A stretch of DNA of 64,000 bases, taken from the NCBI GenBank assembly GCA_029565935.1, contig JAKQNF010000027.1, positions 6,905-70,904 of the forward strand. The letters run 5' to 3'. A program made the position numbers and the translations under genes. Positions within the stretch are counted from its first letter, which is position 1. Each line of letters starts with the position of its first letter. Of the stretch, positions 1 to 64,000 are shown one piece after another. Source of the stretch: Bacillota bacterium. Lineage in GTDB: Bacteria; Bacillota; DTU025; MWDF01. Under the pieces are notes generated by a model. It saw only the letters and a list, made by a program, of their open reading frames with translations, was not told the origin of the DNA and made no database searches.

Positions 1-1593
<1,593 letters not shown>

Positions 1594-1631
1594 CTATCAT
1601 TCAGATGCCGGCTCGCAGTTGAAGCCTATTC

Positions 1632-4600
1632 CTATTCCTCTTCTTCCTTCTCAGCTTCCGCTGCGATGTCAAGGTCGCCCAGATCGGGCAGTTCGTCTTC
1701 TTCGGAGTCCTCTGATTTGTCACCGCGGTCGATGCCCATCTTGTCTTCCTTGCCCAGCTTCAGCTCCTGGGCCGGGAATATGGACTCCTCCTCTTCCTCC
1801 CGGTTGCGTTCCTTGCCTGGCCTGCGATCCTCCATGTGCAAGTCCCCGCCTATCCTGTACGGCCTGGCTCCGAGGTCGAAGCCGAGGTCCTTGGCGGAAT
1901 CGGCGGCGTCCTCCTCGAGGTCTTTGATGCTGATCTCCTTCTCGTCACCTGCCATTATCCTAACGTCCAGGCTCAGCGACTGGAGCTCTTTGATCAGCAC
2001 CTTGAACGCTTCGGGGATCCCGGGGCCCGGTACGTTCTCGCCCTTCACTATCGCCGCATAGGTATTGACCCTGCCGATGATGTCGTCCGACTTAACGGTA
2101 AGCAGCTCCTGCAAGGTATTGGCCGCACCATACGCTTCTAGTGCCCACACTTCCATCTCACCGAACCTCTGTCCGCCGAACTGCGCCTTGCCGCCCAACG
2201 GCTGCTGCGTCACCAGCGAATACGGTCCCGTGGCCCTTGCGTGTATCTTGTCGTCCACAAGGTGCAGCAGCTTGAGGAAGTACGCGTATCCTACGGTCAC
2301 CGGGTTCGCGAACGGCTCGCCCGTCCTTCCGTCGTACAATACGGTCTTGCCGTCCTTGTTCCATCCGGCTTTTTCGAGCATGTCAATGATCTCCGTCTCG
2401 CGTGCGCCGTCGAACACGGGCGTCGCCACGTGCCTCTTGGCCATCTCGGGATGCTTCAGCGGATTGGGTACAACGGCCCTGCCGAGGTGGGTTTCGAGCA
2501 CCTGTCCTATGTTCATCCTCGAAGGTACGCCCAGCGGGTTAAGGACCACTTCGATCGGAGTCCCGTCCGGTAGAAACGGCATGTCCTCCTCCGGGAGTAT
2601 CCTGGCAATGACGCCCTTGTTGCCGTGGCGGCCAGCCATCTTGTCGCCCTCAGATATCTTCCTCTTCTGGGCCACGTATACCCTGACCAGCTTAATGACG
2701 CCATGGCCGAGCTCGTCGCCTTTGTCCCTTGTGAAGACGTCCACCGAGACGACCTTGCCCGATTCACCGTGGGGCACCTTGAGCGATGTATCCCTGACTT
2801 CCCTGGCCTTCTCGCCGAATATGGCCCTGAGCAGCTTCTCTTCCGGTGTCAGCTCGGTCTCGCCCTTGGGGGTGACCTTGCCTACGAGTATGTCCCCGGC
2901 CCTGACTTCGGCGCCTACTCTTATGATGCCCTCGACGTCGAGGTCCTTTAGGGCCTCTTCGCCTTGGTTGGGTATATCGCGGGTAATCTCCTCGTCACCG
3001 AGTTTGGTCTGCCTGGCCTCGCACTCGTATTCCTCGATGTGTATCGAGGTGAAGACATCATCCTTTACCAGCTTCTCGCTCAGCAGGATGGCGTCCTCGT
3101 AGTTGTAGCCCTCCCAGGGCAAGAACGCGATGAGCACGTTCCTTCCCAGGGCCATCTCTCCCATGTCGGTTGCGGGCCCGTCGGCTATTACCTCACCCTT
3201 GGCCACACGGTCGCCGAGCCTCACCACGGGCTTCTGGTTGATGCATGTGCCCTGGTTGGACCTCTTGTACTTCATGAGCGGATAATGCTCTTCCTCCCCG
3301 TCATCGTACTGCATCACGATGTCCTGGGCGTCCACCCTGACTACCTGGCCCTCGCGGCTGGATGTGACTACGATGCCGGAGTCCACCGCGGCCCTATATT
3401 CCATGCCTGTGCCCACCAGAGGCGCTTCTGCCTTGATGAGGGGCACGGCCTGGCGCTGCATGTTCGCGCCCATCAACGCACGGCCCGCGTCGTCATGCTC
3501 GAGGAAGGGGATAAGCGCCGTAGCTATTGACACGATCTGCTTGGGCGATACGTCGATGTAGTCCACCTGTGCTACGTCGGACACGATGATCTTGTCCTTG
3601 TACCTGGCTTCTACCCTGTTCCTGACGAACTTGCCCTCGTCGTCGAGCTGCTCGTTGGCCTGGGCGATGATATATATGTCCTCTTCGTCGGCCGTGAGAT
3701 ATTCGATCTCTCCGGTAACCTTGCCGTCGAGGACTCTCATGTACGGTGTCTGTATGAATCCGTACGGGTTGATCTTCGAGTAGTTGCACAATGCGCCGAT
3801 GAGGCCGATGTTCGGACCTTCGGGAGTCTCGATCGGGCATATCCTTCCGTAGTGGCTGTGATGTACGTCCCTGACTTCGAATCCTGCATGTTCCCTGTTC
3901 AATCCTCCAGGGCCCAGGGCGGATAACCTTCTCTTATGGGTCAGCTCCGCCAGCGGGTTGGTCTGGTCCATGAACTGGGAAAGCTGCGAAGAGCCGAAGA
4001 ATTCCTTCAGCGCCGCCACGACGGGCCTGAAGTTTATCAGCGTCTGGGGCATAACCACCTCGACGTCCTGCAGGGTCATGCGCTCCCTGATGAGCCTCTC
4101 CATCCTGGAAAGGCCTATCCTGAACTGGTTCTGTAGGAGCTCGCCCACCGTCTTGAGCCTCCTGTTGCCGAGATGGTCTATGTCGTCCGTGCCGCCGATC
4201 CCGTAATGGAGGTTTATCAAGTAGTTGACGGTCGAGACCATGTCGTCGGGGGTGACGATCTTCTTGTCTTCGGGTATGAAGCCGTTACCCTGCACCTTGA
4301 GCTCCTTGCCACTGCCGTCCGGCGATTGAATCCACGCCTCTGAGATATGCTTGGCCCTCGCGTCCTTCTTGAGCTCCTGGGCCTTCCTGCGGTCGATGAG
4401 CGTACCAGCGGGCACGAGCACGTCGCCCTCCTTGATCTCGCCGGTTTCCTTGTCGATCTCGCCAGGGAGCCTTATGTCCCTCGTGAGGGTGCGGTCTATC
4501 AAGCGCTCCCAGATATTGAGCTTCTTGTTCACCTTATAGCGCCCGACCTCTGCCAGGTCGTACTTCTTGTCCTGGAAATAAAGCTGCTCGAGGACGGTCT

Positions 4601-5579
4601 GTCCGTATGGCGCTATCTCCGAGACGATCTTCGCCTTCTCGTCGGGGTCGATGCTCTTCTTAGAGAGCTCCTTCGCTCCTTGCATCGAAGTGAAGTCGTC
4701 CGGTCTCATCGTCTTGTAGATCTCGACAAGGGCCTCCTCCCTGTTCTTGGAGGGATCCCTCTTTATCGTGGTCTGGATGAGCTCGTCGTTGTTGAACAGC
4801 TGCAGTATGTCCTCGTCTGAGCTATAGCCCAACGCCCTTAAGAGGACCGTCACAGGGAACTTGTGGTTCCTGTCAAGCTTCACGCCAATGCCTCTTAATG
4901 AGCTGGCATCCAGCTCGAACCATGCTCCCCTGTTGGGGATTATGCTGGCATTGAAGATGTTCACCCCGTCCTTGTTCTCGTCACCGAAGTAGACTCCGGG
5001 GGAGCGGACGAGTTGCGTTACGATTACCCTCTCGGTGCCGTTGATGATGAATGTGCCTCGGTCGGTCATCACGGGGAAATCCCCGACGAAGACCTCCTGC
5101 GTCACTATCTCGCTTGTGTTCTTGTTGACCAGCTTGACGTCGATGTGCAGGCGTGACGAGTAGGTGACGTCGCGCCTTTTGCATTCTTCCACCGAGTAGG
5201 TAGGCGGTTCGAACCTGTGGCTCATGAACTCGAGCACCAAGTTGTGCGTAAAGGCCTCTACGGGGGAAATCTCCCTGTAGGTATCCGTCAGGCCCTTGCT
5301 TATGAACCACTCATATGACTGCTTCTGGATGTCCAGCAGGTTCGGGACCTCTTCGATGTCCTTGATCCTTGAGAAGCTCAAGCGCTGCCTGCGCCTCGAT
5401 ACGAGCTGCGCCGGCATGGTCTTGGTCTCTGGCTTTTTCGCCTTGGACTGCTTCTTCGCCTGTACCGTTACATCTGATGCAGTAACGCCGGTCTTGGTGT
5501 TGACGACCTTCTCCTTGGCCTTCTTGGCAGTCTGCTTCTCCACACTCTGGGTCGTCGTCTTCTTCTCTTCTGAAGCCAA
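1632..5579 (-). CDS. rpoB: DNA-directed RNA polymerase subunit beta, 1315 aa, TTG start with GAGGAGGT SD
   Basis: ORF track. Conserved [13 protein letters not shown] and [14 protein letters not shown] motifs. Lies between rplL and rpoC. Carries unusual K/T-rich N-terminal and acidic C-terminal extensions. Confidence 0.95.
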
Positions 5580-5835
5580 TGCTTGCCTACCTCCTCATGC
5601 TGCCGAGTCACATGGACACGACGGCAAAGATGCACTGCGAGGTGCTTGCCGGATAATAACTAATCACACGGCCCTCCGTTAAGTTAGGCGATTGCCAACA
5701 AGGTCCGTGCGGACTATACTAGAAGACAGGTAACATGATGATTATGCCATTACCTCTCCTTTGTAGGCTGCTACACGCCCAAATACGGGCAATATATTAT
5801 GTTACTACAGAACGACAAGTTTGTAAATAAGCAAA

Positions 5836-5857
5836 CGCCCCTCTTTTCAGAGGGGCG
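5836..5857 (-). terminator. Rho-independent terminator/attenuator after rplL (9-bp GC stem CGCCCCTCT/AGAGGGGCG, then TTTGCTTATTT on minus strand)
   Basis: Inverted repeat read directly. Classical position of the rplL-rpoB attenuator. Confidence 0.6.
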
Positions 5858-5873
5858 CCTTTTTATTATCGAG

Positions 5874-6248
5874 CTACTTTATCTCTACTGCTCCACCCTC
5901 GGCTTCGATCTTCTTCTTTATCTCTTCGGCTTCTTCCTTCTTGACGCCTTCCTTAATGGGTTTGGGCGGGTTGTCGACTAGGTCCTTGGCTTCCTTCAGG
6001 CCCAGGCCTGTGATCTCACGGATTATTTTGAGGACCTGGATCTTCTTGTCGCCTGCTGATGTCAAGATTGCGTCGAACTCTGTCTTCTCTTCTACTTCCG
6101 CCGCCGCTGCCGCAGGGGCTGCGCCCATCGCCATGCCCACGGGCATCGCCGCACTGACTCCGAACTTCTCCTCGAGGGCCTTTACCAGCTCGGAGAGCTC
6201 GAGAACGTTCATCTGCTCTACCGCTGCGATGATTTCCTCTCTTGTCAT
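5874..6248 (-). CDS. rplL: 50S ribosomal protein L7/L12
   Basis: [31 protein letters not shown]... typical L7/L12 N-terminus and Ala-rich hinge. Confidence 0.95.
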
Positions 6249-6279
6249 TTCTATATCCTCCTTACTATGCCTTACCTAA

Positions 6280-6783
6280 TTAGTTCGCAGCCGTAGCTGC
6301 CTTCTTCTCTCTGATCTGGTCGAGGGCCCTTGCAAGGCCTGAGAGCGGCGCGTTGAGAGTACCGCATAGCATGGCGAGCAGTATCTCCCTGCTGGGAAGC
6401 TCCGCCAGCTTCATGACCTCTTCCTTGGACAGGGGCTTCGTGCCCATCATCCCGCCCTTTATGCTCAGGATCTTGGTCTCTCGGGCCGTGTCTGCAAGTA
6501 TCTTCGCGGGGGCAGTCAAATCGTCACCGCCGAAAGCGATCGACGTCGGGCCGTGCAGGAACTCATGCAATCCTATTATGCCCTTCTGCTCGGCTGCCTT
6601 TTCTATCAGGGTGTTCTTGGCGACCTTGTACTCGACGCCAGATTCTCTCAGCTTTCTCCTGAGCTTTGTGTCCTGCGCGACGGTCAGCCCCCTGTAGTCT
6701 GCGAAAACTATCGTCTTTGCTGCCGTTATCTTCTCGGCAAGCTCGGCGATCTTCTTCTCTTTCTCTACTGTTGGCAAGTTCAC
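6280..6783 (-). CDS. rplJ: 50S ribosomal protein L10
   Basis: ORF track. Position between rplA and rplL, size 167 aa. Confidence 0.9.
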   Translation of the reverse strand: MNLPTVEKEKKIAELAEKITAAKTIVFADYRGLTVAQDTKLRRKLRESGVEYKVAKNTLIEKAAEQKGIIGLHEFLHGPTSIAFGGDDLTAPAKILADTARETKILSIKGGMMGTKPLSKEEVMKLAELPSREILLAMLCGTLNAPLSGLARALDQIREKKAATAAN

Positions 6784-6964
6784 ACCTCCATTTCGCCGAT
6801 AGTAGCGTCTAAAGAAATCTCGGGCCTCCGGCGGCTTGATGCCGGAGGCCCGAGATGAAGCTCTTTCGTCTTCACGGCTCTCCGACCTCGGCAGGACGGT
6901 TCACCCGTTTATCCCTTTAGGGCTCCTGCTTTCTTAGGCCGTTCGTGAGGCTATATTCCTGCCT
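6784..6964 (-). promoter_or_regulatory. rplJ (L10) leader with 15-bp perfect hairpin (6819-6855) followed by TTTCTTT: candidate L10 autoregulatory leader/attenuator
   Basis: 181-nt rplA-rplJ spacer. TCTCGGGCCTCCGGC ... GCCGGAGGCCCGAGA inverted repeat seen directly. L10(L12)4 autoregulates via the rplJ leader in many bacteria. Confidence 0.5.
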
Positions 6965-7669
6965 TTACTTCTCCGCGGCTATGCCGGTCGAGCTCTGAGG
7001 GTTGAGCTTTATGCCGGGGCCCATCGTAGAAGCGATGGCAACGCTCTTAAGGTAAGTACCCTTGGCCGCCACGGGCTTGGCCTTCACCAATGCCTCCATG
7101 AGCGTCGATAGGTTGCTGATGATCTTTTCGGCATCGAAGGATACCTTCCCGATAGGTACGTGGACTATCGCGGTCTTATCGACCCTGTACTCCACCTTAC
7201 CGGCCTTGATCTCCTTGATGGCCTTCTCTACGTCGAAGGTCACCGTCCCGGTCTTGGGGTTCGGCATCAAGCCCTTGGGACCTAGTATCTTACCGAGCCT
7301 TCCTAGGGCGCCCATCATGTCGGGGGTCGCTACCACAACGTCAAAATCCAGGAAGTTCTCCTGCTGGATCTTCGCTGCGAGGTCCTCTGCACCGACGATG
7401 TCGGCCCCGGCGGCTTCGGCTTCCTTGGCCTTCTCTCCCTTTGCGAAAACTGCGACTTTCTTGGTCTTGCCGGTACCGTAAGGCAGCACTACCGCGCCGC
7501 GCACCTGCTGATCAGATTGTCTGGGGTCGATGCCCAGCCTTACGTGCAGCTCCACTGTCTCGTCGAACTTCGCGCTGGCTATCTCCTTCATGAGGGCGAC
7601 GGCTTCCTGCGGTTCATAGAGCTTGCTGCGGTCTACTTTCTTTAGCGCATCGATGTACTTCTTTGCCAC
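6965..7669 (-). CDS. rplA: 50S ribosomal protein L1
   Basis: ORF track, 234 aa, canonical order. Confidence 0.9.
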
Positions 7670-7721
7670 GGTCTATTCCTCCTTGTGGTGCAGGCGGGCA
7701 TATGCCCTCCCACTGGTCCGC

Positions 7722-8150
7722 TTATTCCTCGGTGACTACGACGCCCATCGCCCTGGCCGATCCGGCCACCATGCTCATAGCCGCCTCAATCGTAGTGGCG
7801 TTGAGGTCGGGCATCTTTATCTTGGCGATTTCCTTAACCTTCGCCTGGTTGAGAGTGCCTACCTTTTCCTTGTTGGGCACTCCGCTGCCCTTTTCAATCC
7901 CGGCGTACTTCTTGATAAGGAACGACACCGGGGGTGTCTTCAGAACCATCGTGTAGGACCTGTCCTCATATACCGTCACTACTACGGGTATGATGGTCCC
8001 TACCTGGTCTGCGGTCCTGGCGTTGAAGTCCTTGGTGAAGCCGACAATGTTTATGCCCGTAGGCGCAAGCACGGGGCCCACCGGAGGTGCCGGCGTAGCC
8101 TTTCCGGCATTAAGCTGCAATTTCACTATAGCTGTGACTTTCTTGGCCAT
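7722..8150 (-). CDS. rplK: 50S ribosomal protein L11
   Basis: [35 protein letters not shown]... L11 signature. Confidence 0.95.
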
Positions 8151-8203
8151 TTTGCGAAATCCCCTCTCAAACTAACACTAATCTCAAGGCCGGTGGCTTC
8201 CGG

Positions 8204-8740
8204 CTATATCTTCTCCGCCTGATCCATGTCGAGTTCCACAAGTGTGTCCCTTCCGAACATCGACACCATGACGCGCATCTTGCCCTTGTCATGCATGATT
8301 TCCTGCACGGTGCCGGTGTATATCATCGACGGGCCCAGGATCACCTTCAAAGTCTCGCCGACCTCGAAATTGACTTTCGGCCTGGAAGGATCAATTATAC
8401 CCATCATTCTGAGTATCTTGTACGCTTCATCGTCGCCGAGGGGTATGGGCTTGTTGCCGGACCCTACGAAACTCGTGACGCCGGGAGTATTCCTCACGAC
8501 ATACCACGAATCATCGCTCATGGTCATCTCGACTAGGACATAGCTAGGGAAGATCTTCCTCTGAACGACCTTCTTCTTGCCGTCGCGCATCTCGGTGCTC
8601 TCTTCCGTAGGCACCAGGACGCGGAAGATCTTATCCTCCATGCCCAGGTTCTTTATGCGATTCTCGAGATTGGCCTTGACCTTGTTCTCGTAGCCTGAGT
8701 ATGTGTGTATCACAAACCAGGACGGCTTTATCTCGCTCAT
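8204..8740 (-). CDS. nusG: Transcription termination/antitermination factor NusG
   Basis: 178 aa. NGN-KOW architecture (WYVVRNTPGV, KOW-like C-terminus). secE-nusG-rplK order. Confidence 0.9.
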   Translation of the reverse strand: MSEIKPSWFVIHTYSGYENKVKANLENRIKNLGMEDKIFRVLVPTEESTEMRDGKKKVVQRKIFPSYVLVEMTMSDDSWYVVRNTPGVTSFVGSGNKPIPLGDDEAYKILRMMGIIDPSRPKVNFEVGETLKVILGPSMIYTGTVQEIMHDKGKMRVMVSMFGRDTLVELDMDQAEKI

Positions 8741-8764
8741 GTCCTCCCCCTTGCTCCGGGAGCC

Positions 8765-8992
8765 CTATTTAACGACCGCTTGTATGACCGCTGAGAGGCC
8801 GTAGTCAATAAGGCCGAGGAAAGCCGCGACTATTGCCACGGTTCCTATAACCACCAGCGTATATGCGGTGAGCTCCTTTTTATTGGGCCACTGCACCTTC
8901 TTGAACTCGGCGCGAACGTCACGGAAGAACTTGCTTATCCTTCCGAAGAAGCTCTTTATACGCTGGGTCAATCCGGGATTGTTCTCGGCCAT
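8765..8992 (-). CDS. secE: Preprotein translocase subunit SecE
   Basis: 75 aa, single C-terminal TM helix, between rpmG and nusG. Confidence 0.85.
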   Translation of the reverse strand: MAENNPGLTQRIKSFFGRISKFFRDVRAEFKKVQWPNKKELTAYTLVVIGTVAIVAAFLGLIDYGLSAVIQAVVK

Positions 8993-9019
8993 CGTGTTTA
9001 CCCCCTAGTCGTTGTCAGC

Positions 9020-9169
9020 CTACCTCGTCTCCTTGTGTGCCGTGTGCTTCCTGCAGAACTTGCAGTACTTGGACAGTTCTATCCTGTCGGGGTCGTTGCG
9101 CTTGTTCTTGTTGGTCTGGTAATTCTTGTTCTTGCACTCGGTGCACTGAAGCGTGATGCCCTCCCGCAT
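9020..9169 (-). CDS. rpmG: 50S ribosomal protein L33
   Basis: [49 protein letters not shown]. Internal ATG at 9169 preceded by AAGGAGGAG. Track ORF is N-terminally over-extended. Confidence 0.9.
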
Positions 9170-9297
9170 TGGGTACTCCTCCTTAGAAAGGCTATTGGGG
9201 CTCTTTAAGTACTTTGCATAGCCCGCGCTAGGGGATGCAATCAAAAAGGTCCCTTATAATCGACAATAATTAAGACCCCCATGGGGTCGCACAATGG

Positions 9298-9326
9298 AGT
9301 TTACCATAATGCATCCACTGAATCAA
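9298..9326 (-). promoter_or_regulatory. Sigma-A-type promoter for rpmG-secE-nusG: -35 TTGATT, 17-nt spacer, extended -10 TGGTAAACT
   Basis: Hexamers read on minus strand about 130 nt upstream of rpmG. Confidence 0.45.
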
Positions 9327-9359
9327 TACTTTTCGCCGAATCCGTACGCCCCGCCCTAA

Positions 9360-10218
<859 letters not shown>

Positions 10219-10235
10219 ATTGTCTTTCAAGAATA

Positions 10236-10354
10236 TTCCGGCGGCGTCCTACTCTCCCGGGCCGTTGCCAGCCGAGTACCATCGGCGCTGGAGGGCTTAA
10301 CTACTGTGTTCGGAATGGGAACAGGTGTGGCCCCTCCGCCTTTACCACCGGAAA
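10236..10354 (-). rRNA. rrf: 5S ribosomal RNA (orphan copy embedded in tRNA operon)
   Basis: Minus-strand sequence ...CACACCTGTTCCCATTCCGAACACAGTAGTTAAGCCCTCCAGCGCCGATGGTACT...GGGAGAGTAGGACGCCGCCGG matches universal 5S loop C/helix IV motifs. Helix I CCGGUGG/CCGCCGG pairs. Ends approximate within a few nt. Confidence 0.85.
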
Positions 10355-10384
10355 ACCTAAGGGTTTCCCCATATTTCCTTATGG

Positions 10385-10470
10385 TGGTGGAGAGAGGTGG
10401 ATTCGAACCACCGTACCCATCCGGGAACAGATTTACAGTCTGTCGCCTTTAGCCGCTCGGCCATCTCTCC
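10385..10470 (-). tRNA. tRNA-Tyr(GTA), long variable arm
   Basis: GGAGAGATGGCCGAGCGGCTAAAGGCGACAGACTGTAAATCTG... ACCA. Confidence 0.85.
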
Positions 10471-10490
10471 ACGATTACCTACTTGTCTTC

Positions 10491-10565
10491 TGGAGCCGAC
10501 GATGGGATTCGAACCCGCAACCTGCTGATTACAAATCAGCTGCTCTACCGTTGAGCTACGTCGGC
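10491..10565 (-). tRNA. tRNA-Thr(TGT)
   Basis: GCCGACGTAGCTCAACGGTAGAGCAGCTGATTTGTAATCAGC... Confidence 0.85.
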
Positions 10566-10577
10566 GAGGCATATGTT

Positions 10578-10607
10578 ATATTACCATTTGGGAATCGGGT
10601 GCGTCAA
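10578..10607 (-). promoter_or_regulatory. Near-consensus promoter for the tRNA/5S operon: -35 TTGACG, 18-nt spacer, -10 TAATAT
   Basis: Read on minus strand immediately upstream of tRNA-Thr(TGT). Confidence 0.55.
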
Positions 10608-10617
10608 TAATCAAAAA

Positions 10618-11403
10618 TCATCCTTGCTGCACCCTTTTGGATATCGCCCACATCGCGATGGACGATGCTACGGCGGCGTTCAAAGACTCTACACCGCCCT
10701 TCATAGGTATAGAGACGAGGCCGTCCAGTACGGCCCTTACGCCGTTAGAAAGACCTGCGCCTTCCGAACCGACCACAAGGCAGTACGGCATTGTGAGCAC
10801 GATCGCGTCCACGGGATCGCCGTCCATATCGAGCCCGTATACCTTGCATCCGCAGTCCTTAAGCCCCTGAAGAGATCCCGCCAAGTTCTTGAGGTGCAGT
10901 ATGTCCAGCCTGTATATAGACCCCATGCTCGCCCTGGCCACTTTAGGGGAATAAGCCTTCGCAGTCTCACCGCCAAGGAGCACTGCCCCGTAACCGAATG
11001 CTGCAGCGGACCTTATTATCGTGCCGACGTTCCCTGGATCTTGTACGCCGTCCAGCGCCACCGCCGGTTTTTCTAGGTCGATCCCCACTGCCGAGTTCCA
11101 CGAAGCCACGGCGACGATGCCCCTGGGATGCTCAGTATCGCACATGTACTGGAGCACGTCTTCGGATACTTCAATCACCTCTGCGCCTGATTCCTCGGCT
11201 CGAAGGAGGATGCTGCCAGTCTCCTCGATGGCATGCGCCTTAGGAGAGATGTAGATGCTCAACAGCCGCGCACCGGCGTCTATGGAGTCCGCCACCAACC
11301 TCTGGCCCTCAAGACACACCAAACCCTCCTCCGGCTTGCTGAGGAGCGACCTGTATCTCTTAATCTTGTCGTTGGACCTTGAGGTTATCATGCCGAGCTC
11401 CAA
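10618..11403 (-). CDS. TrmH/SpoU-family RNA 2-prime-O-methyltransferase (RlmB-like)
   Basis: 261 aa. SPOUT motifs (GVQDPGNVGTIIRSAAAFG, VVGSEGAGLS, ESLNAAVASSIAMW). Confidence 0.75.
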   Translation of the reverse strand: MELGMITSRSNDKIKRYRSLLSKPEEGLVCLEGQRLVADSIDAGARLLSIYISPKAHAIEETGSILLRAEESGAEVIEVSEDVLQYMCDTEHPRGIVAVASWNSAVGIDLEKPAVALDGVQDPGNVGTIIRSAAAFGYGAVLLGGETAKAYSPKVARASMGSIYRLDILHLKNLAGSLQGLKDCGCKVYGLDMDGDPVDAIVLTMPYCLVVGSEGAGLSNGVRAVLDGLVSIPMKGGVESLNAAVASSIAMWAISKRVQQG

Positions 11404-11449
11404 AATATGGCGGCCCGTTAGGGCCGCCGTGTTCCCTATGGTCCTATGA

Positions 11450-11812
11450 TCACTGCTTGATCAAGCCCAGCTTCGCTTTCTCGGCTAGCTCGGTGAAGGC
11501 CGAGGCGTCGCGCACTGCGATATCGGCCAGCACCTTGCGGTTGACCTCAACGCCGGTCGCCTTAAGGCCTGCGATGAACCTGCTGTAAGACAGCCCGTTC
11601 AACCTCGAGGCCGCATTTATCCTGGCAATCCAGAGCTTCCTGAACTCGCGCTTGCGGTTACGCCTGTCACGATAGGAATATGTAAGTGAATGGAGCATCG
11701 CCTCATGGGCGCGCCTCCATATCTTGCTCTTCGCTCCCGTAAAGCCCTTCGCGTACTTGAGTGTCTTGTTATGCCTTCTCTTTGATACGAAACCGCCCTT
11801 TACCCTTGCCAT
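11450..11812 (-). CDS. rplT: 50S ribosomal protein L20
   Basis: [24 protein letters not shown]... canonical L20. Confidence 0.95.
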
Positions 11813-11849
11813 TATCTGTCACTCCCTCGTAAAATCTGCTTGCCTCTAC

Positions 11850-12047
11850 CTAGGAGTAGGGCAACATGCGGTGGATGTTAGCGGCGGTCCCGCTGTCTGC
11901 TATCTTCGTGCCCCTCTTGACCCTAATCGCCTTGGGGGTCTTGTGTTCCAGCTTGTGCCTCTTGCCGGTCTTCTGGAACTTCACTTTTCCGGTGCCTGTG
12001 ATCTTGATCCTCTTGGAGGCACCCTTATGGGTCTTCATCTTAGGCAT
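11850..12047 (-). CDS. rpmI: 50S ribosomal protein L35
   Basis: [22 protein letters not shown]... canonical L35. Confidence 0.95.
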
Positions 12048-12086
12048 CTGCTTGTCCTCCCTGACGCATATGATGCGTTGAACTTA

Positions 12087-12599
12087 TCAGCCCTGTTTCG
12101 GGGCCAGTATGGTGAACATGTTGCGACCCTCAATCATCGGGGGCCTTTCTACTACAGCGACTTCGCTCAGCAGTTCGGTGAGCTTCAGAAGGTGTCTCTG
12201 GCCGAGCTCAGGATGTGCCATCTCGCGGCCCCTGAACCTTATGGTCGCTTTGACCTTGTCGCCTTCCCTGAGCCACTTATCGGCTGCTTTGTACCAGACG
12301 TTGAAGTCATGCTCGCCGATCTTGACACTCATCCTTATTTCCTTTACGTCGACCACATGCTGCTTCTTCCTGGCCTCGCGCTCCTTCTTCGTCTGCTCGT
12401 ACTTGAACTTTCCGTAGTCCATGATCTTGCATACGGGAGGCTTGGCGGCAGGCGCTACTTCAACGAGGTCCAGGTTCCTGTCCACGGCGGCTTTGACGGC
12501 ATCTCTGATGTTCATGATCCCCAGCTGTTCTCCGTCCTCCGTAACCACGCGCACTTCCCTCGAGCGTATCTCGTCGTTGATGTAGAGTTCTTTGCCGAT
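12087..12599 (-). CDS. infC: Translation initiation factor IF-3 with non-AUG (AUC, possibly AUA at 12605) start
   Basis: In-frame upstream residues IGKELYINDEIRSREVRVVTEDGEQLGI continue the IF-3 N-domain beyond the GTG chosen by the track. Frame is closed by TGA at 12606-12608. GGGGGTGA SD sits 7 nt before ATC at 12599. Confidence 0.8.
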   Translation of the reverse strand: MGKELYINDEIRSREVRVVTEDGEQLGIMNIRDAVKAAVDRNLDLVEVAPAAKPPVCKIMDYGKFKYEQTKKEREARKKQHVVDVKEIRMSVKIGEHDFNVWYKAADKWLREGDKVKATIRFRGREMAHPELGQRHLLKLTELLSEVAVVERPPMIEGRNMFTILAPKQG

Positions 12600-12620
12600 A
12601 GTTATTCACCCCCATAAAAT

Positions 12621-12654
12621 TAAAGGCCGGGCATATACATCCGCCCGGCCTTAA
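12621..12654 (-). terminator. Hairpin GGCCGGGC...GCCCGGCC followed by TTTAATTTTAT between thrS and infC (thrS terminator/infC attenuator)
   Basis: Inverted repeat and T-tract read directly. Confidence 0.5.
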
Positions 12655-12782
12655 GCCTTACTGTTGTCAACCGGACCGCTTGGGCGGTACGGTGAGAAGC
12701 GGATGCTTCTTCTTGTTTCAGTTCTTAGTCATGTTACCAATTTGCGGCCCCCGTGTCAAGCAACGAGGCCAAAGTCCCTGGT

Positions 12783-14567
12783 CTATGCCTTTATCGTGAC
12801 CTCGTCCTTTAGCATGCTGCTGAATTCGTCCAGCGGCATGGGGCCGAGGTCCCCGCGCTTCCTGCAGCGGACCGAAACCGTGCCGGCTTCCTTCTCCTTC
12901 GCGCCCATAACCAGCATGTACGGCACTTTCTCCATCTGGGTCGCCCTGATCTTGTACCCGATCTTCTCACCGCTTCTATCCACTTCCACCCTGAAGCCAC
13001 GGGCCTTGAGGAGGGATGCCGCCTCCTCTGCGTAATCCATCTGCGCGTCGGATATCGGCAGTACTTTCACCTGTACGGGCGCAAGCCATGCCGGCAGGGC
13101 GCCAGCGTGCTTCTCGATCAGGATCGCGAGCGTCCTCTCGTAGCAGCCGACCGAAGTACGATGGATGACGTAAGGTCTCTTCTTGACTCCGTCGCTGTCG
13201 ACGTAGCTCATATCGAACCTGTCGGGCTGCACGAAGTCGATCTGCACGGTGATGAGCGTGTCCTCTTTCCCGAAGACGTTCTTCATCTGGATGTCCAGCT
13301 TCGGTCCGTAGAACGCCGCTTCTCCGATGGCTTCGTAATAATCTATGTCGAGGCTGTCCAGGATCTCCTTCATCCTTGCCTCGCTTTCCTCCCATGCCTG
13401 AGGGTTGTCTATGTACTTGCCCTTGTTGTTCGGATCCCATTTAGAGAACCTGTACGTCAGCTCATCATCGAGGCCTATGGCCCTCATTATGTAGTGGACG
13501 AGGTTGACCACCCCTCGGAACTCGTCAGCCAGCTGGTCCGGCCTCACTATCAGATGCCCTTCCGATATCGTGAACTGCCTTACCCTGATGAGCCCGTGCA
13601 TCTCGCCCGAGGATTCGTTCCTAAAAAGGGTGGATGTCTCGGAATACCTTATCGGCAGGTCCCTGTAGCTCCTCAGGGCGCTGTTGTAGATGATGAACTG
13701 GAAGGGGCATGTCATGGGCCTTAAGGCGTATACGTCCTCGCCCTTAGACTCGTCGCCCATCAAGAACATGCCGTCCTTATAATGCGCCCAGTGGCCCGAC
13801 ACCTTATAAAGGTCGCTCTTGGCCATATAGGGGGTCTTTGTACTCTGATAACCCCTCTTCTCCTCCTCGTCCTCTACGAAGCGTTGGAGGATCTGGATGA
13901 CCTTGGCACCTTTTGGCATTATGAGGGGAAGGCCTTGACCGACCAGCTCGCTGGTGGTGAAATAACCTAGCTCGCGGCCTATCTTGTTATGATCGCGCTT
14001 CTTCGCTTCCTCCACGGCTTCCAGATAGCTCGCCAGCTCCTCCTCTGAGAAGAACGCCGTCCCGTATATCCTAGAAAGCATGGGCTTCTTCTCGTCGCCG
14101 CGCCAGTACGCCCCCGCGACTTGAGTAAGCTTGAATGCCGGTATCATGCCGGTCGACATAAGGTGCGGCCCCCTGCAAAGGTCCGAAAAATCCCCCTGGC
14201 TATAGATGGACGCTGTGTCCCCCTCGAGCTCAGAAGCCAATTCCGCCTTGAAGACCTCTCCTGCTTTCTCCAACTTGATTACCGCTTCGTCCTTGCTCAT
14301 ATCGCTATGGACGATCGGGATGTCCTCTTTGATGATCTTTTTCATCTCGGCCTCTATGTGTTCCAGATCGTCAGGCGTAAACGGGGTCGGCTTCTGGAAA
14401 TCATAATAAAAACCGTTCGAGATCGCTGGGCCTATCCCCAGCTTTACGTCAGGGAAGAGCCTCCTAACGGCCTGGGCCATCACATGCGAAGTCGTATGGC
14501 GGAGGACCTCAAGCTCCTCCGGGCTGTGTGCAGCCCTGCCGGTCGACATCTTCTTGTCATCTGACAT
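12783..14567 (-). CDS. thrS: Threonine--tRNA ligase (594 aa, begins at N2/editing domain, no TGS domain)
   Basis: Class II aaRS motifs. HTTSHVMAQAVRRLFP editing-domain start. Preceded by a Thr-specific T-box leader. Confidence 0.9.
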   Translation of the reverse strand: MSDDKKMSTGRAAHSPEELEVLRHTTSHVMAQAVRRLFPDVKLGIGPAISNGFYYDFQKPTPFTPDDLEHIEAEMKKIIKEDIPIVHSDMSKDEAVIKLEKAGEVFKAELASELEGDTASIYSQGDFSDLCRGPHLMSTGMIPAFKLTQVAGAYWRGDEKKPMLSRIYGTAFFSEEELASYLEAVEEAKKRDHNKIGRELGYFTTSELVGQGLPLIMPKGAKVIQILQRFVEDEEEKRGYQSTKTPYMAKSDLYKVSGHWAHYKDGMFLMGDESKGEDVYALRPMTCPFQFIIYNSALRSYRDLPIRYSETSTLFRNESSGEMHGLIRVRQFTISEGHLIVRPDQLADEFRGVVNLVHYIMRAIGLDDELTYRFSKWDPNNKGKYIDNPQAWEESEARMKEILDSLDIDYYEAIGEAAFYGPKLDIQMKNVFGKEDTLITVQIDFVQPDRFDMSYVDSDGVKKRPYVIHRTSVGCYERTLAILIEKHAGALPAWLAPVQVKVLPISDAQMDYAEEAASLLKARGFRVEVDRSGEKIGYKIRATQMEKVPYMLVMGAKEKEAGTVSVRCRKRGDLGPMPLDEFSSMLKDEVTIKA

Positions 14568-14580
14568 CTTCTACACCTCC

Positions 14581-14800
14581 AAAAAGAAAATCCGTCCCTT
14601 GACGGGACGGACATAATCCGCGGTTCCACCCGAATTGACGACCTTGCGGTCGACCTCTCGTACGGCTTTAACGGTGCCTTCCGTGAGACCTTTCGGACGA
14701 TAGGGTCCATCGGTCCAAGCTCCGGGGTGGTCTTACTCCGTATTCGCCCGCAGGGCTCACAGCCTATGGCCCTCGCGTCTCTTAGGCGACTTGCGGTATA
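14581..14800 (-). promoter_or_regulatory. T-box riboswitch leader of thrS
   Basis: On minus strand: T-box sequence AATTCGGGTGGAACCGCGG (plus 14619-14636) with UGGA bulge. Terminator GTCCGTCCC-TTGA-GGGACGGA plus TTTTCTTTTT (14581-14611). Stem I AGAGA box. Candidate specifier ACC-A. Confidence 0.8.
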
Positions 14801-14829
14801 TTTCCCCTTCATCGCATATCTTTTTATAA

Positions 14830-14858
14830 ATGCTATATCCTCGCACGACATTAGTCAA
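14830..14858 (-). promoter_or_regulatory. Promoter for thrS leader: -35 TTGACT, 17-nt spacer, -10 TAGCAT
   Basis: Read on minus strand upstream of T-box stem I. Confidence 0.4.
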
Positions 14859-14870
14859 GGCCGCAGCGGG

Positions 14871-14897
14871 AAAAAGAAAAGCAGGCCTTGTGGCCTG
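14871..14897 (-). terminator. Terminator of upstream tRNA operon (CAGGCC-ACAA-GGCCTG then TTTTCTTTTT)
   Basis: Read directly after tRNA-Val(GAC). Confidence 0.55.
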
Positions 14898-14903
14898 CTA
14901 ATT

Positions 14904-14979
14904 ATGGTGGGACGCAGTGGGGTCGAACCACTGACCTCAACGATGTCAACGTTGCGCTCTAACCAACTGAGCTAGCGCC
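14904..14979 (-). tRNA. tRNA-Val(GAC)
   Basis: GGGCGCTAGCTCAGTTGGTTAGAGCGCAACGTTGACATCGTTG... Discriminator A. Confidence 0.85.
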
Positions 14980-14983
14980 CCAT

Positions 14984-15058
14984 GTGGAGGCGACACCCGG
15001 ATTTGAACCGGGGAATCGCGGTTTTGCAGACCGCTGCCTTACCACTTGGCTATGTCGC
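14984..15058 (-). tRNA. tRNA-Cys(GCA)
   Basis: GGCGACATAGCCAAGTGGTAAGGCAGCGGTCTGCAAAACCGC... Confidence 0.85.
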
Positions 15059-15094
15059 CCTGGCCCCGATTCAACGGGTACTTCCTTAAAGCCT

Positions 15095-15169
15095 ATGGAG
15101 CGGAAAACGGGATTCGAACCCGCGACCCCCGCCTTGGCAAGGCGATGCTCTACCGCTGAGCTATTTCCG
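15095..15169 (-). tRNA. tRNA-Gly(GCC), copy 1 (identical to 60381-60455)
   Basis: GCGGAAATAGCTCAGCGGTAGAGCATCGCCTTGCCAAGGCGG... Confidence 0.85.
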
Positions 15170-15183
15170 CAAGTTTCCAAGGA

Positions 15184-15259
15184 ATGGTGCCGAGGGGCGG
15201 AATTGAACCGTCGACACGGGGATTTTCAGTCCCCTGCTCTACCATCTGAGCTACCTCGG
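15184..15259 (-). tRNA. tRNA-Phe(GAA)
   Basis: GCCGAGGTAGCTCAGATGGTAGAGCAGGGGACTGAAAATCCCC... Confidence 0.85.
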
Positions 15260-15264
15260 CATTA

Positions 15265-15341
15265 TTGGCGGAAGCGACGGGAGTCGAACCCGCGATCTCC
15301 TGCGTGACAGGCAGGCATGTTAGACCACTACACCACGCCTC
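15265..15341 (-). tRNA. tRNA-Asp(GTC)
   Basis: GGAGGCGTGGTGTAGTGGTCTAACATGCCTGCCTGTCACGCAGG... Confidence 0.8.
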
Positions 15342-15361
15342 CGCGATTATCGCAAGCTTCC

Positions 15362-15438
15362 TGGTGGGCGAAACAGGACTCGAACCTGTGACCCCCTGCG
15401 TGTAAAGCAGATGCTCTGCCAGCTGAGCTATTCGCCCC
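15362..15438 (-). tRNA. tRNA-Val(TAC)
   Basis: GGGGCGAATAGCTCAGCTGGCAGAGCATCTGCTTTACACGCAGG... Confidence 0.85.
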
Positions 15439-15461
15439 GGTTCTGCAAGCGATGCTTTTAT

Positions 15462-15490
15462 ATTATAACCTGCGTACTTGGAGGATGCAA
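15462..15490 (-). promoter_or_regulatory. Consensus-like promoter for six-tRNA operon: -35 TTGCAT, 17-nt spacer, -10 TATAAT
   Basis: Read on minus strand about 25 nt upstream of tRNA-Val(TAC). Confidence 0.55.
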
Positions 15491-15526
15491 TATCATTTCT
15501 CCCCTGAAAAGTCATGCCCTCCGAGC

Positions 15527-16456
15527 TTAACTGCCTGCTACAGACTCTTTACGCAATTGCTTCGCGATGAACTTGCGCCCGTAGTTGAACAAGAACTGGT
15601 TGGCGAATCCCGCCAAATTGCCGAATGCCGCTTCCGCCCACCGCCTGATCTGCTTGTGGCTTACCTTGCCGTCGTCGAAGTAAAGATGCCTTACTATCCT
15701 CTCTATCCAAACATCGACGGGGAATGCCTCGTACTTGCCCATGGAGAAGAGAAGTATGCAATCAGCCACTTTCTCACCTATGCCGTGCAGCATCAGAAGC
15801 TCCTGTTTCGCCTCGGGGTAGTCCATGCTGGCTATGCTTTCCAAGTCCACGTAGCCTTCTAGTACGCCTCTGGCGGCCTCGCAGATACCCTTCGTCCTGA
15901 ACCCGGCCTTGCAGGCCCATACCCCTTCGTGCCCGGCGTCCACGAGCTGGTCCGGCGACGGGAACTTGCTGAAGCTCCCGAAAGGGCCTTCCGCCCGGTC
16001 TCCGTACATCTCCGCGAGATTTTCCATGACCCTGGATATGTTGGGTACGCCGTTGTTCGCCGATATTATGAAGGCGATCAGCGTCTCCCATGGTTCTTGC
16101 CTTAGCGTCCTCAGCCCCGACGATGCCGCGACTGCGCGGCGCATCACGTCATCTGTCGACTCCAGCTCCCTTTCGATGGCGCCTTGGTCTAGGTCTAGGG
16201 CCAGGTACTTCGCGATGAAAATGGCATCATGCTCGCTTTCGGCACCTTCCAGGAAAACGCTGTCCCCTTCCTGGCTCAGCCTGAGCTGTTTTCCCAAGAC
16301 AACACCCTGATAGCAGCCATCCATCTTCTTCCATCTGAAGGCCTGCCCGCCGCACAATGTTGATTCAAGATCGCAAGGACCTTCCGGCCGCAGAATATAT
16401 CCTTCCTTGGCGTCCGTGTTGAAACGCTCGACGCGCGGTCCTTCCTGATCACTCAT
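15527..16456 (-). CDS. ogg: 8-oxoguanine DNA glycosylase/AP lyase, Ogg1-like (HhH-GPD)
   Basis: 309 aa. HhH-GPD segment LHGIGEKVADCILLFSMGKYEAFPVDVWIERI with Ogg1-like Lys/Asp spacing. Confidence 0.6.
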   Translation of the reverse strand: MSDQEGPRVERFNTDAKEGYILRPEGPCDLESTLCGGQAFRWKKMDGCYQGVVLGKQLRLSQEGDSVFLEGAESEHDAIFIAKYLALDLDQGAIERELESTDDVMRRAVAASSGLRTLRQEPWETLIAFIISANNGVPNISRVMENLAEMYGDRAEGPFGSFSKFPSPDQLVDAGHEGVWACKAGFRTKGICEAARGVLEGYVDLESIASMDYPEAKQELLMLHGIGEKVADCILLFSMGKYEAFPVDVWIERIVRHLYFDDGKVSHKQIRRWAEAAFGNLAGFANQFLFNYGRKFIAKQLRKESVAGS

Positions 16457-19214
16457 GCCCCAGCATCCCCACCAGCAGTCTGATTATCCTTCCCAGCTCT
16501 TGCTGCGCTTCGCCGTACCCTGCCCAATCCGACGATTTAAGGCATTCCTCGGCCTTTATGAAGAGCCTCTCGGCTTCGGCGGCAAGTGATCTGGGGTCCT
16601 CGGAGACCGCGGCCTTGATGCCCAGGTCGGCCTCGCTCTCGCCTATCAGCATGGCCAAAGACTCCGCAAGGGAGCTGCCCATGGCTATCCTCGTGCCGTC
16701 GGATACCAAGACCAGTTTCAACTGCGGCAGCTGGCTCCTTTCGGCGGCCAGGAATATGGGCTCGACGTAAAGTACCGAATGGTCGATAGGATAGACAAGC
16801 AGGTTCCCCCTTATCACGCTTGAGCCTTTCTGGTTCCAGAGCGCGAACAGCTTGGAGACTTCGGAATCCTGGTCAATCTGGGACTCTATCTGCATGGGGC
16901 CGTAGAATATCCTTTGCTTGGAGAACTTGTAGACGATCGCCCTGCCGTACTCGTCCTTGTCGCACAGGCCAGCGAGCCAAGAAACCATGTTGTTCTTCTT
17001 CGAAGGAGTGAAGGGGATCATCGCGAGGAACTTCTGGCCCTCGTCCGCAAGTCCCGGCAACGCCATGTTCACATAGTACGGGCTGACCTCTGCCGTGCCG
17101 GAGCCGTAAACTTCCATCGGTACGCTCCATAGGTCCTCCTTGTTATAGAACACCGACGGGTCCTCCATGTGGTACATAGCGTACATCCTAGCCTGGGCCA
17201 GGAACATGTCCTCCGGGTATCTGTAATGCGTCCTTATGTCATCCGGCATGTTCGCTCCATCCTCGAACAGCCCAGGGAATATTCTGGAATAGGCCTGTGC
17301 AAGGGGATCCTCTTCGTCGATGATGTAGAACGACACCGAGCCGTCGTATGCGTCTATCACTGCCTTGACGCTGTTGCGCATGTAGTTGGGCCCCCTGCCC
17401 CACGTACTGTAGCCCTCAAGAGGCTGCGAGTAGGGATATGCATCGGTATAGGTGTAGGCGTCGGCAACCCATTTCAGCCTACCCCCGGATATCACGATGT
17501 AGGGATCCTGGTCGTACCAGAGGAACGGGGCCAGGCTCCTGAGTCTTTCGCTTATCTGCCTTTTGTACAGCATGCGGCTATCTTCGGTAAGGTCCGCGGA
17601 CAGTAGCATCTTCACGGTCCCGAACCTGTACGAGAACGCGAGCTTCCTGAAGAAGGTGTCAATAGCCACACCACCCTCAGCCTGCCATCTGGTCTCAGCG
17701 TTCTGCTCGCCCAAGGGGTAGTCGAACTCCTCGGTGTTCGTGTCGACTATCGCATAATCGTTTGTCATCTCACCGAAGTAGATCTCAGGTCGCGTTATAC
17801 CGAAAGCAGGGTTGCCCGCCGGGGGTATGTCCTTTAGGAAATATGTGGGAAGTCCCTCCGATGTGGCCTCGTTGACGGGGCTTATCACAAGGCCGTAGCC
17901 GTGCGTGTACTTCAAGTGCCTGTTGATCCACGTCTGCGCCTGCTGCGGCAGGCTGTCAACGTCCATCTCCCTTGCCGTGAGCATGACCTGTCTCATCCCG
18001 CCGTCCACCATGTACCTGTCTATGTCCACGTCATAGAAGCTGTAATACAGCCTCATCTCCTGCAGCTGGGACAACGTGGCGAGAAGGGGCTCCCAGTCCC
18101 ACAGCCTGATGTTGTCAACCGTACGCGCGTTTTTAGCAAGGTCCGCCGACGTTATGTCCCCGTCGGACACGAAATCCCTTTCCTCTATCTTGTCCAGGTT
18201 ATAGGCGGCCCTGGTGGCCTTTATGTTGTACTCGATGAATCTCTTCTCGGCGGCAAGTTCGTTGGGCTCCACGTACCATTGCTGCACCAGGCCGGGCACC
18301 ACCGTGCCCGCGAGGAATGAGCCGAATACCATTATCGCGCCCGCAGCAATTACCGGCTTCAGCCCTTTGCCCCTTATGAGGGCGTACGCTATTAGCCCGG
18401 CGGCGACCAGGCACAGTCCCATCATCACCTTGAGACCGGGCAGCGTGCCGTACAAGTCTGCGTAGCTAGCACCGAACGCGACTCCCCTGGGAGAGTACAC
18501 AAGATTGTACATGTCCAGCAGGTAGCCTATCGCCCTGACGGCGAACGCCATGAGGACGAGCAATATTAGATGATTCCTTTTGCTCGTGCCGATCTTCACG
18601 TACTTCATCCTGTAGGATCTGCGCCTTTTCGTGCCGAACGGACCGGGCATGTCCACATCATAAGGTTCGGCCTTCAGCGCTCCTATTAGATAAGCTATGC
18701 TTGTGGTTGCTATCGCGGTCACGGCTATTTGCATGGCCCCTCCATAGAGGAACGAGAACAGGGGCATCTTGAACACGTAGAAGGATGCGTCCAACCCGAA
18801 AATTGGATCATTGCTCCCAAAGCTGACCGCATTCAGGAACTGCTGCACTTTCATCCAGTTAGCGCCCATGGAGAAACCAGCCGAGAGTCCAGCTATAATG
18901 GCTACGATGAAAGCTACGCTGGATATGCTCCTTGCGGCGGCATCTCTACCTCCCGACTCCTTGTGCACGTTCCTCCGTATCACGGCGGCATTTGCGGCCA
19001 TGAGTGCCAACACCAGCGCGAAGGCTGCAAGGCCCGTTAGCACCGACGTACCCATCCTCTTGATGAAAACCGCCTTCTGGCCCAAGTCCTCGAACCACCA
19101 CAGCTCCGTGAGCAGCGTACTGAGCACGGGCATTATTACGGTGAGGAAGATCGCCACCACCACGGCTACCCCAATTAGGACAGCCGTCCACGTCTTAAGA
19201 TGCCTATTCCTCAT
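16449..19214 (-). CDS. UPF0182-family large polytopic membrane protein (921 aa)
   Basis: Multiple N-terminal TM helices plus large extracytoplasmic domain. Resembles the UPF0182/COG1615 family by recall. Overlaps ogg start by 8 nt. Confidence 0.55.
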   Translation of the reverse strand: MRNRHLKTWTAVLIGVAVVVAIFLTVIMPVLSTLLTELWWFEDLGQKAVFIKRMGTSVLTGLAAFALVLALMAANAAVIRRNVHKESGGRDAAARSISSVAFIVAIIAGLSAGFSMGANWMKVQQFLNAVSFGSNDPIFGLDASFYVFKMPLFSFLYGGAMQIAVTAIATTSIAYLIGALKAEPYDVDMPGPFGTKRRRSYRMKYVKIGTSKRNHLILLVLMAFAVRAIGYLLDMYNLVYSPRGVAFGASYADLYGTLPGLKVMMGLCLVAAGLIAYALIRGKGLKPVIAAGAIMVFGSFLAGTVVPGLVQQWYVEPNELAAEKRFIEYNIKATRAAYNLDKIEERDFVSDGDITSADLAKNARTVDNIRLWDWEPLLATLSQLQEMRLYYSFYDVDIDRYMVDGGMRQVMLTAREMDVDSLPQQAQTWINRHLKYTHGYGLVISPVNEATSEGLPTYFLKDIPPAGNPAFGITRPEIYFGEMTNDYAIVDTNTEEFDYPLGEQNAETRWQAEGGVAIDTFFRKLAFSYRFGTVKMLLSADLTEDSRMLYKRQISERLRSLAPFLWYDQDPYIVISGGRLKWVADAYTYTDAYPYSQPLEGYSTWGRGPNYMRNSVKAVIDAYDGSVSFYIIDEEDPLAQAYSRIFPGLFEDGANMPDDIRTHYRYPEDMFLAQARMYAMYHMEDPSVFYNKEDLWSVPMEVYGSGTAEVSPYYVNMALPGLADEGQKFLAMIPFTPSKKNNMVSWLAGLCDKDEYGRAIVYKFSKQRIFYGPMQIESQIDQDSEVSKLFALWNQKGSSVIRGNLLVYPIDHSVLYVEPIFLAAERSQLPQLKLVLVSDGTRIAMGSSLAESLAMLIGESEADLGIKAAVSEDPRSLAAEAERLFIKAEECLKSSDWAGYGEAQQELGRIIRLLVGMLGHE

Positions 19215-19270
19215 ATGGCCACCTCCGACTAGTTACCTAGTATATTCTATAGCCGACATGACGCTTCAAG

Positions 19271-19307
19271 TAAAGAAAGCCGGACGAAAGCAGCGCTTCC
19301 GTCCGGC
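19271..19307 (-). terminator. Terminator of rplU-prp-rpmA operon (GCCGGACG...CGTCCGGC then TTTCTTTA)
   Basis: Inverted repeat read directly downstream of rpmA. Confidence 0.55.
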
Positions 19308-19326
19308 TGATGACACCAACTGAGAA

Positions 19327-19608
19327 TCAGGCCTCGGCGACTATGGTGACCCTCTTCTTGTCCCTTCCGAACCTCTCGAACTTCACTTTGCCGTCCATAA
19401 GGGCGAACAAGGTGTAATCCGTGCCCAGTCCGACACCGGTGCCTGGATGGACCTTAGTACCGTTCTGCCTGACGATTATGTTGCCGGCCCTGACGTTCTC
19501 GCCGCCGAACTTCTTTATCCCGAGCCGCTGGGCTGCCGAATCTCTTCCGTTCCTCGAGCTGCCGACTCCTTTTTTATGGGCGAACAGCTGCAAATTCATC
19601 CTAATCAT
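19327..19608 (-). CDS. rpmA: 50S ribosomal protein L27 with 9-aa N-terminal propeptide (MIRMNLQLF|AHKKG)
   Basis: [16 protein letters not shown]27 core. ATG at 19608 with GAGGTG SD. Extension matches the Firmicutes-type Prp-cleaved leader in length and composition. Confidence 0.85.
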
Positions 19609-19631
19609 GAAAGGCACCTCCATGCCGAAAT

Positions 19632-19952
19632 TCATTCGAATATATTGATCCTGTCGGGGTACTGCTCGGCTATCGCCCTGAGGGCCACCACCATCGCGCC
19701 GATAATCGCTTCGGCCTGTATGGAGGACCTCTCGTCCAGCACCCGCTTCAACTCTACCTCTAGGAAACCGTCCTCGCTCGTCGCCTTCTCTACGGCTCCG
19801 GCCACTTCGCACAACCCGTTCTCCGCTCCTATGACCAGTGCGGATACTGCAGCGCATACGATATCGTCGCCGAAATCCGCCCATCCGGCATGCCCTTCGA
19901 CCCGGTACGAGACCGTCCTCCCGTGGTCTTTAAGCACCCAGACCTTTATCAT
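19632..19952 (-). CDS. prp: Ribosomal-processing cysteine protease Prp (YsxB/DUF464)
   Basis: 106 aa between rplU and rpmA. HAG...[11 protein letters not shown] catalytic His/Cys context. Confidence 0.8.
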
Positions 19953-20264
19953 CTATGCCTCCAGGGAGTCGATCCTTACCTCGGTGAACGGCTGCCTGTG
20001 GCCCGTCTTGGTCCTGATCCTCTTCTTAGGCTTGTACTTGAACACGATTACCTTCTTCGCCTTGTCCTGGACAACTACGGTCGCCTTGACCGAAGCTCCA
20101 TCCACAAGGGGAGTGCCGATCCTGACGCCGCTTTCGTCCACGAGCATCAACACCCTGTCGAATACGACCAGGTCGCCCTTCTGGACTTCAAGCTTCTCCA
20201 CCCTGACCGTCTGGCCGGGCTCTACGCGGTACTGTTTACCGCCGGTTTCGATTACTGCGTACAT
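19953..20264 (-). CDS. rplU: 50S ribosomal protein L21
   Basis: MYAVIETGGKQYRVEPGQTVRVEKL... canonical L21. Confidence 0.95.
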   Translation of the reverse strand: MYAVIETGGKQYRVEPGQTVRVEKLEVQKGDLVVFDRVLMLVDESGVRIGTPLVDGASVKATVVVQDKAKKVIVFKYKPKKRIRTKTGHRQPFTEVRIDSLEA

Positions 20265-20385
20265 GCGAATTGCTCCTCATCACAGGCTCGCCGGTTACAT
20301 GGCAGGCACCATCTGCGCGGCACCGTTTCAGCCAAGCCCGAGCGGCAGTATGGCAGACATGCTGCCACAGGTTAAAAGTATATCG
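20265..20385 (-). promoter_or_regulatory. Structured 121-nt 5-prime leader of rplU (candidate L21 leader)
   Basis: Multiple nested inverted repeats (e.g. GGCAGCATGTCTGCCATACTGCC). Firmicutes commonly carry an L21 leader RNA here. Confidence 0.3.
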
Positions 20386-23292
20386 TTACTGGACTTCCAT
20401 GTCAATGGCCTGAGGTTTCACGGCTTCCTTCTTCACCGTCCTCTTCCTGCTAGACGGCTTCTTTGGCTTTTCAGCCGGCTCACTAGCGGATTCAGGGGTC
20501 CCTGACGGTACCGCCTCCACCTTGGCCTTATCGGCCTTCTTGGCAGTCGTCGACGTCTTCTTCCTCGGTGCAGGAGTCGTCTTCTCCTTGGCTAAGGACT
20601 GTTCTTTTTCTTCCTTTGCCTTCGCCGTGGATTTCTTGGCCTCGGAAGTAGAGGTGCTTTTCTTTGCCTTTGCCGGTGTCCTCTTAACGGCAGCCTTGGC
20701 GGTTGCCGGCTCCTTAGCACCTTCAGGGGATTTCCCGGCCGGAACAACCTTTACCTCAGGTCTTCCGTCTTTTTCGGGAGATGGCCCTTTAGTCGTTTCG
20801 AGTCTGGGCGCATCATCGGATTTGTGCCCTTCATGCGGGCGCTGCACCATTGGTTCGGGCTGCTTCGTCGGTACGGCGGCAGGCTCGGCCTTTTTCAGTT
20901 CGTGTCCTGAAGTATCCTCCCGCGGCCCTTCCTTCTTCGTATCCGAAGCCCTTGCCATCGTCATCCCAGCCGGTGCTGGTTTAGGCGCCTCGGTTACAGT
21001 CATCGCGCCGGCTAAGTGCCCTATCGTCCCTGCACTTGCATGGCCAGTCTTTCCAACGTTATGCGTCACAGGCGTTTTGCTCGCTTCAGGTACTTGGGCA
21101 TGCTCCTTAGCCGCTTGTCCCACAGTGAGCTGGGCAGCCGTATCTACTTGAGCATCTACTTTAACAGCAGCGTCAGATTGTGCTGCGGCTTCCGTGCCAG
21201 CGGGCTTCTTCCCGCGATGGCGACGACGGCGTCTCTTCTTCGCGACCTTGGCCACGTCGATGATAGCCTCGCCGACCAGGACCGCCCCTGCAACCTTGAT
21301 ATCGGCGCCTTCAGCGCCTTTCCCTTGCGTCTCCGATGCCGGTTCTTCCACTGCCGGCATGGTCTGCTGCTTCTCTTCCTGGCCTTCGCCGGTCGGAGCG
21401 GCCCCTTCCTTCGCAGGTTTGCGATGGCGGCGGCGGCGCCTCTTCCTCTTTGCCTCCTGCGAGGGTACACCTTCGGCTACGATCGGTGTCCCGGGCTCCT
21501 CGAAGCCCACAACGGCTGATTCCAGGCCATCTTCATCGAAGTCCTCTTCGGCCAGCACTGATGGCTTGTACACATGCGGCCTGCCTTCGATCCTCGCCTT
21601 GGCGAAGCTCTTAAACACCCTTACGATCTTCGCCCTGACCGACTTGCCGACCAAGTCTCCGGCATCTTCCACATGGATCGGCAGGCCGTTGTACATGCCT
21701 ATGCCATATTCGTTCCTGGTTTCGTCTGGCTGACCAATGACTACGTCCACGGCGTCGCCCTTCTTGACCGGGTGCACCAATGATAGTATCTCCTCCAGGC
21801 TCCCTGCCGCGAGCACCTTCACGTCCTCACGTGCGAGCGACGCGTCCGCCCTTATGAAGATATCCCTTAAGGTCTGCTCCTCCAGCTGCTTGATGGCTGC
21901 GCCCCCGTCTTGTGAGAGCTCCTCCGCCACATACGGATTCAATCCTATGAGGAGCGCTTGCATGTCGGTAGTGGCAGCTTCCCTCTTGATGAGCCTTTCG
22001 GCCCTCAGCGCCAGGGTCTCCTCGGAGATCACCTTGCCCCTGCCTTCGCATACGTCGCACACCCTGTGCGTCAGCTCGACCAGCCCCTGTTGGGACTTTT
22101 TCCTGGTCATCTCTATGAGGCCGAGCTTCGTGATGCCAAGGACGGATGTCTTCGCCTTGTCCTTCAGCAGGTGCTTCTCCAGCTCATCGAGCACGCGCTT
22201 CCTGTGGTCCTCGGATTCCATGTCTATGAAGTCGGCGATTATGATGCCACCTATGTTCCTAAGGCGCAGCTGGCGGGCAATCTCTCCTGCCGATTCGATG
22301 TTGTTCCTGAAAGCCGTGTCCTCGAGGTCCTTGCTTCCTGTGAACTTGCCGGTGTTGACATCCACCACCGTAAGGGCCTCCGTCGTATCGAATATCAGGT
22401 ATCCGCCGCTGCTGAGCCACACTTTCCGCCTAGTGGCCTTCCAGATCTCGTCCTCGATCCCGTATGCCTCGAAAACGGGCTTCTTATCCGAATAGAGCCT
22501 TATCCTCGGATCCTTCTCCATCTCGTCGAGATGCAGCAGGTCGGAGACCTTATTATAATCCGCTGTGGTGTTTACCGTGAACTCGGTAACGTCGTCGCCG
22601 AAGTAGTCCCTGGCCATCCTGTAAACCAGGTCGGCGTCATAGTGCAGCAGGCAGGGCGGCTTGGACCTGGCGGCCCTGGCCCTGATCTTCTTCCATGCCC
22701 TCGTCAGGAATTCTATGTCCCTGACTATCTCCTCGTCGGGCTGCTCTTCCGCCACGGTCCGTACAATGAGCCCCATCCCGCGCGGCTTGGCCTTGTTGGC
22801 CAGCTTCCTCAGCCTGTCCCTAGTCTCGTCGTCCACTATCTTGCGGCTTACGCCGACGTAGTTGACCGAAGGTATCAGGACGACGTACCGGCCGGCTAAC
22901 GTCACGTCCGTGACCACGCGCGCGCCCTTGGTGCCGATCGCTTCCTTAGTCACCTGGACGAGGACGTCCTGCCCAGGCTTCAGCAGTTCCTTGATGCTCT
23001 TGCTCCTGCTCTTGGGGAGTTCCACATCGTCGCCGTTCCTGGTGGCCCTAACTATCTCCGGAAGGCTCGCGGTGGCGTCGTCAACGTAGAGGAACGCGTT
23101 CTTCTCGAGCCCGATGTCTACGAACGAGGCCTGCATCCCCGGCAGGACGTTCTCAACCCTGCCCTTGTAGATGTTGCCGAGGACCGAAGGGTGCCTGCTC
23201 CTTTCGATGAACAGGTCGGCCAGCTTCCCGTCCTCTATGACGGCGGCCCTTACTTCCCCGTTGCTGTTGTCAATAACTATCTTCCTCGCCAC
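20386..23292 (-). CDS. rng: RNase E/G-family endoribonuclease with about 450-aa disordered K/A/E/P/R-rich C-terminal tail (969 aa from GTG at 23292)
   Basis: S1 domain (VLGNIYKGRVENVLPGMQASFVDIG). DNase-I-like catalytic core (ADFIDM). Zn-link CDVCEGRG. GTG start with AGGAG SD. Track ORF over-extended at N-terminus. Confidence 0.85.
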   Translation of the reverse strand: MARKIVIDNSNGEVRAAVIEDGKLADLFIERSRHPSVLGNIYKGRVENVLPGMQASFVDIGLEKNAFLYVDDATASLPEIVRATRNGDDVELPKSRSKSIKELLKPGQDVLVQVTKEAIGTKGARVVTDVTLAGRYVVLIPSVNYVGVSRKIVDDETRDRLRKLANKAKPRGMGLIVRTVAEEQPDEEIVRDIEFLTRAWKKIRARAARSKPPCLLHYDADLVYRMARDYFGDDVTEFTVNTTADYNKVSDLLHLDEMEKDPRIRLYSDKKPVFEAYGIEDEIWKATRRKVWLSSGGYLIFDTTEALTVVDVNTGKFTGSKDLEDTAFRNNIESAGEIARQLRLRNIGGIIIADFIDMESEDHRKRVLDELEKHLLKDKAKTSVLGITKLGLIEMTRKKSQQGLVELTHRVCDVCEGRGKVISEETLALRAERLIKREAATTDMQALLIGLNPYVAEELSQDGGAAIKQLEEQTLRDIFIRADASLAREDVKVLAAGSLEEILSLVHPVKKGDAVDVVIGQPDETRNEYGIGMYNGLPIHVEDAGDLVGKSVRAKIVRVFKSFAKARIEGRPHVYKPSVLAEEDFDEDGLESAVVGFEEPGTPIVAEGVPSQEAKRKRRRRRHRKPAKEGAAPTGEGQEEKQQTMPAVEEPASETQGKGAEGADIKVAGAVLVGEAIIDVAKVAKKRRRRRHRGKKPAGTEAAAQSDAAVKVDAQVDTAAQLTVGQAAKEHAQVPEASKTPVTHNVGKTGHASAGTIGHLAGAMTVTEAPKPAPAGMTMARASDTKKEGPREDTSGHELKKAEPAAVPTKQPEPMVQRPHEGHKSDDAPRLETTKGPSPEKDGRPEVKVVPAGKSPEGAKEPATAKAAVKRTPAKAKKSTSTSEAKKSTAKAKEEKEQSLAKEKTTPAPRKKTSTTAKKADKAKVEAVPSGTPESASEPAEKPKKPSSRKRTVKKEAVKPQAIDMEVQ

Positions 23293-23296
23293 AATC

Positions 23297-24016
23297 TCAG
23301 CTCCTAAATACTTCGGAAAAGGCTGTGTCGGCGCAATCGTCCATGGGGTCCTGCAATCCGCGGCCGAGGTCGATAAAAAGCCCTGTCCTGCAAAAATCGT
23401 ATGCTCCGGAGTAAAGTCCGCCCGAAACGGCCGACAAAGCATCGACGAAATACTGCGGCCTGAGGTTCTTGTCGCCGCACGCGACCTCTACCTCCAAGGC
23501 GCCGTCGACCGCCCTTACGGCGTATACCAGGCCCTTTACGTCCTTCTCCTTGCCGTCCCTGCCCAGGACCGTGACCGAGGGTGTAGCCTTGAAGGCCTCG
23601 ATCGCATCTTGCAGCGATCCGCAGGACCACCCGGCCTCATCCCGGCAGAACGGCTTTATCAAATACCTCGCCCTTCTTATCTTGGCGGGAAGGGCATAAC
23701 CGCCTCCAAACCTACCTACCGCTATCAGCGGCATCGTCTCGGGGAACGCGGACGACGCCATGCACAGCACGTCCGCGGGTTCGATTCCCCTCTCAAGCAA
23801 TACGTCCATGTGTTCCGCCACCGAACCTACGCCCACCTGCAGCGCGGCGGCGAACGTCATCTTGGGTCTGGGGCTGAACCCTTCGGAGTATAACACAGGC
23901 AGGCCCATTCTCCTAATGGCCCTTTCTACTGCGCGGATGGTGTCCAGATGGGATATATATCTCCCCGGGCCCACCTTGCCGTACTTTATCCTTATTGCCT
24001 CGAACTGTCCTGCCAT
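23297..24016 (-). CDS. Radical-SAM-linked protein (DUF2344-like), partner of adjacent radical SAM gene
   Basis: 239 aa. Always-adjacent partner arrangement upstream of rng, as typical for Clostridia. Family recalled from memory. Confidence 0.55.
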   Translation of the reverse strand: MAGQFEAIRIKYGKVGPGRYISHLDTIRAVERAIRRMGLPVLYSEGFSPRPKMTFAAALQVGVGSVAEHMDVLLERGIEPADVLCMASSAFPETMPLIAVGRFGGGYALPAKIRRARYLIKPFCRDEAGWSCGSLQDAIEAFKATPSVTVLGRDGKEKDVKGLVYAVRAVDGALEVEVACGDKNLRPQYFVDALSAVSGGLYSGAYDFCRTGLFIDLGRGLQDPMDDCADTAFSEVFRS

Positions 24017-25879
24017 CTACTCCTCCGGGCCCCTAACCACGTTCTTGATCCCGCCTTCGCAGACACCGCACAGGTTGCATGCCGTGAACCTGCAGTCTCC
24101 GGTGTTCTCTACCTGCCTTGCCTTCTCGAACTCCAAGGCGAGGAAGTCCGTCCTTACCTTAGTGTCTATGTGCCCCCAGGGAAGCCGCTCGGTGCGGGCG
24201 AATCCTCTCGAGGCCTCCGTGTCCATGTCCATGCCCGCCTCTTCCATCGCCTTGATCCAATACCCGGGCATTATGCACTCGCCCCAGCCATCGAACCTGG
24301 CACCGAGCTCATATGCCCTCGTTATCACACCGGCCATCGTCCTCGTGCCCCTCGAGAGGACCGCTTCCAGCTTGCTCGTGAAAGCATCCGAAAGCGAAAG
24401 CGTGATCCCCTTGGCCTTCATAAGGCCCCTCAGCCTCGCCTTCTTACCTTCGGTGATCTCCGATCTCTCAAGGCCCAGCCATTGGAACGGGGTGTGCGGC
24501 TTGGGTATGAGGGTCCCGACGCTTACATTGATCCTTATCCTCGACGGCGGCCTGCCCTTTCCTGCGGCCACCTCCCTTCCCAGTGCGAGAACCTTGAAGG
24601 TAAGGTCTGCGATCCCCTCCACGTCTTCAAGGGCCTCGAAAGGAAGGCCTATCATGAAATAGAGCTTCACCTGCTCCCAACCCGCCTCGAAAGCCGCCCT
24701 CGCTGCGGACATCAGGTCCTCTTCCGTCACGCCCTTGTTAATTATGTCCCTCATCCTCTGGGTACCGGCCTCGGGCGCGAACGTGAGCCCGGTCTTCCTG
24801 TGCGTGCCGACCTTACGTGCGAGCTCTATCGAGAAAGCGTCTATCCTAAGGGATGGCAAGGAGACTGCCACGCCCTTTTCTGCCAGCTCCGGAGCCATCC
24901 TGTCCACCAGTGGGCCTATCGCCGAGTAGTCCGCCGTCGAGAGAGAAAGTAGCGACACCTCGTCGTAGCCGCACTTCGCTGATGATTCCAATGCGGCGGC
25001 CCTCACCGTCGATGCCTTCCTCTCCCTTACGGGCCTGTTTATATATCCAGCCTGGCAGAACCTGCAGCCCCTCTCGCATCCGCGCATGACTTCCACGACG
25101 GTCCTGTCGTGAACGCACTCCACGAACGGCACGACCTCGTTACTTAGGGCAGCAGGGAATCTCTCCAAGTCGTCCAGCACCCTCCTTCTGATGCTCACGC
25201 TCGAAGGGTCATGCACGGCGGGGACGTAGAAGCCTTCCAGGGCGGACAGCGCCTCCAGCGCCTGCTTCTTGGATATCGTACGCGAGCGCCTCATCTCCAG
25301 AATCCACATGATCTCGCCCATCGCCTCTTCGCCATCTCCGATGAGGAAGGCGTCGAAGAACTCGGCCAGCGGCTCGGGGTTTACCGTACAGGAACCTCCT
25401 CCGATGACCAGAGGGTCTTCCTCTCCTCTTTCGGATGATCTCAACCTCATCCCGGAAAGGTCGATAAGCTGCAGGACATTGGTGTACGAGAGCTCGTACT
25501 GGAGGGTTATCCCAATGGCGTCGAAGCGTTTCGCAGGGCTCAGGCTCTCCAGTCCGTACAACGGGACGGATTCGTTCTTCATCGCCCTTTCCATGTCGGG
25601 CCATGGAGAGTACGCCCTTTCGGCACGCCAGCCCTCATGGGAGTTCACAAGGTCGTATAGTATCTTGAAGCCCAGGTAGGACATTCCCACCTCGTACGCG
25701 TCCGGGAATGCGAGCAGTATGGACGCTTTTGTCTTGTCCCAGTCGGCCCCGATCGCACCGAGCTCGCCGCCGGCGTACCTGCCAGGCTTCTGCACCATCG
25801 GCAGGATCCTCTGCTCCAGCCGCCTCCTTATTGTCTCCGGCCCGTCTGCGCAGGCCGCTTTCATCCCATATATTCCCAT
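24017..25879 (-). CDS. Radical SAM protein with B12-binding-like N-terminal domain (uncharacterised family)
   Basis: CERGCRFC = CxxxCxxC radical SAM motif. Start assigned to MGIYGMKAAC at 25879 with GAGGGG SD. Track ORF is longer. Confidence 0.7.
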   Translation of the reverse strand: MGIYGMKAACADGPETIRRRLEQRILPMVQKPGRYAGGELGAIGADWDKTKASILLAFPDAYEVGMSYLGFKILYDLVNSHEGWRAERAYSPWPDMERAMKNESVPLYGLESLSPAKRFDAIGITLQYELSYTNVLQLIDLSGMRLRSSERGEEDPLVIGGGSCTVNPEPLAEFFDAFLIGDGEEAMGEIMWILEMRRSRTISKKQALEALSALEGFYVPAVHDPSSVSIRRRVLDDLERFPAALSNEVVPFVECVHDRTVVEVMRGCERGCRFCQAGYINRPVRERKASTVRAAALESSAKCGYDEVSLLSLSTADYSAIGPLVDRMAPELAEKGVAVSLPSLRIDAFSIELARKVGTHRKTGLTFAPEAGTQRMRDIINKGVTEEDLMSAARAAFEAGWEQVKLYFMIGLPFEALEDVEGIADLTFKVLALGREVAAGKGRPPSRIRINVSVGTLIPKPHTPFQWLGLERSEITEGKKARLRGLMKAKGITLSLSDAFTSKLEAVLSRGTRTMAGVITRAYELGARFDGWGECIMPGYWIKAMEEAGMDMDTEASRGFARTERLPWGHIDTKVRTDFLALEFEKARQVENTGDCRFTACNLCGVCEGGIKNVVRGPEE

Positions 25880-25893
25880 ATTTCCCCTCAGAC

Positions 25894-27015
25894 CTAAAAT
25901 AGTATCTTCTTCCTTCGCATGCTGACGCTCTGGGCCATCCCGAGGCCCATCAGCGTCGCCATCACGGATGACCCAGCCGCGCTGAAGAAGGGCAGCGGTA
26001 TCCCCGTGCAGGGCATTATCGCCATGCTCATCCCCACGTTTATCGCCACGTGGGTGGCCATTATCGTCGAGATGCCTATGCACATCAGATTACCGAACCT
26101 GTCCTCGGTCGACATACCGATGCGAAGGCATCTCCATATCACCGCCATCAGGACCAGAAGCGCTACGGCCGCCCCGATGAAACCCAGCTCCTCGCCTATC
26201 ACCGTAAAGATGAAGTCGCTGTGGTGCTCCGGGACGAAACCCAGCTGCACCTGCGTGCCGCCAGTATATCCCTTACCTAGCAGGCCGCCGGAGCCTATGC
26301 CTATTACCGACTGTATCACGTTGTAGCCCGCACCGAACGGGTCCCTCCCGGGATTGAAGAAGGTCAGGATCCTCGCCTTCTGGTAATCGTCAAGGAACAG
26401 GAAGTAGCCCAGCGGCGCGGCCACGAAGATGCCCGCGGCGATAAGCCCCAGCACTATCTTCGTATCAGCTCCAGCAGCCCAAAGCATGGCCAGGACCATC
26501 GGGATAAAGACAAGGGCAGAGCCCAGGTCGTTCTGCAGTATCACTATCCCGGTCGGCACGGCCGCCATCAATAGCGGCACGACCATCTCACCAATTCCCA
26601 GCGGCCCTTCTTTTCTTGCCAGCTGCCCTGCGAGCGCGATGGCGACGCCGTACTTCACGAATTCTACCGGCTGGAGCGAGACCCCAGCCACCCTTATCCA
26701 TCCGAGGGCCCCTCTTACCCTTGTGCCGACGAGAGTAACCGCTACTAGAAGCAGGATGGACCCCGCGTATACCATAAGGTGCGTCCTTTGCAGTATGCGG
26801 TGCCCGATTATCATGAAAAAGGCCGCGAGCAGCAGGCCGATCAGCCCTGCGACGGCCTGTTTCTTGACCATCGACAGAGGATCGGACGACGTCAGGGACG
26901 GTTGAGCGTACGTCGCGCTGTACAGCACCACGCATCCGTACGCGAACGCTGCCGCGGTCACTATCACCAACAGCATGTCGACGTCCCTTAGCATCTTCCT
27001 GTTCAATAGGTTCAA
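25894..27015 (-). CDS. rodA: SEDS-family peptidoglycan glycosyltransferase RodA (FtsW/RodA/SpoVE family)
   Basis: 373 aa, 10-TM SEDS pattern. Located in mre/mrdA cluster. Confidence 0.8.
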   Translation of the reverse strand: MNLLNRKMLRDVDMLLVIVTAAAFAYGCVVLYSATYAQPSLTSSDPLSMVKKQAVAGLIGLLLAAFFMIIGHRILQRTHLMVYAGSILLLVAVTLVGTRVRGALGWIRVAGVSLQPVEFVKYGVAIALAGQLARKEGPLGIGEMVVPLLMAAVPTGIVILQNDLGSALVFIPMVLAMLWAAGADTKIVLGLIAAGIFVAAPLGYFLFLDDYQKARILTFFNPGRDPFGAGYNVIQSVIGIGSGGLLGKGYTGGTQVQLGFVPEHHSDFIFTVIGEELGFIGAAVALLVLMAVIWRCLRIGMSTEDRFGNLMCIGISTIMATHVAINVGMSMAIMPCTGIPLPFFSAAGSSVMATLMGLGMAQSVSMRRKKILF

Positions 27016-27668
27016 TTCCCTTCCCCTCTCCTGGACACCAAGCCCGCTTCGCCCTCCTGCAGGAACAGCCCTTCAGGTCCGAGCTTTATCGCCATCATGC
27101 GAACGGACGAGCCGCACGCCCGCTTAAGTTCGACTTCCATGGGACCGACCAGGTACCTCCCCGCCGCGAATCCCCCCGCGATTATCCTTGCTGACTTGTC
27201 GTCAGGCCAGCCGGCGCAGACGGTACCGCCCGCGATTCCGGTGATTATTACGTCGCCGCCGGCCCGCACGTTCCCTCCCGGCAGGACGTCTCCTAGTATC
27301 ACCACGCTCCCATCGCACATTATGGACTTGCCCGGCACCAGGTCCCCCTCATATATTGCGACTGGCGCCGACGCGGGCTTCCTGCCATGCCTTTGGTCCT
27401 TCCTCGTAGGAGGCGTCTCGTCGTTAAGGGCCGTCTGGGTTATAAGGGCTGCCGCCTTCTCGGAGGCCGCCTTAACGTCGGCTACCGCGCACGGGACGTT
27501 GTACCTTCTGAATACCGACCTTATCATCTCGGACTGTCCGTCAGCTATCAATCCGGACCTTGCCTCCACGGTTATCCTCTGCCCTGCGTAGAACGCCGGG
27601 TTGGAGGCCAGCTTCTCCTCTATGCCGGCAAGCGCCGACTCGAAATCCGCCCCTTCGGCTATCACCAC
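27012..27668 (-). CDS. minC: Septum site-determining protein MinC
   Basis: C-terminal beta-helix repeats DGSVVILGDVLPGGNVRAGGDVIITGIAGG. Position after mrdA as in Firmicutes. Confidence 0.75.
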   Translation of the reverse strand: MVIAEGADFESALAGIEEKLASNPAFYAGQRITVEARSGLIADGQSEMIRSVFRRYNVPCAVADVKAASEKAAALITQTALNDETPPTRKDQRHGRKPASAPVAIYEGDLVPGKSIMCDGSVVILGDVLPGGNVRAGGDVIITGIAGGTVCAGWPDDKSARIIAGGFAAGRYLVGPMEVELKRACGSSVRMMAIKLGPEGLFLQEGEAGLVSRRGEGN

Positions 27669-27736
27669 CTTCAGCGAGCGGCCTGTTCCCTTGAAAATGA
27701 CATCCTGCTTTTTGATCGGGTCTCCCCCCTCATAGA

Positions 27737-29590
27737 TCAGAGTCCTTCGGGCATCTCCTCGGGCAGCACCTCGGGCACTGCGTACTCTCCCACCTTGAAG
27801 TAGTATTCAAGCAGGTCCCTCGCTATCGGAGCGGACGATGCCCCTCCTCCGCCTCCGTTCTCCAGCATGACCACCACGACGATCTCAGGATCGTCCGACG
27901 GCGCCCAACAGGCGAACCATGCGTGGGAATCATTCGGAGGCGCCTGGGCCGTCCCGGTCTTACCTGACGTAGGTATGGGGAAGCCGGCGAACGCCCTTGC
28001 AGCGGTGCCTTTGGTGACGGTCATCCTCATGCCCTTCGATATTACGTCCCAGGTGCTACTAGAAAGCGTTACGCGATCCGGTTCGGCCTTGGCGCCCGTC
28101 TCGATCCTCACGCCGTCAGGGCCGACGACCTCTTTCAGTATGGTGGGCACGCACAGGATGCCGCGGGTGGCTACCGCCGAATACGCCCTCGCCATCTGAA
28201 GAGGCGTCACCGTCACCATCTGCCCTATCGTGTAAGACAGCTTCTCGCCTGGCATGAACTTCTTGTCGGCGCTGCTGGGCACCTTCCCCGCGTTCTCTAT
28301 CGCCGCAAGCTCGAAGCCGGTCTTCGCGCCCAGTCCGAAGGCCCTGGCCGTCTCGGCGAGCTTATCGACGGTCAGCCTTCTGCCCATCTCGTAGAAGTAT
28401 ATGTTGCAGGAAGTCGCGATCGCCGTGTACATGTCCACGTAACCGTGCGAAGTCCCGCTCGCCCACGACATGCACCTCATGCCGTAATATTTGTCAGCCA
28501 CGCTGGGCGAGCACAGTACCTTCTCGTTGGGGTCCACGACGCCGGCTTCCAGCGCGGCGGCCGTCACGATCGCCTTGAACGTGGAACCGGGAGGGTATGC
28601 GCCGCTTATGGCCCTGTTGAAGAGCGAAGACGGGCTGGAGTTGAGCTTGTTCCAGTCCTTCTCTGATACGCTGGGTATGAACACGCTCGGGTCGTAGTCG
28701 GGGTACGAGGCCATGGCCAGCACTTCCCCGTTCCTGGGGTCCATCGCGACCAGCGACCCGCTCTTCACCTTGGTGTACTTACCTGCGGCCCGTACGGCGG
28801 CGATGCCTTCCTTGAGGAGCTTCTCGGCCTCCTGCTGCAGCCCGGCGTCTATCGTTAGTACGACGGAATTGCCCGGCACAGGGTCGATGGCCGCAAGCGT
28901 GGACACGGGGCTGGCGGATGAGTTGACCTCTATCCGGTTGAACCCGTCAGTGCCGTGCAGGTACTCCTCCATGCCCCTTTCTACTCCCGCCTTGCCGATC
29001 TGGCTCATGGCCCTGTAGCCCTGGTTCCCCAGCTGCCTCAGCTCGTCGACGTTCACCTGCCCCATGTACCCGATTAGGTTGCCCGCGACGCTTCCTAGCG
29101 GGTAGGTCCTGTAGGGTTCCTCGTCGATGGTCACCCCTTCGAGCTCATAACGCCTTTCCGCTATGGCGGCCAGTATCTTCGGATCTGCGTCGGCGACCAG
29201 CTTAAGGGGCCTGTATGGCTGGCTGAACCTGCCCTTGGTGTGCTCTGCGTATTTGGCTGCCAGCTCTTCCCTCTTCATGCCGGTCAGCCTGGCGAGAAGG
29301 TCCAGCACCGCCTCTTTGTCCTTGACGTCCTTGGGCACAATGCTTATGCTGTAGGCCGTCCTGTTGGTCGCGAGGACCACGCCTTTGCGGTCGAGTATCT
29401 CGCCCCTTGGAGCCGTCAGGTATACCTTCGCCAGCCGGTTCTGCTCGGCTCTTTCCATGTAATAGCGCCCTTTTATCACCTGCAGGTACCAGAGCCTGGA
29501 CAGCATGACTATTATCATGGCGCCCACGATCCAGGATATCGTGCGCGTCCTGTTCTCCAGCATGTTCCTATCCCGTACCCTTATGCCCAT
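27737..29590 (-). CDS. mrdA: Penicillin-binding protein 2 (elongasome transpeptidase)
   Basis: 617 aa. N-terminal TM. GSTFK (SxxK) active-site motif. Follows mreD. Confidence 0.85.
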   Translation of the reverse strand: MGIRVRDRNMLENRTRTISWIVGAMIIVMLSRLWYLQVIKGRYYMERAEQNRLAKVYLTAPRGEILDRKGVVLATNRTAYSISIVPKDVKDKEAVLDLLARLTGMKREELAAKYAEHTKGRFSQPYRPLKLVADADPKILAAIAERRYELEGVTIDEEPYRTYPLGSVAGNLIGYMGQVNVDELRQLGNQGYRAMSQIGKAGVERGMEEYLHGTDGFNRIEVNSSASPVSTLAAIDPVPGNSVVLTIDAGLQQEAEKLLKEGIAAVRAAGKYTKVKSGSLVAMDPRNGEVLAMASYPDYDPSVFIPSVSEKDWNKLNSSPSSLFNRAISGAYPPGSTFKAIVTAAALEAGVVDPNEKVLCSPSVADKYYGMRCMSWASGTSHGYVDMYTAIATSCNIYFYEMGRRLTVDKLAETARAFGLGAKTGFELAAIENAGKVPSSADKKFMPGEKLSYTIGQMVTVTPLQMARAYSAVATRGILCVPTILKEVVGPDGVRIETGAKAEPDRVTLSSSTWDVISKGMRMTVTKGTAARAFAGFPIPTSGKTGTAQAPPNDSHAWFACWAPSDDPEIVVVVMLENGGGGGASSAPIARDLLEYYFKVGEYAVPEVLPEEMPEGL

Positions 29591-29608
29591 TATTCCTCCG
29601 GAAGGTCG

Positions 29609-30136
29609 CTAGTAATCCCGGTCTACCTTCACTTCCAGCCCCATCCTGAAGTGCAGCAGCCAATAGAGGCCGGCGCCGAAGCAGGCGTTGACGGCCGATG
29701 AGAAGGCCAGCTGGGCCAGCACCCTGGTTAAAAGGAAGTTCATGCCCAACGAAACCAGGACGAAGAGGTAGGTGATCTCTTTGAGGAGGTATCCTGCGAA
29801 AATGACAGCGGCGGGGGCGACTAGGGTCTCCTTCACGAGGTTCTTCTGCACCGACACCACCGCAAGGACCGAGACGAAGTACGACAGGGCGTTCAATCCT
29901 ACGAGCTGCCCCGTAAGCAAGTCGAACGTAAGTCCTCCTGCCAAGGCCAGGACGATCGCTATGGAGTTGTGCCCGAGTATCGCAAGGACCGCCATGAAGC
30001 AGAATACCGGCTCCATCGAAGCTGTGCCCGGCAGCAGGCCGGGCAACAGGGCCTCTTGCAGTATGACGCCGATAAAATAACCGAAGGCGGCCACCAACTT
30101 GGGATCGAGCTTCCTATGCGCCCCAAGCTGCCTCAC
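29609..30136 (-). CDS. mreD: Rod shape-determining protein MreD
   Basis: 175 aa polytopic membrane protein after mreC. Confidence 0.75.
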   Translation of the reverse strand: MRQLGAHRKLDPKLVAAFGYFIGVILQEALLPGLLPGTASMEPVFCFMAVLAILGHNSIAIVLALAGGLTFDLLTGQLVGLNALSYFVSVLAVVSVQKNLVKETLVAPAAVIFAGYLLKEITYLFVLVSLGMNFLLTRVLAQLAFSSAVNACFGAGLYWLLHFRMGLEVKVDRDY

Positions 30137-30972
30137 TTCAGGTTCCCCTTTTGCGAATCAACCAGTACGAGGACCTCCTCGACCCTGCTGAAATCAACCG
30201 ACGAACGCACGTATGCGACCTTGGCCATACCGTACGCACCCTCGTCGACGTCCACGACCTCGCCGATGATGTGTCCCGCCGGGTATATACCACCGAGGCC
30301 ACTGGATACGACCATGTCCCCCGGCCTGATGTCCGGGGTCGCCCCGAGCAGTTTTAGCCTAAGCACGCCGGTGCCGTCGCCGACTCCCTCGGCTATGGCG
30401 AAATCCCTTGACCGCACCGTCACAGCCCCTATCGCGTTCCTGGGGTCGTTCGCCAGCAGTATGCTCGCCGTATCGGCCGAGCTTGCCACCACCCTGCCCA
30501 CTATGCCGAGGCTGTTTATGGCCGCCATGCCCGGTTTGATCCCGTCCTTGGACCCTCTGTCTATCACGACCGTCCCGAGCCAGTTGCCGAAATCCCTGTA
30601 CACTACCTTCGCTGCCACCGTCTTGCCCTTGAACTGCTTCTTGAGGTCCAGCAGGCCGGCAAGGCGCGCATTCTCGGCCTCCAGGCCGGAAATCTGCGCC
30701 ACGTTGGATTTAAGCGCCTCCACTTCCTCTTTGAGGCGCCTGTTCTCGTCCATTATGCTGCCCAGCCTGAACAGTCCCCCCAAGAAATCGGAGATCCCCC
30801 TGCCGATGTTCCAGAAGAAGTCGCCTATGGGCGAGAAGATGCCCCTGAGTATCTTCTCAGGTAGCGTAAGGCTCGCCCTGTCCCCGGAGGTGGCCGATAT
30901 CACAACCGATAGGGCAATTATGACGATGAGTATGGCAATCAGGGCTTTTACGGCCCTCGGGATCCCGCGCAT
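30133..30972 (-). CDS. mreC: Rod shape-determining protein MreC
   Basis: 279 aa. N-terminal TM plus coiled coil (NRRLKEEVEALKSNVAQISGLEAENARL), beta-rich C-terminus. Confidence 0.85.
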   Translation of the reverse strand: MRGIPRAVKALIAILIVIIALSVVISATSGDRASLTLPEKILRGIFSPIGDFFWNIGRGISDFLGGLFRLGSIMDENRRLKEEVEALKSNVAQISGLEAENARLAGLLDLKKQFKGKTVAAKVVYRDFGNWLGTVVIDRGSKDGIKPGMAAINSLGIVGRVVASSADTASILLANDPRNAIGAVTVRSRDFAIAEGVGDGTGVLRLKLLGATPDIRPGDMVVSSGLGGIYPAGHIIGEVVDVDEGAYGMAKVAYVRSSVDFSRVEEVLVLVDSQKGNLK

Positions 30973-30984
30973 TCCGGCTACCTC

Positions 30985-32022
30985 TTATCCCTGTTGATAA
31001 CGCCTGGATGACGCTGAGAGCCCCTTTAGGTATTCCAGGTGGTCCAGGACGATACCGGTGCCCCTCGCCACTGCGGTCAGAGGGTCTTCGCATACGAACA
31101 CGGAGATGCCCGTCTCCCTCGACAGCAGCTTATCGAGCCCTTGCAGCAGGGATCCTCCACCGGCGAGGATGATGCCCCTGTCCATTACGTCGGCCGATAG
31201 CTCCGGAGGAGTCTTCTCGAGGCACTCCTTGACCGCGTTGACTATCGTCCCCACTGGTTCCGCCAAAGCTTCCCTGATCTCGGTGCTGTCGACCTTGACG
31301 GTCTTGGGAAGCCCGGTCACGAGGTCTCGTCCTCTGACTTCGAGGTATGTCTCGGGCCCTACTACGTAGGCCGAGCCGATCTTCTGCTTGACCTCCTCTG
31401 AGGTGCGTTCTCCTATAAGAAGGTTATAGGCCTTCTTCATGTGCTGGATGATGGCATCGTCCATCTCGTCTCCTGCAGTCCTGGATGATATCGAGGAGAC
31501 TATCCCGCCCAGGGACAGTACGGCGACTTCCGTCGTCCCTCCTCCGATGTCGACTATCATCGAGCCGGTCGCTTCCGTCACGGGAAGACCGGCGCCTATG
31601 GCAGCCGCCTTCGGTTCCTCTATAAGGTGGGCCTCCCGCGCACCGGCCCGCATCACGGCATCAACTATCGCCCTGCGCTCTACCTCCGTCACGCCCGACG
31701 GGCAGCCGACCACAACTTTCGGTTTCACCAGCCCCATGCTGTTGTGGACCTTGCGCATGAAGTAGCGCAGCATCTCCTCCGTGACGTCGAAGTCTGCGAT
31801 GACCCCGTCCCTAAGTGGCCTCACGGCCTTCACGTTGGCCGGTGTGCGTCCTAGCATCTGCTTTGCGTCCAGCCCCACCGACAGGACCTTCCCGGTATCC
31901 ATGTCCATCGCCACGACCGACGGTTCCTGCACCACTACACCCTTGCCCTTTAAGAACACGAGCGTATTCGCCGTACCAAGGTCGATGCCGATATCTCTTG
32001 AGAAAGCATCGAACAAGCCCAT
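30985..32022 (-). CDS. mreB: Rod shape-determining protein MreB
   Basis: MGLFDAFSRDIGIDLGTANTLVF... actin-fold phosphate motifs. ATG at 32022. Confidence 0.95.
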   Translation of the reverse strand: MGLFDAFSRDIGIDLGTANTLVFLKGKGVVVQEPSVVAMDMDTGKVLSVGLDAKQMLGRTPANVKAVRPLRDGVIADFDVTEEMLRYFMRKVHNSMGLVKPKVVVGCPSGVTEVERRAIVDAVMRAGAREAHLIEEPKAAAIGAGLPVTEATGSMIVDIGGGTTEVAVLSLGGIVSSISSRTAGDEMDDAIIQHMKKAYNLLIGERTSEEVKQKIGSAYVVGPETYLEVRGRDLVTGLPKTVKVDSTEIREALAEPVGTIVNAVKECLEKTPPELSADVMDRGIILAGGGSLLQGLDKLLSRETGISVFVCEDPLTAVARGTGIVLDHLEYLKGLSASSRRYQQG

Positions 32023-32049
32023 ATGTAAATCCCCTTTCGGCATCCGGCC

Positions 32050-32778
32050 TCAGCCGGCGCTGCCTAGAATGCCTGTCTCCTTGAAGCTAACGTAGGAGTC
32101 TGCCCCGATGACTATATGGTCGATGACCTCTATGCCTATGAGCCTTCCCGCCTCCAGCAGCCTCGCCGTCACGGCCATGTCCTCCCTGCTGGGCGTAGGG
32201 TCTCCGCTGGGGTGGTTATGCGCGACTATGAGAGAGGCCGAGTTCCTTGCGATGGCCGCCCTGAATACCTCCCTCGGATGTACCAGCGACGCCGTCAGGG
32301 TGCCCATCGACACGGTCTCGATGTCCAGCATCCGGTTCTTGGAATCCAGCATCATAACCCTGAACTCCTCGTGCCTCAGGTGCCTCATGCCGGGCCTTAG
32401 CATCGCAGCCGCATCTACGGCCACCGATATCCTGGGCCGTTCCCCGAGGTTCCCGGAAGCTATCCTGGAGCCCAGCTCGACCGCGGCTTTTATCTGCGCC
32501 GCCCTCACCTTTCCCAGCCCGGCCGTCTTGGATAGCTCGTCCACATCAAGCGAAGCGAGCCTTTCTTGCCCTCCGCACCCGCTGATGATCCTGATCGCCG
32601 CCTCAAGCGCGCTCTCGCGCCTGTTTCCGCACCTAATCACGACCGCTATAAGCTCGGCGGTGCTCAAAGCCGCCGGTCCTAATGAGAAAAGCCTTTCTGT
32701 CGGCCTTTCGGCGATGGGCATCGCCTTCATTCCCTTTATCGTATCTTCGGTCACCGTAAACGCCCTCCCCTGCACCAT
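32050..32778 (-). CDS. radC: RadC-like JAB-domain protein (UPF0758)
   Basis: HNHPSGDPTPSREDMAVT JAMM-like motif. ERPTERL HhH N-terminus. True start may be the internal ATG at 32730. Confidence 0.8.
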   Translation of the reverse strand: MVQGRAFTVTEDTIKGMKAMPIAERPTERLFSLGPAALSTAELIAVVIRCGNRRESALEAAIRIISGCGGQERLASLDVDELSKTAGLGKVRAAQIKAAVELGSRIASGNLGERPRISVAVDAAAMLRPGMRHLRHEEFRVMMLDSKNRMLDIETVSMGTLTASLVHPREVFRAAIARNSASLIVAHNHPSGDPTPSREDMAVTARLLEAGRLIGIEVIDHIVIGADSYVSFKETGILGSAG

Positions 32779-32802
32779 GATGCAGACGAGGACCTTCGCG
32801 GG

Positions 32803-33396
32803 CTAGATTACCCGGATGCCTGCCTCCTTAAGAAGTCGAGCCGTAAGCCTTAACGGAAGGCCCACAACGTTGAAGTAGTCCCCCGTTATGCCCTCGATAT
32901 AGAGCGAGCCCAGCCCCTGTATGGCATATGCGCCCGCCTTGTCGAGCGGCTCTTTTGTGTCGACGTACCCGGCTATCTCCTCTTCGGACATCGGAAGGAA
33001 CCGCACCTTGGTCTCCTCATGGGCGGATGATTCGAACCCGCCCGCCGCGTTAATCACGCAGACTCCCGTGAAGACCTCGTGTTCCCTTCCCTGCAGCTTC
33101 CGGAGCATGCTCTTCGCATCCTCCTGGTCCTTGGGCTTGCCCAGGACCTCTCCTTCCAGAACGACCACCGTGTCAGCGCCGAGGACGACATCAAACGGCC
33201 TTCCTGCCGATACCGCCTGGGCCTTCCTCTTCGCCAGTGTCTCTACTAGAAGGCCGGGATCCGGCCTTCCGTCCACGTATTCGTCCGCGCTGCTAGGAAC
33301 GATGTCGAAGATAAGCCCCAGCGAACCTAGGAGTTCGATCCTCCTTGGCGACGCCGAAGCCAGGATAAGTCTCGCCATTCCTCTACCGGATGCCAT
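32803..33396 (-). CDS. maf: Maf nucleoside-triphosphate pyrophosphatase (septum formation protein)
   Basis: LILASASPRRIELLGSLGL... canonical Maf. Confidence 0.9.
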   Translation of the reverse strand: MASGRGMARLILASASPRRIELLGSLGLIFDIVPSSADEYVDGRPDPGLLVETLAKRKAQAVSAGRPFDVVLGADTVVVLEGEVLGKPKDQEDAKSMLRKLQGREHEVFTGVCVINAAGGFESSAHEETKVRFLPMSEEEIAGYVDTKEPLDKAGAYAIQGLGSLYIEGITGDYFNVVGLPLRLTARLLKEAGIRVI

Positions 33397-33462
33397 GGCC
33401 TCTCGGGCCTTGCTTCCGTCTCCCTTTTATTAATTTAACATAAAAACGGACGGCATCGGGAA

Positions 33463-33512
33463 CGCATCATAGAAATGGCCGCCCCCGCGCAAAGCAGAGC
33501 GCGGGGGCGGCC
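33463..33512 (-). terminator. 14-bp perfect GC hairpin (GGCCGCCCCCGCGC/GCGCGGGGGCGGCC) after rnfB: terminator of the rnf-containing transcript
   Basis: Read directly 13 nt downstream of rnfB stop. Confidence 0.6.
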
Positions 33513-33524
33513 ACGGTAGATGTC

Positions 33525-34352
33525 CTAGGCTTCTACTCTAAGGTCCGAATCGGGGCCGAACAGGTTGTGTATGCACTTGACCGGGCATTTCTGTACGCAA
33601 ATGCCGCACTTCGTACACTTCGAGTTGTCGATCACCGCTACGGTCCCGTTCATGCTGATGGCGCTAGTCGGGCAGTTCTTGACACATATCTGGCATCCGA
33701 TGCAGACCGCCGAGCAGTCCTGCTTGCTCTTGGGGATCGGGGCCTTCGAGCAGCAGACTACGTTCACCGGCTCCTCCGCGCTCCTAAGAGCGAGGAGCTT
33801 CCTGGGACAGACAGATACGCACTTGCCGCAGCCGGTGCACTTCGAGTCGTCTATCTTTGGCAGGCCGTCCTCTCCCATGTACATGGCATCGAACGGGCAC
33901 TCCCTGACACAAGAGCCGATGCCGAGGCAACCGTACGAGCAGGCCTTGAACCCACCGCTCACAGCGTTGGCAGCGGCGCAGGTGTCTATGCCCTTGTACT
34001 CGGCGATGTCCTTCGCTATCCCTTTCCCGCCGGCGCACATGAGCCTTGAGAACTTAGGGCCGTCTCCCGCTTCCAGCGCGACGCCCATTATCTCCGCGAT
34101 CTTCGCCGCCACACTTGAGCCGCCGACAAGGCACGATCCGCAAGGTGCCTTCTCCTCGCTTATCGCCTTGGCGAGCCCGTTGCAACCGGGATATCCGCAT
34201 GCGCCGCAGTTGGCGCCCGGCAGGACTCCTAGTATCATGTCTACCTTGGGATCGTGCTCCACTGCGAGCAGCTTCGCCGCCACGGCCAGGGCCACTCCGA
34301 ACACGAGGCCCATGCCACCCAGTATAAGAAGGCTGTTAACAATCATTTCCAC
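33525..34352 (-). CDS. rnfB: Rnf complex subunit B (poly-ferredoxin)
   Basis: N-terminal TM plus multiple CxxCxxCxxxCP clusters. Confidence 0.85.
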   Translation of the reverse strand: MEMIVNSLLILGGMGLVFGVALAVAAKLLAVEHDPKVDMILGVLPGANCGACGYPGCNGLAKAISEEKAPCGSCLVGGSSVAAKIAEIMGVALEAGDGPKFSRLMCAGGKGIAKDIAEYKGIDTCAAANAVSGGFKACSYGCLGIGSCVRECPFDAMYMGEDGLPKIDDSKCTGCGKCVSVCPRKLLALRSAEEPVNVVCCSKAPIPKSKQDCSAVCIGCQICVKNCPTSAISMNGTVAVIDNSKCTKCGICVQKCPVKCIHNLFGPDSDLRVEA

Positions 34353-34372
34353 TCACCCCCGTAAGCCGTCGA

Positions 34373-34969
34373 TCATAGGCCGAACAGCTTCTCGAGGTTG
34401 AAACCGGAGAAGCCAAGGAAAGCCATCGCCATCTGCGCGGTTATGATCAGCGCCAGAGGGAAGCCCTGGAAGGACTTCGCTATAGGCGCGGTATTGAGCT
34501 TTTCCCTCAGGGCGGCCATCGCTATTAGGACAAGGGAGAACCCTATCCCGCCTCCCGTGCCAGAGATAACCGCCTGGATGAAGTTATACCCTTCGCGTAC
34601 GTTGATCACGGCGACGCCGAGCACGGCGCAGTTGGTCGTGATGAGCGGCAGGTAGATGCCCAACGCCCTGTAAAGCGTGGGGCTCATCTTCAGGATAATC
34701 ATCTCGATCAGCTGGACCAGCGCCGCGATGACGAGGATGAAGGAGACCGTCTGCAGGAAGCCCAGTCCGAGGGGTACCAGCAGGTAATACTGGACCATCC
34801 AGGTGACCGCGGCGGCCAGGCTCATCACGAATATGACGGCGGCGGCCATGCCCATCGCGGTGTCGAACTGGTTCGACACGCCAATGAAGGGGCAGGTGCC
34901 CATTATCCTGGCCAGCATGTAGTTGTTTACGAGTATCGTGCTAAGCAGTATTATAAAGAGCTCTTTCAT
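34373..34969 (-). CDS. rnfA: Rnf complex subunit A
   Basis: 198 aa, 6-TM, RnfA/NqrE-like. Confidence 0.85.
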   Translation of the reverse strand: MKELFIILLSTILVNNYMLARIMGTCPFIGVSNQFDTAMGMAAAVIFVMSLAAAVTWMVQYYLLVPLGLGFLQTVSFILVIAALVQLIEMIILKMSPTLYRALGIYLPLITTNCAVLGVAVINVREGYNFIQAVISGTGGGIGFSLVLIAMAALREKLNTAPIAKSFQGFPLALIITAQMAMAFLGFSGFNLEKLFGL

Positions 34970-34974
34970 GACCG

Positions 34975-35631
34975 CTATACCTCCTTCGCGGCACAGGCTG
35001 CGCTAGCCTGCTTGGCCTTCTTGCTCCTGCTCGTGATCCCGTTGATCGACGCGAGCACGAAGCCGAGGGTCATGAAGCCGCCTACCGGCTTGTCTACCAG
35101 GGCCGCTGCGAACTTGGCGGGTATGAGCTTTATGCCTTCGAAACCGAAGTCCTTGGCGTAGAGTATCTTGCCCGTCGCTATGGGCTCCCTTATTATCGCA
35201 AGGATGATCACTGCCAACGTGAAGCCGAGCCCCATACCCAGGCCGTCGGCGATCGAATCGACGACGCCGTTCTTGTATGCGAACGCCTCTGCCCTCGCCA
35301 GGATGATGCAGTTGACGACTATCAGAGGCACGAACACGCCCAATATCCTGTGCAGGTCCGGCAGATAGGCGGCCATGCTCAGGTCTACGATCGTCACGAA
35401 CGTGGCGATGACGACGATGAAGCAGGGTATCCTGATCTTGTCGGGTATCATGTTCCTGAGGGCCGATATGAACAGGTTGCTGAATACTAGGACGAACGTA
35501 GCCGCGAGGCCCATGCCTACCGCATTGGACACGGCCGTTGAAGATATCATCGCGGGACACATGCCTATAAGCATGGCGAAGGTAGGGCTTTCGGCCCATA
35601 GGCCCTTCTTGAACTCCTTGAATGCGCTCAT
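34975..35631 (-). CDS. rnfE: Rnf complex subunit E
   Basis: 218 aa RnfE/NqrD-like membrane protein. Confidence 0.85.
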   Translation of the reverse strand: MSAFKEFKKGLWAESPTFAMLIGMCPAMISSTAVSNAVGMGLAATFVLVFSNLFISALRNMIPDKIRIPCFIVVIATFVTIVDLSMAAYLPDLHRILGVFVPLIVVNCIILARAEAFAYKNGVVDSIADGLGMGLGFTLAVIILAIIREPIATGKILYAKDFGFEGIKLIPAKFAAALVDKPVGGFMTLGFVLASINGITSRSKKAKQASAACAAKEV

Positions 35632-35645
35632 TGCCGCCTACCCCC

Positions 35646-36206
35646 TTACATCCCGAGGAGGGCCTTGGCTATATTGAGGGCCTTGTTGACCCCCGCCACG
35701 GCACCCTTGGAAGAAATCGTGGCGCCCGAAATCCCGTCAATCTGGCCGCCCTCTTTCACTAGGGACAGTACGCCCTTCTTGCCGGCGAACTGGCCGTAGA
35801 ACGGCTCCTCCTTGACGTTGGCGCCCAGGCCGGGTGTCTCGCTCTGGCTGATGACCTGCATACCTTGGCATACGCCCTGGGTATCCATGCCCACCAGCAT
35901 CGTGATCATCCCGCCGTATCCTGCGCTCTCGACCTTGACGATCGCGCCGACGGTCGAGCCGGCAGCTTTACCCAGATAGGCCTCCACGACCCCCTGTGCC
36001 CCGCCGGACGCTGCCGAGAGCTCTATCGCCGGTATCGGCTCGAAGTCGGTGGCCGAAGGAAGCACCACAGCCATCGCCTTCATGGCCTCCTTGGCCTGCC
36101 TCGCCTCAATGATTACGCTGGTCTTGCTGTAGACGAATGCAAGCGACACGCCCGATATCACGCAGATGACCGTCAGTATCGCACCGTATCTGATGAAATC
36201 ACGCAC
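35646..36206 (-). CDS. rnfG: Rnf complex subunit G (FMN-binding)
   Basis: DGISGATISSKGAV covalent-FMN motif. Confidence 0.85.
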   Translation of the reverse strand: MRDFIRYGAILTVICVISGVSLAFVYSKTSVIIEARQAKEAMKAMAVVLPSATDFEPIPAIELSAASGGAQGVVEAYLGKAAGSTVGAIVKVESAGYGGMITMLVGMDTQGVCQGMQVISQSETPGLGANVKEEPFYGQFAGKKGVLSLVKEGGQIDGISGATISSKGAVAGVNKALNIAKALLGM

Positions 36207-37176
36207 GGTTGCGCACCTCCCCGAAACGCTTCTGCGCGCCGAACCTCTCGATGAGTGGCACGAAGCAGTTCATAAGAAGTATCGAAAACGCCACGCCCTC
36301 GGGGTAGCTCCCGAACATCCTTATCATGAACGTGAATATCCCGAGCCCGACGGCGTAGACTATCTGTCCCGCAGGTTTTATCGGGCTGGTCACATAGTCC
36401 GTCGCCATGAAGAAGGCGCCGAGTATGAGACCGCCTGAGAGCAGGTGGAATATGGGGTCCTGGTTGAAGAGCATCGCAAGGCCTGCGGTCGTCAGCAAGT
36501 ACACGAGAGGTATCCTCAAGGTTATGATCCCGGCGAACAGCAGGAAAAGCGCCCCGATGAGAAGAGCTATCGCCGAAGTCTCGCCGAGCGATCCTCCCAC
36601 GTTCCCGAAGAAGAGTGGTCCGTAGAACCTGGACAGCGAAGTAGCGCCGATCTCCCCCGTCTTAAGGAGGCCGAGAGGCGTCGCCGACGCCACTACGTCG
36701 AATCCGCGCTTCCATGCGGTTATCCCGTCCGCTGCGACATATCCTGCGCTAAGCACCGAAGGCCAGGAAAGGGCCGCGAAAGTCCTGCCTATAAGGGCAG
36801 GGTTGAAGATGTTGTAACCCAGGCCGCCGAACACGATCTTGCCGGGGCCTATCGCTATGAGGCAAGCAAGTGCGGTGACCCAAGGCTCTACCGCCGGAGG
36901 CAGCGTTAACGCCACCAGTAGTCCGGTCAATGCCGCCGAGCCGTCGCTTATAGTAATATCGAACTTCCATATCTTCTGGATCGCATATTCCCAAAGGACC
37001 GCTGAAGCCACGCCTACCACCAGGTTGATGGCGGCCCAAGGGCCGAAGAAATAGACTCCGCACAGGGCCGCGGGCATCAACGCGATGAAGACGACCTGCA
37101 TTATCCTCGGTGTCGCGACCCTGTCCCTCAAGTGGGGCGCTGCGGTGATTATTAGGCCTTTTTCGGACATGTCCAT
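36199..37176 (-). CDS. rnfD: Rnf complex subunit D
   Basis: RnfD/NqrB-like polytopic protein. Start approximate (MDMSEKG). Track ORF overlaps rnfC end. Confidence 0.8.
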   Translation of the reverse strand: MDMSEKGLIITAAPHLRDRVATPRIMQVVFIALMPAALCGVYFFGPWAAINLVVGVASAVLWEYAIQKIWKFDITISDGSAALTGLLVALTLPPAVEPWVTALACLIAIGPGKIVFGGLGYNIFNPALIGRTFAALSWPSVLSAGYVAADGITAWKRGFDVVASATPLGLLKTGEIGATSLSRFYGPLFFGNVGGSLGETSAIALLIGALFLLFAGIITLRIPLVYLLTTAGLAMLFNQDPIFHLLSGGLILGAFFMATDYVTSPIKPAGQIVYAVGLGIFTFMIRMFGSYPEGVAFSILLMNCFVPLIERFGAQKRFGEVRNRA

Positions 37177-37183
37177 CACCCCG

Positions 37184-38497
37184 TCACTTCTTGCGCCTGG
37201 CCAAGGCATATTGCTTGGCCAGCTTAATCGACTGCACCAACGGCCTCTTCGAGGGGCAAACGTACGAGCAGCACCCGCATTCCATGCAGTCGGCGGCGAA
37301 TAGTTTCTCCGCCCTGGCCATGTCTTCGGCCAGCGCGTATTTATGAATCTCCGAAGGCTGCAGGAACATCGGGCAGACCTCGTTGCACCTGCCGCACCTT
37401 ATGCAAGGCATCTCCTTCCAGAAGAGCGCCTGCTGCCGTCCCAGCAGCACTATGCCAGAGGTGCCTTTGGTTATGGGGAAGTCCAGGCTAGGCACGGCGA
37501 CTCCCATCATGGGACCGCCGAATATTGCCTTGCCGAGCTCTCCCTTGACGCCCCCGCACAGCTCTACGAGTTCGGACGCATATGTCCCGATGTAGGCCTC
37601 CACGGTAGCAGGCCTGCTTACGGCCTCGCCGGATACCGTTACGTACCGCTTGATCAAAGGCAGGCCTGTCGTGAACCTGTCGGAGATGGCGGCTGCGGTC
37701 CCGACGTTAACCACTACGACCCCTACGCTGAATGGCAGCGCACCCGGAGGCACCTCGCGGCCCAGCGTCGCTTTTATGATGGCCTTCTCATACCCTTGCG
37801 GGTAACTGGATTTCAAAGGCATCACCTCGATGCCCTGGTACTTGCCGGCCGCGGCCGTGAGCGCCGCTATGGCGTCGGGCTTATTGTCCTCGACGCCTAT
37901 GATGGCCCTCTTCACGCCGACGCTCCTCATGACTATGTAGGTGCCGTGGACCACCTTGTCGGCCTTCTCCGTCATCATCCTGTGGTCGGAGGTGAGATAA
38001 GGTTCGCACTCGCCGCCGTTGACCACCACGGTGTCCACTTTCACTCCCTGGGGCAGCGACAGCTTAACATGGGTGGGGAACTCGGCCCCTCCCATCCCCA
38101 GCATGCCGGCTTCCCTGATGACGTTCCTGATTTCCTCCGGAGTCATCGAATCCAAGTCCTCGACCGGCGCGATCCCCTCGCATAGCTCCTGCTTCCCATC
38201 CGATTCGATCGTTATGCCAAGGAACTCCAGCCCTGTATGGGCCCTATATGGCTTAGCATCCACTACCTTGCCGGATACCGGGGAGTGCGTCGGAACGCAC
38301 ATGAAGCCCTCGTTGTCCGCCAACTTCTGACCCACCTTGACTTCGGTCCCCTTGGGAGCCAGCACTTTGTAGCCTACCCACGAAGGACCTACCGGCACCG
38401 TCACCCTTGCCGGCACGGGCGCCGTGACAGTCCCGGCATCGCACGCATACTTGCACTGTGCCGGGTGTATGCCTCCGACGAACGTCCTTACAGCCAT
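37184..38497 (-). CDS. rnfC: Rnf complex subunit C (NADH-binding, 2x[4Fe-4S])
   Basis: CIRCGRCNEVCP and CMECGCCSYVCP ferredoxin motifs. 437 aa. Confidence 0.9.
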   Translation of the reverse strand: MAVRTFVGGIHPAQCKYACDAGTVTAPVPARVTVPVGPSWVGYKVLAPKGTEVKVGQKLADNEGFMCVPTHSPVSGKVVDAKPYRAHTGLEFLGITIESDGKQELCEGIAPVEDLDSMTPEEIRNVIREAGMLGMGGAEFPTHVKLSLPQGVKVDTVVVNGGECEPYLTSDHRMMTEKADKVVHGTYIVMRSVGVKRAIIGVEDNKPDAIAALTAAAGKYQGIEVMPLKSSYPQGYEKAIIKATLGREVPPGALPFSVGVVVVNVGTAAAISDRFTTGLPLIKRYVTVSGEAVSRPATVEAYIGTYASELVELCGGVKGELGKAIFGGPMMGVAVPSLDFPITKGTSGIVLLGRQQALFWKEMPCIRCGRCNEVCPMFLQPSEIHKYALAEDMARAEKLFAADCMECGCCSYVCPSKRPLVQSIKLAKQYALARRKK

Positions 38498-38533
38498 CTA
38501 TCTCACTCCTTGTCGGTTGGTAGCCTTGGAGCA

Positions 38534-40213
38534 CTAGAACAGGTTCAGTATAGTACCGTCTTCCAGTATGTCGATGCTGTTGGCGGCCGGGACCTTCGGC
38601 AGGCCGGGCATTGTCATGACCTCTCCTGTTATCGCCACGATGAAGCCCGCGCCGGCGGATATCCTAATCTCCTTTACCGTAAGCTTCCAGCCTCTCGGCC
38701 TTCCCTTTATGTCGGCTATGTCGGTGAGGGAATGCTGGGTCTTGGCCACGCATACCGGCAAGTCGCCGTAGCCTATCCTCCTTATGGTGCCCAGCATGTT
38801 CTTTGCGGAATCCGAGAATAACACGTCGTCCGCACCGTAGACTTTCGTCGCAAGCGTCTTGATCTTCTCCTCCGCCGTCAGCTCGAGGCCGTAGAGCATC
38901 CTGAAGTCGTTGGCGTCCTTCTCGAGCGCCTCGAGCACCTGCTCTGCAAGCTGCCTGCCACCGTCTCCGCCCTTGGCGACGACCTCTGACACCGCATAGC
39001 GCACGCCGCGCTCCTTGCAGCGCCTCTCGATCAGTTCTAGCTCCTCCTGGCTGTCGGTGGGGAACTTGTTTATGGCCACTACTACGGGAAGGCCGAAGTT
39101 GTCCTTGAGGTTATCGATATGGGCATCGAGGTTCTCGCAGCCCTTCGCCAGTGCGTCGAGGTTGGTCTCGGACACTTTGTCCTTGGGCACGCCGCCGTGC
39201 ATGTTGAGCGCCCTGACCGAGGCGACCAGCACCGCCACATCGGGCTTGAGGCCGGTCTGCCTATGCACTATGTCGAAGAACTTCTCGGCGCCCAGATCGG
39301 AGGCGAAACCGCCCTCGGTGACTACGTAGTCGGCCAGCTTGAGGGCCAGCTTAGTAGCCAATATAGAGTTGTTACCGTGGGCTATGTTCGCGAAAGGCCC
39401 GCCGTGAATGAAGGCCGGCTGGCCCTCGACGGTCTGCACGAGGTTCGGCTTTATTGCGTCCTTGAGGAGCACCGCCATCGCGCCTACCGCCTTTATGTCG
39501 GCAGCGGTGACGGGCTTCCTGTCATAGGTATAGGCCACTATTATGCGTCCTAGCCTCGCCTTCAAGTCTTCCATGCCAGAGGCGAGGCAGAGTATGGCCA
39601 TCACTTCCGACGCAACGCTTATGTCGAAGCCGCTCTCCCTGGGCATGCCGTTGCTTATGCCGCCCAGCCCGCAGACTATGTCCCTCAGCTGCCTGTCGTT
39701 CATGTCCATCACGCGCTTCACCAATACCCTCCTGGGATCGATGTTCAGCGCGTTACCCTGGAAGATGTGGTTGTCCAGCAGCGCAACCATGAGGTTGTGG
39801 GCTGCGGTCACCGCATGGATGTCGCCCGTGAAGTGCAGGTTTATGTCCTCCATCGGCAGCACCTGCGAGTATCCTCCGCCTGTCGCCCCGCCCTTGATCC
39901 CGAACACAGGACCTAGGGAAGGCTCCCTCAAAGCTACCGTCACTCTCTTGCCCATCTTGCCCAGTGCCTGCGTAAGGCCTATCGCCGTGCAGGTCTTGCC
40001 CTCGCCGGCGGGAGTGGCGGTGATAGCGGTCGTGTAGATCAGCTTCCCGTTAGGATTGTCCTTCAGCCTGTCAAGCAGGCTGAGGGGAAGCTTGGCCTTG
40101 TATCTTCCATAATATTCCAGGTCTTTCTCGGCAATGCCGATCGAAGCCGCTATCTGCTGGATCGGCTTAAGCTCGGTGGCCTGTGCAATTTCAATATCGC
40201 TAGGAATTGGCAT
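38534..40213 (-). CDS. fhs: Formate--tetrahydrofolate ligase
   Basis: 559 aa. MPIPSDIEIAQ...TPAGEGKTCT P-loop typical of FTHFS. Confidence 0.9.
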   Translation of the reverse strand: MPIPSDIEIAQATELKPIQQIAASIGIAEKDLEYYGRYKAKLPLSLLDRLKDNPNGKLIYTTAITATPAGEGKTCTAIGLTQALGKMGKRVTVALREPSLGPVFGIKGGATGGGYSQVLPMEDINLHFTGDIHAVTAAHNLMVALLDNHIFQGNALNIDPRRVLVKRVMDMNDRQLRDIVCGLGGISNGMPRESGFDISVASEVMAILCLASGMEDLKARLGRIIVAYTYDRKPVTAADIKAVGAMAVLLKDAIKPNLVQTVEGQPAFIHGGPFANIAHGNNSILATKLALKLADYVVTEGGFASDLGAEKFFDIVHRQTGLKPDVAVLVASVRALNMHGGVPKDKVSETNLDALAKGCENLDAHIDNLKDNFGLPVVVAINKFPTDSQEELELIERRCKERGVRYAVSEVVAKGGDGGRQLAEQVLEALEKDANDFRMLYGLELTAEEKIKTLATKVYGADDVLFSDSAKNMLGTIRRIGYGDLPVCVAKTQHSLTDIADIKGRPRGWKLTVKEIRISAGAGFIVAITGEVMTMPGLPKVPAANSIDILEDGTILNLF

Positions 40214-40227
40214 GCGTGCACCTCCAT

Positions 40228-41637
40228 CTATGATCTCGATCTTATGTACTGGTCTATGCCTCTTGCCGCCTGCTTGCCCGCGCCCATGGCGGCTATCACT
40301 GTTGCCGCTCCGGTGACTATGTCGCCTCCGGCGAAGACGCCTGGGATGCTCGTGGCTCCGTAATCGTCGTTTATCTCTATGTATCCGCGCTTGTTGAGGC
40401 CCAGCGCCTTCGTGTTCCTGGTTAGAACTGGATTCGGGCCCTGTCCTATGGCCACGACCACCGTATCGGCCTCTATCTCGAACTCAGACCCTTCCACAGG
40501 CACAGGCCTGCGCCTTCCGCTCGCGTCCGGTTCTCCGAGCTCCATCCTCTGGCATACCATCTTCTTCACTATGCCCTGCTCGTCTCCCACTATCTCGACG
40601 GGATTCGTCAGCAGGTTCAGCTTGACGCCCTCTTCCTCGGCGTTTTCGATCTCCTCGATCCTCGCGGGCATCTCCTGCCTGGATCTCCTGTAGACTATCT
40701 GCACGTCCTCGGCACCCAGCCTGAGCGCAGTCCTTGCGGAGTCCATGGCGACGTTCCCGGCACCCACCACGCATACCCTCTTGCCTATCCTTACGGGGGT
40801 CCCGTAGCAGGGGAACTTGTAGGCCTTCATGAGGTTGACCCTGGTGAGGAACTCGTTGGCGGAGTATACGCCGTTGAGGTTCTCGCCCGGTATGCCAAGA
40901 AAGTACGGCAGGCCCGCGCCAGTGCCTATGAACACGGCGCTGTAGCCCTCCTTCTCCAGCAGCTCCTCGAGGCCTATGCTCATCCCTATCACGGCATTGG
41001 TCACTATCCTTACGCCGAGCTGCTTCACGTACGCCACTTCCCTGTCGACGATGTTCTTCGGGAGCCTGAACTCAGGTATGCCATACCTTAGCACTCCTCC
41101 CGTCTCGTGAAGCGATTCGTATATGTCGACCTGGTATCCCATCAAGGCAAGGTCGGCCGCGCAGGTCAGCCCGGACGGGCCGGATCCTATTACCGCCACT
41201 TTGGGTGCGCCGTCGGCGGCCCTCCTTTCGACTTCCTGCTTTGAGTGCGCCCTTTCGTAGTCCGATACGAAACGCTCCATGTAGCCGATGGCAACGGGCT
41301 TGAACTTCTTTCCGAGGGTGCAGACGCTTTCGCACTGCGTCTCCTGAGGGCAGACCCTGCCGCACACCGCCGGTAGGCTGTTCTTCTCCTTGATCTTCAA
41401 GGACGCTTCGATGAACTTGCCCTCTGCGGCAAGTGCCAAGAACTCCGGGATGGGCACCTCTACCGGGCAGCCCGCCACGCAGGGCCTCGTCTTGCACTGC
41501 AAGCAGCGCATCGCCTCGGCCTGGGCAGTCTGTTCGCTAAGACCCTGGGCCACTTCATTGAAATTCCTCGCCCTTTCCTCAGGGCTCTGCTTGGGCATCT
41601 CTGGCCTAGCTGAAAAATCTCTTACCGACATCTGCAA
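40228..41637 (-). CDS. nfnB: NfnB/GltD-like NADPH-dependent FAD oxidoreductase with 2x[4Fe-4S] (electron-bifurcating transhydrogenase large subunit or SudA)
   Basis: CLQCKTRPCVAGCPVEVPIPEF plus Rossmann GSGPSGL. 469 aa. Confidence 0.75.
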   Translation of the reverse strand: MQMSVRDFSARPEMPKQSPEERARNFNEVAQGLSEQTAQAEAMRCLQCKTRPCVAGCPVEVPIPEFLALAAEGKFIEASLKIKEKNSLPAVCGRVCPQETQCESVCTLGKKFKPVAIGYMERFVSDYERAHSKQEVERRAADGAPKVAVIGSGPSGLTCAADLALMGYQVDIYESLHETGGVLRYGIPEFRLPKNIVDREVAYVKQLGVRIVTNAVIGMSIGLEELLEKEGYSAVFIGTGAGLPYFLGIPGENLNGVYSANEFLTRVNLMKAYKFPCYGTPVRIGKRVCVVGAGNVAMDSARTALRLGAEDVQIVYRRSRQEMPARIEEIENAEEEGVKLNLLTNPVEIVGDEQGIVKKMVCQRMELGEPDASGRRRPVPVEGSEFEIEADTVVVAIGQGPNPVLTRNTKALGLNKRGYIEINDDYGATSIPGVFAGGDIVTGAATVIAAMGAGKQAARGIDQYIRSRS

Positions 41638-42464
41638 CCCTCCCCGGACCTATGCTTGTCGAGAGCTAGGCGCTCCTCCTCGCGGAAGAACGTCTGGCGC
41701 TTAATAAGCTCGTCGAAGTCCACCTCATGGGCATCGAACTCCGGGCCGTCCACGCACGAGAACTTGGTCTGCCCGGCCACCGTAACCCTGCAGCAGCCGC
41801 ACATGCCGGTGCCGTCCAGCATGGTGGCGTTGAGGCTCACCGTGGTCTTGACGCCGAATTTTCTCGTGACGTCAGCGCAAGCTTTCATCATGCGCACGGG
41901 GCCGATCGCCACGACCTCGTCGGCCGGCTTGCCCGACTTGATGTACTCCTCCAGGGCCTGGGTGACAAAACCGTGGAAGCCGCAGCTGCCGTCATCGGTG
42001 CAGAGGATCATCTCGCTCGATACCATGGTCGCGGTGTCTCTCAGCACGTACAGGTTCTCGGTCCTCGCGCCGAGTATGGTCACGACCTTGTTGCCCACCC
42101 TCATATGCTCCTTGATCTGGGGGATCAGCGGAGCGATGCCGATTCCTCCCGCTACGGCAAGTACTGTGCCCACCTTCTCGATCTTCGTCGGCTTCCCACA
42201 GGGGCCCAATACGTCGGCGAGCAGGGAGCCTTCCTCGTACTCGCACAGTTTCATGGTTGAGGCGCCGATCTCCTGTACGACTATGGTTATCGTGCCCAGC
42301 TTCTCATCGTGCTCGACTATGGTAAGTGGGATCCTTTCGCCCTTCTCGTCCGCCCTGACCATGACGAAATTGCCCGGTTTAGCTGCCTTGGCCACGAGGG
42401 GCGCTTCCAGTACGAACATATACACGGACGGAGCCAGCAGCTTCTTCGCAATAATCCTATGCAT
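41622..42464 (-). CDS. nfnA: NfnA/SudB-like FAD/[2Fe-2S] electron-transfer subunit
   Basis: 280 aa PyrK-like fold with C-terminal CGCCRV...C cluster. Overlaps nfnB start by 16 nt. Confidence 0.75.
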   Translation of the reverse strand: MHRIIAKKLLAPSVYMFVLEAPLVAKAAKPGNFVMVRADEKGERIPLTIVEHDEKLGTITIVVQEIGASTMKLCEYEEGSLLADVLGPCGKPTKIEKVGTVLAVAGGIGIAPLIPQIKEHMRVGNKVVTILGARTENLYVLRDTATMVSSEMILCTDDGSCGFHGFVTQALEEYIKSGKPADEVVAIGPVRMMKACADVTRKFGVKTTVSLNATMLDGTGMCGCCRVTVAGQTKFSCVDGPEFDAHEVDFDELIKRQTFFREEERLALDKHRSGEGCRCR

Positions 42465-42479
42465 AACTAACCTGCCTTT

Positions 42480-43397
42480 CTACCATTTATGACAATTGAG
42501 ACAGTCCACTTCGAACCAGTCGCCGTGGCAGCTTTCGCACGATGCGTGGCTCAGCCCGTCGCCGGCAGGCACTAGCTGATCCGCATGGCAGCTTTCACAG
42601 CCGAAAGCGATATGTGAACCGTGAGGTATCTTCATATTTGCGGTCTCATTGAAATCGAGGTTGATGTGACAGCTTTCGCAGCTCGGATCGGCCGCGTCGA
42701 ACCAGCCTTCGTGGCATGCCATACAAGTGCCGTGCCCGATCTTGCCCTCTGCGCCCAACACGTACTCCACATGGCAGTCCTGGCAGCCCAGGAAGCTGTG
42801 CGTCTCATGCGGGATCGCAAGCTTCTCCGTAGCGGTCACGGTCGACTTGATGTGGCACTTCGCGCAGTCCGCCGTATCTTTAGCGAACCATTCCTGGTGG
42901 CACGTGATGCACTTGTCGTGACTTATCGCCCTCATGGGCTGGCCGTCGATCCCATGGACCACTCCTTCGTGGCAGTCATAGCAGGCAATGTCCAAACCTG
43001 CCGAATGGATCGAATGTGGTATCGCCACCTCATCCGTCCCGCCCGAGTTCGCAGCGTTCGCATGGCATCTCGTGCAGAACCCGTCATCCACCTGTATGCC
43101 CGCGAAGCTGGTGGCGCCTCCCGCCTTCTCTACCTTCCTCATCCTCGCAATCGAGAACCTGTTCTCGAACCAGCCCTTGAAGCCCGGCTTCATGTGGCAC
43201 TCGGCGCATCCCGTCTTGGAGTGCGCGCCCATGGCCCAGGTATCCGCCGAAGGCTGCATCGAATGGCAAGAACTGCAGTACTTGTCGGTCTCCGTATAGG
43301 CGGCGGCCGCGACTACTCCCCCGATGGCTACCAAAAGCACTAGCAGCACCACTCCTTGTGAAAAACCCCTTTTGAACAAAACAGGCCTGCTGGACAT
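42480..43397 (-). CDS. Membrane-anchored dodecaheme cytochrome c (12 CxxCH motifs)
   Basis: N-terminal TM helix then CSSCH, CAECH, CTRCH, CYDCH, CITCH, CAKCH, CQDCH, CMACH, CESCH x3, CLNCH. Three IPHxxH segments indicate an internally triplicated module. Confidence 0.85.
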   Translation of the reverse strand: MSSRPVLFKRGFSQGVVLLVLLVAIGGVVAAAAYTETDKYCSSCHSMQPSADTWAMGAHSKTGCAECHMKPGFKGWFENRFSIARMRKVEKAGGATSFAGIQVDDGFCTRCHANAANSGGTDEVAIPHSIHSAGLDIACYDCHEGVVHGIDGQPMRAISHDKCITCHQEWFAKDTADCAKCHIKSTVTATEKLAIPHETHSFLGCQDCHVEYVLGAEGKIGHGTCMACHEGWFDAADPSCESCHINLDFNETANMKIPHGSHIAFGCESCHADQLVPAGDGLSHASCESCHGDWFEVDCLNCHKW

Positions 43398-43430
43398 GAG
43401 AATATACCCCCTTGAATTCCTTAGGGTCGG

Positions 43431-44078
43431 TTATGCGTAGAAAGCCAGGCTCTGGAGCGATACCGTCACGTCTGCGTTGCTCACCCTCACGTTCTCGGGG
43501 ACTATCAGGGTGGCCGGGCTGAAGTTGAGAAATGCTTTGACACCGGCTTCGATGCAGATGTCGGCCATCTTCTGGGCCGCTTCCGCCGGCACGGTAAGCA
43601 CGGCTATCTTTATGCCGCTCTTTACGATTACGTCCTTGAGCATGTTTACGTGATAGGCGGGCACTGAATCGAACGGGCCCTGTTTCAAGACTTCCTCGTC
43701 TATGTCGAATCCGGCCTCTATCGTCAAGTTCTTGTATCCGCTGTTCCTCTGCCCGCTGTCGCGCTTGTAGGCGTTGTAGTGTATGATGGCCTTGCCCATC
43801 CTTCCAAGGCCTACGATGGCTATCTTCACGTCCTGGTCGAGCTTCAGTATGGTCAGCAACTGCTTCTTGAGCGTCGATATCTTGTAGCCGACCCCCTGCT
43901 TGCCGAAGCCTCCGAAGATCGTAAGGTCCTTCCTTACCTGGGTTGGGGACGTCCCCGTAACATCTCCGAGCTCCTTTGACGATACTATCGAAAGCCCCGC
44001 GTTCTCAAGATTGTCAAGCGCTCTGAGGTACATGGGCAACCGTCTGACGACTACGTCGGGCACCTTCTGGTCGCTCAT
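43431..44078 (-). CDS. rex: Redox-sensing transcriptional repressor Rex
   Basis: VVRRLPMYLRALDNL winged-helix N-terminus plus Rossmann GxGxxG (VGLGRMG). Confidence 0.9.
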   Translation of the reverse strand: MSDQKVPDVVVRRLPMYLRALDNLENAGLSIVSSKELGDVTGTSPTQVRKDLTIFGGFGKQGVGYKISTLKKQLLTILKLDQDVKIAIVGLGRMGKAIIHYNAYKRDSGQRNSGYKNLTIEAGFDIDEEVLKQGPFDSVPAYHVNMLKDVIVKSGIKIAVLTVPAEAAQKMADICIEAGVKAFLNFSPATLIVPENVRVSNADVTVSLQSLAFYA

Positions 44079-44096
44079 ACGAAAAACCTCCGATTC

Positions 44097-44552
44097 TCAG
44101 TTCGATGTTGTCCTTCCGGGGCAGGAAACCTCCCCCGGGTCGGCTTTTCCTGTGACTTTGGGGCAGAAGCTCCTCTTGTCCAGCCCCATATCGTACTTCC
44201 TCACTCCGAAGTAAGTCAGGGCGAGGAACGTGAAGCCCCCTATCACCGAAAAGAGGTCGGACGAGCCTTTCATGCCGAAGTAGCCCGCAACCCCGTTGCC
44301 GGTAACGATGCCCGCGAGGAAACCGAGCAGCGGCAACCCGTAGGCTATGCCGGCGGCCTTGAGGACGTCCCCGTCCTTCATCTCCACCACGACGTAGTCC
44401 CCCGGCTCGACCTCGGTCTCGCATATGGCCTTTACCCGCTTGGCGTTCGAAGAAGGCTGGCACATGCCGCAGCCCCTGCAGGCCTGCGGCCTCGTAATCT
44501 CGAGAACGGCCCAGCCCTTCTCCAAGGACAGGACCTTTCCTAGTTGCTGCAT
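44097..44552 (-). CDS. rseC: RseC/MucC-family small membrane protein (Rnf-associated)
   Basis: 151 aa. N-terminal Cys motif ACRGCGMC then two TM helices. Confidence 0.65.
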   Translation of the reverse strand: MQQLGKVLSLEKGWAVLEITRPQACRGCGMCQPSSNAKRVKAICETEVEPGDYVVVEMKDGDVLKAAGIAYGLPLLGFLAGIVTGNGVAGYFGMKGSSDLFSVIGGFTFLALTYFGVRKYDMGLDKRSFCPKVTGKADPGEVSCPGRTTSN

Positions 44553-44738
44553 GATTCATCCCCACTGCCGATTACCGCACTCCTGCGGCTTTTTGGCCGT
44601 CCGCGGAAATCCAACTAGAATTATACAACAACTCTTCACAAAGTTCTAAAAAACGTCTTGCTCGGCTTCAGATGTGCCTTTCTGCGTCCGGACGCTGGGA
44701 TAAAAGAAAACCCTGAACTATAAGTCCAGCTAAACAAA

Positions 44739-44776
44739 ATTGATTCCGGCATCTTACGCATGATTGCCGGAATCAA
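44739..44776 (-). terminator. 12-bp inverted repeat TTGATTCCGGCA...TGCCGGAATCAA plus TTTTGTTTA: terminator after HATPase gene, insulating it from the rseC operon
   Basis: Read directly 32 nt downstream of the 44808 stop. Confidence 0.5.
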
Positions 44777-44807
44777 GGGGAATCTGCATTGTATGAGTAA
44801 AAATACA

Positions 44808-45242
44808 CTACTTATGCCTGTTGAGGGTCATCCTGACCATGGTGCCGGTGCCCTTCTGCGAGCTTATCTCGAATTTGTCGGAGCATTTCTTCATGTTCGG
44901 CAATCCCATGCCCGCCCCGAAGCCCATCCTGCGGGCCTCTTCGTCCGCCGTGGAGAATCCCTCCGTCATGGCAAGGGGTATGTCCGGTATGCCAGGTCCG
45001 ACGTCCACAGCCGTTATCAGGATGGCGTCCGGCTCGATTAGGGCCGTGAGCATCCCGCCCCTGGAATGTATCACGATGTTCATCTCCGCCTCGTATGCCG
45101 CGACGGCGGCCCTCCTGACCAGCTCGGCGTCGAAGCCGTGCTGGCTGAGGTATCTTTTTATAGTGGCGGCGGCATCGCCGGCCCTGATGAAATCCCTCGC
45201 TATGATCTCGAACTGCAACTTGGTGTTGTCGGCAGAAGACAT
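44808..45242 (-). CDS. Anti-sigma-factor-like Ser/Thr kinase (HATPase_c, RsbW/SpoIIAB-like)
   Basis: 143 aa from ATG at 45242 (GGGGGT SD). GHKL ATPase motifs. Confidence 0.6.
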   Translation of the reverse strand: MSSADNTKLQFEIIARDFIRAGDAAATIKRYLSQHGFDAELVRRAAVAAYEAEMNIVIHSRGGMLTALIEPDAILITAVDVGPGIPDIPLAMTEGFSTADEEARRMGFGAGMGLPNMKKCSDKFEISSQKGTGTMVRMTLNRHK

Positions 45243-45243
45243 C

Positions 45244-45612
45244 CTACGACCCCCTAACCGAGGTGCAATCGGCGGGTCCGACCCCCGCTTGGTACAACTT
45301 CCCACAGGCTTCGTACATGGTCATCTTCGTGCATATGAGAGGAAGGGCCGACCTTTGTGCCAGCTCGACCATGTCGTGCGTCGGTCTTTTGCCCCTTACG
45401 AATACGACGGCCGATATGCCCGATATCTCGGCGGTCCTGACCAGCTGGCAGCCCAGCAGCCCTGTAAGCAGCAGATAGCCCGGCCTGCCGAACGCGAGCA
45501 CGTCGCTTAGGAAATCGGACGCGAAGGCGAAGTCCGCCTCCTGCGAGAGGGAAGACATGTCGCATGCCAGGGCATCGGCCTGAAGCAGGTTGGTTATCTC
45601 GTCAATCCTCAT
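45244..45612 (-). CDS. DRTGG-domain protein
   Basis: 122 aa from ATG at 45612 (AAGGGAGG SD). DRTGG-like segment LLTGLLGCQLVRTAEISGISAVVFVRG. Confidence 0.55.
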   Translation of the reverse strand: MRIDEITNLLQADALACDMSSLSQEADFAFASDFLSDVLAFGRPGYLLLTGLLGCQLVRTAEISGISAVVFVRGKRPTHDMVELAQRSALPLICTKMTMYEACGKLYQAGVGPADCTSVRGS

Positions 45613-45628
45613 GGATGCCTCCCTTAAA

Positions 45629-46345
45629 CTAATCGAAGATAGTAGCGGAGTAGCCGTAACCTTCAACCTTCGTCTCAAGGTTCTCCGCATTCGTCCTGCT
45701 GCTGAAGGCACCTATCTGTACGTAGTACTTCTGCGCCAGCGTGATCAGCGTAGGGAACCCGAGCTTGACGAGCTCCTGCGCCGCTGCGCTCGCCTCTGCC
45801 ATGCTCTGGTAGGGTCCGACCCTGACCTTGTAGAGTTCGGGGATCTTCTGTGACTGGTCCGTCGGCTCAAGAGCCTCCGGTGCTGTCGTTTCTTCTGCCG
45901 GAGCGCCGGTCCCTTCGGCCGCTGCCTCAGCTTCCTGGCCCTCAGCCGCAGTTCCTTCAGCCGCCGTGCCCTCAGCAGGTTGCCCTTCGATAGGCTTTAT
46001 GCTAAGGTTGTCGCTCATCCAAGGCGGCGTCTCGAACGGGGAAGACCTTCCGTTGCCGGTCTCAGCTTGCCCGCTCGCAACCGACGGCAGCTCGACCGAC
46101 GGCGTCTCGGTCTCTCCGGTCTGTGCCTCCACGGCCGGTATTTCCTCGGCCGGGACGTCAAGGGCCTCGCCGGTACCTTCCGTGCCAAGCTCATCCAAGG
46201 GGCTTGCGCCCTCGCCGCGGTTCATGAGCGCCATCAGGCCCTCTCCGGCGAACCATCCGATGACTATGGCCCCCGCCGCTATGAGCAGCACGGCCAAAGC
46301 CCAGGATAACAGCTTGCCTCGAGATCCATACCTGCCTTTGTCCAT
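45629..46345 (-). CDS. SPOR-domain protein with N-terminal TM and Glu/Ala/Thr-rich linker
   Basis: C-terminal YKVRVGPYQSMAEASAAAQELVKLGFPTLITLAQKYYVQIGAF matches SPOR fold signature. Confidence 0.65.
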   Translation of the reverse strand: MDKGRYGSRGKLLSWALAVLLIAAGAIVIGWFAGEGLMALMNRGEGASPLDELGTEGTGEALDVPAEEIPAVEAQTGETETPSVELPSVASGQAETGNGRSSPFETPPWMSDNLSIKPIEGQPAEGTAAEGTAAEGQEAEAAAEGTGAPAEETTAPEALEPTDQSQKIPELYKVRVGPYQSMAEASAAAQELVKLGFPTLITLAQKYYVQIGAFSSRTNAENLETKVEGYGYSATIFD

Positions 46346-46391
46346 TTCATCCCTCCGGATATCTTATTCATCCCAACCACGGTTTTTCCTG

Positions 46392-47126
46392 CTAGTTTTC
46401 CCAGGGCTTCAAAAGATACCTCTTAAGGGGAAACACAAGCAGCCCCTTGTCCGAAGCCAGCCTTGCGGCCAGGTCGGGTCGGCTGGCGACCAGCTCGTCG
46501 TAGATTACGACGAACTTCACCGGCACTCCCCTGGAAGAGGATACCTCCTCGATTATGCCCATGCCCTCGTATGCAAGTTCGTAATCGCTCTCGGTGCCCA
46601 GGTTGGTGTTCGCTACCAGCCCCGTCACGCTAAGCCTGGAAGATTCTTCCACCATGTCCATCATCTTGAGGATCTCGTCCTTCGTCGAGGCGAAGGGCCT
46701 CCTGGTGTTGATGACGTACAGGACTTCCTTGTCGGCGTCGAACTTTGGGGCGTACCTGCCCAGCGCCCTTGCTCCCAGGTGGTCCCCCCCGACGTCTATC
46801 ACGACCTTGCTCTCCTTGCTCCTTATCAGAGCGTCCACTTCGCCTGTCACTATCGGAAGGTCCGCGTTCGAAAGCCCGGCGATCGTATCCACCATCCTCA
46901 CCCCCGAGGCGATGACCGCCTTCCTTATGTCCCTGGACCTGAACATCGGCTTGACTATGTCTATGTCCACCAAGGACACATTGTCGTGCTTCCTTGCCAG
47001 CCCTATGGCCATGTTTACGGCTATCTCGGTCTTCCCGCTGCCGAACGCCCCGCACAGTACCGTTATCCTCCTCGGCGCGAAGAGGTCCATGTCCACACCG
47101 TCGTGCTTGTATCCTACGCCTAGCAT
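46392..47126 (-). CDS. Uncharacterised SIMIBI-class P-loop NTPase (Walker A GAFGSGKT, UreG-like Walker B region)
   Basis: 244 aa from ATG at 47126 (AGGAGG SD). Family not assignable without a search. Confidence 0.5.
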   Translation of the reverse strand: MLGVGYKHDGVDMDLFAPRRITVLCGAFGSGKTEIAVNMAIGLARKHDNVSLVDIDIVKPMFRSRDIRKAVIASGVRMVDTIAGLSNADLPIVTGEVDALIRSKESKVVIDVGGDHLGARALGRYAPKFDADKEVLYVINTRRPFASTKDEILKMMDMVEESSRLSVTGLVANTNLGTESDYELAYEGMGIIEEVSSSRGVPVKFVVIYDELVASRPDLAARLASDKGLLVFPLKRYLLKPWEN

Positions 47127-47140
47127 CACATTCCGTCCTC

Positions 47141-48439
47141 CTAATCCGCCAAGAGCCGCGATCTGAGCTCTCCTACAAGATACAGTGAACCACATACGAG
47201 CAAAGGCAGGCACTTCTCCCTGGCCCTGGCCAGCCCAGCGGCGAGCGCCTCCTCGGGCGGTCCTAGGGACACCGCCTCCAGCCCCAGCCTTTTGGCCTCC
47301 TCCGCCACCGCCTCCGAGTCCCTGGCCCCCGATCTGGCATGGCTGGGCGCCGTCGCGAACAAGCAGCTTATCCGAGGCGCCAGGTGCCCCAGCATGCCGG
47401 AGTAGTCCTTATCCGCCGAGAAGCCCGCCACGGCCACCGGCCTGACCCCGCCCATAACCTTGCCTAGCGTAGCCGCCAGCGCGGCGGCCCCGTCCACGTT
47501 GTGGGCGCCGTCGAAGATCATCATCGGGTCCTTCCCCACCACCTCGAACCTTCCCGGATGCACGGCCTCCATGAGGCCCTGCCTCGCGTCGTCCCTCGTG
47601 ATATCCCAGCCGAGGCCCATCATGGCGTCGATCGCGGCCAGGGCCGCGGCGGCGTTGTCAGCCTGATGTACGCCGACGAGCCTTGTCTTGAAGGTACCCT
47701 CCAGCAGATCTCCATCATATTCCAGCTCCGTCCCGGTCAGGCCCACCTTGACTGTCCTGTAGCTATAGCCGTGCTCCGGGTACGAAAGGCGGACCCCCTT
47801 GGCCGCCGCCTCCCGCTTTATCATCCCCAGCGCCTCGTCCTCCTGCCTAGCGAGGACGGCTGGCACTCCTTTTTTCAGTATCCCGCCCTTGTCGAACGCT
47901 ATTTGCGAAAGGCTCTTGCCGAGCTTCTCCATATGGTCGTATGAGATGTGGGTTATCACGGAGGCCTCCGGGACCACGATGTTGGTCGAGTCGTACCTGC
48001 CGCCAAGGCCCACTTCCATCACGGCGAGCTCCACGCCTTGATCCTTGAAGTGCTCAAGGCACATCGCCGTGCATATCTCGAACTCCGTTGGCGATTCAAT
48101 GCCCCGGCCCGCCAGCTCGTCGACTATCCCCTTGGCATCAGATGCGAGCCTCGCCAGCTCATCTTCGCTTATCTGCCTGCCGCAGACCTTGATCCTCTCC
48201 TCGTATCGGCAAAGGTGGGGGGAAGTGAACAGCCCGGTTTTTATGCCCGCTTGCCTGAGTACCGATTCCGCCATGGCGGCGACGGACCCTTTTCCGTTGG
48301 TGCCGGCTATGTGCAGATGCTTCATCCGCCTTTCGGGGTTTCCCAGCTCCAGCGCAAGGGCCTCGACCCTTGAAAGCCCTGGTTTTATGCCGAAGCGCTG
48401 CATGGACGAGAGGTATCCCAGCGCCTCCTCGTATGTCAT
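47141..48439 (-). CDS. folC: Bifunctional folylpolyglutamate synthase/dihydrofolate synthase
   Basis: Mur-ligase P-loop HIAGTNGKGS. ATG at 48439 overlaps nth stop (TGATG). Confidence 0.85.
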   Translation of the reverse strand: MTYEEALGYLSSMQRFGIKPGLSRVEALALELGNPERRMKHLHIAGTNGKGSVAAMAESVLRQAGIKTGLFTSPHLCRYEERIKVCGRQISEDELARLASDAKGIVDELAGRGIESPTEFEICTAMCLEHFKDQGVELAVMEVGLGGRYDSTNIVVPEASVITHISYDHMEKLGKSLSQIAFDKGGILKKGVPAVLARQEDEALGMIKREAAAKGVRLSYPEHGYSYRTVKVGLTGTELEYDGDLLEGTFKTRLVGVHQADNAAAALAAIDAMMGLGWDITRDDARQGLMEAVHPGRFEVVGKDPMMIFDGAHNVDGAAALAATLGKVMGGVRPVAVAGFSADKDYSGMLGHLAPRISCLFATAPSHARSGARDSEAVAEEAKRLGLEAVSLGPPEEALAAGLARAREKCLPLLVCGSLYLVGELRSRLLAD

Positions 48440-49104
48440 CAGCTCACCCCCGCCGATTTGCATGTGTCCTGTACTGGGCAGCCGGCACAGACGGGCCCCC
48501 TTGAGTGGCAGCGCTGCCTTCCGTGCTGGATCATGTTCACGTGCAGGCTGTAGCAGATCGAGAAAGGCGCGGCGTCGGTGAGCAGCCTCTGGCTTTCGTC
48601 GGGCGACTTCGTGGTGACGATGCCGATCCTGTTGGCCACCCTATGGACGTGCGTGTCCACCGGGAAGGCCTTCTTGCCCAGGGCGAAGAGCATAGTGCAT
48701 GCCGCAGTCTTCGGGCCCACTCCTTTGAGCGACATCAAGTACTCCATCGCTTCCTTGTCCGGCTTGCGCCTCAGGTGCTCGAGGCTTATCTGGCCGAAGT
48801 CGTCCTTTATCTTCTGCAGGACAGCTTTGATGGAGGCGGCCTTCTGCTCGGCCAGGCCGCCTTGCCGTATGGCTTGCGCTATGCACGATGCCTCTGAGAC
48901 GAGGACGTCGTCCCAGCCGTCAAACGTGGCCAGCAAGGATCCGAAGGCCCTGTCGCTGGTCCTATCGGTGGTGTTCTGCGACAGTATAGTGTGCACGAGG
49001 GACGTGACGGCGTCCTCGTGCCTGTCGTTCACCTTCACGCCGTATGCCTTCGCCAGCTTCCTGTCCAGCTTCACTAGGTCTTCGGTAAGAGCGTCGATCA
49101 ACAC
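48439..49104 (-). CDS. nth: Endonuclease III (HhH-GPD, [4Fe-4S])
   Basis: LMSLKGVGPKTAACTMLFALG HhH and C-terminal four-Cys [4Fe-4S] cluster. Confidence 0.85.
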   Translation of the reverse strand: MLIDALTEDLVKLDRKLAKAYGVKVNDRHEDAVTSLVHTILSQNTTDRTSDRAFGSLLATFDGWDDVLVSEASCIAQAIRQGGLAEQKAASIKAVLQKIKDDFGQISLEHLRRKPDKEAMEYLMSLKGVGPKTAACTMLFALGKKAFPVDTHVHRVANRIGIVTTKSPDESQRLLTDAAPFSICYSLHVNMIQHGRQRCHSRGPVCAGCPVQDTCKSAGVS

Positions 49105-49130
49105 CGGCCGACCACCTTCCTTAGCCTATT

Positions 49131-51779
49131 TCATCCTAGTTCGTCTATACGTGCCATAAGCTTGGCCTTCGCCGTCTCCAGCTCCTTTGACCTCGTCCTT
49201 TCCCTTTCTACGACGGCCTCGGGTGCCCTGCTCACGAACGATGCGTTGGCAAGCTTGGCCGTTACTCCGGCCAGCTCTTTGTCTATGTTGGCCACCTCTC
49301 TAGTTAACCTTTCCATCTCCTTCGCTATGTCGATCATTCCTTCGAGTGGGAGGAATATCCCGATTCCGGAGGAGACCCCGGCCGCCGCCTTGTGTGGCTT
49401 CGAGTCCCCGGGGGATATGAAGGAGGAATCCTCTACGCCGGCGAGAGTCCTTATGAATTCCATATTGGACTTGACCCTTGCGATGTCCTGCCCGGCGCCT
49501 TGGAATATCGCGTCGACTTTCTTGTTCGACGCGACCGCGAATTCCGCCTTTATGTTCCTGATGGTCCTTACTACGTCGGTGAGGGTCGCGATCTTAGCCT
49601 CTGCGTCCATGTCCCTAAGGCCTTCCGCCGACGGGGGCAGCGAGGAGGTTATGAGCGCGCCCGAGCTTCCCGGCAGCATCTGCCAGATCTCTTCCGTGAT
49701 GAACGGCATGAAAGGATGCAGCAGCCTCAAAGAGCCGTCCAGGCCCCTCCACAGCGCGTACTGGGCCGCCTTCCTTGATTCTTCCCCGTGCCTTCCGTAG
49801 AGCCTGGGTTTCGCGGCCTCTATGTACCAGTCGCAGAATTCGCCCCAGATGAAATCCTGCACCGTCCTTGCGGCTTCGCCGATCTCGAACCTGTCCACGA
49901 ACCTCTGGACCTCCGCCGACGCGAACGCGAGCCTTGAGAGTATCCACCTGTCCTCCAGCTCGTAAGGAAGCGCCGTCCCATCAATCGAAGCGGGGTCGAA
50001 GTCCTCGAGGTTCATGAGTACGAACCTGGACGCGTTCCAGACCTTGTTGGCGAAATTGCGGCTGGCCTCGACCTTGTCAGGGTTCCACCTGATGTCGTTG
50101 CCCGGTGTGTTGCCAGATATCATGGTCATCCTCAGCGCATCGGCGCCGTACTTGTCGATTATCTCCAGCGGGTCCACTCCCGCTCCCTTCGAACGGCTCA
50201 TCTTGCTGCCGTCGGCGTTCCTGACGAGCCCGTGGAGAAGCACATAGGAGAACGGCTTCTCGCCCATGAACTTGAGGCCCGAGAATATCATCCTGGCGAC
50301 CCAGAAGAAGATTATGTCGTATCCGGTCTCGAGGACCGTGCCTGGGTACCAGTGATCGAGCTCCGGCGTGCGCTCCGGCCAGCCCATGATCGAGAATGGC
50401 CAAAGAGCCGACGAGAACCAGGTGTCAAGCACGTCCTCGTCCTGTTCCACGGCGCCCGCGCAGCTCGGACAGGCGTCCACGTCGGTCCTTGATACGATCT
50501 GCTCGCCGCATGACTTGCAGTACCATACGGGTATCCTGTGCCCCCACCAGAGCTGGCGCGAGATGCACCAGTCCTTGCAGTTCTCCATCCAGTTCAGGTA
50601 CGTCTTGGTGAACCTCTCGGGCACGAACTGCACCTCACCCGACTTCGCAACTTCCACAGCAGGTTTTGCGAGCGGCTCCATCCTCACGAACCACTGCATG
50701 GAAGGCAGCGGCTCCACCGTGGTGCCGCACCTCTGGCAATGGCCTACTGCATGCCTTAGAACCTCGGTCTTCCTCAGCAGCCCTGCGGCCTTCAGCTCCT
50801 CGAGCACCTTCTCCCTGCACGCGTCCGCGGTCATCGCCTCGAACCTGCCGGCCTCCTTAGTCATGAGCCCATCGAGGCCTATCACCTGCACGCTGTCCAG
50901 GCCGTGCTTCTTGCCCAGCTCGTAGTCGTTCACATCATGGGCCGGCGTAACCTTCAGGGCTCCGGTGCCGAAGTCCTTCTCGACGTAGGCGTCCGCGATC
51001 ACCGGGATCCGCCTTCCCATGAGAGGCAGTATCACATGCCTACCGACCATACCGGTATACCTGGGATCCTCAGGATGCACCGCCACCGCGGTGTCCCCAA
51101 GCATCGTCTCGGGCCTGGTCGTGGCTATGGTTATGTGACCGGTGCCGTCCTCGAGCGGATAGTCTATGAACCAAAGGGTGCCGTCCTCGTCCTCATGGTC
51201 GACCTCTATGTCGGATATCGAGGTCTTGCAGCCGGTACACCAGTTGACCATGCGATGTCCGCGATAGATAAGGCCCTCTTCGTAGAGCCTTACGAACACC
51301 TCGCGCACGGCCTTGGAGCAGACCTCGTCCATCGTGAAGCGGCTCCTCTCCCAGTCCGCCGAGCAGCCCAGCTTCTTCTGCTGGTTGACGATGGCGCCGC
51401 CGTACCTCTCCTTCCACTCCCAGCACCTCCTGAGGAACTCCGCCCGCCCCAGCCCGGCCTTGGTCAGGCCCTCCTTGGCGAGGGATGCGACCACCTTCGC
51501 CTCGGTCGCGATCGAAGCATGGTCGGTGCCCGGCCACCACTCCGTGTTGTAGCCCTGCATGCGCCTTATGCGGACTAGTATGTCCTCTATCGTCGACATA
51601 AGAGCGTGCCCTACGTGCAGCGTGCCCGTTATGTTCGGAGGCGGCATGACTATGACGAAGGGTTCCTTGTCCTTGTCGGGTTCAGCATGGAAATAGCCGC
51701 CGTCCTCCCAGAAACGGTATATCCTGTCTTCTACCTGCACAGGATCGTAAGCAGGAGCGAGTTTCCTCTCAGCCATCAT
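49131..51779 (-). CDS. valS: Valine--tRNA ligase
   Basis: PPNITGTLHVGHA (HIGH) class I motifs. ATG at 51779 with GGAGG SD. Preceded by a Val T-box. Confidence 0.9.
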   Translation of the reverse strand: MMAERKLAPAYDPVQVEDRIYRFWEDGGYFHAEPDKDKEPFVIVMPPPNITGTLHVGHALMSTIEDILVRIRRMQGYNTEWWPGTDHASIATEAKVVASLAKEGLTKAGLGRAEFLRRCWEWKERYGGAIVNQQKKLGCSADWERSRFTMDEVCSKAVREVFVRLYEEGLIYRGHRMVNWCTGCKTSISDIEVDHEDEDGTLWFIDYPLEDGTGHITIATTRPETMLGDTAVAVHPEDPRYTGMVGRHVILPLMGRRIPVIADAYVEKDFGTGALKVTPAHDVNDYELGKKHGLDSVQVIGLDGLMTKEAGRFEAMTADACREKVLEELKAAGLLRKTEVLRHAVGHCQRCGTTVEPLPSMQWFVRMEPLAKPAVEVAKSGEVQFVPERFTKTYLNWMENCKDWCISRQLWWGHRIPVWYCKSCGEQIVSRTDVDACPSCAGAVEQDEDVLDTWFSSALWPFSIMGWPERTPELDHWYPGTVLETGYDIIFFWVARMIFSGLKFMGEKPFSYVLLHGLVRNADGSKMSRSKGAGVDPLEIIDKYGADALRMTMISGNTPGNDIRWNPDKVEASRNFANKVWNASRFVLMNLEDFDPASIDGTALPYELEDRWILSRLAFASAEVQRFVDRFEIGEAARTVQDFIWGEFCDWYIEAAKPRLYGRHGEESRKAAQYALWRGLDGSLRLLHPFMPFITEEIWQMLPGSSGALITSSLPPSAEGLRDMDAEAKIATLTDVVRTIRNIKAEFAVASNKKVDAIFQGAGQDIARVKSNMEFIRTLAGVEDSSFISPGDSKPHKAAAGVSSGIGIFLPLEGMIDIAKEMERLTREVANIDKELAGVTAKLANASFVSRAPEAVVERERTRSKELETAKAKLMARIDELG

Positions 51780-51810
51780 AAAAACCTCCGCTCGTTGACG
51801 TCGTTCGGGA

Positions 51811-52060
51811 AATGAAAAAGCCCCCGCCCTCAAAGGGCGAAGGGGCTCTTCGCGGTACCACCTTTGTCACCTCGCAAGCACACGGCCTGTGAGGCACTCG
51901 TATGCGCTCTATCGGGCGCACCCGCCGCGTCTGGCGCCATTACGCGCTCGTCTGCGGGGCTTAGAAGCGACTTCCGCACTGCGGCTTCCCGCGGCCTTCC
52001 ACCCTAGGGCCGCTTCTCTGCCTGGCCCGCATCGTGCGTACTGCTCTTCCTCATCGCCTT
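51811..52060 (-). promoter_or_regulatory. T-box riboswitch leader of valS
   Basis: Minus strand: AAAGGTGGTACCGCGAAG T-box (plus about 51852-51866, UGGU bulge). Terminator GCCCCTTCGCCC-TTTGA-GGGCGGGGGC plus TTTTT. Stem I AGAGA. Candidate specifier GUC. Confidence 0.75.
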
Positions 52061-52088
52061 ATTGCCTTTAATATCTCCCGGCCGGGGT

Positions 52089-54179
52089 TTACTCCCTTGC
52101 CGCTTCCTTGGCCTTCTTGGCGGCCTCTATGACATGCGCCGCTATGTGGGTCGGCACTTCCTCGTAATGGTCGAACTCCATCGTGAACGTGCCCCTGCCG
52201 CCTGTCATCGACCTGAGGTCTATGGAGTACTTGAACATCTCGGCCTGCGGCGCCAGGGCCCTTACGACCTGGTACTTGCCCTGTGATTCCATACCCAGGA
52301 TCTTGCCGCGCTTCTTGTTGAAGTCGCCCATGACGTCTCCCATGTACTCCTCGGGAACCAGGACCTCGGCTCTTACTATCGGCTCGAGCAGGATCGGGCC
52401 GGCTTCTTCCCACGCCTTCTCTATCGCGAGCCTTGCGGCGAGCTTGAACGCCATTTCCGAGCTGTCGACCGGGTGTGACGAACCGTCGTCGAGCGTCGCG
52501 CTGAAGTCCACCATCGGGAAGCCGGCGAGCCTTCCGCTGGAAAGCTCCTCCCTCAGGCCCTTCTCGACCGCGGGGATGAAGTTCCTCGGGACGGATCCTC
52601 CGAACACCTCGTCTATGAACTGGAAGCCGGCGCCTCTTTCTAGCGGCGCGAATCTGACCCATATGTCGCCGAACTGGCCGCGGCCGCCGGTCTGCTTCTT
52701 GTGCCTACCCTGCACCCTGATGGACTTCGTTATCGTCTCACGATACGGGATTGTCGGCGTATCCAGCGTGACGTCTACTCCGAACTTCCTCTTCAGGCGC
52801 TCGGCGATCACGTCGATGTGCGAATCTCCCATGCCCGAGACCAACAGCTCGCTGGTCTCCGGATGCTTGTAATAGTGTATCGTCGGGTCCTCTTCGGATA
52901 GCCTGGCAAGTCCGGATCCTATCTTCTCCTCGTCTCCCTTGGCCTTCGGCTTCATCGCGAACGAGAGCACAGGCTTGGGGAACACGGTGGCAGGATATCT
53001 GATCGCCTTGTCCTTGTCGCAGAACGTATCGTTCGTGCTCGTCTCGGCTAGCTTCGCTATCGCGACTATCTCACCGGGGCCGGCTTCGGTCGCCGGTATC
53101 TGCTGCTTGCCCTTCAGGAAGAATATGGAACCGAACCTCTCCGTCTTGTCCTTGGTGGCGTTGAAGTAAGTCGCGTCGGGCTTAAGCACGCCGCTCATGA
53201 CCCTCAGGACGTTGATCTTGCCGACGAACGGGTCCGCGGTCGTCTTGAAGACGAACGCTGAGAACGGTTCTGATTCCAGGGGTTTCCTTGTGATGTCCTC
53301 GTCGTTGTTCGCCTTGCCCTTCGCAGGGGCGGCGGATCCGGAAGAAGGCAACAGCCTTACTATGTTGTCAAGCAGCTGCTGGACTCCGATCAGCTTTCCG
53401 CCGGAGACCGCGACCACCGGGAAGAGTGCGCAGTCCTTTACCGCGGCGACGAGGCCCTTCTCGAATTCCTCCTGGTCGAGTTCCATCGTCTCCAGGTACT
53501 TGCCGAGCAGTTCCTCGTCCGTCTCGGCGGCGAACTCCATGAGCTTTCCTCTGTAATCCTCGACTTCGGAGGCAAGCTCCGCCGGGATGGGGGCTTCGCT
53601 CATCGTCTTGCCGCTATGGTCGGCGAACATATATGCCTTGTTGGCGATGATGTCTACAATTCCCTTGAAGTTCTCGCCCGAGCCTATGGGCAGAGCGACC
53701 GGGCACGCCTTCGGGCCGAAGGCTTCCGTAACGCTGGCCAAGGACTGCTTGAAGTTGGCGTTCTCCCTGTCCATGCGGCTTATTGCTATGATCCTGGGAA
53801 CGTGCCTTTCGTCAGCTATCCTCCAAACTATCTCGGTACCTACCTCGACGCCAGATACTGCGTCGATCATCACGATCGCGCCGTCCGCTATCCTCAAGCC
53901 CGCATGGACTTCGCCTACGAAGTCCAGGAAGCCGGGGGTGTCGATTATGTTTATCTTCGTGCCCTTCCACTCGACCGGAGCGAAGGCCATGCTGATGGAT
54001 ATCTTGCGCTTCTTCTCGTCATCGTCGAAGTCAGTGGTGGCAGTGCCGTCCTCAACCCTGCCGAAACGGTCAGTTCCACCGCTGAGATAGAGCATGGCTT
54101 CGGTAAGAGTAGTCTTGCCGGCGCCTCCGTGCGCGATCACAGCGATATCTCGGAGCTGTTCAGGGGCATATTTCTTCAA
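52089..54179 (-). CDS. Elongation factor G paralogue (EF-G2-like translational GTPase), TTG start
   Basis: AHGGAGKTTLTEAML G1 motif and EF-G domain order. No in-frame ATG/GTG near the G domain. TTG at 54179 has AGGAGG SD 9 nt upstream. Confidence 0.7.
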   Translation of the reverse strand: MKKYAPEQLRDIAVIAHGGAGKTTLTEAMLYLSGGTDRFGRVEDGTATTDFDDDEKKRKISISMAFAPVEWKGTKINIIDTPGFLDFVGEVHAGLRIADGAIVMIDAVSGVEVGTEIVWRIADERHVPRIIAISRMDRENANFKQSLASVTEAFGPKACPVALPIGSGENFKGIVDIIANKAYMFADHSGKTMSEAPIPAELASEVEDYRGKLMEFAAETDEELLGKYLETMELDQEEFEKGLVAAVKDCALFPVVAVSGGKLIGVQQLLDNIVRLLPSSGSAAPAKGKANNDEDITRKPLESEPFSAFVFKTTADPFVGKINVLRVMSGVLKPDATYFNATKDKTERFGSIFFLKGKQQIPATEAGPGEIVAIAKLAETSTNDTFCDKDKAIRYPATVFPKPVLSFAMKPKAKGDEEKIGSGLARLSEEDPTIHYYKHPETSELLVSGMGDSHIDVIAERLKRKFGVDVTLDTPTIPYRETITKSIRVQGRHKKQTGGRGQFGDIWVRFAPLERGAGFQFIDEVFGGSVPRNFIPAVEKGLREELSSGRLAGFPMVDFSATLDDGSSHPVDSSEMAFKLAARLAIEKAWEEAGPILLEPIVRAEVLVPEEYMGDVMGDFNKKRGKILGMESQGKYQVVRALAPQAEMFKYSIDLRSMTGGRGTFTMEFDHYEEVPTHIAAHVIEAAKKAKEAARE

Positions 54180-54300
54180 CAGAGATCTCCTCCTGTAAAA
54201 CCTACAGGCCCGTATCGGAGCCCGATGCGATACCCGTCGGCATGATTCGCAATGCAATAATTAATTCTACACAAGCACAGCTTTTAGAGCAAGGTTTCCT

Positions 54301-54350
54301 GAGAAATGACAATGACGGGACCTTACCACATTCGGTGATTCGGTCCCGTC
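54301..54350 (-). terminator. Terminator after lon (GACGGGACC...GGTCCCGTC then ATTGTCATTTCTC)
   Basis: Read directly. Confidence 0.5.
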
Positions 54351-54368
54351 CTTACGTTCTTTATTGGA

Positions 54369-56807
54369 TCACTGGCTTATGCGCTTGGTCTTTCCCGGCT
54401 GTGTCACCGCCCCCGCCACGGGCATCTCGATCGGCGCTTCTTCCTGGGCGCTTACCACCGCAGGCATGACTATCGCCGTCTCTAGCACCTTGTCCATCTG
54501 GTCCGTCTCTATGAACAGCACTTCCTGCTTCACCTTCGCGGGTATGTTCTCGAGGTCCTTGTGGTTCTCCGCGGGTATCACCACGGTCTTTATGCCGGAC
54601 CTCAAAGCCGCCAGCGACTTTTCCTTCAGTCCGCCGATGGGCAGCACCCTGCCCCTTAGCGTTATCTCTCCGGTCATCGCAAGATCCGCCCTCACCGGCC
54701 TGTTAGAAAGGGCCGACGCCAGCGACGTCGCCATCGCTATGCCGGCGGACGGGCCGTCCTTGGGTATCGCCCCTTCGGGCACATGGATATGAACGTCTGT
54801 GCCCTCGTAGAACGATGGGTCTATGCCCAGCTCCTTCGCCCTCGATCTCACGTAGGTGAACGCCGCCTGGGCGCTTTCCTTCATGACGTCGCCCATCTGG
54901 CCCGTGAGCGTAAGCTTCCCGCTGCCCTTGGTGACCGTAGTCTCTATGAAGAGTATGTCGCCGCCGGTCTCGGTCCAAGCTAAGCCCGTCGCTACGCCTA
55001 CTTTATTCTCCATGTCGCTCACGCCGTAGCGGTACTTCTCAACGCCCAGCAAGCCATGCAACGAGCCCTTCGCGATCGGGCATTCCACCTGTTTCTCGCC
55101 CGAGACCTTGCACCAGGCCATCTTCCTCATTATGTTGCTGATCTGCCTTTCGAGCTCGCGTACGCCCGCTTCCCTCGTGTAGCGCCTTATTATCTCTAGC
55201 ACGGCCTCGTCGTCGATCGCGATGTCGGTGTTCGCGAGCCCGTTCTCGCCCTTCTGCTTGGTGATCAGGAACTGCTTTGCGATTCCGAGCTTCTCGTCCT
55301 CCGTATAGCCGCTCAGCTCTATGATCTCCATCCTGTCGGCCAACGGTTTCGGCACGCTGTGCAGCGAGTTCGCAGTAGTTATGAACATGACCTTAGAAAG
55401 GTCCAGCGGCACTTCCATATAATGGTCGAGGAACGCCTTGTTCTGTTCCGGATCGAGCACCTCGAGCATTGCCGAGGACGGGTCCCCCCGCCAGTCGGAG
55501 CCGAGCTTGTCTATCTCGTCCAGCAATATCACCGGATTCCCCGAGCCCGCCTGCTTTAGAGCCAACGCGAGCTTGCCGGGCAGCGCTCCGATGTACGTCC
55601 TGCGATGTCCCCTTATCTCCGCCTCGTCGCGCAGCCCTCCTAGGGAGAACCTAACGAACTTCCTTCCTAGCGACCTCGCTATCGACTTGGCCAGGGACGT
55701 CTTGCCTACGCCGGGAGGTCCCACCAGGCAGAGTATCGGGCCCTTGTTGAGCGAAGACAGCTTCCTGACCGCCAGGAACTCGAGTATCCTCTCCTTGACC
55801 TTCTCAAGTCCCCAGTGGTCCTCGTCCAGCACCTTCTTCGCCTGGCTGAGGTCCAGCACGTCCTCCGTGTAGTTGCCCCACGGCATCGCCGTCAGCCATT
55901 CGATGTAAGTCCGCGAGACGGTGGCCTCAGGGGCCATCGAGCCCATGAGCTTCAGCCTCTTGATCTCCGCTTCCACCTTGGCCTTCACTTCCTCGGGGGC
56001 CTTGTTGTCCTCGAGCTTCTTGCGCCAGGCCTCGGCGTCCGCCTCCTTGTCCTCCTCCTCGCCCAGCTCCTTCTGGATGACCTTCATCTGCTCCCTGAGG
56101 TAGTACTCCTTCTGTGACTTGTCTATCTGGCTCCTGACCTTGGCCTGCAGCTCCTGCTCTATCTCAAGTACCTGTTTTTCGGTCTCCATTATCGCGATGA
56201 GCTTCTCGAGCCTCTCGTCGACGTCCTCCGCCTCAAGAAGGCTCTGCCTCTGGGCCAGCCTGAGCGGCAGCCTCGGGGCTATCTCGTCGGTAAGCTTGGC
56301 GGGATCGTCTATCCTGCTTATGCCCAGCGCTATCTCGCCGGGTATGTTCCTCGACGACTGGAGCAGCGTCTCGAAGCTGTTTAGCGCCATGCGCATCAGC
56401 GTCTCGGTCTTGGGTGTCCTGATGGTGGAATCGGTTATGACCTTCACCTCCGCCATCAGAAGCCCTTCCTTGTCTATGTAGCTGACCACACGGCCGCGGT
56501 TTAGCCCCTGCATGAGGACCCTGAGCGTGCCGTCTTGGCCTTTTACCGATTGTTTGACTTCGGCCACGCATCCCATCTCGAACAGGTCCGCCGGTGACGC
56601 TTCCTCCACCGCCGGATCCTTCTGGGATACCAATAATACTATCGAATCGTCCAAAGACGCCCTCTCCACTGCGTTTACCGACTTTGGCCTTCCTACTTCC
56701 AAAGGCGTGAACATTCCCGGGAAGAAAACTACTCCCCTCAATGGGACTACTGGGAGCAGGCGCATCTCCACAATCTGACCCTTATCGTCGATTGTCCTGT
56801 GTGTCAT
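54369..56807 (-). CDS. lon: ATP-dependent protease Lon
   Basis: 812 aa. LON N-domain, AAA+ GPPGVGKTS, protease S-K dyad region. Confidence 0.9.
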
Positions 56808-56952
56808 TTGAGTGCACCTCCTGGTTTACATAACGCAGACAAATGCGCCATGGTTCCATAATGATATATTCGACCGGCACGACCGATAACCTTTAAGGGA
56901 ATCCAAAGCCCGGCCGTCCAGATGTCTTGTCGACCGGACGCCGGGCCAAGGA

Positions 56953-58215
56953 TCAAGCGGTCTTCACCTTGGCCGCGCCCTTCTTCTTCACGGCCTCGGA
57001 ATATCTTTCCACGGCGTCCCTGTCGATGATTATCTTCTTCACGTCCGGCCTGTCCGGGGAGTTGAACATTATGTCGAGCATGAGGCTTTCCATTATCGCC
57101 CTCAGTCCCCTGGCCCCGGTGCCTAGCCTTGCTGCCCTCTCGGCCACAGCCACTATCGCATCTTCCGTGAACTCGAGCTCGACGCCCTCCATGGACATAA
57201 GGGCCTTGTACTGCCTGGTGAGCGCGTTCTTCGGCCTTGTGAGGACCTCGATGAGAGCGTCCATCCCGAGCTCGTCCAGCGTCACTACGACAGGCATGCG
57301 GCCAACGAACTCGGGTATCATCCCGAATTTCAGAAGGTCCTCAGGGAGCAGCTTCTTCAGCAGCTCCGTCGCCGCCGCGTGGCTCTTGGGCCTCGCCTCG
57401 GCGGTGAAACCAAGCATCTTCGCGCCGGTCCGCCGCTCGATTATCTTCTCCAGCCCATCGAACGCCCCTCCGCATATGAAGAGGATGTCGGTCGTGTCTA
57501 TCTGGATGTACTCCTGCTGGGGGTGCTTCCTGCCCCCTGCAGGCGGCACGTTCGCAACCGTGCCTTCCAGTATTTTAAGGAGGGCCTGCTGAACCCCCTC
57601 GCCGGACACGTCCCTTGTTATCGAGGGGTTCTCGGTCTTCCTTGCGATCTTGTCTATCTCGTCTATGTAGACGATTCCGAACCTCGCCTTGTTCACGTCC
57701 CAGTCGCTCGCCTGTATCAGCCTGAGCAAAATGTTCTCGACGTCCTCGCCGACATAGCCCGCTTCCGTGAGCGACGTGGCGTCGGCTATCGCGAAGGGTA
57801 CGTCCAGCACCTTGGCTAGCGTCTGCGCCAGCAGCGTCTTGCCGCTGCCGGTCGGGCCTAGCATGAGGATGTTGCTCTTCTGAAGCTCTACCCCGTCCAC
57901 GAGGCCCTTCGACTTCGCCAGCACCCTCTTGTAGTGGTTGTACACGGCCACGGAGAGCACCTTCTTGGCCTCCTCCTGGCCTATGACGTACTGGTCGAGC
58001 GCCTTCTTAATCTCGCTCGGCTTTACCAGCCTGGGTTCGAAATGCTTGCCGCCCTCGGCCTCCTTTTCCAGTATCATGCTGCAAAGGCGCACGCAATCAG
58101 GGCAGATGGAAACGCTCGGCCCCGCTATGAGGCCTCCTGCATCCTCCTCGCTCCTTCCGCAGAAGGAGCACACCAGCGCCTTGTTCTCGCCGTCCTTGGA
58201 ACCTTTTTTCGGCAT
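56953..58215 (-). CDS. clpX: ATP-dependent Clp protease ATP-binding subunit ClpX
   Basis: C4 zinc finger CSFCGRS...CPDC plus Walker A GPTGSGKT. Confidence 0.95.
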
Positions 58216-58242
58216 TGGCTGACAGCCGACCTCCTTGGCCCT

Positions 58243-58827
58243 CTAGGCCTTGCTTTCGAGTATGTTGTCTATTATCCCGTACGACAAAGCTTCCTTCGCC
58301 GTCATGAAGCGGTCCCTCTCGATGTCCGCCGACACCTTGGCCGCCCTCTTGCCCGTGTGTTTGGAGATTATCTCCTTCACCAGCTCCTTGAGCCTTAGGA
58401 TCTCCTTGGCGTGAATCTCTATGTCCGTGGCCTGGCCCGTCGCCGAACCTAGCGGCTGGTGTATCAATACCCTGGAGTTGGGAAGGGCGTATCTTTTGCC
58501 CTTCGTCCCGCCCATCAGGATTATGGATGCCATGCTGGCCGCTATCCCAACGCAGAAAGTCGCCACCGGGGGCTTAATGAACTGCATCGTGTCGTAGATA
58601 GCCATGCCCGCGTAAACCGAACCGCCCGGGCTGTTTATATACAGGCTTATCTCCTTCTCCGGATCTTCCGCCTGCAGGAACAGCATCTGGGCTATTATCA
58701 GGTCCGAGGTCTGCATGTCTATCTCGCCGTTCAGGAAGATTATCCTGTCCTTGAGCAGCCTTGAGTAGATGTCATAGACCCTCTCGCCCTTGCCGGACTG
58801 TTCCACTACATAGGGTATGAAGCCCAT
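58243..58827 (-). CDS. clpP: ATP-dependent Clp protease proteolytic subunit ClpP
   Basis: 194 aa. Ser-His-Asp context GIAASMAS. Confidence 0.95.
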
Positions 58828-58862
58828 CGGCAGGCCTCCTTCCTTTCAGGATTTGTTAACCG

Positions 58863-60305
58863 TCATTCCTTGTCGGCTACTTCGTCCCCGGCATTCTCCT
58901 TGGCCTCTTCCACGTGCCCCTCATGCTCCTCGTGCTCCTCGTGGCCGTGGTCGTGGTGCTGCTTGCACTTGCCGGCCTCGGGATCCGCATCGCACAGGCC
59001 AGACAGAAGCCTTATGGCCTTGTCCTGGGCCACGAGCCTCCCTACCGACGAGCGCACCCTATCGTTCTCCTTGAGCTTCTTCACATCGGCCGGCTTCGTC
59101 TCACCGGGCCTTCCGGCCATCATCTCTATGGCCCTGTCGACTTCGGCGGCGGTCACCCTGAGGTTGTTCGAAGCGAGCAGCTCGCGGACCGCAAGATGCT
59201 GCTTGACCGCGGCTTCCGCCCTAGGCCTCATATCTTCGAGCATGGCGTCTTGTGTCGTGGAGCGGGACTTGAGGTATTCGTCCCACTTCAGCCCCTGTTC
59301 CTCGACGCGCCTCGCCAGGTCGTTCAGCATGTCGGCGGCCTCGTCCTCCACCATCGCGGCGGGAAGCTCCACTTCCGCCCCGTCGGTCAGCTTGTTTAGC
59401 GCCTCTACCCCGAGCGCCCTTACCGCGCTGTCATAGTTCCTATGCTCCATACCGTGCTTCAAGGCGCCTTTGAGCTCGTCTAGCTTCTCGAAACCCAGCT
59501 TCTTGGCGAACTCGTCGTCCTTCTCGGGCACGATCTTGTCCTTTATCTCCCTCACCTTGCACTTGAAAGTGGCCGCCTTGCCCGCCAGGTGCTCTGCGCC
59601 GTAGTTCTCGGGGAAGCTGACCTTCACGTCCACGTCGGCCCCTTTGGCCGCCCCTACGAGCTGCTCTTCGAAGCCGGGTATGAACTGGCCGGATCCTATT
59701 AAAAGGTCGACGTTCTCAGCGGTGCCGCCCTCGAACGCTTCCTCCTCGGGCGTCCCCTCGTTCAGGAGACCCTTGAAGTCTATGGTGACCATGTCGCCGT
59801 CTTCCACCTTGTCGCGGTTGGAGGGGATGTACTGGGCGACTTGTTCGCGATAGCCGTCAAGTTCCTTGTCCACGTCCTCGTCGGTCACCGGTTTGATGGT
59901 CTTGTCCATCTTGAAGCCCTTGTAGTCGGGGAGCTTCACCTCGGGCTCGACCATTATCATCATCTTGAACGACTCTTCCTTGCCGGATCCCAAGTCCACC
60001 TTGTCCAGGCCCTCGAACTCGGGGTCCGCTATAGGCTTGAGGTCGTTGTCCTTGACGGCCTGCCTGTACGATGACGTCACTAAGTCCTCTAGGGCCTCTT
60101 GGAGTATGCTCGGTTTGCCTGCGTAGCGCTCGACCATCGCCTTAGGCGCCTTGCCCTGGCGGAATCCGGGTATCCTGACCCTTCTTCCGAGGCTCAGTGT
60201 CGCATCGTCTATCGCCTTGACGGCGGCCTCGTGGTCGATCACGACTTCTATGGTCGCGACGCTCGCCGCCTTGCCCACAAAGTTAACCTTCAACATATTA
60301 CGCAC
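58863..60305 (-). CDS. tig: Trigger factor with His/Glu-rich C-terminal tail
   Basis: 480 aa. PPIase and ribosome-binding regions. Tail KQHHDHGHEEHEEHEGHVEE. Confidence 0.85.
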   Translation of the reverse strand: MRNMLKVNFVGKAASVATIEVVIDHEAAVKAIDDATLSLGRRVRIPGFRQGKAPKAMVERYAGKPSILQEALEDLVTSSYRQAVKDNDLKPIADPEFEGLDKVDLGSGKEESFKMMIMVEPEVKLPDYKGFKMDKTIKPVTDEDVDKELDGYREQVAQYIPSNRDKVEDGDMVTIDFKGLLNEGTPEEEAFEGGTAENVDLLIGSGQFIPGFEEQLVGAAKGADVDVKVSFPENYGAEHLAGKAATFKCKVREIKDKIVPEKDDEFAKKLGFEKLDELKGALKHGMEHRNYDSAVRALGVEALNKLTDGAEVELPAAMVEDEAADMLNDLARRVEEQGLKWDEYLKSRSTTQDAMLEDMRPRAEAAVKQHLAVRELLASNNLRVTAAEVDRAIEMMAGRPGETKPADVKKLKENDRVRSSVGRLVAQDKAIRLLSGLCDADPEAGKCKQHHDHGHEEHEEHEGHVEEAKENAGDEVADKE

Positions 60306-60330
60306 CTCTTGCTCCGGCGAAGCCGGTTCC

Positions 60331-60368
60331 TGATAAACTATAAGCGGCGGCGATTAACTCCGCCGCCG
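60331..60368 (-). terminator. Hairpin (CGGCGGCG/CGCCGCCG) after tRNA-Gly, upstream of tig
   Basis: Read directly. Confidence 0.4.
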
Positions 60369-60380
60369 ACTAGAAACGCA

Positions 60381-60455
60381 TGGAGCGGAAAACGGGATTC
60401 GAACCCGCGACCCCCGCCTTGGCAAGGCGATGCTCTACCGCTGAGCTATTTCCGC
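60381..60455 (-). tRNA. tRNA-Gly(GCC), copy 2 (75-nt identical to 15095-15169)
   Basis: Identical string tggagcggaaaacgggattcgaacccgcgacccccgccttggcaaggcgatgctctaccgctgagctatttccgc. Confidence 0.85.
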
Positions 60456-60483
60456 AATCCTCTCGAAGCCCGACATTAGCGTA

Positions 60484-60561
60484 TGGGGTGGATGATGGGA
60501 CTTGAACCCACGACCCTCAGAGCCACAATCTGATGCTCTAGCCACCTGAGCTACACCCACC
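60484..60561 (-). tRNA. tRNA-His(GTG) with genomically encoded G-1
   Basis: G-GTGGGTGTAGCTCAGGTGGCTAGAGCATCAGATTGTGGCTCTGA...CCA. Confidence 0.8.
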
Positions 60562-60829
60562 ACGACGTACGGTCAAAGCCGCAATAGATATTTTACACTT
60601 AATGCACTCCATGAGGCAATATGCAAATCGCTTCGAATCGGTACATACTGCTAGAGGGCACCGATTCATGTTGACTAACGCCTATCCTTGTTGTTGAATA
60701 TTATGGAATTGAAGAAGGCCGGTTTTCGGAAGCCTCCATTAAACGACGGCATCCGGCGCAACGCCGCATAGCATAGGGCGCCCGACGTACCGAGAGAAGA
60801 TTAAAAAGGCCGGCCACGGAGGTTTTATC

Positions 60830-62236
60830 TTGTACAAGTCGGAAAAGCCCGGGACGATCAAGGGCACCCTTTCCAGTCTGGATCTACGGTTCAAGAAGAT
60901 GTCCCCGTCTAGGTTCCTGGTGTTGGGCTTCATCGTCATCGTCCTCATAGGGGGCATCCTACTTACGCTCCCGGTCTCCAACGTCAACGAAAAACCGGTG
61001 CGGTTCATCGACGCGCTGTTCACGTCCACGTCGGCCACATGCGTCACCGGACTTGTCGTGGTGGACACCGCGACCACCTACACACGATTCGGCCAGGTGG
61101 TCATAATGCTGCTCATCCAGGTCGGAGGCCTCGGCTTCATGGCGATGGCCACCATGATATTCGTGCTCCTCGGAAGGCGGATAGGCCTTAGGAGCAGGCT
61201 GCTGCTTCAGGAATCCTACAACCAGTTCAGCATACACGGCCTTGTCAAGCTGACGAAGACGGTCATAGGACTGACCCTTTTCATAGAGGGCACCGGGGCT
61301 TTGCTCCTCTTCCTGAGGCTCAGGAACCTCATGCCCTTGGGAGAGGCAGTGTTCGCAAGTGTGTTCGAAGCTGTCTCTGCGTTCTGCAACGCGGGCTTCG
61401 ACGTCTTCGGGAACTTCAGCGGGCCGTTCTCCAACCTCTCCTATTTCATCAAGGACGGTTACGTACCGATGGTCATCGGGATCCTCATCATAATCGGAGG
61501 CCTGGGTTTCCCCGTGCTGGCGGAAGTACTCGCGCTAGGTTCGAGCAAGAACACGCGCATATCCATCCACACGAGGCTGGTGCTAACCATAACCGCCATA
61601 CTGCTGGCGCTTGGCACCGTATTGGTCTTCGCGCTGGAGTATACCAACCCCGAAACGCTCAAAGGACTGCCTGCAGTGCATAAAGTGTGGAACTCGATAT
61701 TCATGTCGATCACCCCGAGGACCGCGGGGTTCAACGTGCTTAAGATGGGGGCGCTGCGGGCGCCGACCGTGATGGTCATAATGCTGCTGATGTTCATAGG
61801 CGCGTCTCCCAGCTCTACGGGAGGCGGCATCAAGACCGTCACCGCCGGAGTGCTGATCCTTGGGATAATGGCTACGATCAAAGGGGACGACAATGTGGAG
61901 TATTACGAAAGGCGGATCCCGAAGGAGCAAGTTCTAAGGGCCACTGCCGTAGTCCTGTTGGCCGCGGTCGTAGTCCTTGCGGGCGTTTTCATTATGTCCA
62001 TGGTGGATAGCGCACCTCTTCTGGACATGCTGTTCGAAGTCGTTTCGGCCTTCGGCACAGTGGGGCTCTCAAGGGGCATAACGCCGGGGCTTAGCGACAT
62101 TAGCAAGCTGACGCTCATAATCACGATGCTCATCGGCAGGCTAGGCCCTCTGACGTTTGCCGTCGCGCTGAACTATCGCGCAAGCACCAAGAAGGCAAGG
62201 GTCTCGTTCCCCGAGGAGCACGTCATGATAGGATAG
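60830..62236 (+). CDS. ktrB: TrkH/KtrB-family potassium transporter
   Basis: Only real plus-strand gene in the interior. Multiple M-P-M repeats. TTG at 60830 with GGAGG SD (alternative ATG at 60899). Confidence 0.8.
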   Translation: MYKSEKPGTIKGTLSSLDLRFKKMSPSRFLVLGFIVIVLIGGILLTLPVSNVNEKPVRFIDALFTSTSATCVTGLVVVDTATTYTRFGQVVIMLLIQVGGLGFMAMATMIFVLLGRRIGLRSRLLLQESYNQFSIHGLVKLTKTVIGLTLFIEGTGALLLFLRLRNLMPLGEAVFASVFEAVSAFCNAGFDVFGNFSGPFSNLSYFIKDGYVPMVIGILIIIGGLGFPVLAEVLALGSSKNTRISIHTRLVLTITAILLALGTVLVFALEYTNPETLKGLPAVHKVWNSIFMSITPRTAGFNVLKMGALRAPTVMVIMLLMFIGASPSSTGGGIKTVTAGVLILGIMATIKGDDNVEYYERRIPKEQVLRATAVVLLAAVVVLAGVFIMSMVDSAPLLDMLFEVVSAFGTVGLSRGITPGLSDISKLTLIITMLIGRLGPLTFAVALNYRASTKKARVSFPEEHVMIG

Positions 62237-62258
62237 CGATATTCTGGCATAATCTGGC

Positions 62259-62282
62259 AAAGCCCGCCGAAAGGCGGGCTTC
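62259..62282. terminator. Bidirectional terminator (AAAGCCCGCC-GAAA-GGCGGGCTT) between convergent ktrB and mnmA
   Basis: Read directly. Flanked by A-run upstream and T-run downstream. Confidence 0.6.
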
Positions 62283-62283
62283 T

Positions 62284-63336
62284 TCATCCTAAGATGACAC
62301 CACCGCAGGCAATAATATCGCCGTCGTAGCAGACCATGCTCTGCCCCGCGGCCGAGGCCCATATAAGCTCTTGCGTCGTAGCCAGCAGCCTCCCGTTTTC
62401 AAGGCGCACGTGCGCCCTGACGGGATCCATCGAGGACCTTGTCCTGACCAAGAGATCCATGCCCTCCTCCAGTCCCTTTACCGTCGCCTTCCCCAGCACC
62501 GGCTTTCCGGCCGCCACCTCACCGACAAGGCAGTCCTGCCTGCCGCCTAGGTAGATGGCATTGTTGGCATGGTCGATCCTGGCGATGTAGGCCCTTTCGC
62601 CCTTGGCCACGCCATGCCCTTTCCTTTGCCCTATCGTCAATCCTAAGGATCCTGTGTGTTCGCCGATCAGCTCGCCCGTCGCCACGTCATATGCCGGGCC
62701 GGGAACGAGCATGCCGGGCATCCTCTCAGACAGCCAACCCTTGAGCCCGCCCATAAGGAAGCACGCCTCCTGGGAGGACCTCACCCCTTGAAAGCCCAGG
62801 CCCAGGTCCGATGCCAGCTTTCTGACATCGTCCTTGCAAAGGTCGCCGAGCGGGAATTCTATGCGCCGCCTTATCTCCGGAAGCAGCGCGTAAAGGAAAT
62901 AGGACTGGTCGTTCTTCCCCGACACTCCCCTGGCTATGAAAGCATCGGTCCCTTCCCGCACTATCCTTGCGAAATGACCGGTGGCTATTCGGTCTATGCC
63001 GTACGAATCGGCGACCTGCACAAGATGCCTGAACTTGAAGCCGGGGTTGCACATGACGCACGGATTCGGGGTAAGGCCTGCCGCATATGCGGCAATGAAG
63101 GGATTTACCACATACTGGTCGAATTCAACGCTCAAATCCTTTATAATCAACCTTATGCCAAGGCGCGCGGCCGCTAAGCGGGCCCTTTCGACCGAATCCG
63201 GAGAAATCGACCCTGTGACCAGCGTCAGGCCCGTCACGTCGAATCCTCGATCCTTAAGTATGTGTGCCGCGACCGAGCTGTCCACGCCGCCGGACATGCC
63301 GAGTAGGACCTTCGGTCGCGAAGTCGGATGAACCAT
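62284..63336 (-). CDS. mnmA: tRNA-specific 2-thiouridylase MnmA
   Basis: PP-loop LLGMSGGVDSSVAA. ATG at 63336 with AGGAGG SD. Track ORF over-extended. Confidence 0.85.
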   Translation of the reverse strand: MVHPTSRPKVLLGMSGGVDSSVAAHILKDRGFDVTGLTLVTGSISPDSVERARLAAARLGIRLIIKDLSVEFDQYVVNPFIAAYAAGLTPNPCVMCNPGFKFRHLVQVADSYGIDRIATGHFARIVREGTDAFIARGVSGKNDQSYFLYALLPEIRRRIEFPLGDLCKDDVRKLASDLGLGFQGVRSSQEACFLMGGLKGWLSERMPGMLVPGPAYDVATGELIGEHTGSLGLTIGQRKGHGVAKGERAYIARIDHANNAIYLGGRQDCLVGEVAAGKPVLGKATVKGLEEGMDLLVRTRSSMDPVRAHVRLENGRLLATTQELIWASAAGQSMVCYDGDIIACGGVILG

Positions 63337-63393
63337 GCGCGTACCTCCTGCTACGATTATACTATCTATCCTGGCCGCTAAGGGGGAGCTTAG

Positions 63394-64000
63394 ATGGATT
63401 TCAAGTTGAAGCCGGCGATGAGATTGTTCTGGAGCCTTACGAAACCGGGCACCAAGCTTTGGATGAGACTGGTCATGAAGCCCATCATAGTCGACAGGCT
63501 TCCTAAGGACTTGAAGCCTCCCTATCTTCTCATATCGAACCACATCACCTCATACGATGGCCTGATAGTCACCCTCTACGCAAGGGAGCTGCCTGTAGTG
63601 GTGTTCGACGACGTACAGCGCATGGAGGCCTACAAGAGGCTCATCTTCACGAACTCGGGCGTCATCTTCAAGCCGCACGGGCTTCCCGACCCCAAGGTCA
63701 TACGAGGGATGATCAAGGCGAGGGACGCCGGCAGGTCCGTGCTCCTCTACCCCGAGGGGGAGATCTCATGGACCGGGGATTCCAAACCTTTGCAGATGAA
63801 CTTCGCAAGGCTTGTGAAGCTGCTCGGCATTCCTGTGGTGAGGGCGAAGTTCAAGGGCGGATATGCGAAACAGCCCAACTGGGCGACAACGATAAGATCG
63901 GGCAGGTGCATGGTCGAATATGACCTGATCCTGACCGAGGAGCAGATCTCCTCGATGGACGACGAGAGCCTGCTCAAGTTGCTTCAGCGTGAGCAGGGGC
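63394..64000 (+). CDS. PlsC-family 1-acyl-sn-glycerol-3-phosphate acyltransferase-like protein (N-terminal part; continues past window end)
   Basis: Manual translation from ATG 63394 (AGGGGGAG SD): MDFKLKPAMRLFWSL...ISNHITSYDGLIV (HxxxxD) ...LLYPEGEISWTG. Not in ORF track because no stop inside window. Confidence 0.7.
   Translation, partial: MDFKLKPAMRLFWSLTKPGTKLWMRLVMKPIIVDRLPKDLKPPYLLISNHITSYDGLIVTLYARELPVVVFDDVQRMEAYKRLIFTNSGVIFKPHGLPDPKVIRGMIKARDAGRSVLLYPEGEISWTGDSKPLQMNFARLVKLLGIPVVRAKFKGGYAKQPNWATTIRSGRCMVEYDLILTEEQISSMDDESLLKLLQREQG

What the first reader, a model, noticed from the sequence alone, without database searches (positions are those of the whole stretch)
20386..21480. RNase E/G homologue with about 450-aa intrinsically disordered Lys/Ala/Glu/Pro-rich tail containing two near-identical Arg-rich boxes
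The catalytic N-terminal half is a conventional RNase G. The C-terminal half is low-complexity. It contains KRKRRRRRHRKPAKEG (about 21415-21450) and KKRRRRRHRGKKPAGTE (about 21215-21250) separated by an acidic stretch. It ends in an AKKSTSTSEAKKSTAKAKEEKE histone-H1-like segment. This resembles the RNA-binding/scaffold region of proteobacterial RNase E degradosomes more than the short RNase G of typical Firmicutes. It may nucleate an RNA degradosome or condensate in this lineage.
Basis: seen in the sequence. Interest (0 to 1): 0.6.

Follow-up and report, generated by a model that had tools for sequence, protein, structure and literature searches.

The report
RNase E-like enzyme with disordered tail
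An RNA-cutting enzyme of the RNase E/G family from an uncultured anaerobic-digester bacterium (Bacillota) carries a real, conserved, about 390-residue floppy tail with two invariant arginine boxes. These boxes most likely grip RNA, which gives this enzyme an E. coli-style tail in a phylum whose versions are described as short.

Summary
The gene is at 20386..23292 on the minus strand, starts with GTG and encodes 968 aa. It is an Rne/Rng-family endoribonuclease with every catalytic, 5'-sensor and Zn-link residue of E. coli RNase E. A TRAM-like barrel follows, then about 392 residues (not 450) that AlphaFold2 predicts as fully disordered.

The two Arg boxes lie at 21415-21450 and 21202-21240. They are invariant in every close relative examined, although the tails are only 23-57% identical. 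Their codons vary synonymously, so selection acts on the protein. Tail dN/dS is about 0.3-0.4. The exact 968-aa length is seen on about 35 contigs, so the tail is not a frameshift artefact or a one-off expansion.

A sister clade with the same gene order has unalignable tails that also carry Arg clusters, as do unrelated tailed family members.

The best reading is an RNase E-type noncatalytic region whose Arg boxes are RNA-binding short motifs set in blocks of opposite charge. Partner docking or condensate formation is plausible but untested.

It is not a "conventional RNase G": it misses that model's cut-off and has an extra TRAM domain. The conserved C-terminal "IDT/IDM" peptide is probably held by an embedded rplU promoter (TTGACA-N17-TATACT).

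Verdict: a new variant of a known kind, of moderate interest.

The parts
20386..23292 (-). Whole gene for a 968-aa Rne/Rng-family endoribonuclease. GTG start at 23292; stop codon at 20386-20388.
   Evidence: start codon and SD; Pfam; TIGR00757, 481 bits against 326; independent gene call of identical length.
21802..23292 (-). Residues 1-497: S1, 5'-sensor, RNase H-like, DNase I-like, Zn-link and small domain. This is the catalytic core.
   Evidence: Aligns to E. coli RNase E residues 3-463 at E 4e-86 and Foldseek E 3e-38. Equivalents of V128, R169, T170, D303, N305, D346, C404 and C407 are V138, R178, T179, D311, N313, D354, C412 and C415. All are invariant in the close relatives and all but V138 in 37 relatives.
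21583..21771 (-). Residues about 508-570: a TRAM-like five-stranded beta-barrel, probably an RNA-binding module, between the small domain and the tail.
   Evidence: Pfam TRAM scores only 14.2 bits here (cut-off 21) but 35-37 bits in orthologues P0010, P0029 and P0100. AF2 gives five strands at pLDDT 85-90. Foldseek gives local hits to TRAM domains of RumA, RlmCD, MM1357 and MMP0076 at rmsd 1.1-2.7.
20389..21564 (-). Residues 577-968: the intrinsically disordered C-terminal tail (A/K/E/P-rich, net positive).
   Evidence: AF2 pLDDT 31-44 with no secondary structure. Composition and charge are. dN/dS is 0.3-0.4 against 0.01-0.07 in the core. No Pfam family matches and there are no tandem repeats.
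21415..21450 (-). Arg box 1, KRKRRRRRHRKP (residues 615-626), preceded by conserved acidic residues (E607, E613).
   Evidence: K-x-K-RRRRR-H-R is invariant in 8 of 8 close relatives. Synonymous codon variation occurs inside the box. The box is also present in frameshifted L006.
21202..21240 (-). Arg box 2, KKRRRRRHRGKKP (residues 685-697).
   Evidence: KK-x-RRRR-x-R...P is invariant in 8 of 8. Forms a 28-nt, 86% direct repeat with box 1. Synonymous variation is shown.
21241..21414 (-). Spacer between the boxes (residues 627-684): an acidic stretch followed by a hydrophobic segment, IKVAGAVLVGEAIIDVAKVA (21241-21300).
   Evidence: Charge blocks -1, -3, -1, 0, +1. The hydrophobic segment is shared only with P0002 and is not predicted helical.
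20407..20766 (-). Distal Lys/Ala/Pro/Ser/Thr-rich region (residues 843-962). It includes the AKKSTSTSEAKKSTAKAKEEKE segment (about 20605-20670) and a third basic box, EKPKKPSSRKRTVKKE (20425-20472).
   Evidence: charge blocks +2 to +5; the only KAEP-rich window in a real gene of the 64 kb. The K/R box is conserved in position in 8 of 8, with K942 invariant.
20377..20405 (-). Sigma-70/sigma-A-type promoter TTGACA-N17-TATACT. The -35 hexamer lies inside the last codons of the gene (I-D-M) and the -10 just after the stop. It is the presumed promoter of rplU-prp-rpmA.
   Evidence: 11 of 12 match. Both hexamers and the 17-nt spacing are conserved in the window and L001-L005.

Best explanation
**What it is.** The region is the noncatalytic C-terminal part of an RNase E-type endoribonuclease, in an uncultured Bacillota lineage from anaerobic digesters.

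**The enzyme.**
- The N-terminal 500 residues are a complete RNase E/G catalytic core: S1 domain, 5'-monophosphate sensor, Mg2+ site, and a Zn-link for dimer and tetramer formation.
- A TRAM-like RNA-binding barrel follows.
- About 390 residues of disordered chain come next.

**How the tail most likely works.**
- The two invariant boxes (K-K-K-R5-H/R-R) are short linear motifs that bind RNA electrostatically, like AR1 and AR2 of E. coli RNase E.
- Each box sits next to an acidic block, so the proximal tail alternates positive and negative charge.
- The distal Lys/Ala-rich part and a third K/R box add further polyanion-binding sites.
- A tetramer would then carry many RNA-binding sites on flexible arms. 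These would capture long or structured substrates and hand them to the catalytic core, by the 'direct entry' route that does not depend on the 5' end.
- The same multivalency could drive RNA-dependent clustering.

**Shown and inferred.**
- Shown: family membership, catalytic residues, predicted disorder, conservation of the boxes and charge blockiness.
- Inferred: RNA binding by the boxes.
- Speculative: scaffolding of partner enzymes and condensate formation.
For: **Core.**
- TIGR00757 scores 481 bits against 326.
- The core aligns to E. coli RNase E at E 4e-86 with all functional residues kept. Foldseek gives 3e-38.

**Disorder.** AF2 pLDDT is below 50 with no secondary structure from residue 577 to the end, while residues 1-570 fold.

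**Selection on the boxes.**
- They are the only invariant stretch in tails that are 23-57% identical.
- Synonymous codons vary inside them.
- Two R5 runs never arose in 200,000 shuffles.
- Both boxes are also present in the frameshifted ninth relative.

**The tail as a whole.**
- It is under relaxed purifying selection, with dN/dS 0.30-0.38 in the pairs where dS is about 1.
- Charge segregation exceeds shuffles in all 8 clade members, z = 4.6-8.9.

**Recurrence elsewhere.**
- A sister clade with identical gene order has unalignable tails that still carry Arg clusters. In all, 22 of 24 further tailed relatives have at least one such cluster.
- Unrelated tailed Rne/Rng representatives and an Armatimonadia homologue also show R5-R8 boxes in acidic, Ala/Pro-rich tails.

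**Precedent.**
- AR1 and AR2 of E. coli RNase E bind RNA (PMC4435900; bioRxiv 10.64898/2026.08.11.744331).
- Arginine-rich charge blocks drive RNA-stimulated condensation in Caulobacter (PMC10412687).
Against: - There is no experiment and no direct computational test of RNA binding.
- A run of arginines also binds other polyanions or acidic protein surfaces. In cyanobacteria an RRRRRRSSA motif binds PNPase, not RNA (PMC3964918).
- No known RNase E microdomain (membrane-targeting sequence, or helicase, enolase or PNPase site) is detectable.
- dS between most pairs is at or near saturation, so the dN/dS values are rough.
- Closely related orthologues without tails exist (P0011 and P0016, nested in the sister clade), so the tail is dispensable in some lineages.
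- In M. smegmatis deletion of the RNase E IDRs has modest in vivo effects (PMC12767347).
Confidence: 0.6

Rival explanations
1. The Arg boxes are mainly protein-docking sites, so the tail is a degradosome scaffold. Each box recruits a partner such as PNPase, as the Arg-rich nonapeptide of cyanobacterial RNase E does. The rest of the tail acts as a linker. This is compatible with RNA binding rather than strictly exclusive of it.
For: - In Anabaena and Synechocystis, RRRRRRSSA alone is sufficient to bind PNPase, and there is a second Arg-rich conserved subregion, C2. This is the same 'two Arg boxes in a variable tail' layout (PMC3964918, PMC10989914).
- Conservation is strict, including a His at a fixed position in box 1 and a Pro after box 2. 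That is more specific than plain charge.
Against: - The neutral SSA residues that were essential in cyanobacteria are absent here.
- The sister clade has quite different Arg motifs, such as KRNGRRSRRGSGR. A conserved partner surface would not predict this.
- No partner gene lies nearby.
- No PNPase-binding Pfam domain is found.
Confidence: 0.25
2. The tail targets the nuclease to ribosomes or pre-ribosomal particles. The enzyme would then be mainly an rRNA-maturation factor, as RNase G is for 16S rRNA. Its basic tail would behave like the extensions of ribosomal proteins.
For: - The gene is fixed immediately upstream of rplU-prp-rpmA in both clades, and the rplU promoter is embedded in its last codons.
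- The distal K/A-rich composition resembles the tails of ribosomal proteins.
- Contact between the E. coli CTD and the 30S subunit has been suggested (bioRxiv 10.64898/2026.08.11.744331).
Against: - Tail-less orthologues keep the same gene neighbourhood, a general Firmicutes arrangement as far as I know. Synteny therefore does not explain the tail.
- rRNA is still RNA, so this is a sub-case of RNA binding rather than a distinct mechanism.
- There is no direct evidence.
Confidence: 0.15
3. The tail is a histone-H1-like DNA-binding element that tethers the nuclease to the nucleoid.
For: - The distal part has a Lys/Ala/Pro/Ser/Thr-rich composition.
- Such tails bind DNA in some actinobacterial nucleoid proteins (my own knowledge, not tested here).
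Against: - No linker-histone, HC2 or other DNA-binding family matches.
- The K/A-rich composition is not conserved. P0003, P0004 and the sister clade have only 4-9% Lys, while the Arg boxes are conserved.
Confidence: 0.07
4. The tail is functionally neutral low-complexity sequence that drifts and expands, or an assembly or frameshift artefact.
For: - Tail sequence diverges fast: 42% identity where the core is 97%.
- Tail length varies from 288 to 399 aa in the clade.
- Tail-less orthologues exist.
- The tail alone finds no homologues.
Against: - The reading frame stays open and ends at the same place in all intact relatives from independent assemblies.
- dN/dS is below 1.
- The boxes are invariant despite synonymous change.
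- No DNA tandem repeats indicate recent slippage.
Confidence: 0.04

Closest known systems
E. coli / gamma-proteobacterial RNase E (catalytic N-terminal half plus disordered C-terminal half with AR1, AR2, MTS, HBS, EBS and PBS microdomains)
   Same: - The catalytic core is the same, with all key residues.
- A long disordered C-terminal region has biased A/E/P(/V) composition.
- Two arginine-rich short motifs are embedded in it.
- The tail diverges fast around conserved microdomains (PMC4435900).
   Different: - The E. coli-type RNase E model scores 300 bits against a cut-off of 908.
- There is no membrane-targeting helix and no recognisable helicase, enolase or PNPase site.
- An extra TRAM-like domain is present.
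- The boxes are pure K3-R5-H-R runs rather than the dispersed R-rich AR1 and AR2.
- The distal part is Lys-rich.
Cyanobacterial RNase E (short disordered tail with conserved subregions C1-C4; Arg-rich C2 and the C4 nonapeptide RRRRRRSSA, which binds PNPase)
   Same: Two short, strictly conserved Arg-rich boxes are separated by variable disordered sequence (PMC3964918, PMC10989914).
   Different: - The cyanobacterial model scores 344 bits against a cut-off of 900.
- The boxes lack the essential SSA.
- Neither box is at the extreme C-terminus.
- The tail is two to three times longer.
Caulobacter crescentus RNase E (C-terminal IDR of alternating charge blocks that forms BR-bodies)
   Same: Arginine-rich positive blocks alternate with acidic blocks. 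Charge segregation is well above random, z = 4.6-8.9 (PMC10412687).
   Different: - There is no GWW PNPase motif.
- Only the proximal 120 residues or so are clearly blocky.
- Phase separation is untested.
Actinobacterial RNase E (Mycobacterium, Streptomyces), with IDRs on both sides of the catalytic domain
   Same: - It is a Gram-positive lineage with long IDRs that contribute to RNA binding (PMC12767347).
- The gene sits next to rplU-rpmA (my own knowledge for actinobacteria).
   Different: - Here there is a single C-terminal IDR and no N-terminal one.
- The mycobacterial model scores 312 bits against a cut-off of 1400.
Short RNase G / Rne-Rng enzymes of Bacilli and Clostridia, and the 560-590-aa S1-catalytic-small domain-TRAM enzymes of Limnochordia and other Bacillota
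   Same: The catalytic core and TRAM domain are the same (47-56% identity), and where seen so is the radical SAM-DUF2344-rne-rplU neighbourhood.
   Different: They end within about 0-35 residues after the TRAM domain, whereas this protein continues for about 390 residues.

Membership tests
Rne/Rng family ribonuclease (TIGR00757 / PF10150) | Whole-domain profile match above the curated cut-off | tested here: met
   TIGR00757 scores 480.9 bits against 325.95, covering 1-414 of 415 positions. PF10150 gives E 4e-102 over 1-269 of 270.
Rne/Rng family ribonuclease (TIGR00757 / PF10150) | Mg2+-binding catalytic residues (E. coli D303, N305, D346) | tested here: met
   D311, N313 and D354 align to them. 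They are invariant in 37 relatives.
Rne/Rng family ribonuclease (TIGR00757 / PF10150) | 5'-monophosphate sensor pocket (V128, R169, T170) | tested here: met
   V138, R178 and T179 align to them. All three are invariant in the 8 close relatives, and R178 and T179 also in 37 relatives.
Rne/Rng family ribonuclease (TIGR00757 / PF10150) | Zn-link CxxC motif for dimerisation (C404, C407) | tested here: met
   C412 and C415 lie in VCDVCEGRG. They are invariant in 37 relatives.
RNase G (NCBIfam NF008689 equivalog) | Score above the equivalog cut-off; about 490-aa protein without extensions | tested here: not met
   445.9 bits against a cut-off of 594. The protein is 968 aa, with a TRAM domain and a 392-aa tail.
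RNase E sensu E. coli (NF008074), cyanobacterial (NF052586), mycobacterial (NF052588) | Score above each equivalog cut-off | tested here: not met
   299.7 against 908, 344.2 against 900, and 311.9 against 1400.
RNase E-type degradosome scaffold | Long intrinsically disordered noncatalytic region | tested here: met
   AF2 pLDDT is below 50 with no secondary structure over residues 577-968. The biased composition has no aromatic residues in 606-968.
RNase E-type degradosome scaffold | Conserved arginine-rich RNA-binding microdomains | tested here: inconclusive
   Two invariant Arg boxes are present, but RNA binding itself was not tested.
RNase E-type degradosome scaffold | Microdomains that bind partner enzymes (PNPase, helicase, enolase) | not testable with these tools
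   No known partner motif or Pfam PNPase-binding domain was found. No multimer prediction or interaction data are available.
RNase E-type degradosome scaffold | Membrane-targeting amphipathic helix (gamma-proteobacterial type) | tested here: not met
   The best candidate, residues 667-686, has a hydrophobic moment of only 0.41-0.44. AF2 does not predict it as helical, and it is present in only 2 of 8 relatives.
BR-body-type condensate scaffold | IDR organised as blocks of opposite charge | tested here: met
   Charge segregation z = 4.6 for the window protein and 6.2-8.9 for its 7 relatives, against shuffles.
BR-body-type condensate scaffold | RNA-dependent phase separation | not testable with these tools
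   This needs purified protein or live-cell imaging.
TRAM domain (PF01938) | Profile match above the gathering score, or the TRAM beta-barrel fold | tested here: met
   By sequence the window protein is sub-threshold (14.2 bits against 21), while orthologues score 35-37 bits. By structure, five strands at pLDDT 85-90 give Foldseek local matches to the TRAM domains of RumA, RlmCD, MM1357 and MMP0076 at rmsd 1.1-2.7 Å.

The most novel reading that the evidence does not exclude
An uncultured order-level group of Bacillota has independently built an RNase E-centred RNA-decay machine on an RNase G-like core. It consists of the catalytic core, a TRAM barrel, and a fast-evolving charge-blocked IDR with invariant twin K3-R5-H-R boxes. 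This machine would recruit RNA and partner enzymes, forming a degradosome and/or BR-body-like condensates. The phylum is thought to rely on RNase Y and RNase J and to have only short RNase E/G enzymes.
Probability: 0.3. Interest if true: 0.55.

Novelty: new variant of a known kind. Interest (0 to 1): 0.38.

Why it matters

This lineage and a sister clade show otherwise. Bacillota do contain RNase E-type enzymes with long disordered tails and conserved arginine motifs. Similar 'Arg box in an acidic tail' designs also recur in other uncultured phyla.

This adds further, apparently separate instances of the IDR-plus-Arg-motif design alongside Proteobacteria, Cyanobacteria and Actinobacteria. It also provides a compact, sharply defined pair of motifs that could be tested directly for RNA binding, partner docking or condensation.

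It is an incremental extension of a known principle, not a new kind of system.

Tried and rejected
1. **Homology search with the tail alone** (391 aa). 8000 word-sharing candidates were scored and none reached E <= 0.01. The tail cannot be traced by sequence outside its own clade.
2. **Pfam on the tail and on its K-rich end** at E <= 10. Nothing meaningful matched: no linker histone, no PNPase-binding domain.
3. **Tandem repeats and recent slippage.** Tandem Repeats Finder found none. Only the 28-nt box-to-box repeat and short chance repeats appeared.
4. **Membrane-targeting helix before box 2.** Rejected. The hydrophobic moment is weak, AF2 does not predict a helix, and it is present in only 2 of 8 relatives.
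5. **The C-terminal 'x-I/V-D-T/M' peptide as a partner-binding motif.** Set aside in favour of a DNA-level constraint. Its codons spell the -35 hexamer TTGACA of a promoter conserved in 6 of 6 loci.
6. **Rfam for the conserved rplU leader.** No family matched at gathering score or at E <= 10, and L21_leader was not matched.
7. **Degradosome partner genes in the 64-kb window.** None were found among the ORFs scanned, which are housekeeping genes: rpoB, thrS, the mre, min and rodA genes, Rnf, valS, lon, clpXP and tig.
8. **Papers on RNase E/G with a TRAM domain or long tails in Bacillota or Clostridia.** None turned up in the held library. The classification paper by Aït-Bara and Carpousis (2015, Mol Microbiol) did not surface in the searches and I did not read it.
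9. **Genome-level census of RNase Y and RNase J** in tailed and tail-less lineages.


Full report
**1. What is in the sequence**

The finding lies in the 3' part of a single minus-strand ORF, 20386..23442.
- The ATG at 23442 would overlap the upstream DUF2344 gene by 146 nt.
- The GTG at 23292 has an AGGAG upstream and lies 4 nt after the DUF2344 stop. All relatives begin at the equivalent M/V-ARKIVIDNS.
- An independent metagenome gene call gives the same 968-aa product.
- I therefore number the protein 1-968 (gene 20386..23292).

Family assignment:
- Pfam finds RNase_E_G (E 4e-102) and the RNase E/G small domain.
- NCBIfam TIGR00757 (Rne/Rng) passes its cut-off.
- The RNase G equivalog fails (446 against 594 bits), and so do all three RNase E equivalogs.

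Match to E. coli RNase E:
- The protein aligns to E. coli RNase E residues 3-463 at E 4e-86.
- Counting along that alignment, the residues are kept:

| E. coli residue(s) | Role | This protein |
|---|---|---|
| V128, R169, T170 | 5' sensor | V138, R178, T179 |
| D303, N305, D346 | Mg2+ site | D311, N313, D354 |
| C404, C407 | Zn-link | C412, C415 |

- All eight are invariant in the close relatives, and all but V138 among 37 relatives.
- A Foldseek search of the AlphaFold2 model returns E. coli RNase E structures at E about 3e-38.

**2. Architecture beyond the core**

AlphaFold2, run with a 37-sequence alignment, folds residues 1-570. From residue 577 to the end it gives pLDDT 31-44 with no secondary structure.

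Between the small domain and the tail lies a five-stranded barrel (about residues 508-570, pLDDT 85-90).
- Pfam TRAM is sub-threshold in this protein (14 bits).
- It is clear in orthologues (35-37 bits).
- The model gives local Foldseek matches to the TRAM domains of RumA, RlmCD and the stand-alone TRAM proteins MM1357 and MMP0076, at rmsd 1.1-2.7 Å.

The structured part is therefore not a "conventional RNase G". It is an Rne/Rng core plus a TRAM RNA-binding domain. This architecture is shared with many 560-590-aa Bacillota and Limnochordia enzymes.

**3. The tail and the boxes**

The tail covers residues 577-968, window 20389..21564.
- It is about 392 aa, not about 450.
- Over residues 606-968 it is A 17%, K 15%, E 10%, P 9%. 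It has no aromatic residue or Cys there, 34% charged residues and a net charge of +26.

The boxes:
- Box 1 is KRKRRRRRHRKP, residues 615-626, window 21415-21450.
- Box 2 is KKRRRRRHRGKKP, residues 685-697, window 21202-21240.
- They hold 13 of the tail's 22 arginines.
- In 200,000 shuffles of the tail, a single R5 run arose in 0.02% and two never did.
- At DNA level they are a 28-nt, 86% direct repeat 207 nt apart.
- There is no tandem-repeat structure anywhere in the tail.

The spacer between the boxes is mildly acidic and ends in a hydrophobic stretch.

The AKKSTSTSEAKKSTAKAKEEKE segment is real, but it is not the end of the protein. 72 more residues follow, including a third basic box (EKPKKPSSRKRTVKKE).

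Within the 64-kb window, no other real gene has an R4+ run or a KAEP-rich stretch.

**4. Is the tail real and conserved?**

Yes.
- The 90% cluster of this protein has 25 members. Those of 968 aa occur on about 35 contigs from NCBI genomes, JGI, ENA and Logan.
- Seven further protein clusters make up clade A (P0002-P0005 and P0007-P0009, 858-969 aa). The corresponding GTDB genomes are Firmicutes bacterium ADurb.Bin153, a sludge-digester Bacillota genome and several "uncultured Clostridia". All have 288-399-aa tails.
- In their alignment the tail is otherwise almost free of conserved columns. The invariant ones are E607, E613, K615, K617, R618-R622, H623 and R624 (box 1); K685, K686, R688-R691, R693 and P697 (box 2); plus the isolated E650 and K942.
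- The codons inside the boxes differ synonymously between genomes (AGG/AGA/CGC/CGT/CGA and CAT/CAC). The constraint is therefore on the peptide, not on the DNA.
- A ninth genome (L006) has frameshifts typical of an error-prone assembly but still encodes both boxes.

Rates by region:

| Region | Amino-acid identity, window vs closest genome | dN/dS |
|---|---|---|
| Core | 97% | 0.01-0.07 |
| TRAM region | 75% | 0.11-0.35 |
| Tail | 42% | 0.30-0.38 (pairs with dS about 1) |

dS is near saturation, so these values are approximate. Together they show fast evolution under relaxed purifying selection, with two strongly constrained islands.

**5. Wider distribution**

- A sister clade (P0010-P0034, about 55% identical in the core) has the same gene order: minD-minE-rodA-M50 protease-radical SAM-DUF2344-rne-rplU-prp-rpmA-UPF0182-OGG (compare).
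- Its tails are 100-570 aa and cannot be aligned with clade A. They nevertheless contain Arg clusters, such as KRNGRRSRRGSGR, SRRGGRQARAARARKAARA and KKSRSRRGRGGRGRSK.
- Of the 32 tails longer than 100 aa examined, 30 have at least one window of ten residues with five or more Arg.
- Two tail-less orthologues (P0011, P0016) nest inside that clade, so tails can be lost.
- In a search of 1.84 billion representatives, clades A and B collapse to one representative each. Many other Rne/Rng representatives carry long N- or C-terminal extensions.
- All twelve C-tailed representatives I read show R4-R8 boxes in acidic, Ala/Pro-rich disordered sequence. So does an Armatimonadia homologue.
- "Arg boxes in a charge-patterned tail" is therefore a recurrent solution in this enzyme family.
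- Charge segregation is significantly above shuffled controls in all eight clade A tails, z = 4.6-8.9.

**6. Most likely mechanism**

By analogy with studied systems, the boxes are most simply RNA-binding short linear motifs on a flexible, multivalent arm of a tetrameric nuclease. They would raise substrate capture and favour clustering.
- AR1 and AR2 of E. coli RNase E bind RNA (PMC4435900; AR2 CRAC preprint 10.64898/2026.08.11.744331).
- The Caulobacter arginine-rich charge blocks promote RNA-stimulated condensation (PMC10412687).

The main rival, which is not exclusive, is partner docking. In cyanobacteria RRRRRRSSA binds PNPase, and a second Arg-rich subregion exists (PMC3964918, PMC10989914).
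- Against a purely protein-docking role, the SSA residues are absent here.
- The sister clade also uses quite different Arg motifs.

Ribosome targeting, nucleoid binding, neutral drift and artefact are weaker rivals; they are treated in the rival explanations. None of the functional claims could be tested with the tools available.

**7. A correction concerning the C-terminus**

The only conserved feature at the extreme C-terminus is x-[IVL]-D-[TM]-x3-4.
- Its codons spell TTGACA (window 20400-20405).
- TATACT follows exactly 17 nt later, just past the stop codon. Together they match the sigma-70 consensus at 11 of 12 positions.
- Both hexamers and the spacing are conserved in all six loci, although neighbouring codons vary.
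- Downstream lies a highly conserved leader of about 110 nt before rplU.

The terminal peptide is therefore probably constrained by the rplU-prp-rpmA promoter, not by a protein function. This also pins the 3' end of the tail in place.

**8. Comparison with what is known, and novelty**

- The protein is a member of the Rne/Rng family, with all defining features met.
- It is not a member of the curated RNase G or RNase E equivalog families.
- It works like a Type-I (C-terminally extended) RNase E.
- Reviews list Firmicutes and Clostridia homologues as short and unable to form E. coli-type degradosomes (PMC3071783, PMC3997798).
- I found no paper in the held library describing long-tailed or TRAM-bearing RNase E/G in Bacillota. 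The main classification paper (Aït-Bara and Carpousis 2015) did not surface in the searches and I did not read it.
- I rate the finding as a new variant of a known kind. It has a known enzyme core and a known design principle. What differs is the lineage, the added TRAM domain and the motif pair.
- Interest is moderate (0.38).

Noticed in passing
window 20377-20405 (minus strand); also L001-L005: A near-perfect promoter, TTGACA-N17-TATACT, straddles the stop codon of the RNase gene. The -35 hexamer is encoded by the last I/V/L-D-T/M codons. Both hexamers and the spacing are conserved in 6 of 6 loci. This probably explains the conserved C-terminal peptide.
   Followed up: yes
window 20265-20376 (minus strand): The leader of about 110 nt between that promoter and rplU is highly conserved. 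It has an invariant 8-bp hairpin (GGCAG...CTGCC core) and a second long-range stem showing some both-sided changes. No Rfam family, including L21_leader, matches it.
   Followed up: partly
window 21583-21771 (minus strand): A TRAM-like RNA-binding barrel is fused after the RNase E/G small domain. It is weak by sequence here but clear in orthologues and by fold. I found no paper in the held library describing this fusion.
   Followed up: yes
window 21241-21300 (minus strand): A hydrophobic stretch, IKVAGAVLVGEAIIDVAKVA, lies directly before Arg box 2. This resembles a 'hydrophobic plus polybasic' membrane-binding pattern. However, it is shared only with P0002 and is not predicted helical.
   Followed up: partly
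window 23292-26083 (minus strand); L081, L082, L083: The RNase gene starts 4 nt after a DUF2344 gene, which follows a radical SAM gene (Radical_SAM_N2). This trio, followed by rplU-prp-rpmA-UPF0182-OGG, is conserved in both tailed clades, which suggests co-transcription. The role of the radical SAM and DUF2344 pair is unknown.
   Followed up: partly
window 9975-10565 (minus strand): A 5S rRNA gene (10236-10352) is embedded in a cluster of six tRNA genes. No 23S or 16S rRNA match occurs anywhere in the 64-kb window.
   Followed up: no
window 12613-12720 (minus strand): An L20 leader (RF00558) scores just above its gathering score (60.2 against 58.7 bits), presumably ahead of infC-rpmI-rplT. The 297-aa plus-strand ORF at 11724-12617 has no Pfam hit and is probably a shadow ORF.
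   Followed up: no
window 33525-43397 (minus strand): Several energy-metabolism genes cluster here: Rnf complex genes, formate-tetrahydrofolate ligase, a glutamate-synthase-like Fe-S flavoprotein pair and a multihaem cytochrome c (42480-43397). This hints at an acetogenic or syntrophic anaerobic lifestyle for the host.
   Followed up: no
L006:6001-8400: The orthologue in MAG MFD03899.bin.1.111 is broken by several frameshifts but still encodes both Arg boxes in different frames. This is probably assembly error rather than a pseudogene.
   Followed up: partly
L008 (Armatimonadia MAG), gene from 6001: A distantly related Rne/Rng (39% identical, 815 aa) has four R5-R7 boxes in an acidic Pro/Ala/Glu-rich tail. 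This is a distantly related example of the same tail design.
   Followed up: partly

Follow-up and report, generated by a model that had tools for sequence, protein, structure and literature searches.

A conserved twelve-gene operon that may give an Rnf/Nfn redox module an extracytoplasmic electron branch in uncultured Bacillota

Twelve minus-strand genes at positions 33525-44552 of the window (the whole 64-kb stretch of DNA analyzed here) form a real operon that is conserved across a clade of uncultured Bacillota. Its order is rseC, rex, a cytochrome gene with 12 CxxCH motifs, nfnA, nfnB, fhs and rnfCDGEAB. We tentatively favor a model, in which we place somewhat less than even confidence, where this is a redox-balancing operon whose cytochrome gives the Rnf/Nfn module an extracytoplasmic electron branch. 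The block suggests, but does not prove, that an energy-conserving Rnf pump is connected to extracellular electron partners; any contact of the cytochrome with Rnf, whether physical or functional, is purely something we infer. It is plausible that the genes constitute one putative regulon linking Rnf/Nfn balance, the cytochrome and C1 metabolism.

Gene content and boundaries of the operon

Pfam domain matches bear out all 12 gene calls and identities of the initial annotation (Table 1). RseC has an N-terminal cysteine cluster (CxxCxxC...C) and, from its translation, two predicted transmembrane helices, and Rex contains a GxGxxG motif. The NfnAB-type assignment likewise holds, the top solved structures being Thermotoga maritima NfnB for the large subunit (4ylf_B, 1.7e-178; 5jca_L, 3.7e-152) and the Pyrococcus furiosus NfnI small subunit for NfnA (5jca_S, 1.6e-90; 4ylf_A, 2.3e-75), with near full-length matches in both cases. 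RnfG is an N-terminally anchored protein with a single extracytoplasmic FMN_bind domain and an SGATIS flavinylation-type motif. The ribosome-binding site of rnfC, AAGGAGTGAGA, is invariant in 7 species, and the true start of rnfD may lie 33 nt downstream of the ORF start, as in the gene calls for L001.

Table 1. Features of the rseC-to-rnfB block and its borders (window positions)
Feature	Positions	Strand	Length	Basis
Upstream terminator-like hairpin + U-tract	44741..44776	-		fold z -3.6
Promoter/operator box TTTGTGAA-N5-GTTGTATAAT	44620..44642	-		invariant in 7 species
rseC	44097..44552	-	151 aa	RseC_MucC PF04246, 92 bits
rex, NADH/NAD+-sensing repressor family	43431..44078	-	215 aa	PF06971 + PF02629
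Membrane-anchored dodecaheme c-type cytochrome	42480..43397	-	305 aa	Pfam + motif count
nfnA, small subunit of NADH-dependent ferredoxin:NADP+ oxidoreductase	41622..42464	-	280 aa	DHODB_Fe-S_bind
nfnB, large subunit	40228..41637	-	469 aa	Fer4_20 + Pyr_redox_2
fhs, formate-tetrahydrofolate ligase	38534..40213	-	559 aa	FTHFS PF01268, 864 bits, full length
rnfC	37184..38497	-	437 aa	RnfC_N, Complex1_51K, SLBB, Fer4
rnfD	36199..37209	-	ORF 336 aa	NQR2_RnfD_RnfE PF03116, 346 bits
rnfG	35646..36206	-	186 aa	FMN_bind PF04205
rnfE	34975..35631	-	218 aa	Rnf-Nqr PF02508, 202 bits
rnfA	34373..34969	-	198 aa	Rnf-Nqr PF02508, 180 bits
rnfB	33525..34352	-	275 aa	Fer4 (several) + FeS PF04060
Intrinsic terminator after rnfB	33468..33514	-		dG -45.5 kcal/mol, z -5.6

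In ORF coordinates, the 11 gene junctions are either spacers (18, 33, 15, 14, 36, 14, 5 and 20 nt) or overlaps (16, 26 and 8 nt). The range of 14-36 nt or overlaps given earlier was thus right about the overlaps and the upper limit and wrong about the lower, spacers running from 5 to 36 nt. In folding tests, the two longest spacers (33 and 36 nt) were no more stable than shuffled sequence. The minus strand of the block has five terminator-like matches, each of them weak (stems of 5-8 bp) and located inside an ORF. At the downstream end, a strong terminator begins 10 nt past the rnfB stop codon, with a 16-bp GC stem (33514-33475), an 8-nt loop and a U-rich tail, UUUCUAU. Hairpins with U-tracts but other sequences also follow rnfB in four related loci (L005, L001, L008 and L010). 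The hairpin upstream of rseC terminates the preceding DRTGG/HATPase_c_2 unit, which sets the upstream limit of the operon, and other species have hairpins of differing sequence at the same position (alignment A2).

Between that hairpin and rseC lies a single conserved box in an intergenic region that has otherwise diverged among the 7 species. It has a perfect -10 TATAAT (44625-44620) and, within the -35/-10 spacer, the Rex half-site-like 9-mer CTTTGTGAA, which also occurs in Rex-box-like palindromes that precede hydC in loci of a sister lineage. The box is unique in the window (0 occurrences expected by chance), is found once per focal locus and is absent from the sister loci. A search for Rex boxes, the check proposed in the initial annotation, returned no canonical box in the block at <=2 mismatches and only this promoter half-site, which is conserved. 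Together, the upstream terminator, the invariant promoter box, spacers of at most 36 nt and the conserved end terminator make the proposed single transcription unit plausible.

Conservation and origin of the arrangement

Six species-level MAGs of uncultured Bacillota, most of them from anaerobic digesters, contain the same block. Gene order and spacing are identical in the six GTDB species and in additional JGI/ENA contigs, despite saturated synonymous sites (dS >1) among the species that carry it. A sister lineage has a looser arrangement, DRTGG-HATPase-HydS-PHP-HATPase-rseC-rex-cytochrome, nfnAB-fhs, hydABC and rnfCDGEAB, in which the cytochrome ends the hydS-PHP-HATPase-rseC-rex unit, and either 120-250 nt or a NUDIX gene lies between it and nfnA. 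In one locus (L021) the gene 125 nt downstream of the cytochrome is not nfnA but an opposite-strand ABC-transporter gene; in another (L020) nfnA was not detected in the 193 nt of contig left after the cytochrome. The oldest linkage of the cytochrome is therefore to rseC-rex and not to rnf. One sister-type locus (L015) lacks the cytochrome and keeps the remaining genes.

In Clostridia, HydS-kinase-phosphatase-Rex regulatory clusters adjoin the bifurcating hydrogenase HydABC. The sister loci have the same layout, including the Rex-box-like palindrome upstream of hydC, whereas the focal locus lacks HydS, PHP, HATPase and HydABC and has RseC and the cytochrome as extra members. Group C sensory hydrogenases are mentioned in published work (PMC12578642). 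Neither HydS nor HydABC genes were found at the focal loci or in the 64-kb window, although the sister loci have both at this position; nor does the window contain genes for menaquinone synthesis, cytochrome c maturation, another multiheme cytochrome or any hydrogenase. Descent from the HydS/HydABC-type layout would explain why rex lies within the focal operon.

These comparisons change how the locus is read. In agreement with the initial annotation, rseC lies directly upstream of rnfC in Clostridium ljungdahlii, where an rseC deletion mutant loses autotrophy and rnf is repressed (PMC9124969). The further proposal that a 6-kb insert had expanded this junction does not survive, since in the sister loci rseC-rex-cytochrome, nfnAB-fhs, hydABC and rnfCDGEAB are already neighbors, each a unit of its own, and are accompanied by a HydS/PHP/HATPase module. 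The focal gene order is most readily understood as a product of deletion and compaction, in which the clade seems to have shed the hydrogenase genes and packed the others together.

Under a rival reading, which we consider improbable, the genes are neighbors only by descent and genome streamlining: the cluster would be one syntenic part of an array of leading-strand genes, and the cytochrome would have an unrelated role, for example in detoxification or with a reductase encoded elsewhere. Nearly all genes in the window are on the minus strand and tightly spaced, which leaves co-directionality by itself uninformative. Synteny between species likewise extends to the flanks (folC..., maf-radC-mreB), and conserved gene order is thus not specific to the block; in addition, the components form several separate units in the sister lineage and internal promoters are possible. 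However, every member of the block is a redox or energy gene, and the sole internal promoter-like site (38574-38547) is not conserved at synonymous positions. Moreover, none of the sister loci has the spacer-free fusion, which makes the single promoter-to-terminator block a derived state conserved in the focal clade.

A membrane-anchored cytochrome built from repeated triheme units

Exactly 12 CxxCH motifs are present in the cytochrome, whose N-terminal transmembrane helix has positive charges ahead of it. The helix is followed by a NapC/NirT/NrfH-like head, in which heme 1 has the motif CxxCHxM and hemes 2-3 follow, then by three triheme c7-like repeats and, at the C terminus, CHKW. PF03264 (Cytochrom_NNT) and PF14522 (Cytochrome_C7, 55.6 bits) both score above cut-off. 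No heme motif varies among 7 orthologues, and beyond these motifs the protein has 11 further histidines and Met47, a number of distal ligands that matches the hemes. With a dN/dS of 0.07-0.14, which indicates purifying selection, and the charged flank of the helix, these features suggest from sequence that the cytochrome is functional and outward-facing; its AlphaFold model has a pLDDT of 40, too low for use.

The protein belongs to a small family with this head and n triheme repeats, of which we found no published description. Family members have 6, 9, 12, 21 or 30 hemes (3+3n) and differ only in the count of 63-residue triheme units, the head and the CHKW tip being common to all, as would be expected of a distance-spanning wire. 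Repeated triheme c7-like units are also found in the polymeric cytochromes of Geobacter (e.g. dodecaheme GSU1996), but those proteins are soluble and periplasmic, lack an NrfH-like membrane head and have a different genomic context. Every family member recovered sits directly after rseC-rex, whereas more distant NapC/NirT relatives are found in classical multiheme, Rieske/cytochrome b or NiFe-hydrogenase contexts.

The head raises an alternative that we regard as unlikely, though it deserves serious consideration: the cytochrome could be a CymA/NrfH-type menaquinol dehydrogenase (or a menaquinone reductase) working through the quinone pool, with the operon reflecting co-regulation of redox functions and no direct contact with Rnf. 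As in NapC, NirT, NrfH and CymA, an N-terminal helix leads into a first heme with CxxCHxM, and the position of the second heme also agrees; residues 22-78, CxxCHxM included, align to the quinol-oxidizing NrfH (2j7a_C), and a distant relative (P0141) adjoins a UbiE-type methyltransferase, a NiFe hydrogenase and ResB/ResC. Those proteins have 4 hemes (some 5). Against this alternative, the match to the NapC/NirT profile covers only about its first third, and one family member (P0137) lacks the methionine of CxxCHxM. A role in the quinone pool also leaves unexplained the strict position after rseC-rex, RseC being an Rnf/Rsx partner.

A further alternative is a sensor in place of a bulk conduit. 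The cytochrome and RseC could report the extracellular or periplasmic redox state to regulators of the hydrogenase, Nfn and Rnf genes, these being Rex and, in sister lineages, HydS, PHP and the kinase. E. coli RseC works with Rsx in reducing the regulator SoxR, and the operon that the sister cytochrome ends is mostly sensory or regulatory (DRTGG, HATPase_c_2, HydS-like, PHP, HATPase, rseC, rex). We nevertheless think this quite improbable, since growth from 6 to 30 hemes by adding identical wire units is hard to justify for a sensor, and the focal clade lacks the HydS, PHP and kinase genes yet keeps the cytochrome under purifying selection.

A possible outward branch from Rnf

Multiheme cytochromes that tap Rnf have precedents in MmcA, Desulfovibrio and RnfG-cytochrome fusions, so the coupling is not confined to Methanosarcina, the one example named in the initial annotation. 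In Methanosarcina acetivorans, MmcA passes Rnf-derived electrons to the membrane carrier methanophenazine and to acceptors outside the cell, among them AQDS and Fe(III) (PMC11024163). Its gene shares one operon with rnfCDGEAB and provides a functional model for our proposal. However, mmcA directly precedes rnfC, whereas nfnA, nfnB and fhs separate the focal cytochrome gene from rnfC. Of the 7 hemes of MmcA, two are bound at non-canonical motifs; MmcA lacks a transmembrane helix and is related to octaheme tetrathionate reductase (OTR). The focal protein combines 12 canonical CxxCH motifs with a helix-bearing NapC/NirT/NrfH head and c7-type repeats. Given this different build, and the absence of any OTR-type match in PDB searches, we rejected homology and regard the two as analogues.

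Bacterial precedents exist as well. The multiheme cytochrome (DhcA-type) of the Desulfovibrio rnf operon has been proposed to connect the cytochromes of the periplasm with NAD(H) and ferredoxin in the cytoplasm (PMC4287179). Desulfovibrio is a member of the Desulfobacterota with a periplasmic cytochrome pool, and its operon, which we compared by description only, is not reported to include rex, nfnAB or fhs. Within the Bacillota, Christensenellales encode RnfG-multiheme/multiflavin fusions, and these have been proposed to offer electrons a second route outward from RnfG (Meheust et al., 10.1101/2021.01.07.425746). There, the hemes are fused to RnfG, whereas the focal RnfG is an ordinary single-FMN protein and the cytochrome is a separate gene product with its own anchor.

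The operon encodes a redox-balancing module of the cytoplasm and membrane. Its members are Rnf, an ion-translocating ferredoxin:NAD+ oxidoreductase; NfnAB, an NADH-dependent ferredoxin:NADP+ oxidoreductase; Fhs, which in the Wood-Ljungdahl route couples ATP to the formate/formyl-THF step; the Rnf helper RseC; the NADH sensor Rex; and the cytochrome. In the model that we favor, the cytochrome would face outward on its one-helix anchor with the head at the membrane surface, and the nine further hemes of its three c7-type units could form a wire. The exit or entry point for electrons would be either the flavins of RnfG/RnfD, which face outward, or a membrane quinone acting at the NrfH-like head, and the wire would connect this point with an external partner, for instance a methanogen, a conductive particle, humics or Fe(III). 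At roughly 10 nm, a 12-heme wire may fall short of crossing a thick Gram-positive wall. If this model is correct, NADH and ferredoxin could be re-oxidized without making H2, which fits a locus without the HydS and HydABC genes that the sister lineage carries here.

The block and its transcription

The run of twelve minus-strand genes from rseC to rnfB and the gene identities given in the initial annotation are upheld by our ORF map and Pfam scans (see table). Both Nfn subunits are homologous over their full length to structurally solved and biochemically characterised NfnAB enzymes. From its domains and gene order, rnfCDGEAB encodes an Rnf complex, predicted to be an ion-translocating ferredoxin:NAD+ oxidoreductase, and covalent flavinylation of RnfG is predicted from an SGATIS motif accompanying its PF04205 FMN_bind domain. 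In the Clostridium type of arrangement rseC lies directly upstream of rnfC, whereas here five genes separate the two, and intervening genes are likewise found in the loci of the sister lineage, the relatives with a looser arrangement.

Features of the window, with window coordinates
Feature	Position	Strand	Evidence or remark
rseC	44552-44097	minus	PF04246, 92 bits; N-terminal Cys cluster and two transmembrane helices
rex	44078-43431	minus	PF06971 and PF02629 (winged-helix and Rossmann NADH domains)
c-type cytochrome	43397-42480	minus	ORF map and Pfam scan
nfnA	42464-41622	minus	P. furiosus NfnI 5jca_S, 1.6e-90, residues 1-271
nfnB	41637-40228	minus	T. maritima 4ylf_B, 1.7e-178, residues 12-466
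fhs	40213-38534	minus	PF01268 (FTHFS), 864 bits, residues 5-559, full length
rnfC, D, G, E, A, B	38497-33525	minus	all six subunit domains, in C-D-G-E-A-B order
Upstream boundary hairpin and U-tract	44776-44741	minus	z -3.6; follows HATPase_c_2 gene (stop 44810-44808)
Promoter box CTTTGTGAA-N4-TGTTGTATAATTC	44642-44620	minus	perfect TATAAT, -35 only weak
rnfB 3' terminator	10 nt past rnfB stop	minus	16-bp GC hairpin, U-rich tail, dG -45.5 kcal/mol, z -5.6
Sigma-70-like match	38574-38547		upstream of rnfC; unsupported as a promoter
Palindrome TGTAT-N8-ATACA	44790-44807	minus	just past HATPase_c_2 stop
Small hairpin CCGCAggagUGCGG	44574-44589	minus	rseC 5' leader, between promoter box and ribosome-binding site; no Rfam match
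5S rRNA gene	10236-10352		within six-tRNA cluster, 9975-10565
Second tRNA cluster	14908-15437		six tRNAs
ORF, mechanical call	9360-10175		overlaps tRNAs
L20-leader RNA	12613-12720	minus	RF00558, 60.2 bits; downstream of thrS
ORF	11724-12617	plus	no Pfam match
L27 ORF	19327-19884	minus	185 aa; L27 domain limited to residues 102-180
UPF0182 family membrane protein	16449-19214	minus	921 aa, 916 bits; amid housekeeping genes

With each GTDB species represented by one genome, a scan located the block in six, all of them MAGs (Firmicutes bacterium ADurb.Bin153, three 'uncultured Clostridia', Bacillota Go_SlDig_bin_374 and MFD03899), and it is also present in JGI and ENA contigs. The genomes of the clade are MWDF01 (ADurb.Bin153), CAWGMK01, CAZNZD01, CAZJHY01, CAZHKX01 and JAGOKM01. 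Wherever these loci are long enough, the 12 genes, their order, their spacing and their flanks are all identical, so that the comparison of synteny suggested in the initial annotation recovered the same arrangement in relatives. A search limited to the open-access literature, and hence a weak negative, returned no paper on such an operon, on ADurb.Bin153 or on the cytochrome family. The RpoB proteins of the window and of ADurb.Bin153 belong to one 90% cluster, and NCBI places ADurb.Bin153 only as 'unclassified Bacillota'. Synonymous divergence (dS) is 0.4-0.9 against the nearest genome and >1 against the others, and a dN/dS of 0.03-0.2 for all block genes indicates purifying selection. The cytochrome is among the more divergent block proteins, together with RseC and RnfG, and has the highest dN/dS in the comparison with the nearest genome (0.14), yet it is still clearly constrained. 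Its close homologues form only seven clusters in a set of 5.8 billion proteins, and in these all 12 heme motifs are invariant.

On computational evidence we favor a model in which the block is one transcription unit, with internal promoters possible, because it has hairpins at its boundaries, an invariant promoter box before rseC, short junctions and no conserved internal promoter match; the single transcript envisaged initially is thus plausible. In the ORF map neighbouring genes are 5-36 nt apart or overlap slightly, and the 33- and 36-nt spacers fold no better than shuffled sequences. When the region upstream of rseC is aligned across seven species, divergent intergenic DNA surrounds a single invariant block, the promoter box, which is unique in the window, occurs in one copy per locus of the focal clade (the MAGs sharing the block) and is absent from the sister loci. 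Relatives carry hairpins of other sequence, with U-tracts, at the same position after rnfB. The best sigma-70-like match inside the block varies at synonymous sites among species. Co-directionality itself carries no information, since almost the entire window consists of minus-strand housekeeping genes (rpoB, ribosomal proteins, thrS, RNase E/G, rodA, minC, PBP2, mreBCD, radC, maf, the block, then folC, valS, EF-G, lon, clpX and tig).

Two small elements lie near the start of the unit. The core bases of the palindrome TGTAT-N8-ATACA are invariant in seven species amid a divergent spacer, and it may be a protein-binding site. The leader hairpin CCGCAggagUGCGG has a counterpart in the comparison locus L001, where a different sequence (AGCTGC...GCAGCT) is capable of the same fold; an Rfam search of the block and its leader returned no RNA family.

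Elsewhere in the window, a 5S rRNA gene is embedded in the first of two tRNA clusters, with no match to 16S or 23S rRNA anywhere in the window. The mechanically called ORF at this cluster overlaps tRNAs and its true start therefore lies further downstream. The L20 leader suggests that the plus-strand ORF beside it is spurious and that infC-rpmI-rplT lies there on the minus strand. The L27 ORF has either an over-extended start or a fused N-terminal extension, perhaps Prp-like.

A cytochrome family of variable length

The cytochrome has exactly 12 CxxCH motifs and an N-terminal helix preceded by positive charges, a signal of outward topology; its 11 further His residues and Met47 equal the number of distal ligands that 12 hemes require. 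Residues 22-78 align to residues 24-80 of the quinol dehydrogenase NrfH (2j7a_C), in a match that runs from the last part of the membrane helix through heme 1 (CxxCHxM) to heme 2. The protein thus has in common with NapC/NirT/NrfH an N-terminal membrane helix and a CxxCH(xM) heme 1 and heme 2 in the family register, but it lacks their tetraheme whole-domain architecture, and it matches only positions 14-75 of the 174 in the PF03264 (Cytochrom_NNT) profile, about one third (34.5 bits against a cut-off of 24.1). After the third heme a unit of ~63 residues, IPHxxH...CxxCH...H..CxxCH...CxxCH, occurs three times, and PF14522 (Cytochrome_C7) matches with 55.6 bits. Judged by sequence, these are repeated triheme c7-like units as in the c7-type polymeric cytochromes; AlphaFold2 on the 7-sequence alignment reached a pLDDT of 40 and a pTM of 0.23, so this assignment does not draw on a structural model.

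An exhaustive profile search recovered relatives of differing heme number that define a 3+3n family, in which an NrfH-like head with three hemes is followed by n triheme units. The numbered relatives have one unit (P0139, 6 hemes), two (P0140, 9 hemes), six (P0138, 21 hemes) or nine (P0137, 30 hemes). Members are collinear in the head and first unit at 39-41% identity, and a C-terminal CHKW is common to all. The annotation of P0140 begins too late; when read from its true TTG codon at L025:3042, the protein regains the membrane helix and heme 1. The names of these proteins in public records are automatic only ('cytochrome c3 family protein', 'NapC/NirT family cytochrome c').

In each of five comparison loci (L020, L021, L024, L025 and L026) the family cytochrome follows rseC-rex. 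More distant NapC/NirT-type relatives (25-29% identity) occur in multiheme, Rieske/cytochrome b or NiFe-hydrogenase/ResBC contexts and not after rseC-rex. A rival, less likely reading takes the cytochrome as a redox sensor acting with RseC and Rex. A distance-spanning conduit, the reading we prefer, fits the family because the length of the wire is variable and its head and tip are constant.

Sister loci and the origin of the arrangement

RnfC identity is 73-90% within the focal clade and falls abruptly to 52-54% in the next relatives, which are abundant digester Bacillota. At the corresponding position in the chromosome, upstream of maf-radC-mreB, these relatives have nfnA-nfnB-fhs followed by hydABC, the genes of a bifurcating-type [FeFe] hydrogenase, and then by rnfCDGEAB; still further upstream the sister lineage has DRTGG, HATPase_c_2, a HydS-like [FeFe] hydrogenase homologue, PHP, HATPase, rseC and rex. 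Loci with a family cytochrome show these units in several states. L024 reads HydS-DRTGG-PHP-HATPase-rseC-rex-cytochrome (6 hemes), a 242-nt gap and nfnA-nfnB-fhs, with hydC beyond. L025 has rseC-rex-cytochrome (9 hemes)-NUDIX-nfnA-nfnB-fhs. In L021, HydS is followed by rseC-rex-cytochrome (21 hemes), a 125-nt gap and an opposite-strand ABC-transporter gene, and L020 has SPOR-rseC-rex-cytochrome (30 hemes), after which the contig continues for another 193 nt, with no nfnA detected there. Rex from loci of the L020, L021, L024 and L025 type is 66-67% identical to sister-type Rex and 47-49% identical to that of the window. Two irregularities occur: in L024 (GCA_024655925.1) rex (5274-5967) and nfnB (7634-9108) are each split into two ORFs, by either frameshift (decay) or assembly error, and in L013, a very abundant sister-lineage contig (~709x coverage), an IS element (HTH_Tnp_1 and rve, 2805-4066) lies between fhs and hydC.

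Because the sister loci hold the same units side by side, the neighbourhood of rseC-rex-cytochrome, nfnAB-fhs, hydABC and rnfCDGEAB probably predates the split of the two lineages. This contradicts the earlier proposal of a 6-kb insertion into the rseC-rnfC junction. The focal clade is instead the derived state: its locus no longer contains HydS-DRTGG-PHP-HATPase or hydABC, rseC is preceded by a new promoter, and the other units have been joined into a gapless series. A rival, less likely reading takes the block genes as mere neighbours.

The presence of rex in the block is explained by its descent from a hydrogenase-regulating cluster. The canonical Rex operator is a palindrome of the TTGTGAA-N4-TTCACAA type. 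The window and the focal loci contain none with two mismatches or fewer, and near the block no Rex box appears even at 2-3 mismatches or fewer. In the sister lineage, Rex-box-like palindromes (TTGTGAA-N4-nnCACAA) lie ~50 nt upstream of hydC (L015, 15645-15662; L013, 5752-5769; L014, 5712-5729), and the 9-mer that forms their left arm, CTTTGTGAA, recurs as an invariant element in the spacer of the focal rseC promoter. The Rex-box search proposed at the outset thus yielded no canonical box and no full palindrome at the block, but it did yield a conserved half-site in the rseC promoter.

We also considered that the cytochrome had replaced the hydrogenase, and rejected this: L021, L024, L025 and L026 combine the HydS module with a cytochrome of the family, and in L024 hydC lies downstream as well. 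What stands of the idea is that the focal locus has no hydrogenase genes.

Relation to known systems and possible function

Linkage of a cytochrome to rnf is established in Methanosarcina (PMC11024163) and described in Desulfovibrio (PMC4287179), and RnfG-multiheme fusions have been noted in Christensenellales (10.1101/2021.01.07.425746). Because of these precedents the principle is not new, even for Bacillota, although the initial annotation was aware of no such coupling in a Firmicutes-like gene context. MmcA is a heptaheme protein, kin to octaheme tetrathionate reductase (OTR) and without a membrane helix (PMC11024163), whereas the window cytochrome has 12 hemes and a transmembrane helix, and PDB sequence searches with it returned no OTR-type match. 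It is also the third gene of its operon, with nfnA, nfnB and fhs between it and rnfC. Judged by these features and searches, MmcA is not homologous to the 3+3n family. What appears to be new is a separate family of NrfH-headed 3+3n heme wires tied to rseC-rex, the fusion of such a cytochrome with rex, nfnAB, fhs and rnf in one operon, and a comparative series in which hydrogenase genes were lost at the same locus.

We envision the heme wire as an extracytoplasmic branch of the Rnf/Nfn redox module. By analogy with MmcA and with models of RnfG-cytochrome fusions, it would exchange electrons, in either direction, with the outward-facing flavins of RnfG and RnfD; alternatively, electrons could enter or leave through a quinone at the NrfH-like head. 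The same head would suit a CymA-like quinol dehydrogenase independent of Rnf, which is a rival reading. No men/mqn quinone genes lie in the 64-kb window. Returning to the wire, we suggest, tentatively and as a reading that may well prove wrong, that RseC-Rex-cytochrome is an unrecognised bacterial module. In it a length-adjustable 3+3n heme wire would plug into the outward Rnf flavins as a non-homologous counterpart of MmcA-Rnf. Uncultured digester Bacillota could then couple ferredoxin/NADH oxidation and ion pumping directly to electron transfer out of the cell or between species rather than to H2 formation, and the focal clade would have completed the module by loss of hydrogenase from the locus and fusion into one operon.

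Such a module would bear on the fate of the electrons that Gram-positive syntrophs and acetogens in methanogenic reactors shed by routes other than H2 or formate. To our knowledge, only a few cultured metal reducers among the Bacillota are known to have cytochrome-based electron routes. The locus offers a concrete, testable candidate in which one promoter serves Rnf, Nfn, Fhs and an outward heme wire, and the sister genomes form a natural comparative series, their locus having hydrogenases, lacking the cytochrome or carrying wires of 6-30 hemes, that could reveal how electron-sink strategies are swapped during evolution. If the cytochrome is an ordinary quinol dehydrogenase, the analysis still usefully documents a small family of cytochromes and the compaction of an operon within an abundant lineage of uncultured bacteria. 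RseC, for its part, gains a new conserved partner in this cytochrome.

Follow-up and report, generated by a model that had tools for sequence, protein, structure and literature searches.

The 64-kb window (the whole 64,000-nucleotide stretch of DNA analysed here) encodes a 305-residue, predicted 12-haem cytochrome c in which an N-terminal head resembling NrfH is joined to three trihaem units that are, by ligand order and profile matches, of cytochrome c7 type, and whose gene directly follows that of the redox sensor Rex. We propose, giving the idea roughly an even chance, that this protein is a Rex-linked, outward-facing 12-haem wire, in which the NrfH/NapC-type head would be fed by quinones and the c7 modules would relay electrons outward.

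Bacteria of anaerobic digesters shed electrons near the thermodynamic limit, with H2 and formate as the textbook routes. Metagenomes have led to the proposal that cytochromes, too, transfer electrons in digesters (PMC7382037); in Bacillota the genes for such transfer are poorly defined, and the Rex-linked cytochrome family offers a concrete, testable candidate, being the only multihaem cytochrome of its locus, located beside the NADH sensor Rex and inside an energy-conservation cluster that runs from rseC to rnf.

A conserved dodecahaem cytochrome gene

The gene occupies a single open reading frame, whose strand the earlier note did not give:

42480..43397, minus strand: dodecahaem cytochrome c gene; 305 aa; 12 CxxCH motifs; stop codon 42480-42482

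Exactly 12 CxxCH motifs were counted in this frame, the number given in the earlier note, at residues 41, 64, 108, 139, 163, 178, 205, 225, 240, 267, 287 and 299. All 24 Cys residues of the protein fall within them, and of its 23 His residues, 11 lie outside the motifs as distal-type ligands, namely His59 and four, three and three in the successive units. Since no other ORF in any frame of the 64-kb window carries two or more CxxCH motifs, this density is not an effect of composition. Haem attachment at these sites is predicted from the motifs; cytochrome c maturation genes were absent from the scanned ORFs of the window.

A Shine-Dalgarno sequence (AAGGGGG) lies 8 nt 5' of the cytochrome ATG. 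Seven orthologues of 304–305 aa, 63–84% identical to the window protein, are collinear with it, and no frameshift was found, a point on which the earlier reading could have failed; the 24 Cys and 23 His are unchanged throughout. The gene is real, intact, conserved and under purifying selection. A pseudogene or chance ORF is ruled out by the invariant ligands together with a dN/dS of 0.14 between the window gene and its 84%-identical orthologue. A full-length AlphaFold2 model built on the seven-sequence alignment reached a pLDDT of 40 and a pTM of 0.24, too poor to judge haem packing.

An NrfH-like head with a single hydrophobic helix

The N-terminal part of the protein comprises the following features:

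43026..43397, minus strand: head, residues 1-124; helix plus haems 1-3 (C41, C64, C108) and distal His59
43299..43355, minus strand: hydrophobic helix, residues 15-33; the sole segment with a Kyte-Doolittle value > 1.6

The N-terminal membrane segment noticed earlier is borne out as a single hydrophobic helix (residues ~15–33; 19 residues; mean Kyte-Doolittle 2.8) that aligns with the membrane helix of NrfH. Because the preceding segment carries a net charge of +3, an N-in/C-out orientation is predicted, in which the cytoplasmic part would be only ~14 residues long. The helix is probably a signal anchor of this orientation, though it may instead be a signal peptide that could be cleaved at AAA/Y: a small-x-small motif is kept at the helix end across all length variants of the family (AAA/Y, AAS/Y, SAS/M), so the helix could be cleaved and the membrane link lost. 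This motif, in permitting cleavage, speaks against a membrane-held wire.

Haem 1 lies 7 residues past the helix in a CSSCHSM motif of the CxxCHxM type, and is the sole haem of the 12 without a spare distal His when His59 and the additional His of unit 1 are counted. Neither Met47 nor His59 varies among the seven orthologues of the 12-haem clade; in the 30-haem relative, Val takes the place of Met47. In the NrfH structure of Rodrigues et al. 2006, the quinol-site haem is reportedly likewise without a distal His, and the CxxCHxM motif of the first haem is said to supply the NrfH-type Met ligand.

HMM comparison with the NapC/NirT and NrfH families gave a divided result: Pfam PF03264 scored above its cut-off (about 34.5–36 bits versus 24.1) but covered residues 16–71 only, whereas the NrfH equivalog TIGR03153, the best NCBIfam match, scored far under its own (38.7 versus 134.2 bits), aligning residues 15–148 to model positions 5–138 of 138 at E 1e-9. 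Among PDB entries, NrfH (2j7a_C) matched at E 1.8e-10 in an alignment that takes in the helix and the first two haems. As far as these alignments reach, the resemblance to NrfH does not extend beyond the head and is significant only over the helix and haems 1–2; this limit, together with the low TIGR03153 score, counts against a quinone-fed wire. An amphipathic membrane-surface helix was also considered at residues 72–92, and the hydrophobic moment gives it no support.

Three trihaem units of cytochrome c7 type

The remainder of the protein divides into three units:

42819..43025, minus strand: trihaem unit 1, residues 125-193; haems C139, C163, C178; His128, 131, 148, 160
42633..42818, minus strand: trihaem unit 2, residues 194-255; haems C205, C225, C240; His197, 200, 222
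42483..42632, minus strand: trihaem unit 3, residues 256-305; haems C267, C287, C299; His259, 262, 284; ends CHKW

The earlier note had described three IPHxxH-led copies and read them as the triplication of a NapC/NrfH-like tetrahaem unit. The leading motifs are indeed present (VAIPHSIHS at 123–131, LAIPHETHS at 192–200, MKIPHGSHI at 255–263), the triplication stands, and the N-terminus does resemble NapC/NrfH, but the unit that is repeated is a trihaem of c7 type: each repeat bears three CxxCH motifs, so that the haem tally is 3 (head) + 3 × 3, and not 3 × 4. Within each unit of ~62 aa the ligands follow the order PHxxH..CxxCH..H..CxxCH..CxxCH, that is, three CxxCH and three further His, and unit 1 has one His more than units 2 and 3. 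All 12 ligand columns are invariant in an alignment of 31 units from 9 proteins.

Profile searches point the same way. The whole protein matched Pfam PF14522 (cytochrome c7) with 55.6 bits against a cut-off of 24.8; scanned alone, unit 1 reached 31.2 bits over profile positions 4–66 of 67 and unit 2 reached 21.1 bits, under the cut-off, over positions 5–66 of 67, and unit 3 gave no Pfam c7 match. A profile of the units found GSU1996 (3ov0) as its best PDB match, aligned in four stretches (E 2.9e-20), and also matched PpcA-type c7 structures (3h4n, 2lzz, 1os6) at E about 1e-7 to 1e-8. Judged by sequence, then, what is repeated is a cytochrome c7-type module of ~62 aa with three haems. Because the units are only 18–26% identical to one another outside the haem-ligand columns, the triplication is old; no tandem repeat was detected at the DNA level within the window gene. 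AlphaFold2 modelling of unit 2 with 24 unit sequences yielded a pLDDT of 66.6, and a Foldseek search of the PDB returned nothing at E < 1.

Gene neighbourhood and regulation

The location between rex and nfnA given in the earlier note is upheld by profile matches to both neighbours, which belong to a longer same-strand series:

44618..44644, minus strand: promoter-like element of 27 nt, conserved, ACTTTGTGAAGAGTTGTTGTATAATTC; contains TATAAT (44620-44625) and a single Rex-type half-site, TTGTGAA
44097..44552, minus strand: rseC (RseC/MucC family, Rnf/Rsx-associated membrane protein); PF04246, 92 bits; first gene of the cluster
43431..44078, minus strand: rex, redox-sensing transcriptional repressor; NF003995, 218 bits; Pfam PF06971 and PF02629
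41622..42464, minus strand: nfnA-type gene (FAD/NAD-binding, 2Fe-2S); PRK06222, 384.7 bits
40228..41637, minus strand: nfnB-type gene (GltD-like, NADPH-dependent); TIGR01316, 604.9 bits
38534..40213, minus strand: fhs, formate-tetrahydrofolate ligase; ORF whose orthologue in related locus L001 has PF01268
33525..38497, minus strand: rnfCDGEAB; ORFs named from synteny and the Pfam annotation of orthologous loci
37184-38497, 36199-37209 and 35646-36206, minus strand: rnfC, rnfD and rnfG
34975-35631, 34373-34969 and 33525-34352, minus strand: rnfE, rnfA and rnfB

The cytochrome gene is separated by 33 nt from rex upstream, and the nfnA-type gene starts 15 nt downstream of it. From rseC to rnfC all intergenic gaps measure at most 36 nt on one strand, and a scan of 32000-46500 found no minus-strand terminators in the rex–cytochrome or cytochrome–nfnA gaps. 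The cytochrome gene thus appears to be transcribed together with rseC, rex, nfnAB, fhs and rnfCDGEAB.

This arrangement recurs in related loci. In 15 of 15, rex stands directly 5' of the cytochrome gene with rseC 5' of rex, behind a block of the form DRTGG-HATPase-(HydS-DRTGG-PHP-HATPase)-RseC-Rex; rex and nfnA adjoin the cytochrome gene in the window and in every 12-haem locus, and the gene order is kept in six species-level genomes. Downstream, nfnAB, fhs, (hydABC) and rnfCDGEAB follow in all nine loci long enough to show them, with rnf within 4–10 kb; hydABC is found there in other lineages, and the window has nfnAB and fhs before rnfC. The fhs orthologues of related loci are 85–96% identical. 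The L015 cytochrome gene is followed by one on the opposite strand.

The core of the promoter-like element is near-identical in L001, L005 and L007–L010, even though synonymous changes in the genes on either side have almost reached saturation. As a full Rex operator the element was rejected, as it holds a half-site and no complete palindrome. The canonical operator TTGTGAA-N4-TTCACAA, with up to three mismatches allowed, matched once in 64 kb, within rpoB and at chance level. Given only a half-site and no canonical operator, it is the adjacency of rex alone that suggests Rex control. Rfam detected no RNA element in the rseC leader.

Neither nrfA, nap or tor genes nor other cytochromes occur in the 64-kb window or within 10 kb on either side of the 15 related loci, and quinone biosynthesis (men, ubi) genes were likewise not found in the window or within ±10 kb of the 12-haem clade loci; the lack of quinone genes and of a partner cytochrome or reductase nearby counts against a quinone-fed wire. 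The link with metal- or sulfur-reducing organisms suggested earlier gains no support from the context (rex, nfnAB, fhs, rnf; digester MAGs).

Relatives carrying one to nine units

Relatives of the window protein combine the same head with 1, 2, 3, 6 or 9 units, giving 6, 9, 12, 21 or 30 haems, and the C-terminal CHKW is common to the 6-, 9-, 12-, 21- and 30-haem forms (CHKWE in the 21-haem protein). The 30-haem gene contains a 192-bp tandem DNA repeat. One head and one CHKW end on 1–9 units, together with this repeat, speak for a wire role, and the 6-, 9-, 12-, 21- and 30-haem series, with its common head and end-cap, forms a natural set for relating electron-transfer range to module number.

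These relatives derive from anaerobic-digester MAGs of Limnochordia-like Bacillota; RpoB shares just 64–68% identity with Limnochordia and other Bacillota, so that class placement and envelope type are tentative. The hexahaem form has separate multihaem cytochromes before or after it in L016 and L022, as would be expected of a membrane entry role. Hints of quinones come from more distant relatives: L020 has a polyprenyl synthase gene between rseC and rex, and the 10-haem relative of L018 is adjoined by a UbiE/MenG-type methyltransferase and an [NiFe] hydrogenase.

The JGI annotation labels relatives as 'nitrate/TMAO reductase-like tetraheme cytochrome c subunit', and literature searches found no published description or curated family for a Rex-linked modular cytochrome. 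We regard the head-plus-c7-unit cytochrome as a probable variant combining known kinds, one described by no curated family or paper that was found.

Proposed role and alternative readings

In the reading to which we give an even chance, the cytochrome would face the outside of the cytoplasmic membrane, where its head, in the manner of NrfH and CymA, would exchange electrons with quinones in the membrane. The three bis-His c7-type modules would lengthen the head into a 12-haem chain and may carry electrons outward over ~10 nm to an extracytoplasmic partner, presumably one not encoded nearby. Such a wire would give the cell an outlet, or inlet, for electrons other than H2, and as the gene appears co-transcribed with nfnAB and the rnf cluster, it would be made together with the machinery that balances NAD(P)H and ferredoxin. 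It counts against a quinone-fed wire that many Rnf/Nfn-based anaerobes lack quinones.

A possible but clearly less probable reading is that of an Rnf-coupled wire, a bacterial counterpart of MmcA, which would exchange electrons with the outward flavin sites of RnfG/RnfD, not with quinones, and would let ferredoxin or NADH electrons exit the cell. The tight same-strand cluster from rseC to rnfCDGEAB agrees with this, as does the presence of rnf 4–10 kb downstream in 9/9 loci of sufficient length; rseC is directly 5' of rnfC in several Clostridia and is required for Rnf function (PMC9124969), and precedents exist in MmcA of Methanosarcina and in dhcA of Desulfovibrio alaskensis. However, nfnA, nfnB and fhs (with hydABC in other lineages) stand between the cytochrome and rnfC, the constant neighbour is rex and not rnf, the gene that follows in L015 is on the opposite strand, the head is of the quinol-dehydrogenase type, and DhcA itself showed no Rnf-linked phenotype (PMC4215793).

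In its broadest form, also held only tentatively, an MmcA-Rnf-like bacterial wire under Rex control would join the Rnf/Nfn/ferredoxin hub to the cell exterior, with module number serving as a molecular ruler. If true, a Wood-Ljungdahl-type Bacillota lineage could exchange electrons directly with other species or with minerals instead of relying on H2, with 1 to 9 c7 modules (6 to 30 haems) tuned to envelope thickness. The Methanosarcina Rnf is reported to have a multihaem cytochrome subunit, unlike its bacterial counterparts (10.1101/2022.07.20.500911); a bacterial cytochrome-Rnf cluster would qualify that contrast.

We consider it doubtful that the protein is instead a soluble electron store, or capacitor, of the periplasm or cell wall, similar to GSU1996, with the helix acting as a cleaved Sec signal peptide. 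Among solved structures the repeats come closest to GSU1996, a periplasmic dodecahaem protein and proposed capacitor (PMC10138318), and the small-x-small motif ends the hydrophobic stretch in all length variants. Against this, the helix and haems 1–2 align with the uncleaved anchor region of NrfH, the hydrophobic stretch is 19 residues long, a haem without distal His placed 7 residues past the helix fits a quinol site at the membrane surface, and the domains of GSU1996 each have one His-Met haem (PMC10138318), whereas the units here are all bis-His.

Two further readings are improbable. A redox-sensing input, in which the haem chain would inform the RseC/Rex/HydS-type module of the redox state outside the cell or of the quinones, would accord with the cytochrome always being the first gene after the regulatory block, but is very unlikely for a protein that has no signalling domain and a cytoplasmic part of ~14 residues, and growth to 21–30 haems better suits the spanning of distance. 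Most improbable is a true NrfH/NapC subunit serving a periplasmic enzyme that reduces nitrite, sulfite, nitrate or TMAO and has its gene at another place in the genome: NrfH is the top NCBIfam match and the JGI label points the same way, but the score is far under the NrfH cut-off, the protein has eight haems more, neither the 64-kb window nor the ±10 kb around the 15 loci contains nrfA, nap or tor genes, and the conserved partners are rex and rseC.

Comparison with known systems

In gene context, the cytochrome can be likened to MmcA, since both are multihaem cytochromes encoded in the Rnf cluster of an anaerobe based on Wood-Ljungdahl and ferredoxin metabolism. The gene of this multihaem subunit lies in mmcA-rnfCDGEAB of Methanosarcina (10.1101/2022.07.20.500911; PMC12174285), and in Methanosarcina acetivorans MmcA is a proposed electron donor both to a carrier in the membrane and to acceptors outside the cell (PMC12174285; 10.1101/2023.04.20.537704). 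Unlike the archaeal gene, which adjoins rnfC, the gene in the window is separated from rnfC by nfnAB and fhs. The likeness to DhcA, a bacterial multihaem cytochrome clustered with rnf, is also one of gene context: dhcA encodes a decahaem cytochrome, is the first gene of the rnf operon and is cotranscribed with rnfCDGEABF in Desulfovibrio alaskensis, and under the conditions tested it showed no fitness link to Rnf (PMC4215793).

In architecture, the protein shares with NrfH, NapC, NirT and CymA (for example Desulfovibrio vulgaris NrfH, 2J7A chain C) a single N-terminal helix and a first haem in a CxxCHxM motif within ~8 residues of it, and with NrfH a conserved His followed by haem 2, as well as one haem without a distal His. 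It differs from the NrfH/NapC family in having 12 haems as opposed to 4–5, no catalytic partner gene nearby, and c7-type modules from residue ~125 onward. These modules have the ligand order, the length of ~60–70 aa and the predicted bis-His haems of cytochrome c7 (PpcA-E of Geobacter; Desulfuromonas c7), but in contrast to the free-standing soluble periplasmic c7, the module is repeated inside a larger and probably anchored protein.

The closest parallel to this repetition is offered by the 'nanowire' cytochromes of Geobacter sulfurreducens, GSU1996 and GSU0592 (12 haems) and GSU2210 (27 haems), which are likewise tandem trihaem c7-type domains and likewise form a copy-number series, with 4 and 9 domains in Geobacter and 1–9 units here. 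Periplasmic GSU1996 has one His-Met haem per domain (PMC10138318), whereas all 31 units aligned here have an invariant His at the matching position; and, unlike the Geobacter c7 polymers, the chain described here continues from an NrfH-like, helix-bearing head and is encoded in a rex-nfn-rnf cluster of a Bacillota lineage.

An intact and constrained dodecahaem cytochrome gene

The cytochrome c reading frame (42480-43397, minus strand) encodes 305 amino acids with exactly 12 CxxCH motifs, the count given in the earlier note, at residues 41, 64, 108, 139, 163, 178, 205, 225, 240, 267, 287 and 299. All 24 cysteines lie inside these motifs and 11 histidines outside them; across all frames of the 64-kb window, no second ORF with at least two CxxCH motifs was found. 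A good Shine-Dalgarno sequence precedes the gene. Our first protein search recovered seven close relatives (63-100% identity, all 304-305 aa), one identical to the window protein. With the six non-identical relatives the cytochrome is collinear end to end; the 24 Cys, 23 His and Met47 are invariant, in an alignment whose columns average 80% identity. Comparison with the closest orthologous locus (L005; 84% amino acid identity) gives a dN/dS of 0.14, the top value within the cluster yet clearly purifying. Of the nine genes that were compared (rseC through rnfG), those for the two outward-facing components, RnfG and the cytochrome, diverge fastest. A chance ORF or the frameshift contemplated in the earlier note is excluded by the collinear relatives, the invariant residues and the dN/dS value, and the gene is intact.

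An NrfH-type head joined to c7-type trihaem modules

The N-terminal anchor proposed earlier is present as a single hydrophobic segment (residues 15-33), preceded by an N-terminus of charge +3, and an N-in/C-out orientation is predicted. This region matches the Pfam NapC/NirT N-terminal region (residues 16-71; 34.5 bits), and the top NCBIfam model is NrfH (residues 15-148 against model positions 5-138 of 138); at 38.7 bits against a cut-off of 134.2, neither it nor any other curated NCBIfam family claims the protein. A profile built from the head and unit 1 matches NrfH 2j7a_C (E 1.8e-10) across the helix, haem 1 and haem 2. The head carries His59 and unit 1 one extra histidine (His148), so that the tally of distal ligands is 11 His for 12 haems, with haem 1, located 7 residues past the helix in a CSSCHSM motif, left over. 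In the NrfH structure, the quinol-site haem is reportedly ligated by the Met of CxxCHxM, without a distal His, and the apparent ligand pattern of haem 1 fits that arrangement.

The three IPHxxH motifs occur where the earlier note had placed them, and splitting the protein at PHxxH yields three units of 69, 62 and 50 aa. Across 31 units from the window protein and its relatives, 12 columns are invariant (H, H, CxxCH, H, CxxCH, CxxCH), giving each unit three haem sites and three distal histidines; units 2 and 3 of the window protein are self-sufficient, with 3 + 3 ligands each, and its haem count is 3 + 3x3. Pfam cytochrome c7 matches residues 125-182, with a whole-protein score of 55.6 bits. 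In a search of all PDB sequences, the unit profile best matched GSU1996 (3ov0; E 2.9e-20, four stretches), followed by a GSU1996 hexahaem fragment and PpcA-type trihaem c7 cytochromes (~1e-7 to 1e-8). The triplication itself therefore stands, but the repeat is a c7-type trihaem module rather than the NapC/NrfH-like tetrahaem unit that had been suggested. Outside the ligand columns, the three window units share only 18-26% identity and the gene holds no DNA-level repeat, which indicates that the triplication is old. Structure prediction gave models too poor for use.

A length series generated by module duplication

When 1.84 billion representative proteins were searched exhaustively with a profile, 1731 matched at E < 1e-3, of which only five fell below 1e-30; these share the same head and differ solely in unit number.

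Length variants of the cytochrome family
P0012: 174 aa, 1 unit, 6 haems
P0011: N-terminally truncated call, 2 units, 8 haems as called (9 inferred for the complete protein)
Window protein: 305 aa, 3 units, 12 haems
P0010: 494 aa, 6 units, 21 haems
P0009: 683 aa, 9 units, 30 haems

All five end in CHKW, which in P0010 is followed by an E. In the long forms, the middle units share 33-58% identity with one another outside ligand columns, and within the 30-haem gene lies a 192-bp tandem DNA repeat (locus L014, 3989-4472; 2.5 copies, 78% matches) equal to one 64-codon trihaem unit, direct evidence of recent module duplication. With head and end constant and units variable, length evidently shifts by tandem module duplication between fixed ends. 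Further out (E 1e-15 to 1e-26), the relatives comprise larger fusions as well as penta- or hexahaem proteins, 160-210 aa long, with the head-plus-unit layout.

Gene neighborhood and its conservation

As the earlier reader saw, the cytochrome gene lies between rex and an nfnA-type gene, in the following order:

44097-44552, minus strand: rseC, first of the rseC-rnfB order
43431-44078, minus strand: rex, 33 nt before the cytochrome gene
41622-42464, minus strand: nfnA-type gene, 15 nt after the cytochrome gene
40228-41637, minus strand: nfnB, after nfnA
38534-40213, minus strand: fhs, after nfnB
38497 down to 33525, minus strand: rnfC, D, G, E, A, B, after fhs

Gaps from rseC to rnfC are all at most 36 nt, and the terminator scan lists no minus-strand terminator in the rex-cytochrome or cytochrome-nfnA gap. 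This order recurs in six genomes at species level and in a number of metagenome contigs, all of them MAGs labelled Firmicutes, Bacillota or Clostridia; the names of several ('ADurb', 'Go_SlDig') point to digesters. The 6-, 9-, 21- and 30-haem variants and a distant hexahaem relative (P0015) likewise all directly follow rseC-rex; Rex of these loci is only 47-49% and the cytochromes 32-38% identical to those of the window. Where contigs of other-length loci are long enough, nfnAB, fhs, electron-bifurcating-type hydABC and rnfC come next. Upstream of rseC, four such loci (L011, L013, L015, L020) carry a sensory [FeFe]-hydrogenase module in the order DRTGG, HATPase, HydS-like [FeFe] hydrogenase, DRTGG, PHP phosphatase, HATPase, of which the window clade keeps only the first two genes, DRTGG and HATPase (window 44808-45711). 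In L020, a polyprenyl synthase gene (5219-6199) sits between rseC and rex, just upstream of a hexahaem relative, a possible link to isoprenoid quinone synthesis.

Among distant relatives, the head-plus-unit cytochrome in the 7001-10381 stretch of L018 has the System II maturation genes resB and ccsA immediately downstream, and a [NiFe] hydrogenase and a UbiE-type methyltransferase beside it. In the corresponding stretches of L023 (374-1898) and L021 (142-1751), the cytochrome is followed by a ResB-like gene and hemA, respectively, both assigned by reading the translated N-terminus. Such positions upstream of resB/ccsA or hemA suggest that these are the main c-type cytochromes of their organisms; in L016 and L022, distant relatives lie beside separate multihaem cytochromes.

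Two noncoding elements precede the cluster:

44618-44644, minus strand: 27-nt promoter-like element ACTTTGTGAAGAGTTGTTGTATAATTC, ~70 nt upstream of rseC
~44775-44800, minus strand: inverted repeat TGTAT-N8-ATACA, just past the stop of the HATPase gene (44808-45305)

In the first are a TATAAT box and one half-site of the Rex type, TTGTGAA; although synonymous sites are near saturation, its core is shared almost unchanged by six species-level relatives of the 12-haem clade. No full Rex palindrome was found in the window. The inverted repeat, which relatives preserve as TTGTaTaTTTAtcnnTACAA, may act as an operator, whether of Rex or of a different regulator, or may belong to a terminator.

Proposed function and alternatives

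The best-supported reading, whose chances we put at about even, is an outward-facing haem wire fed from the quinone pool. The NrfH-type head would trade electrons with the membrane quinone pool, and the three c7 modules would pass them outward to a partner that has no gene nearby; haem attachment, orientation, coupling to quinone, regulation by Rex and the direction in which electrons flow are all inferred. The shared locus with rex, nfnAB, hydABC and rnf points to production of the wire alongside the machinery that balances NAD(P)H and ferredoxin; it would then be an electron outlet alternative to H2, in agreement with the interspecies transfer through cytochromes that has been proposed for digester communities (PMC7382037). 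A title cited in PMC10138318 gives the 12-haem GSU1996 a length of 12 nm, from which we estimate ~1 nm per haem.

A rather unlikely main rival, compatible with the quinone-pool reading, is that the wire taps Rnf directly. It draws on likeness to MmcA, for which this has been proposed in Methanosarcina (PMC12174285; 10.1101/2022.07.20.500911); against it, the neighbor that never varies is rex, not rnf, and DhcA, the precedent from Desulfovibrio, showed no phenotype linked to Rnf (PMC4215793). Less weight goes to a soluble capacitor, since a conserved small-x-small motif at the helix end permits signal-peptide cleavage, and to a true NrfH serving a distant reductase, against which no partner gene occurs in the loci examined, which comprised the window and +/-10 kb around each related locus. 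A sensory role for the cytochrome ranks with these lesser rivals.

Other features of the window

Four features lie elsewhere:

10236-10352, minus strand: 5S rRNA gene (97 bits) among five tRNA genes (cluster 9972-10565)
12613-12720, minus strand: ribosomal protein L20 leader (Rfam RF00558; 60.2 bits, just over the gathering score), upstream of presumed infC-rpmI-rplT genes
16449-19214, minus strand: UPF0182 membrane protein, 921 aa
20386-23442, minus strand: RNase E/G homologue, unusually long (1018 aa), with ~180 residues preceding the catalytic domain

As no 16S or 23S rRNA occurs anywhere in the 64-kb window, the 5S gene is a detached copy.

Comparison with known systems

RpoB is 64-68% identical to that of Limnochordia MAGs and Limnochorda pilosa, tentatively placing the host in a Limnochordia-like Bacillota lineage. 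The curated models and literature searched gave no description of an NrfH-type head fused to tandem all-bis-His c7 modules, of a 6-to-30-haem copy-number series with constant head and end-cap, of a cytochrome fixed after rex inside an rseC-to-rnf cluster, or of such a cytochrome in this lineage. Both building blocks are known families: the head resembles NrfH from the helix through haem 2, and the trihaem units have their closest PDB match in GSU1996 of Geobacter, a dodecahaem c7 polymer.
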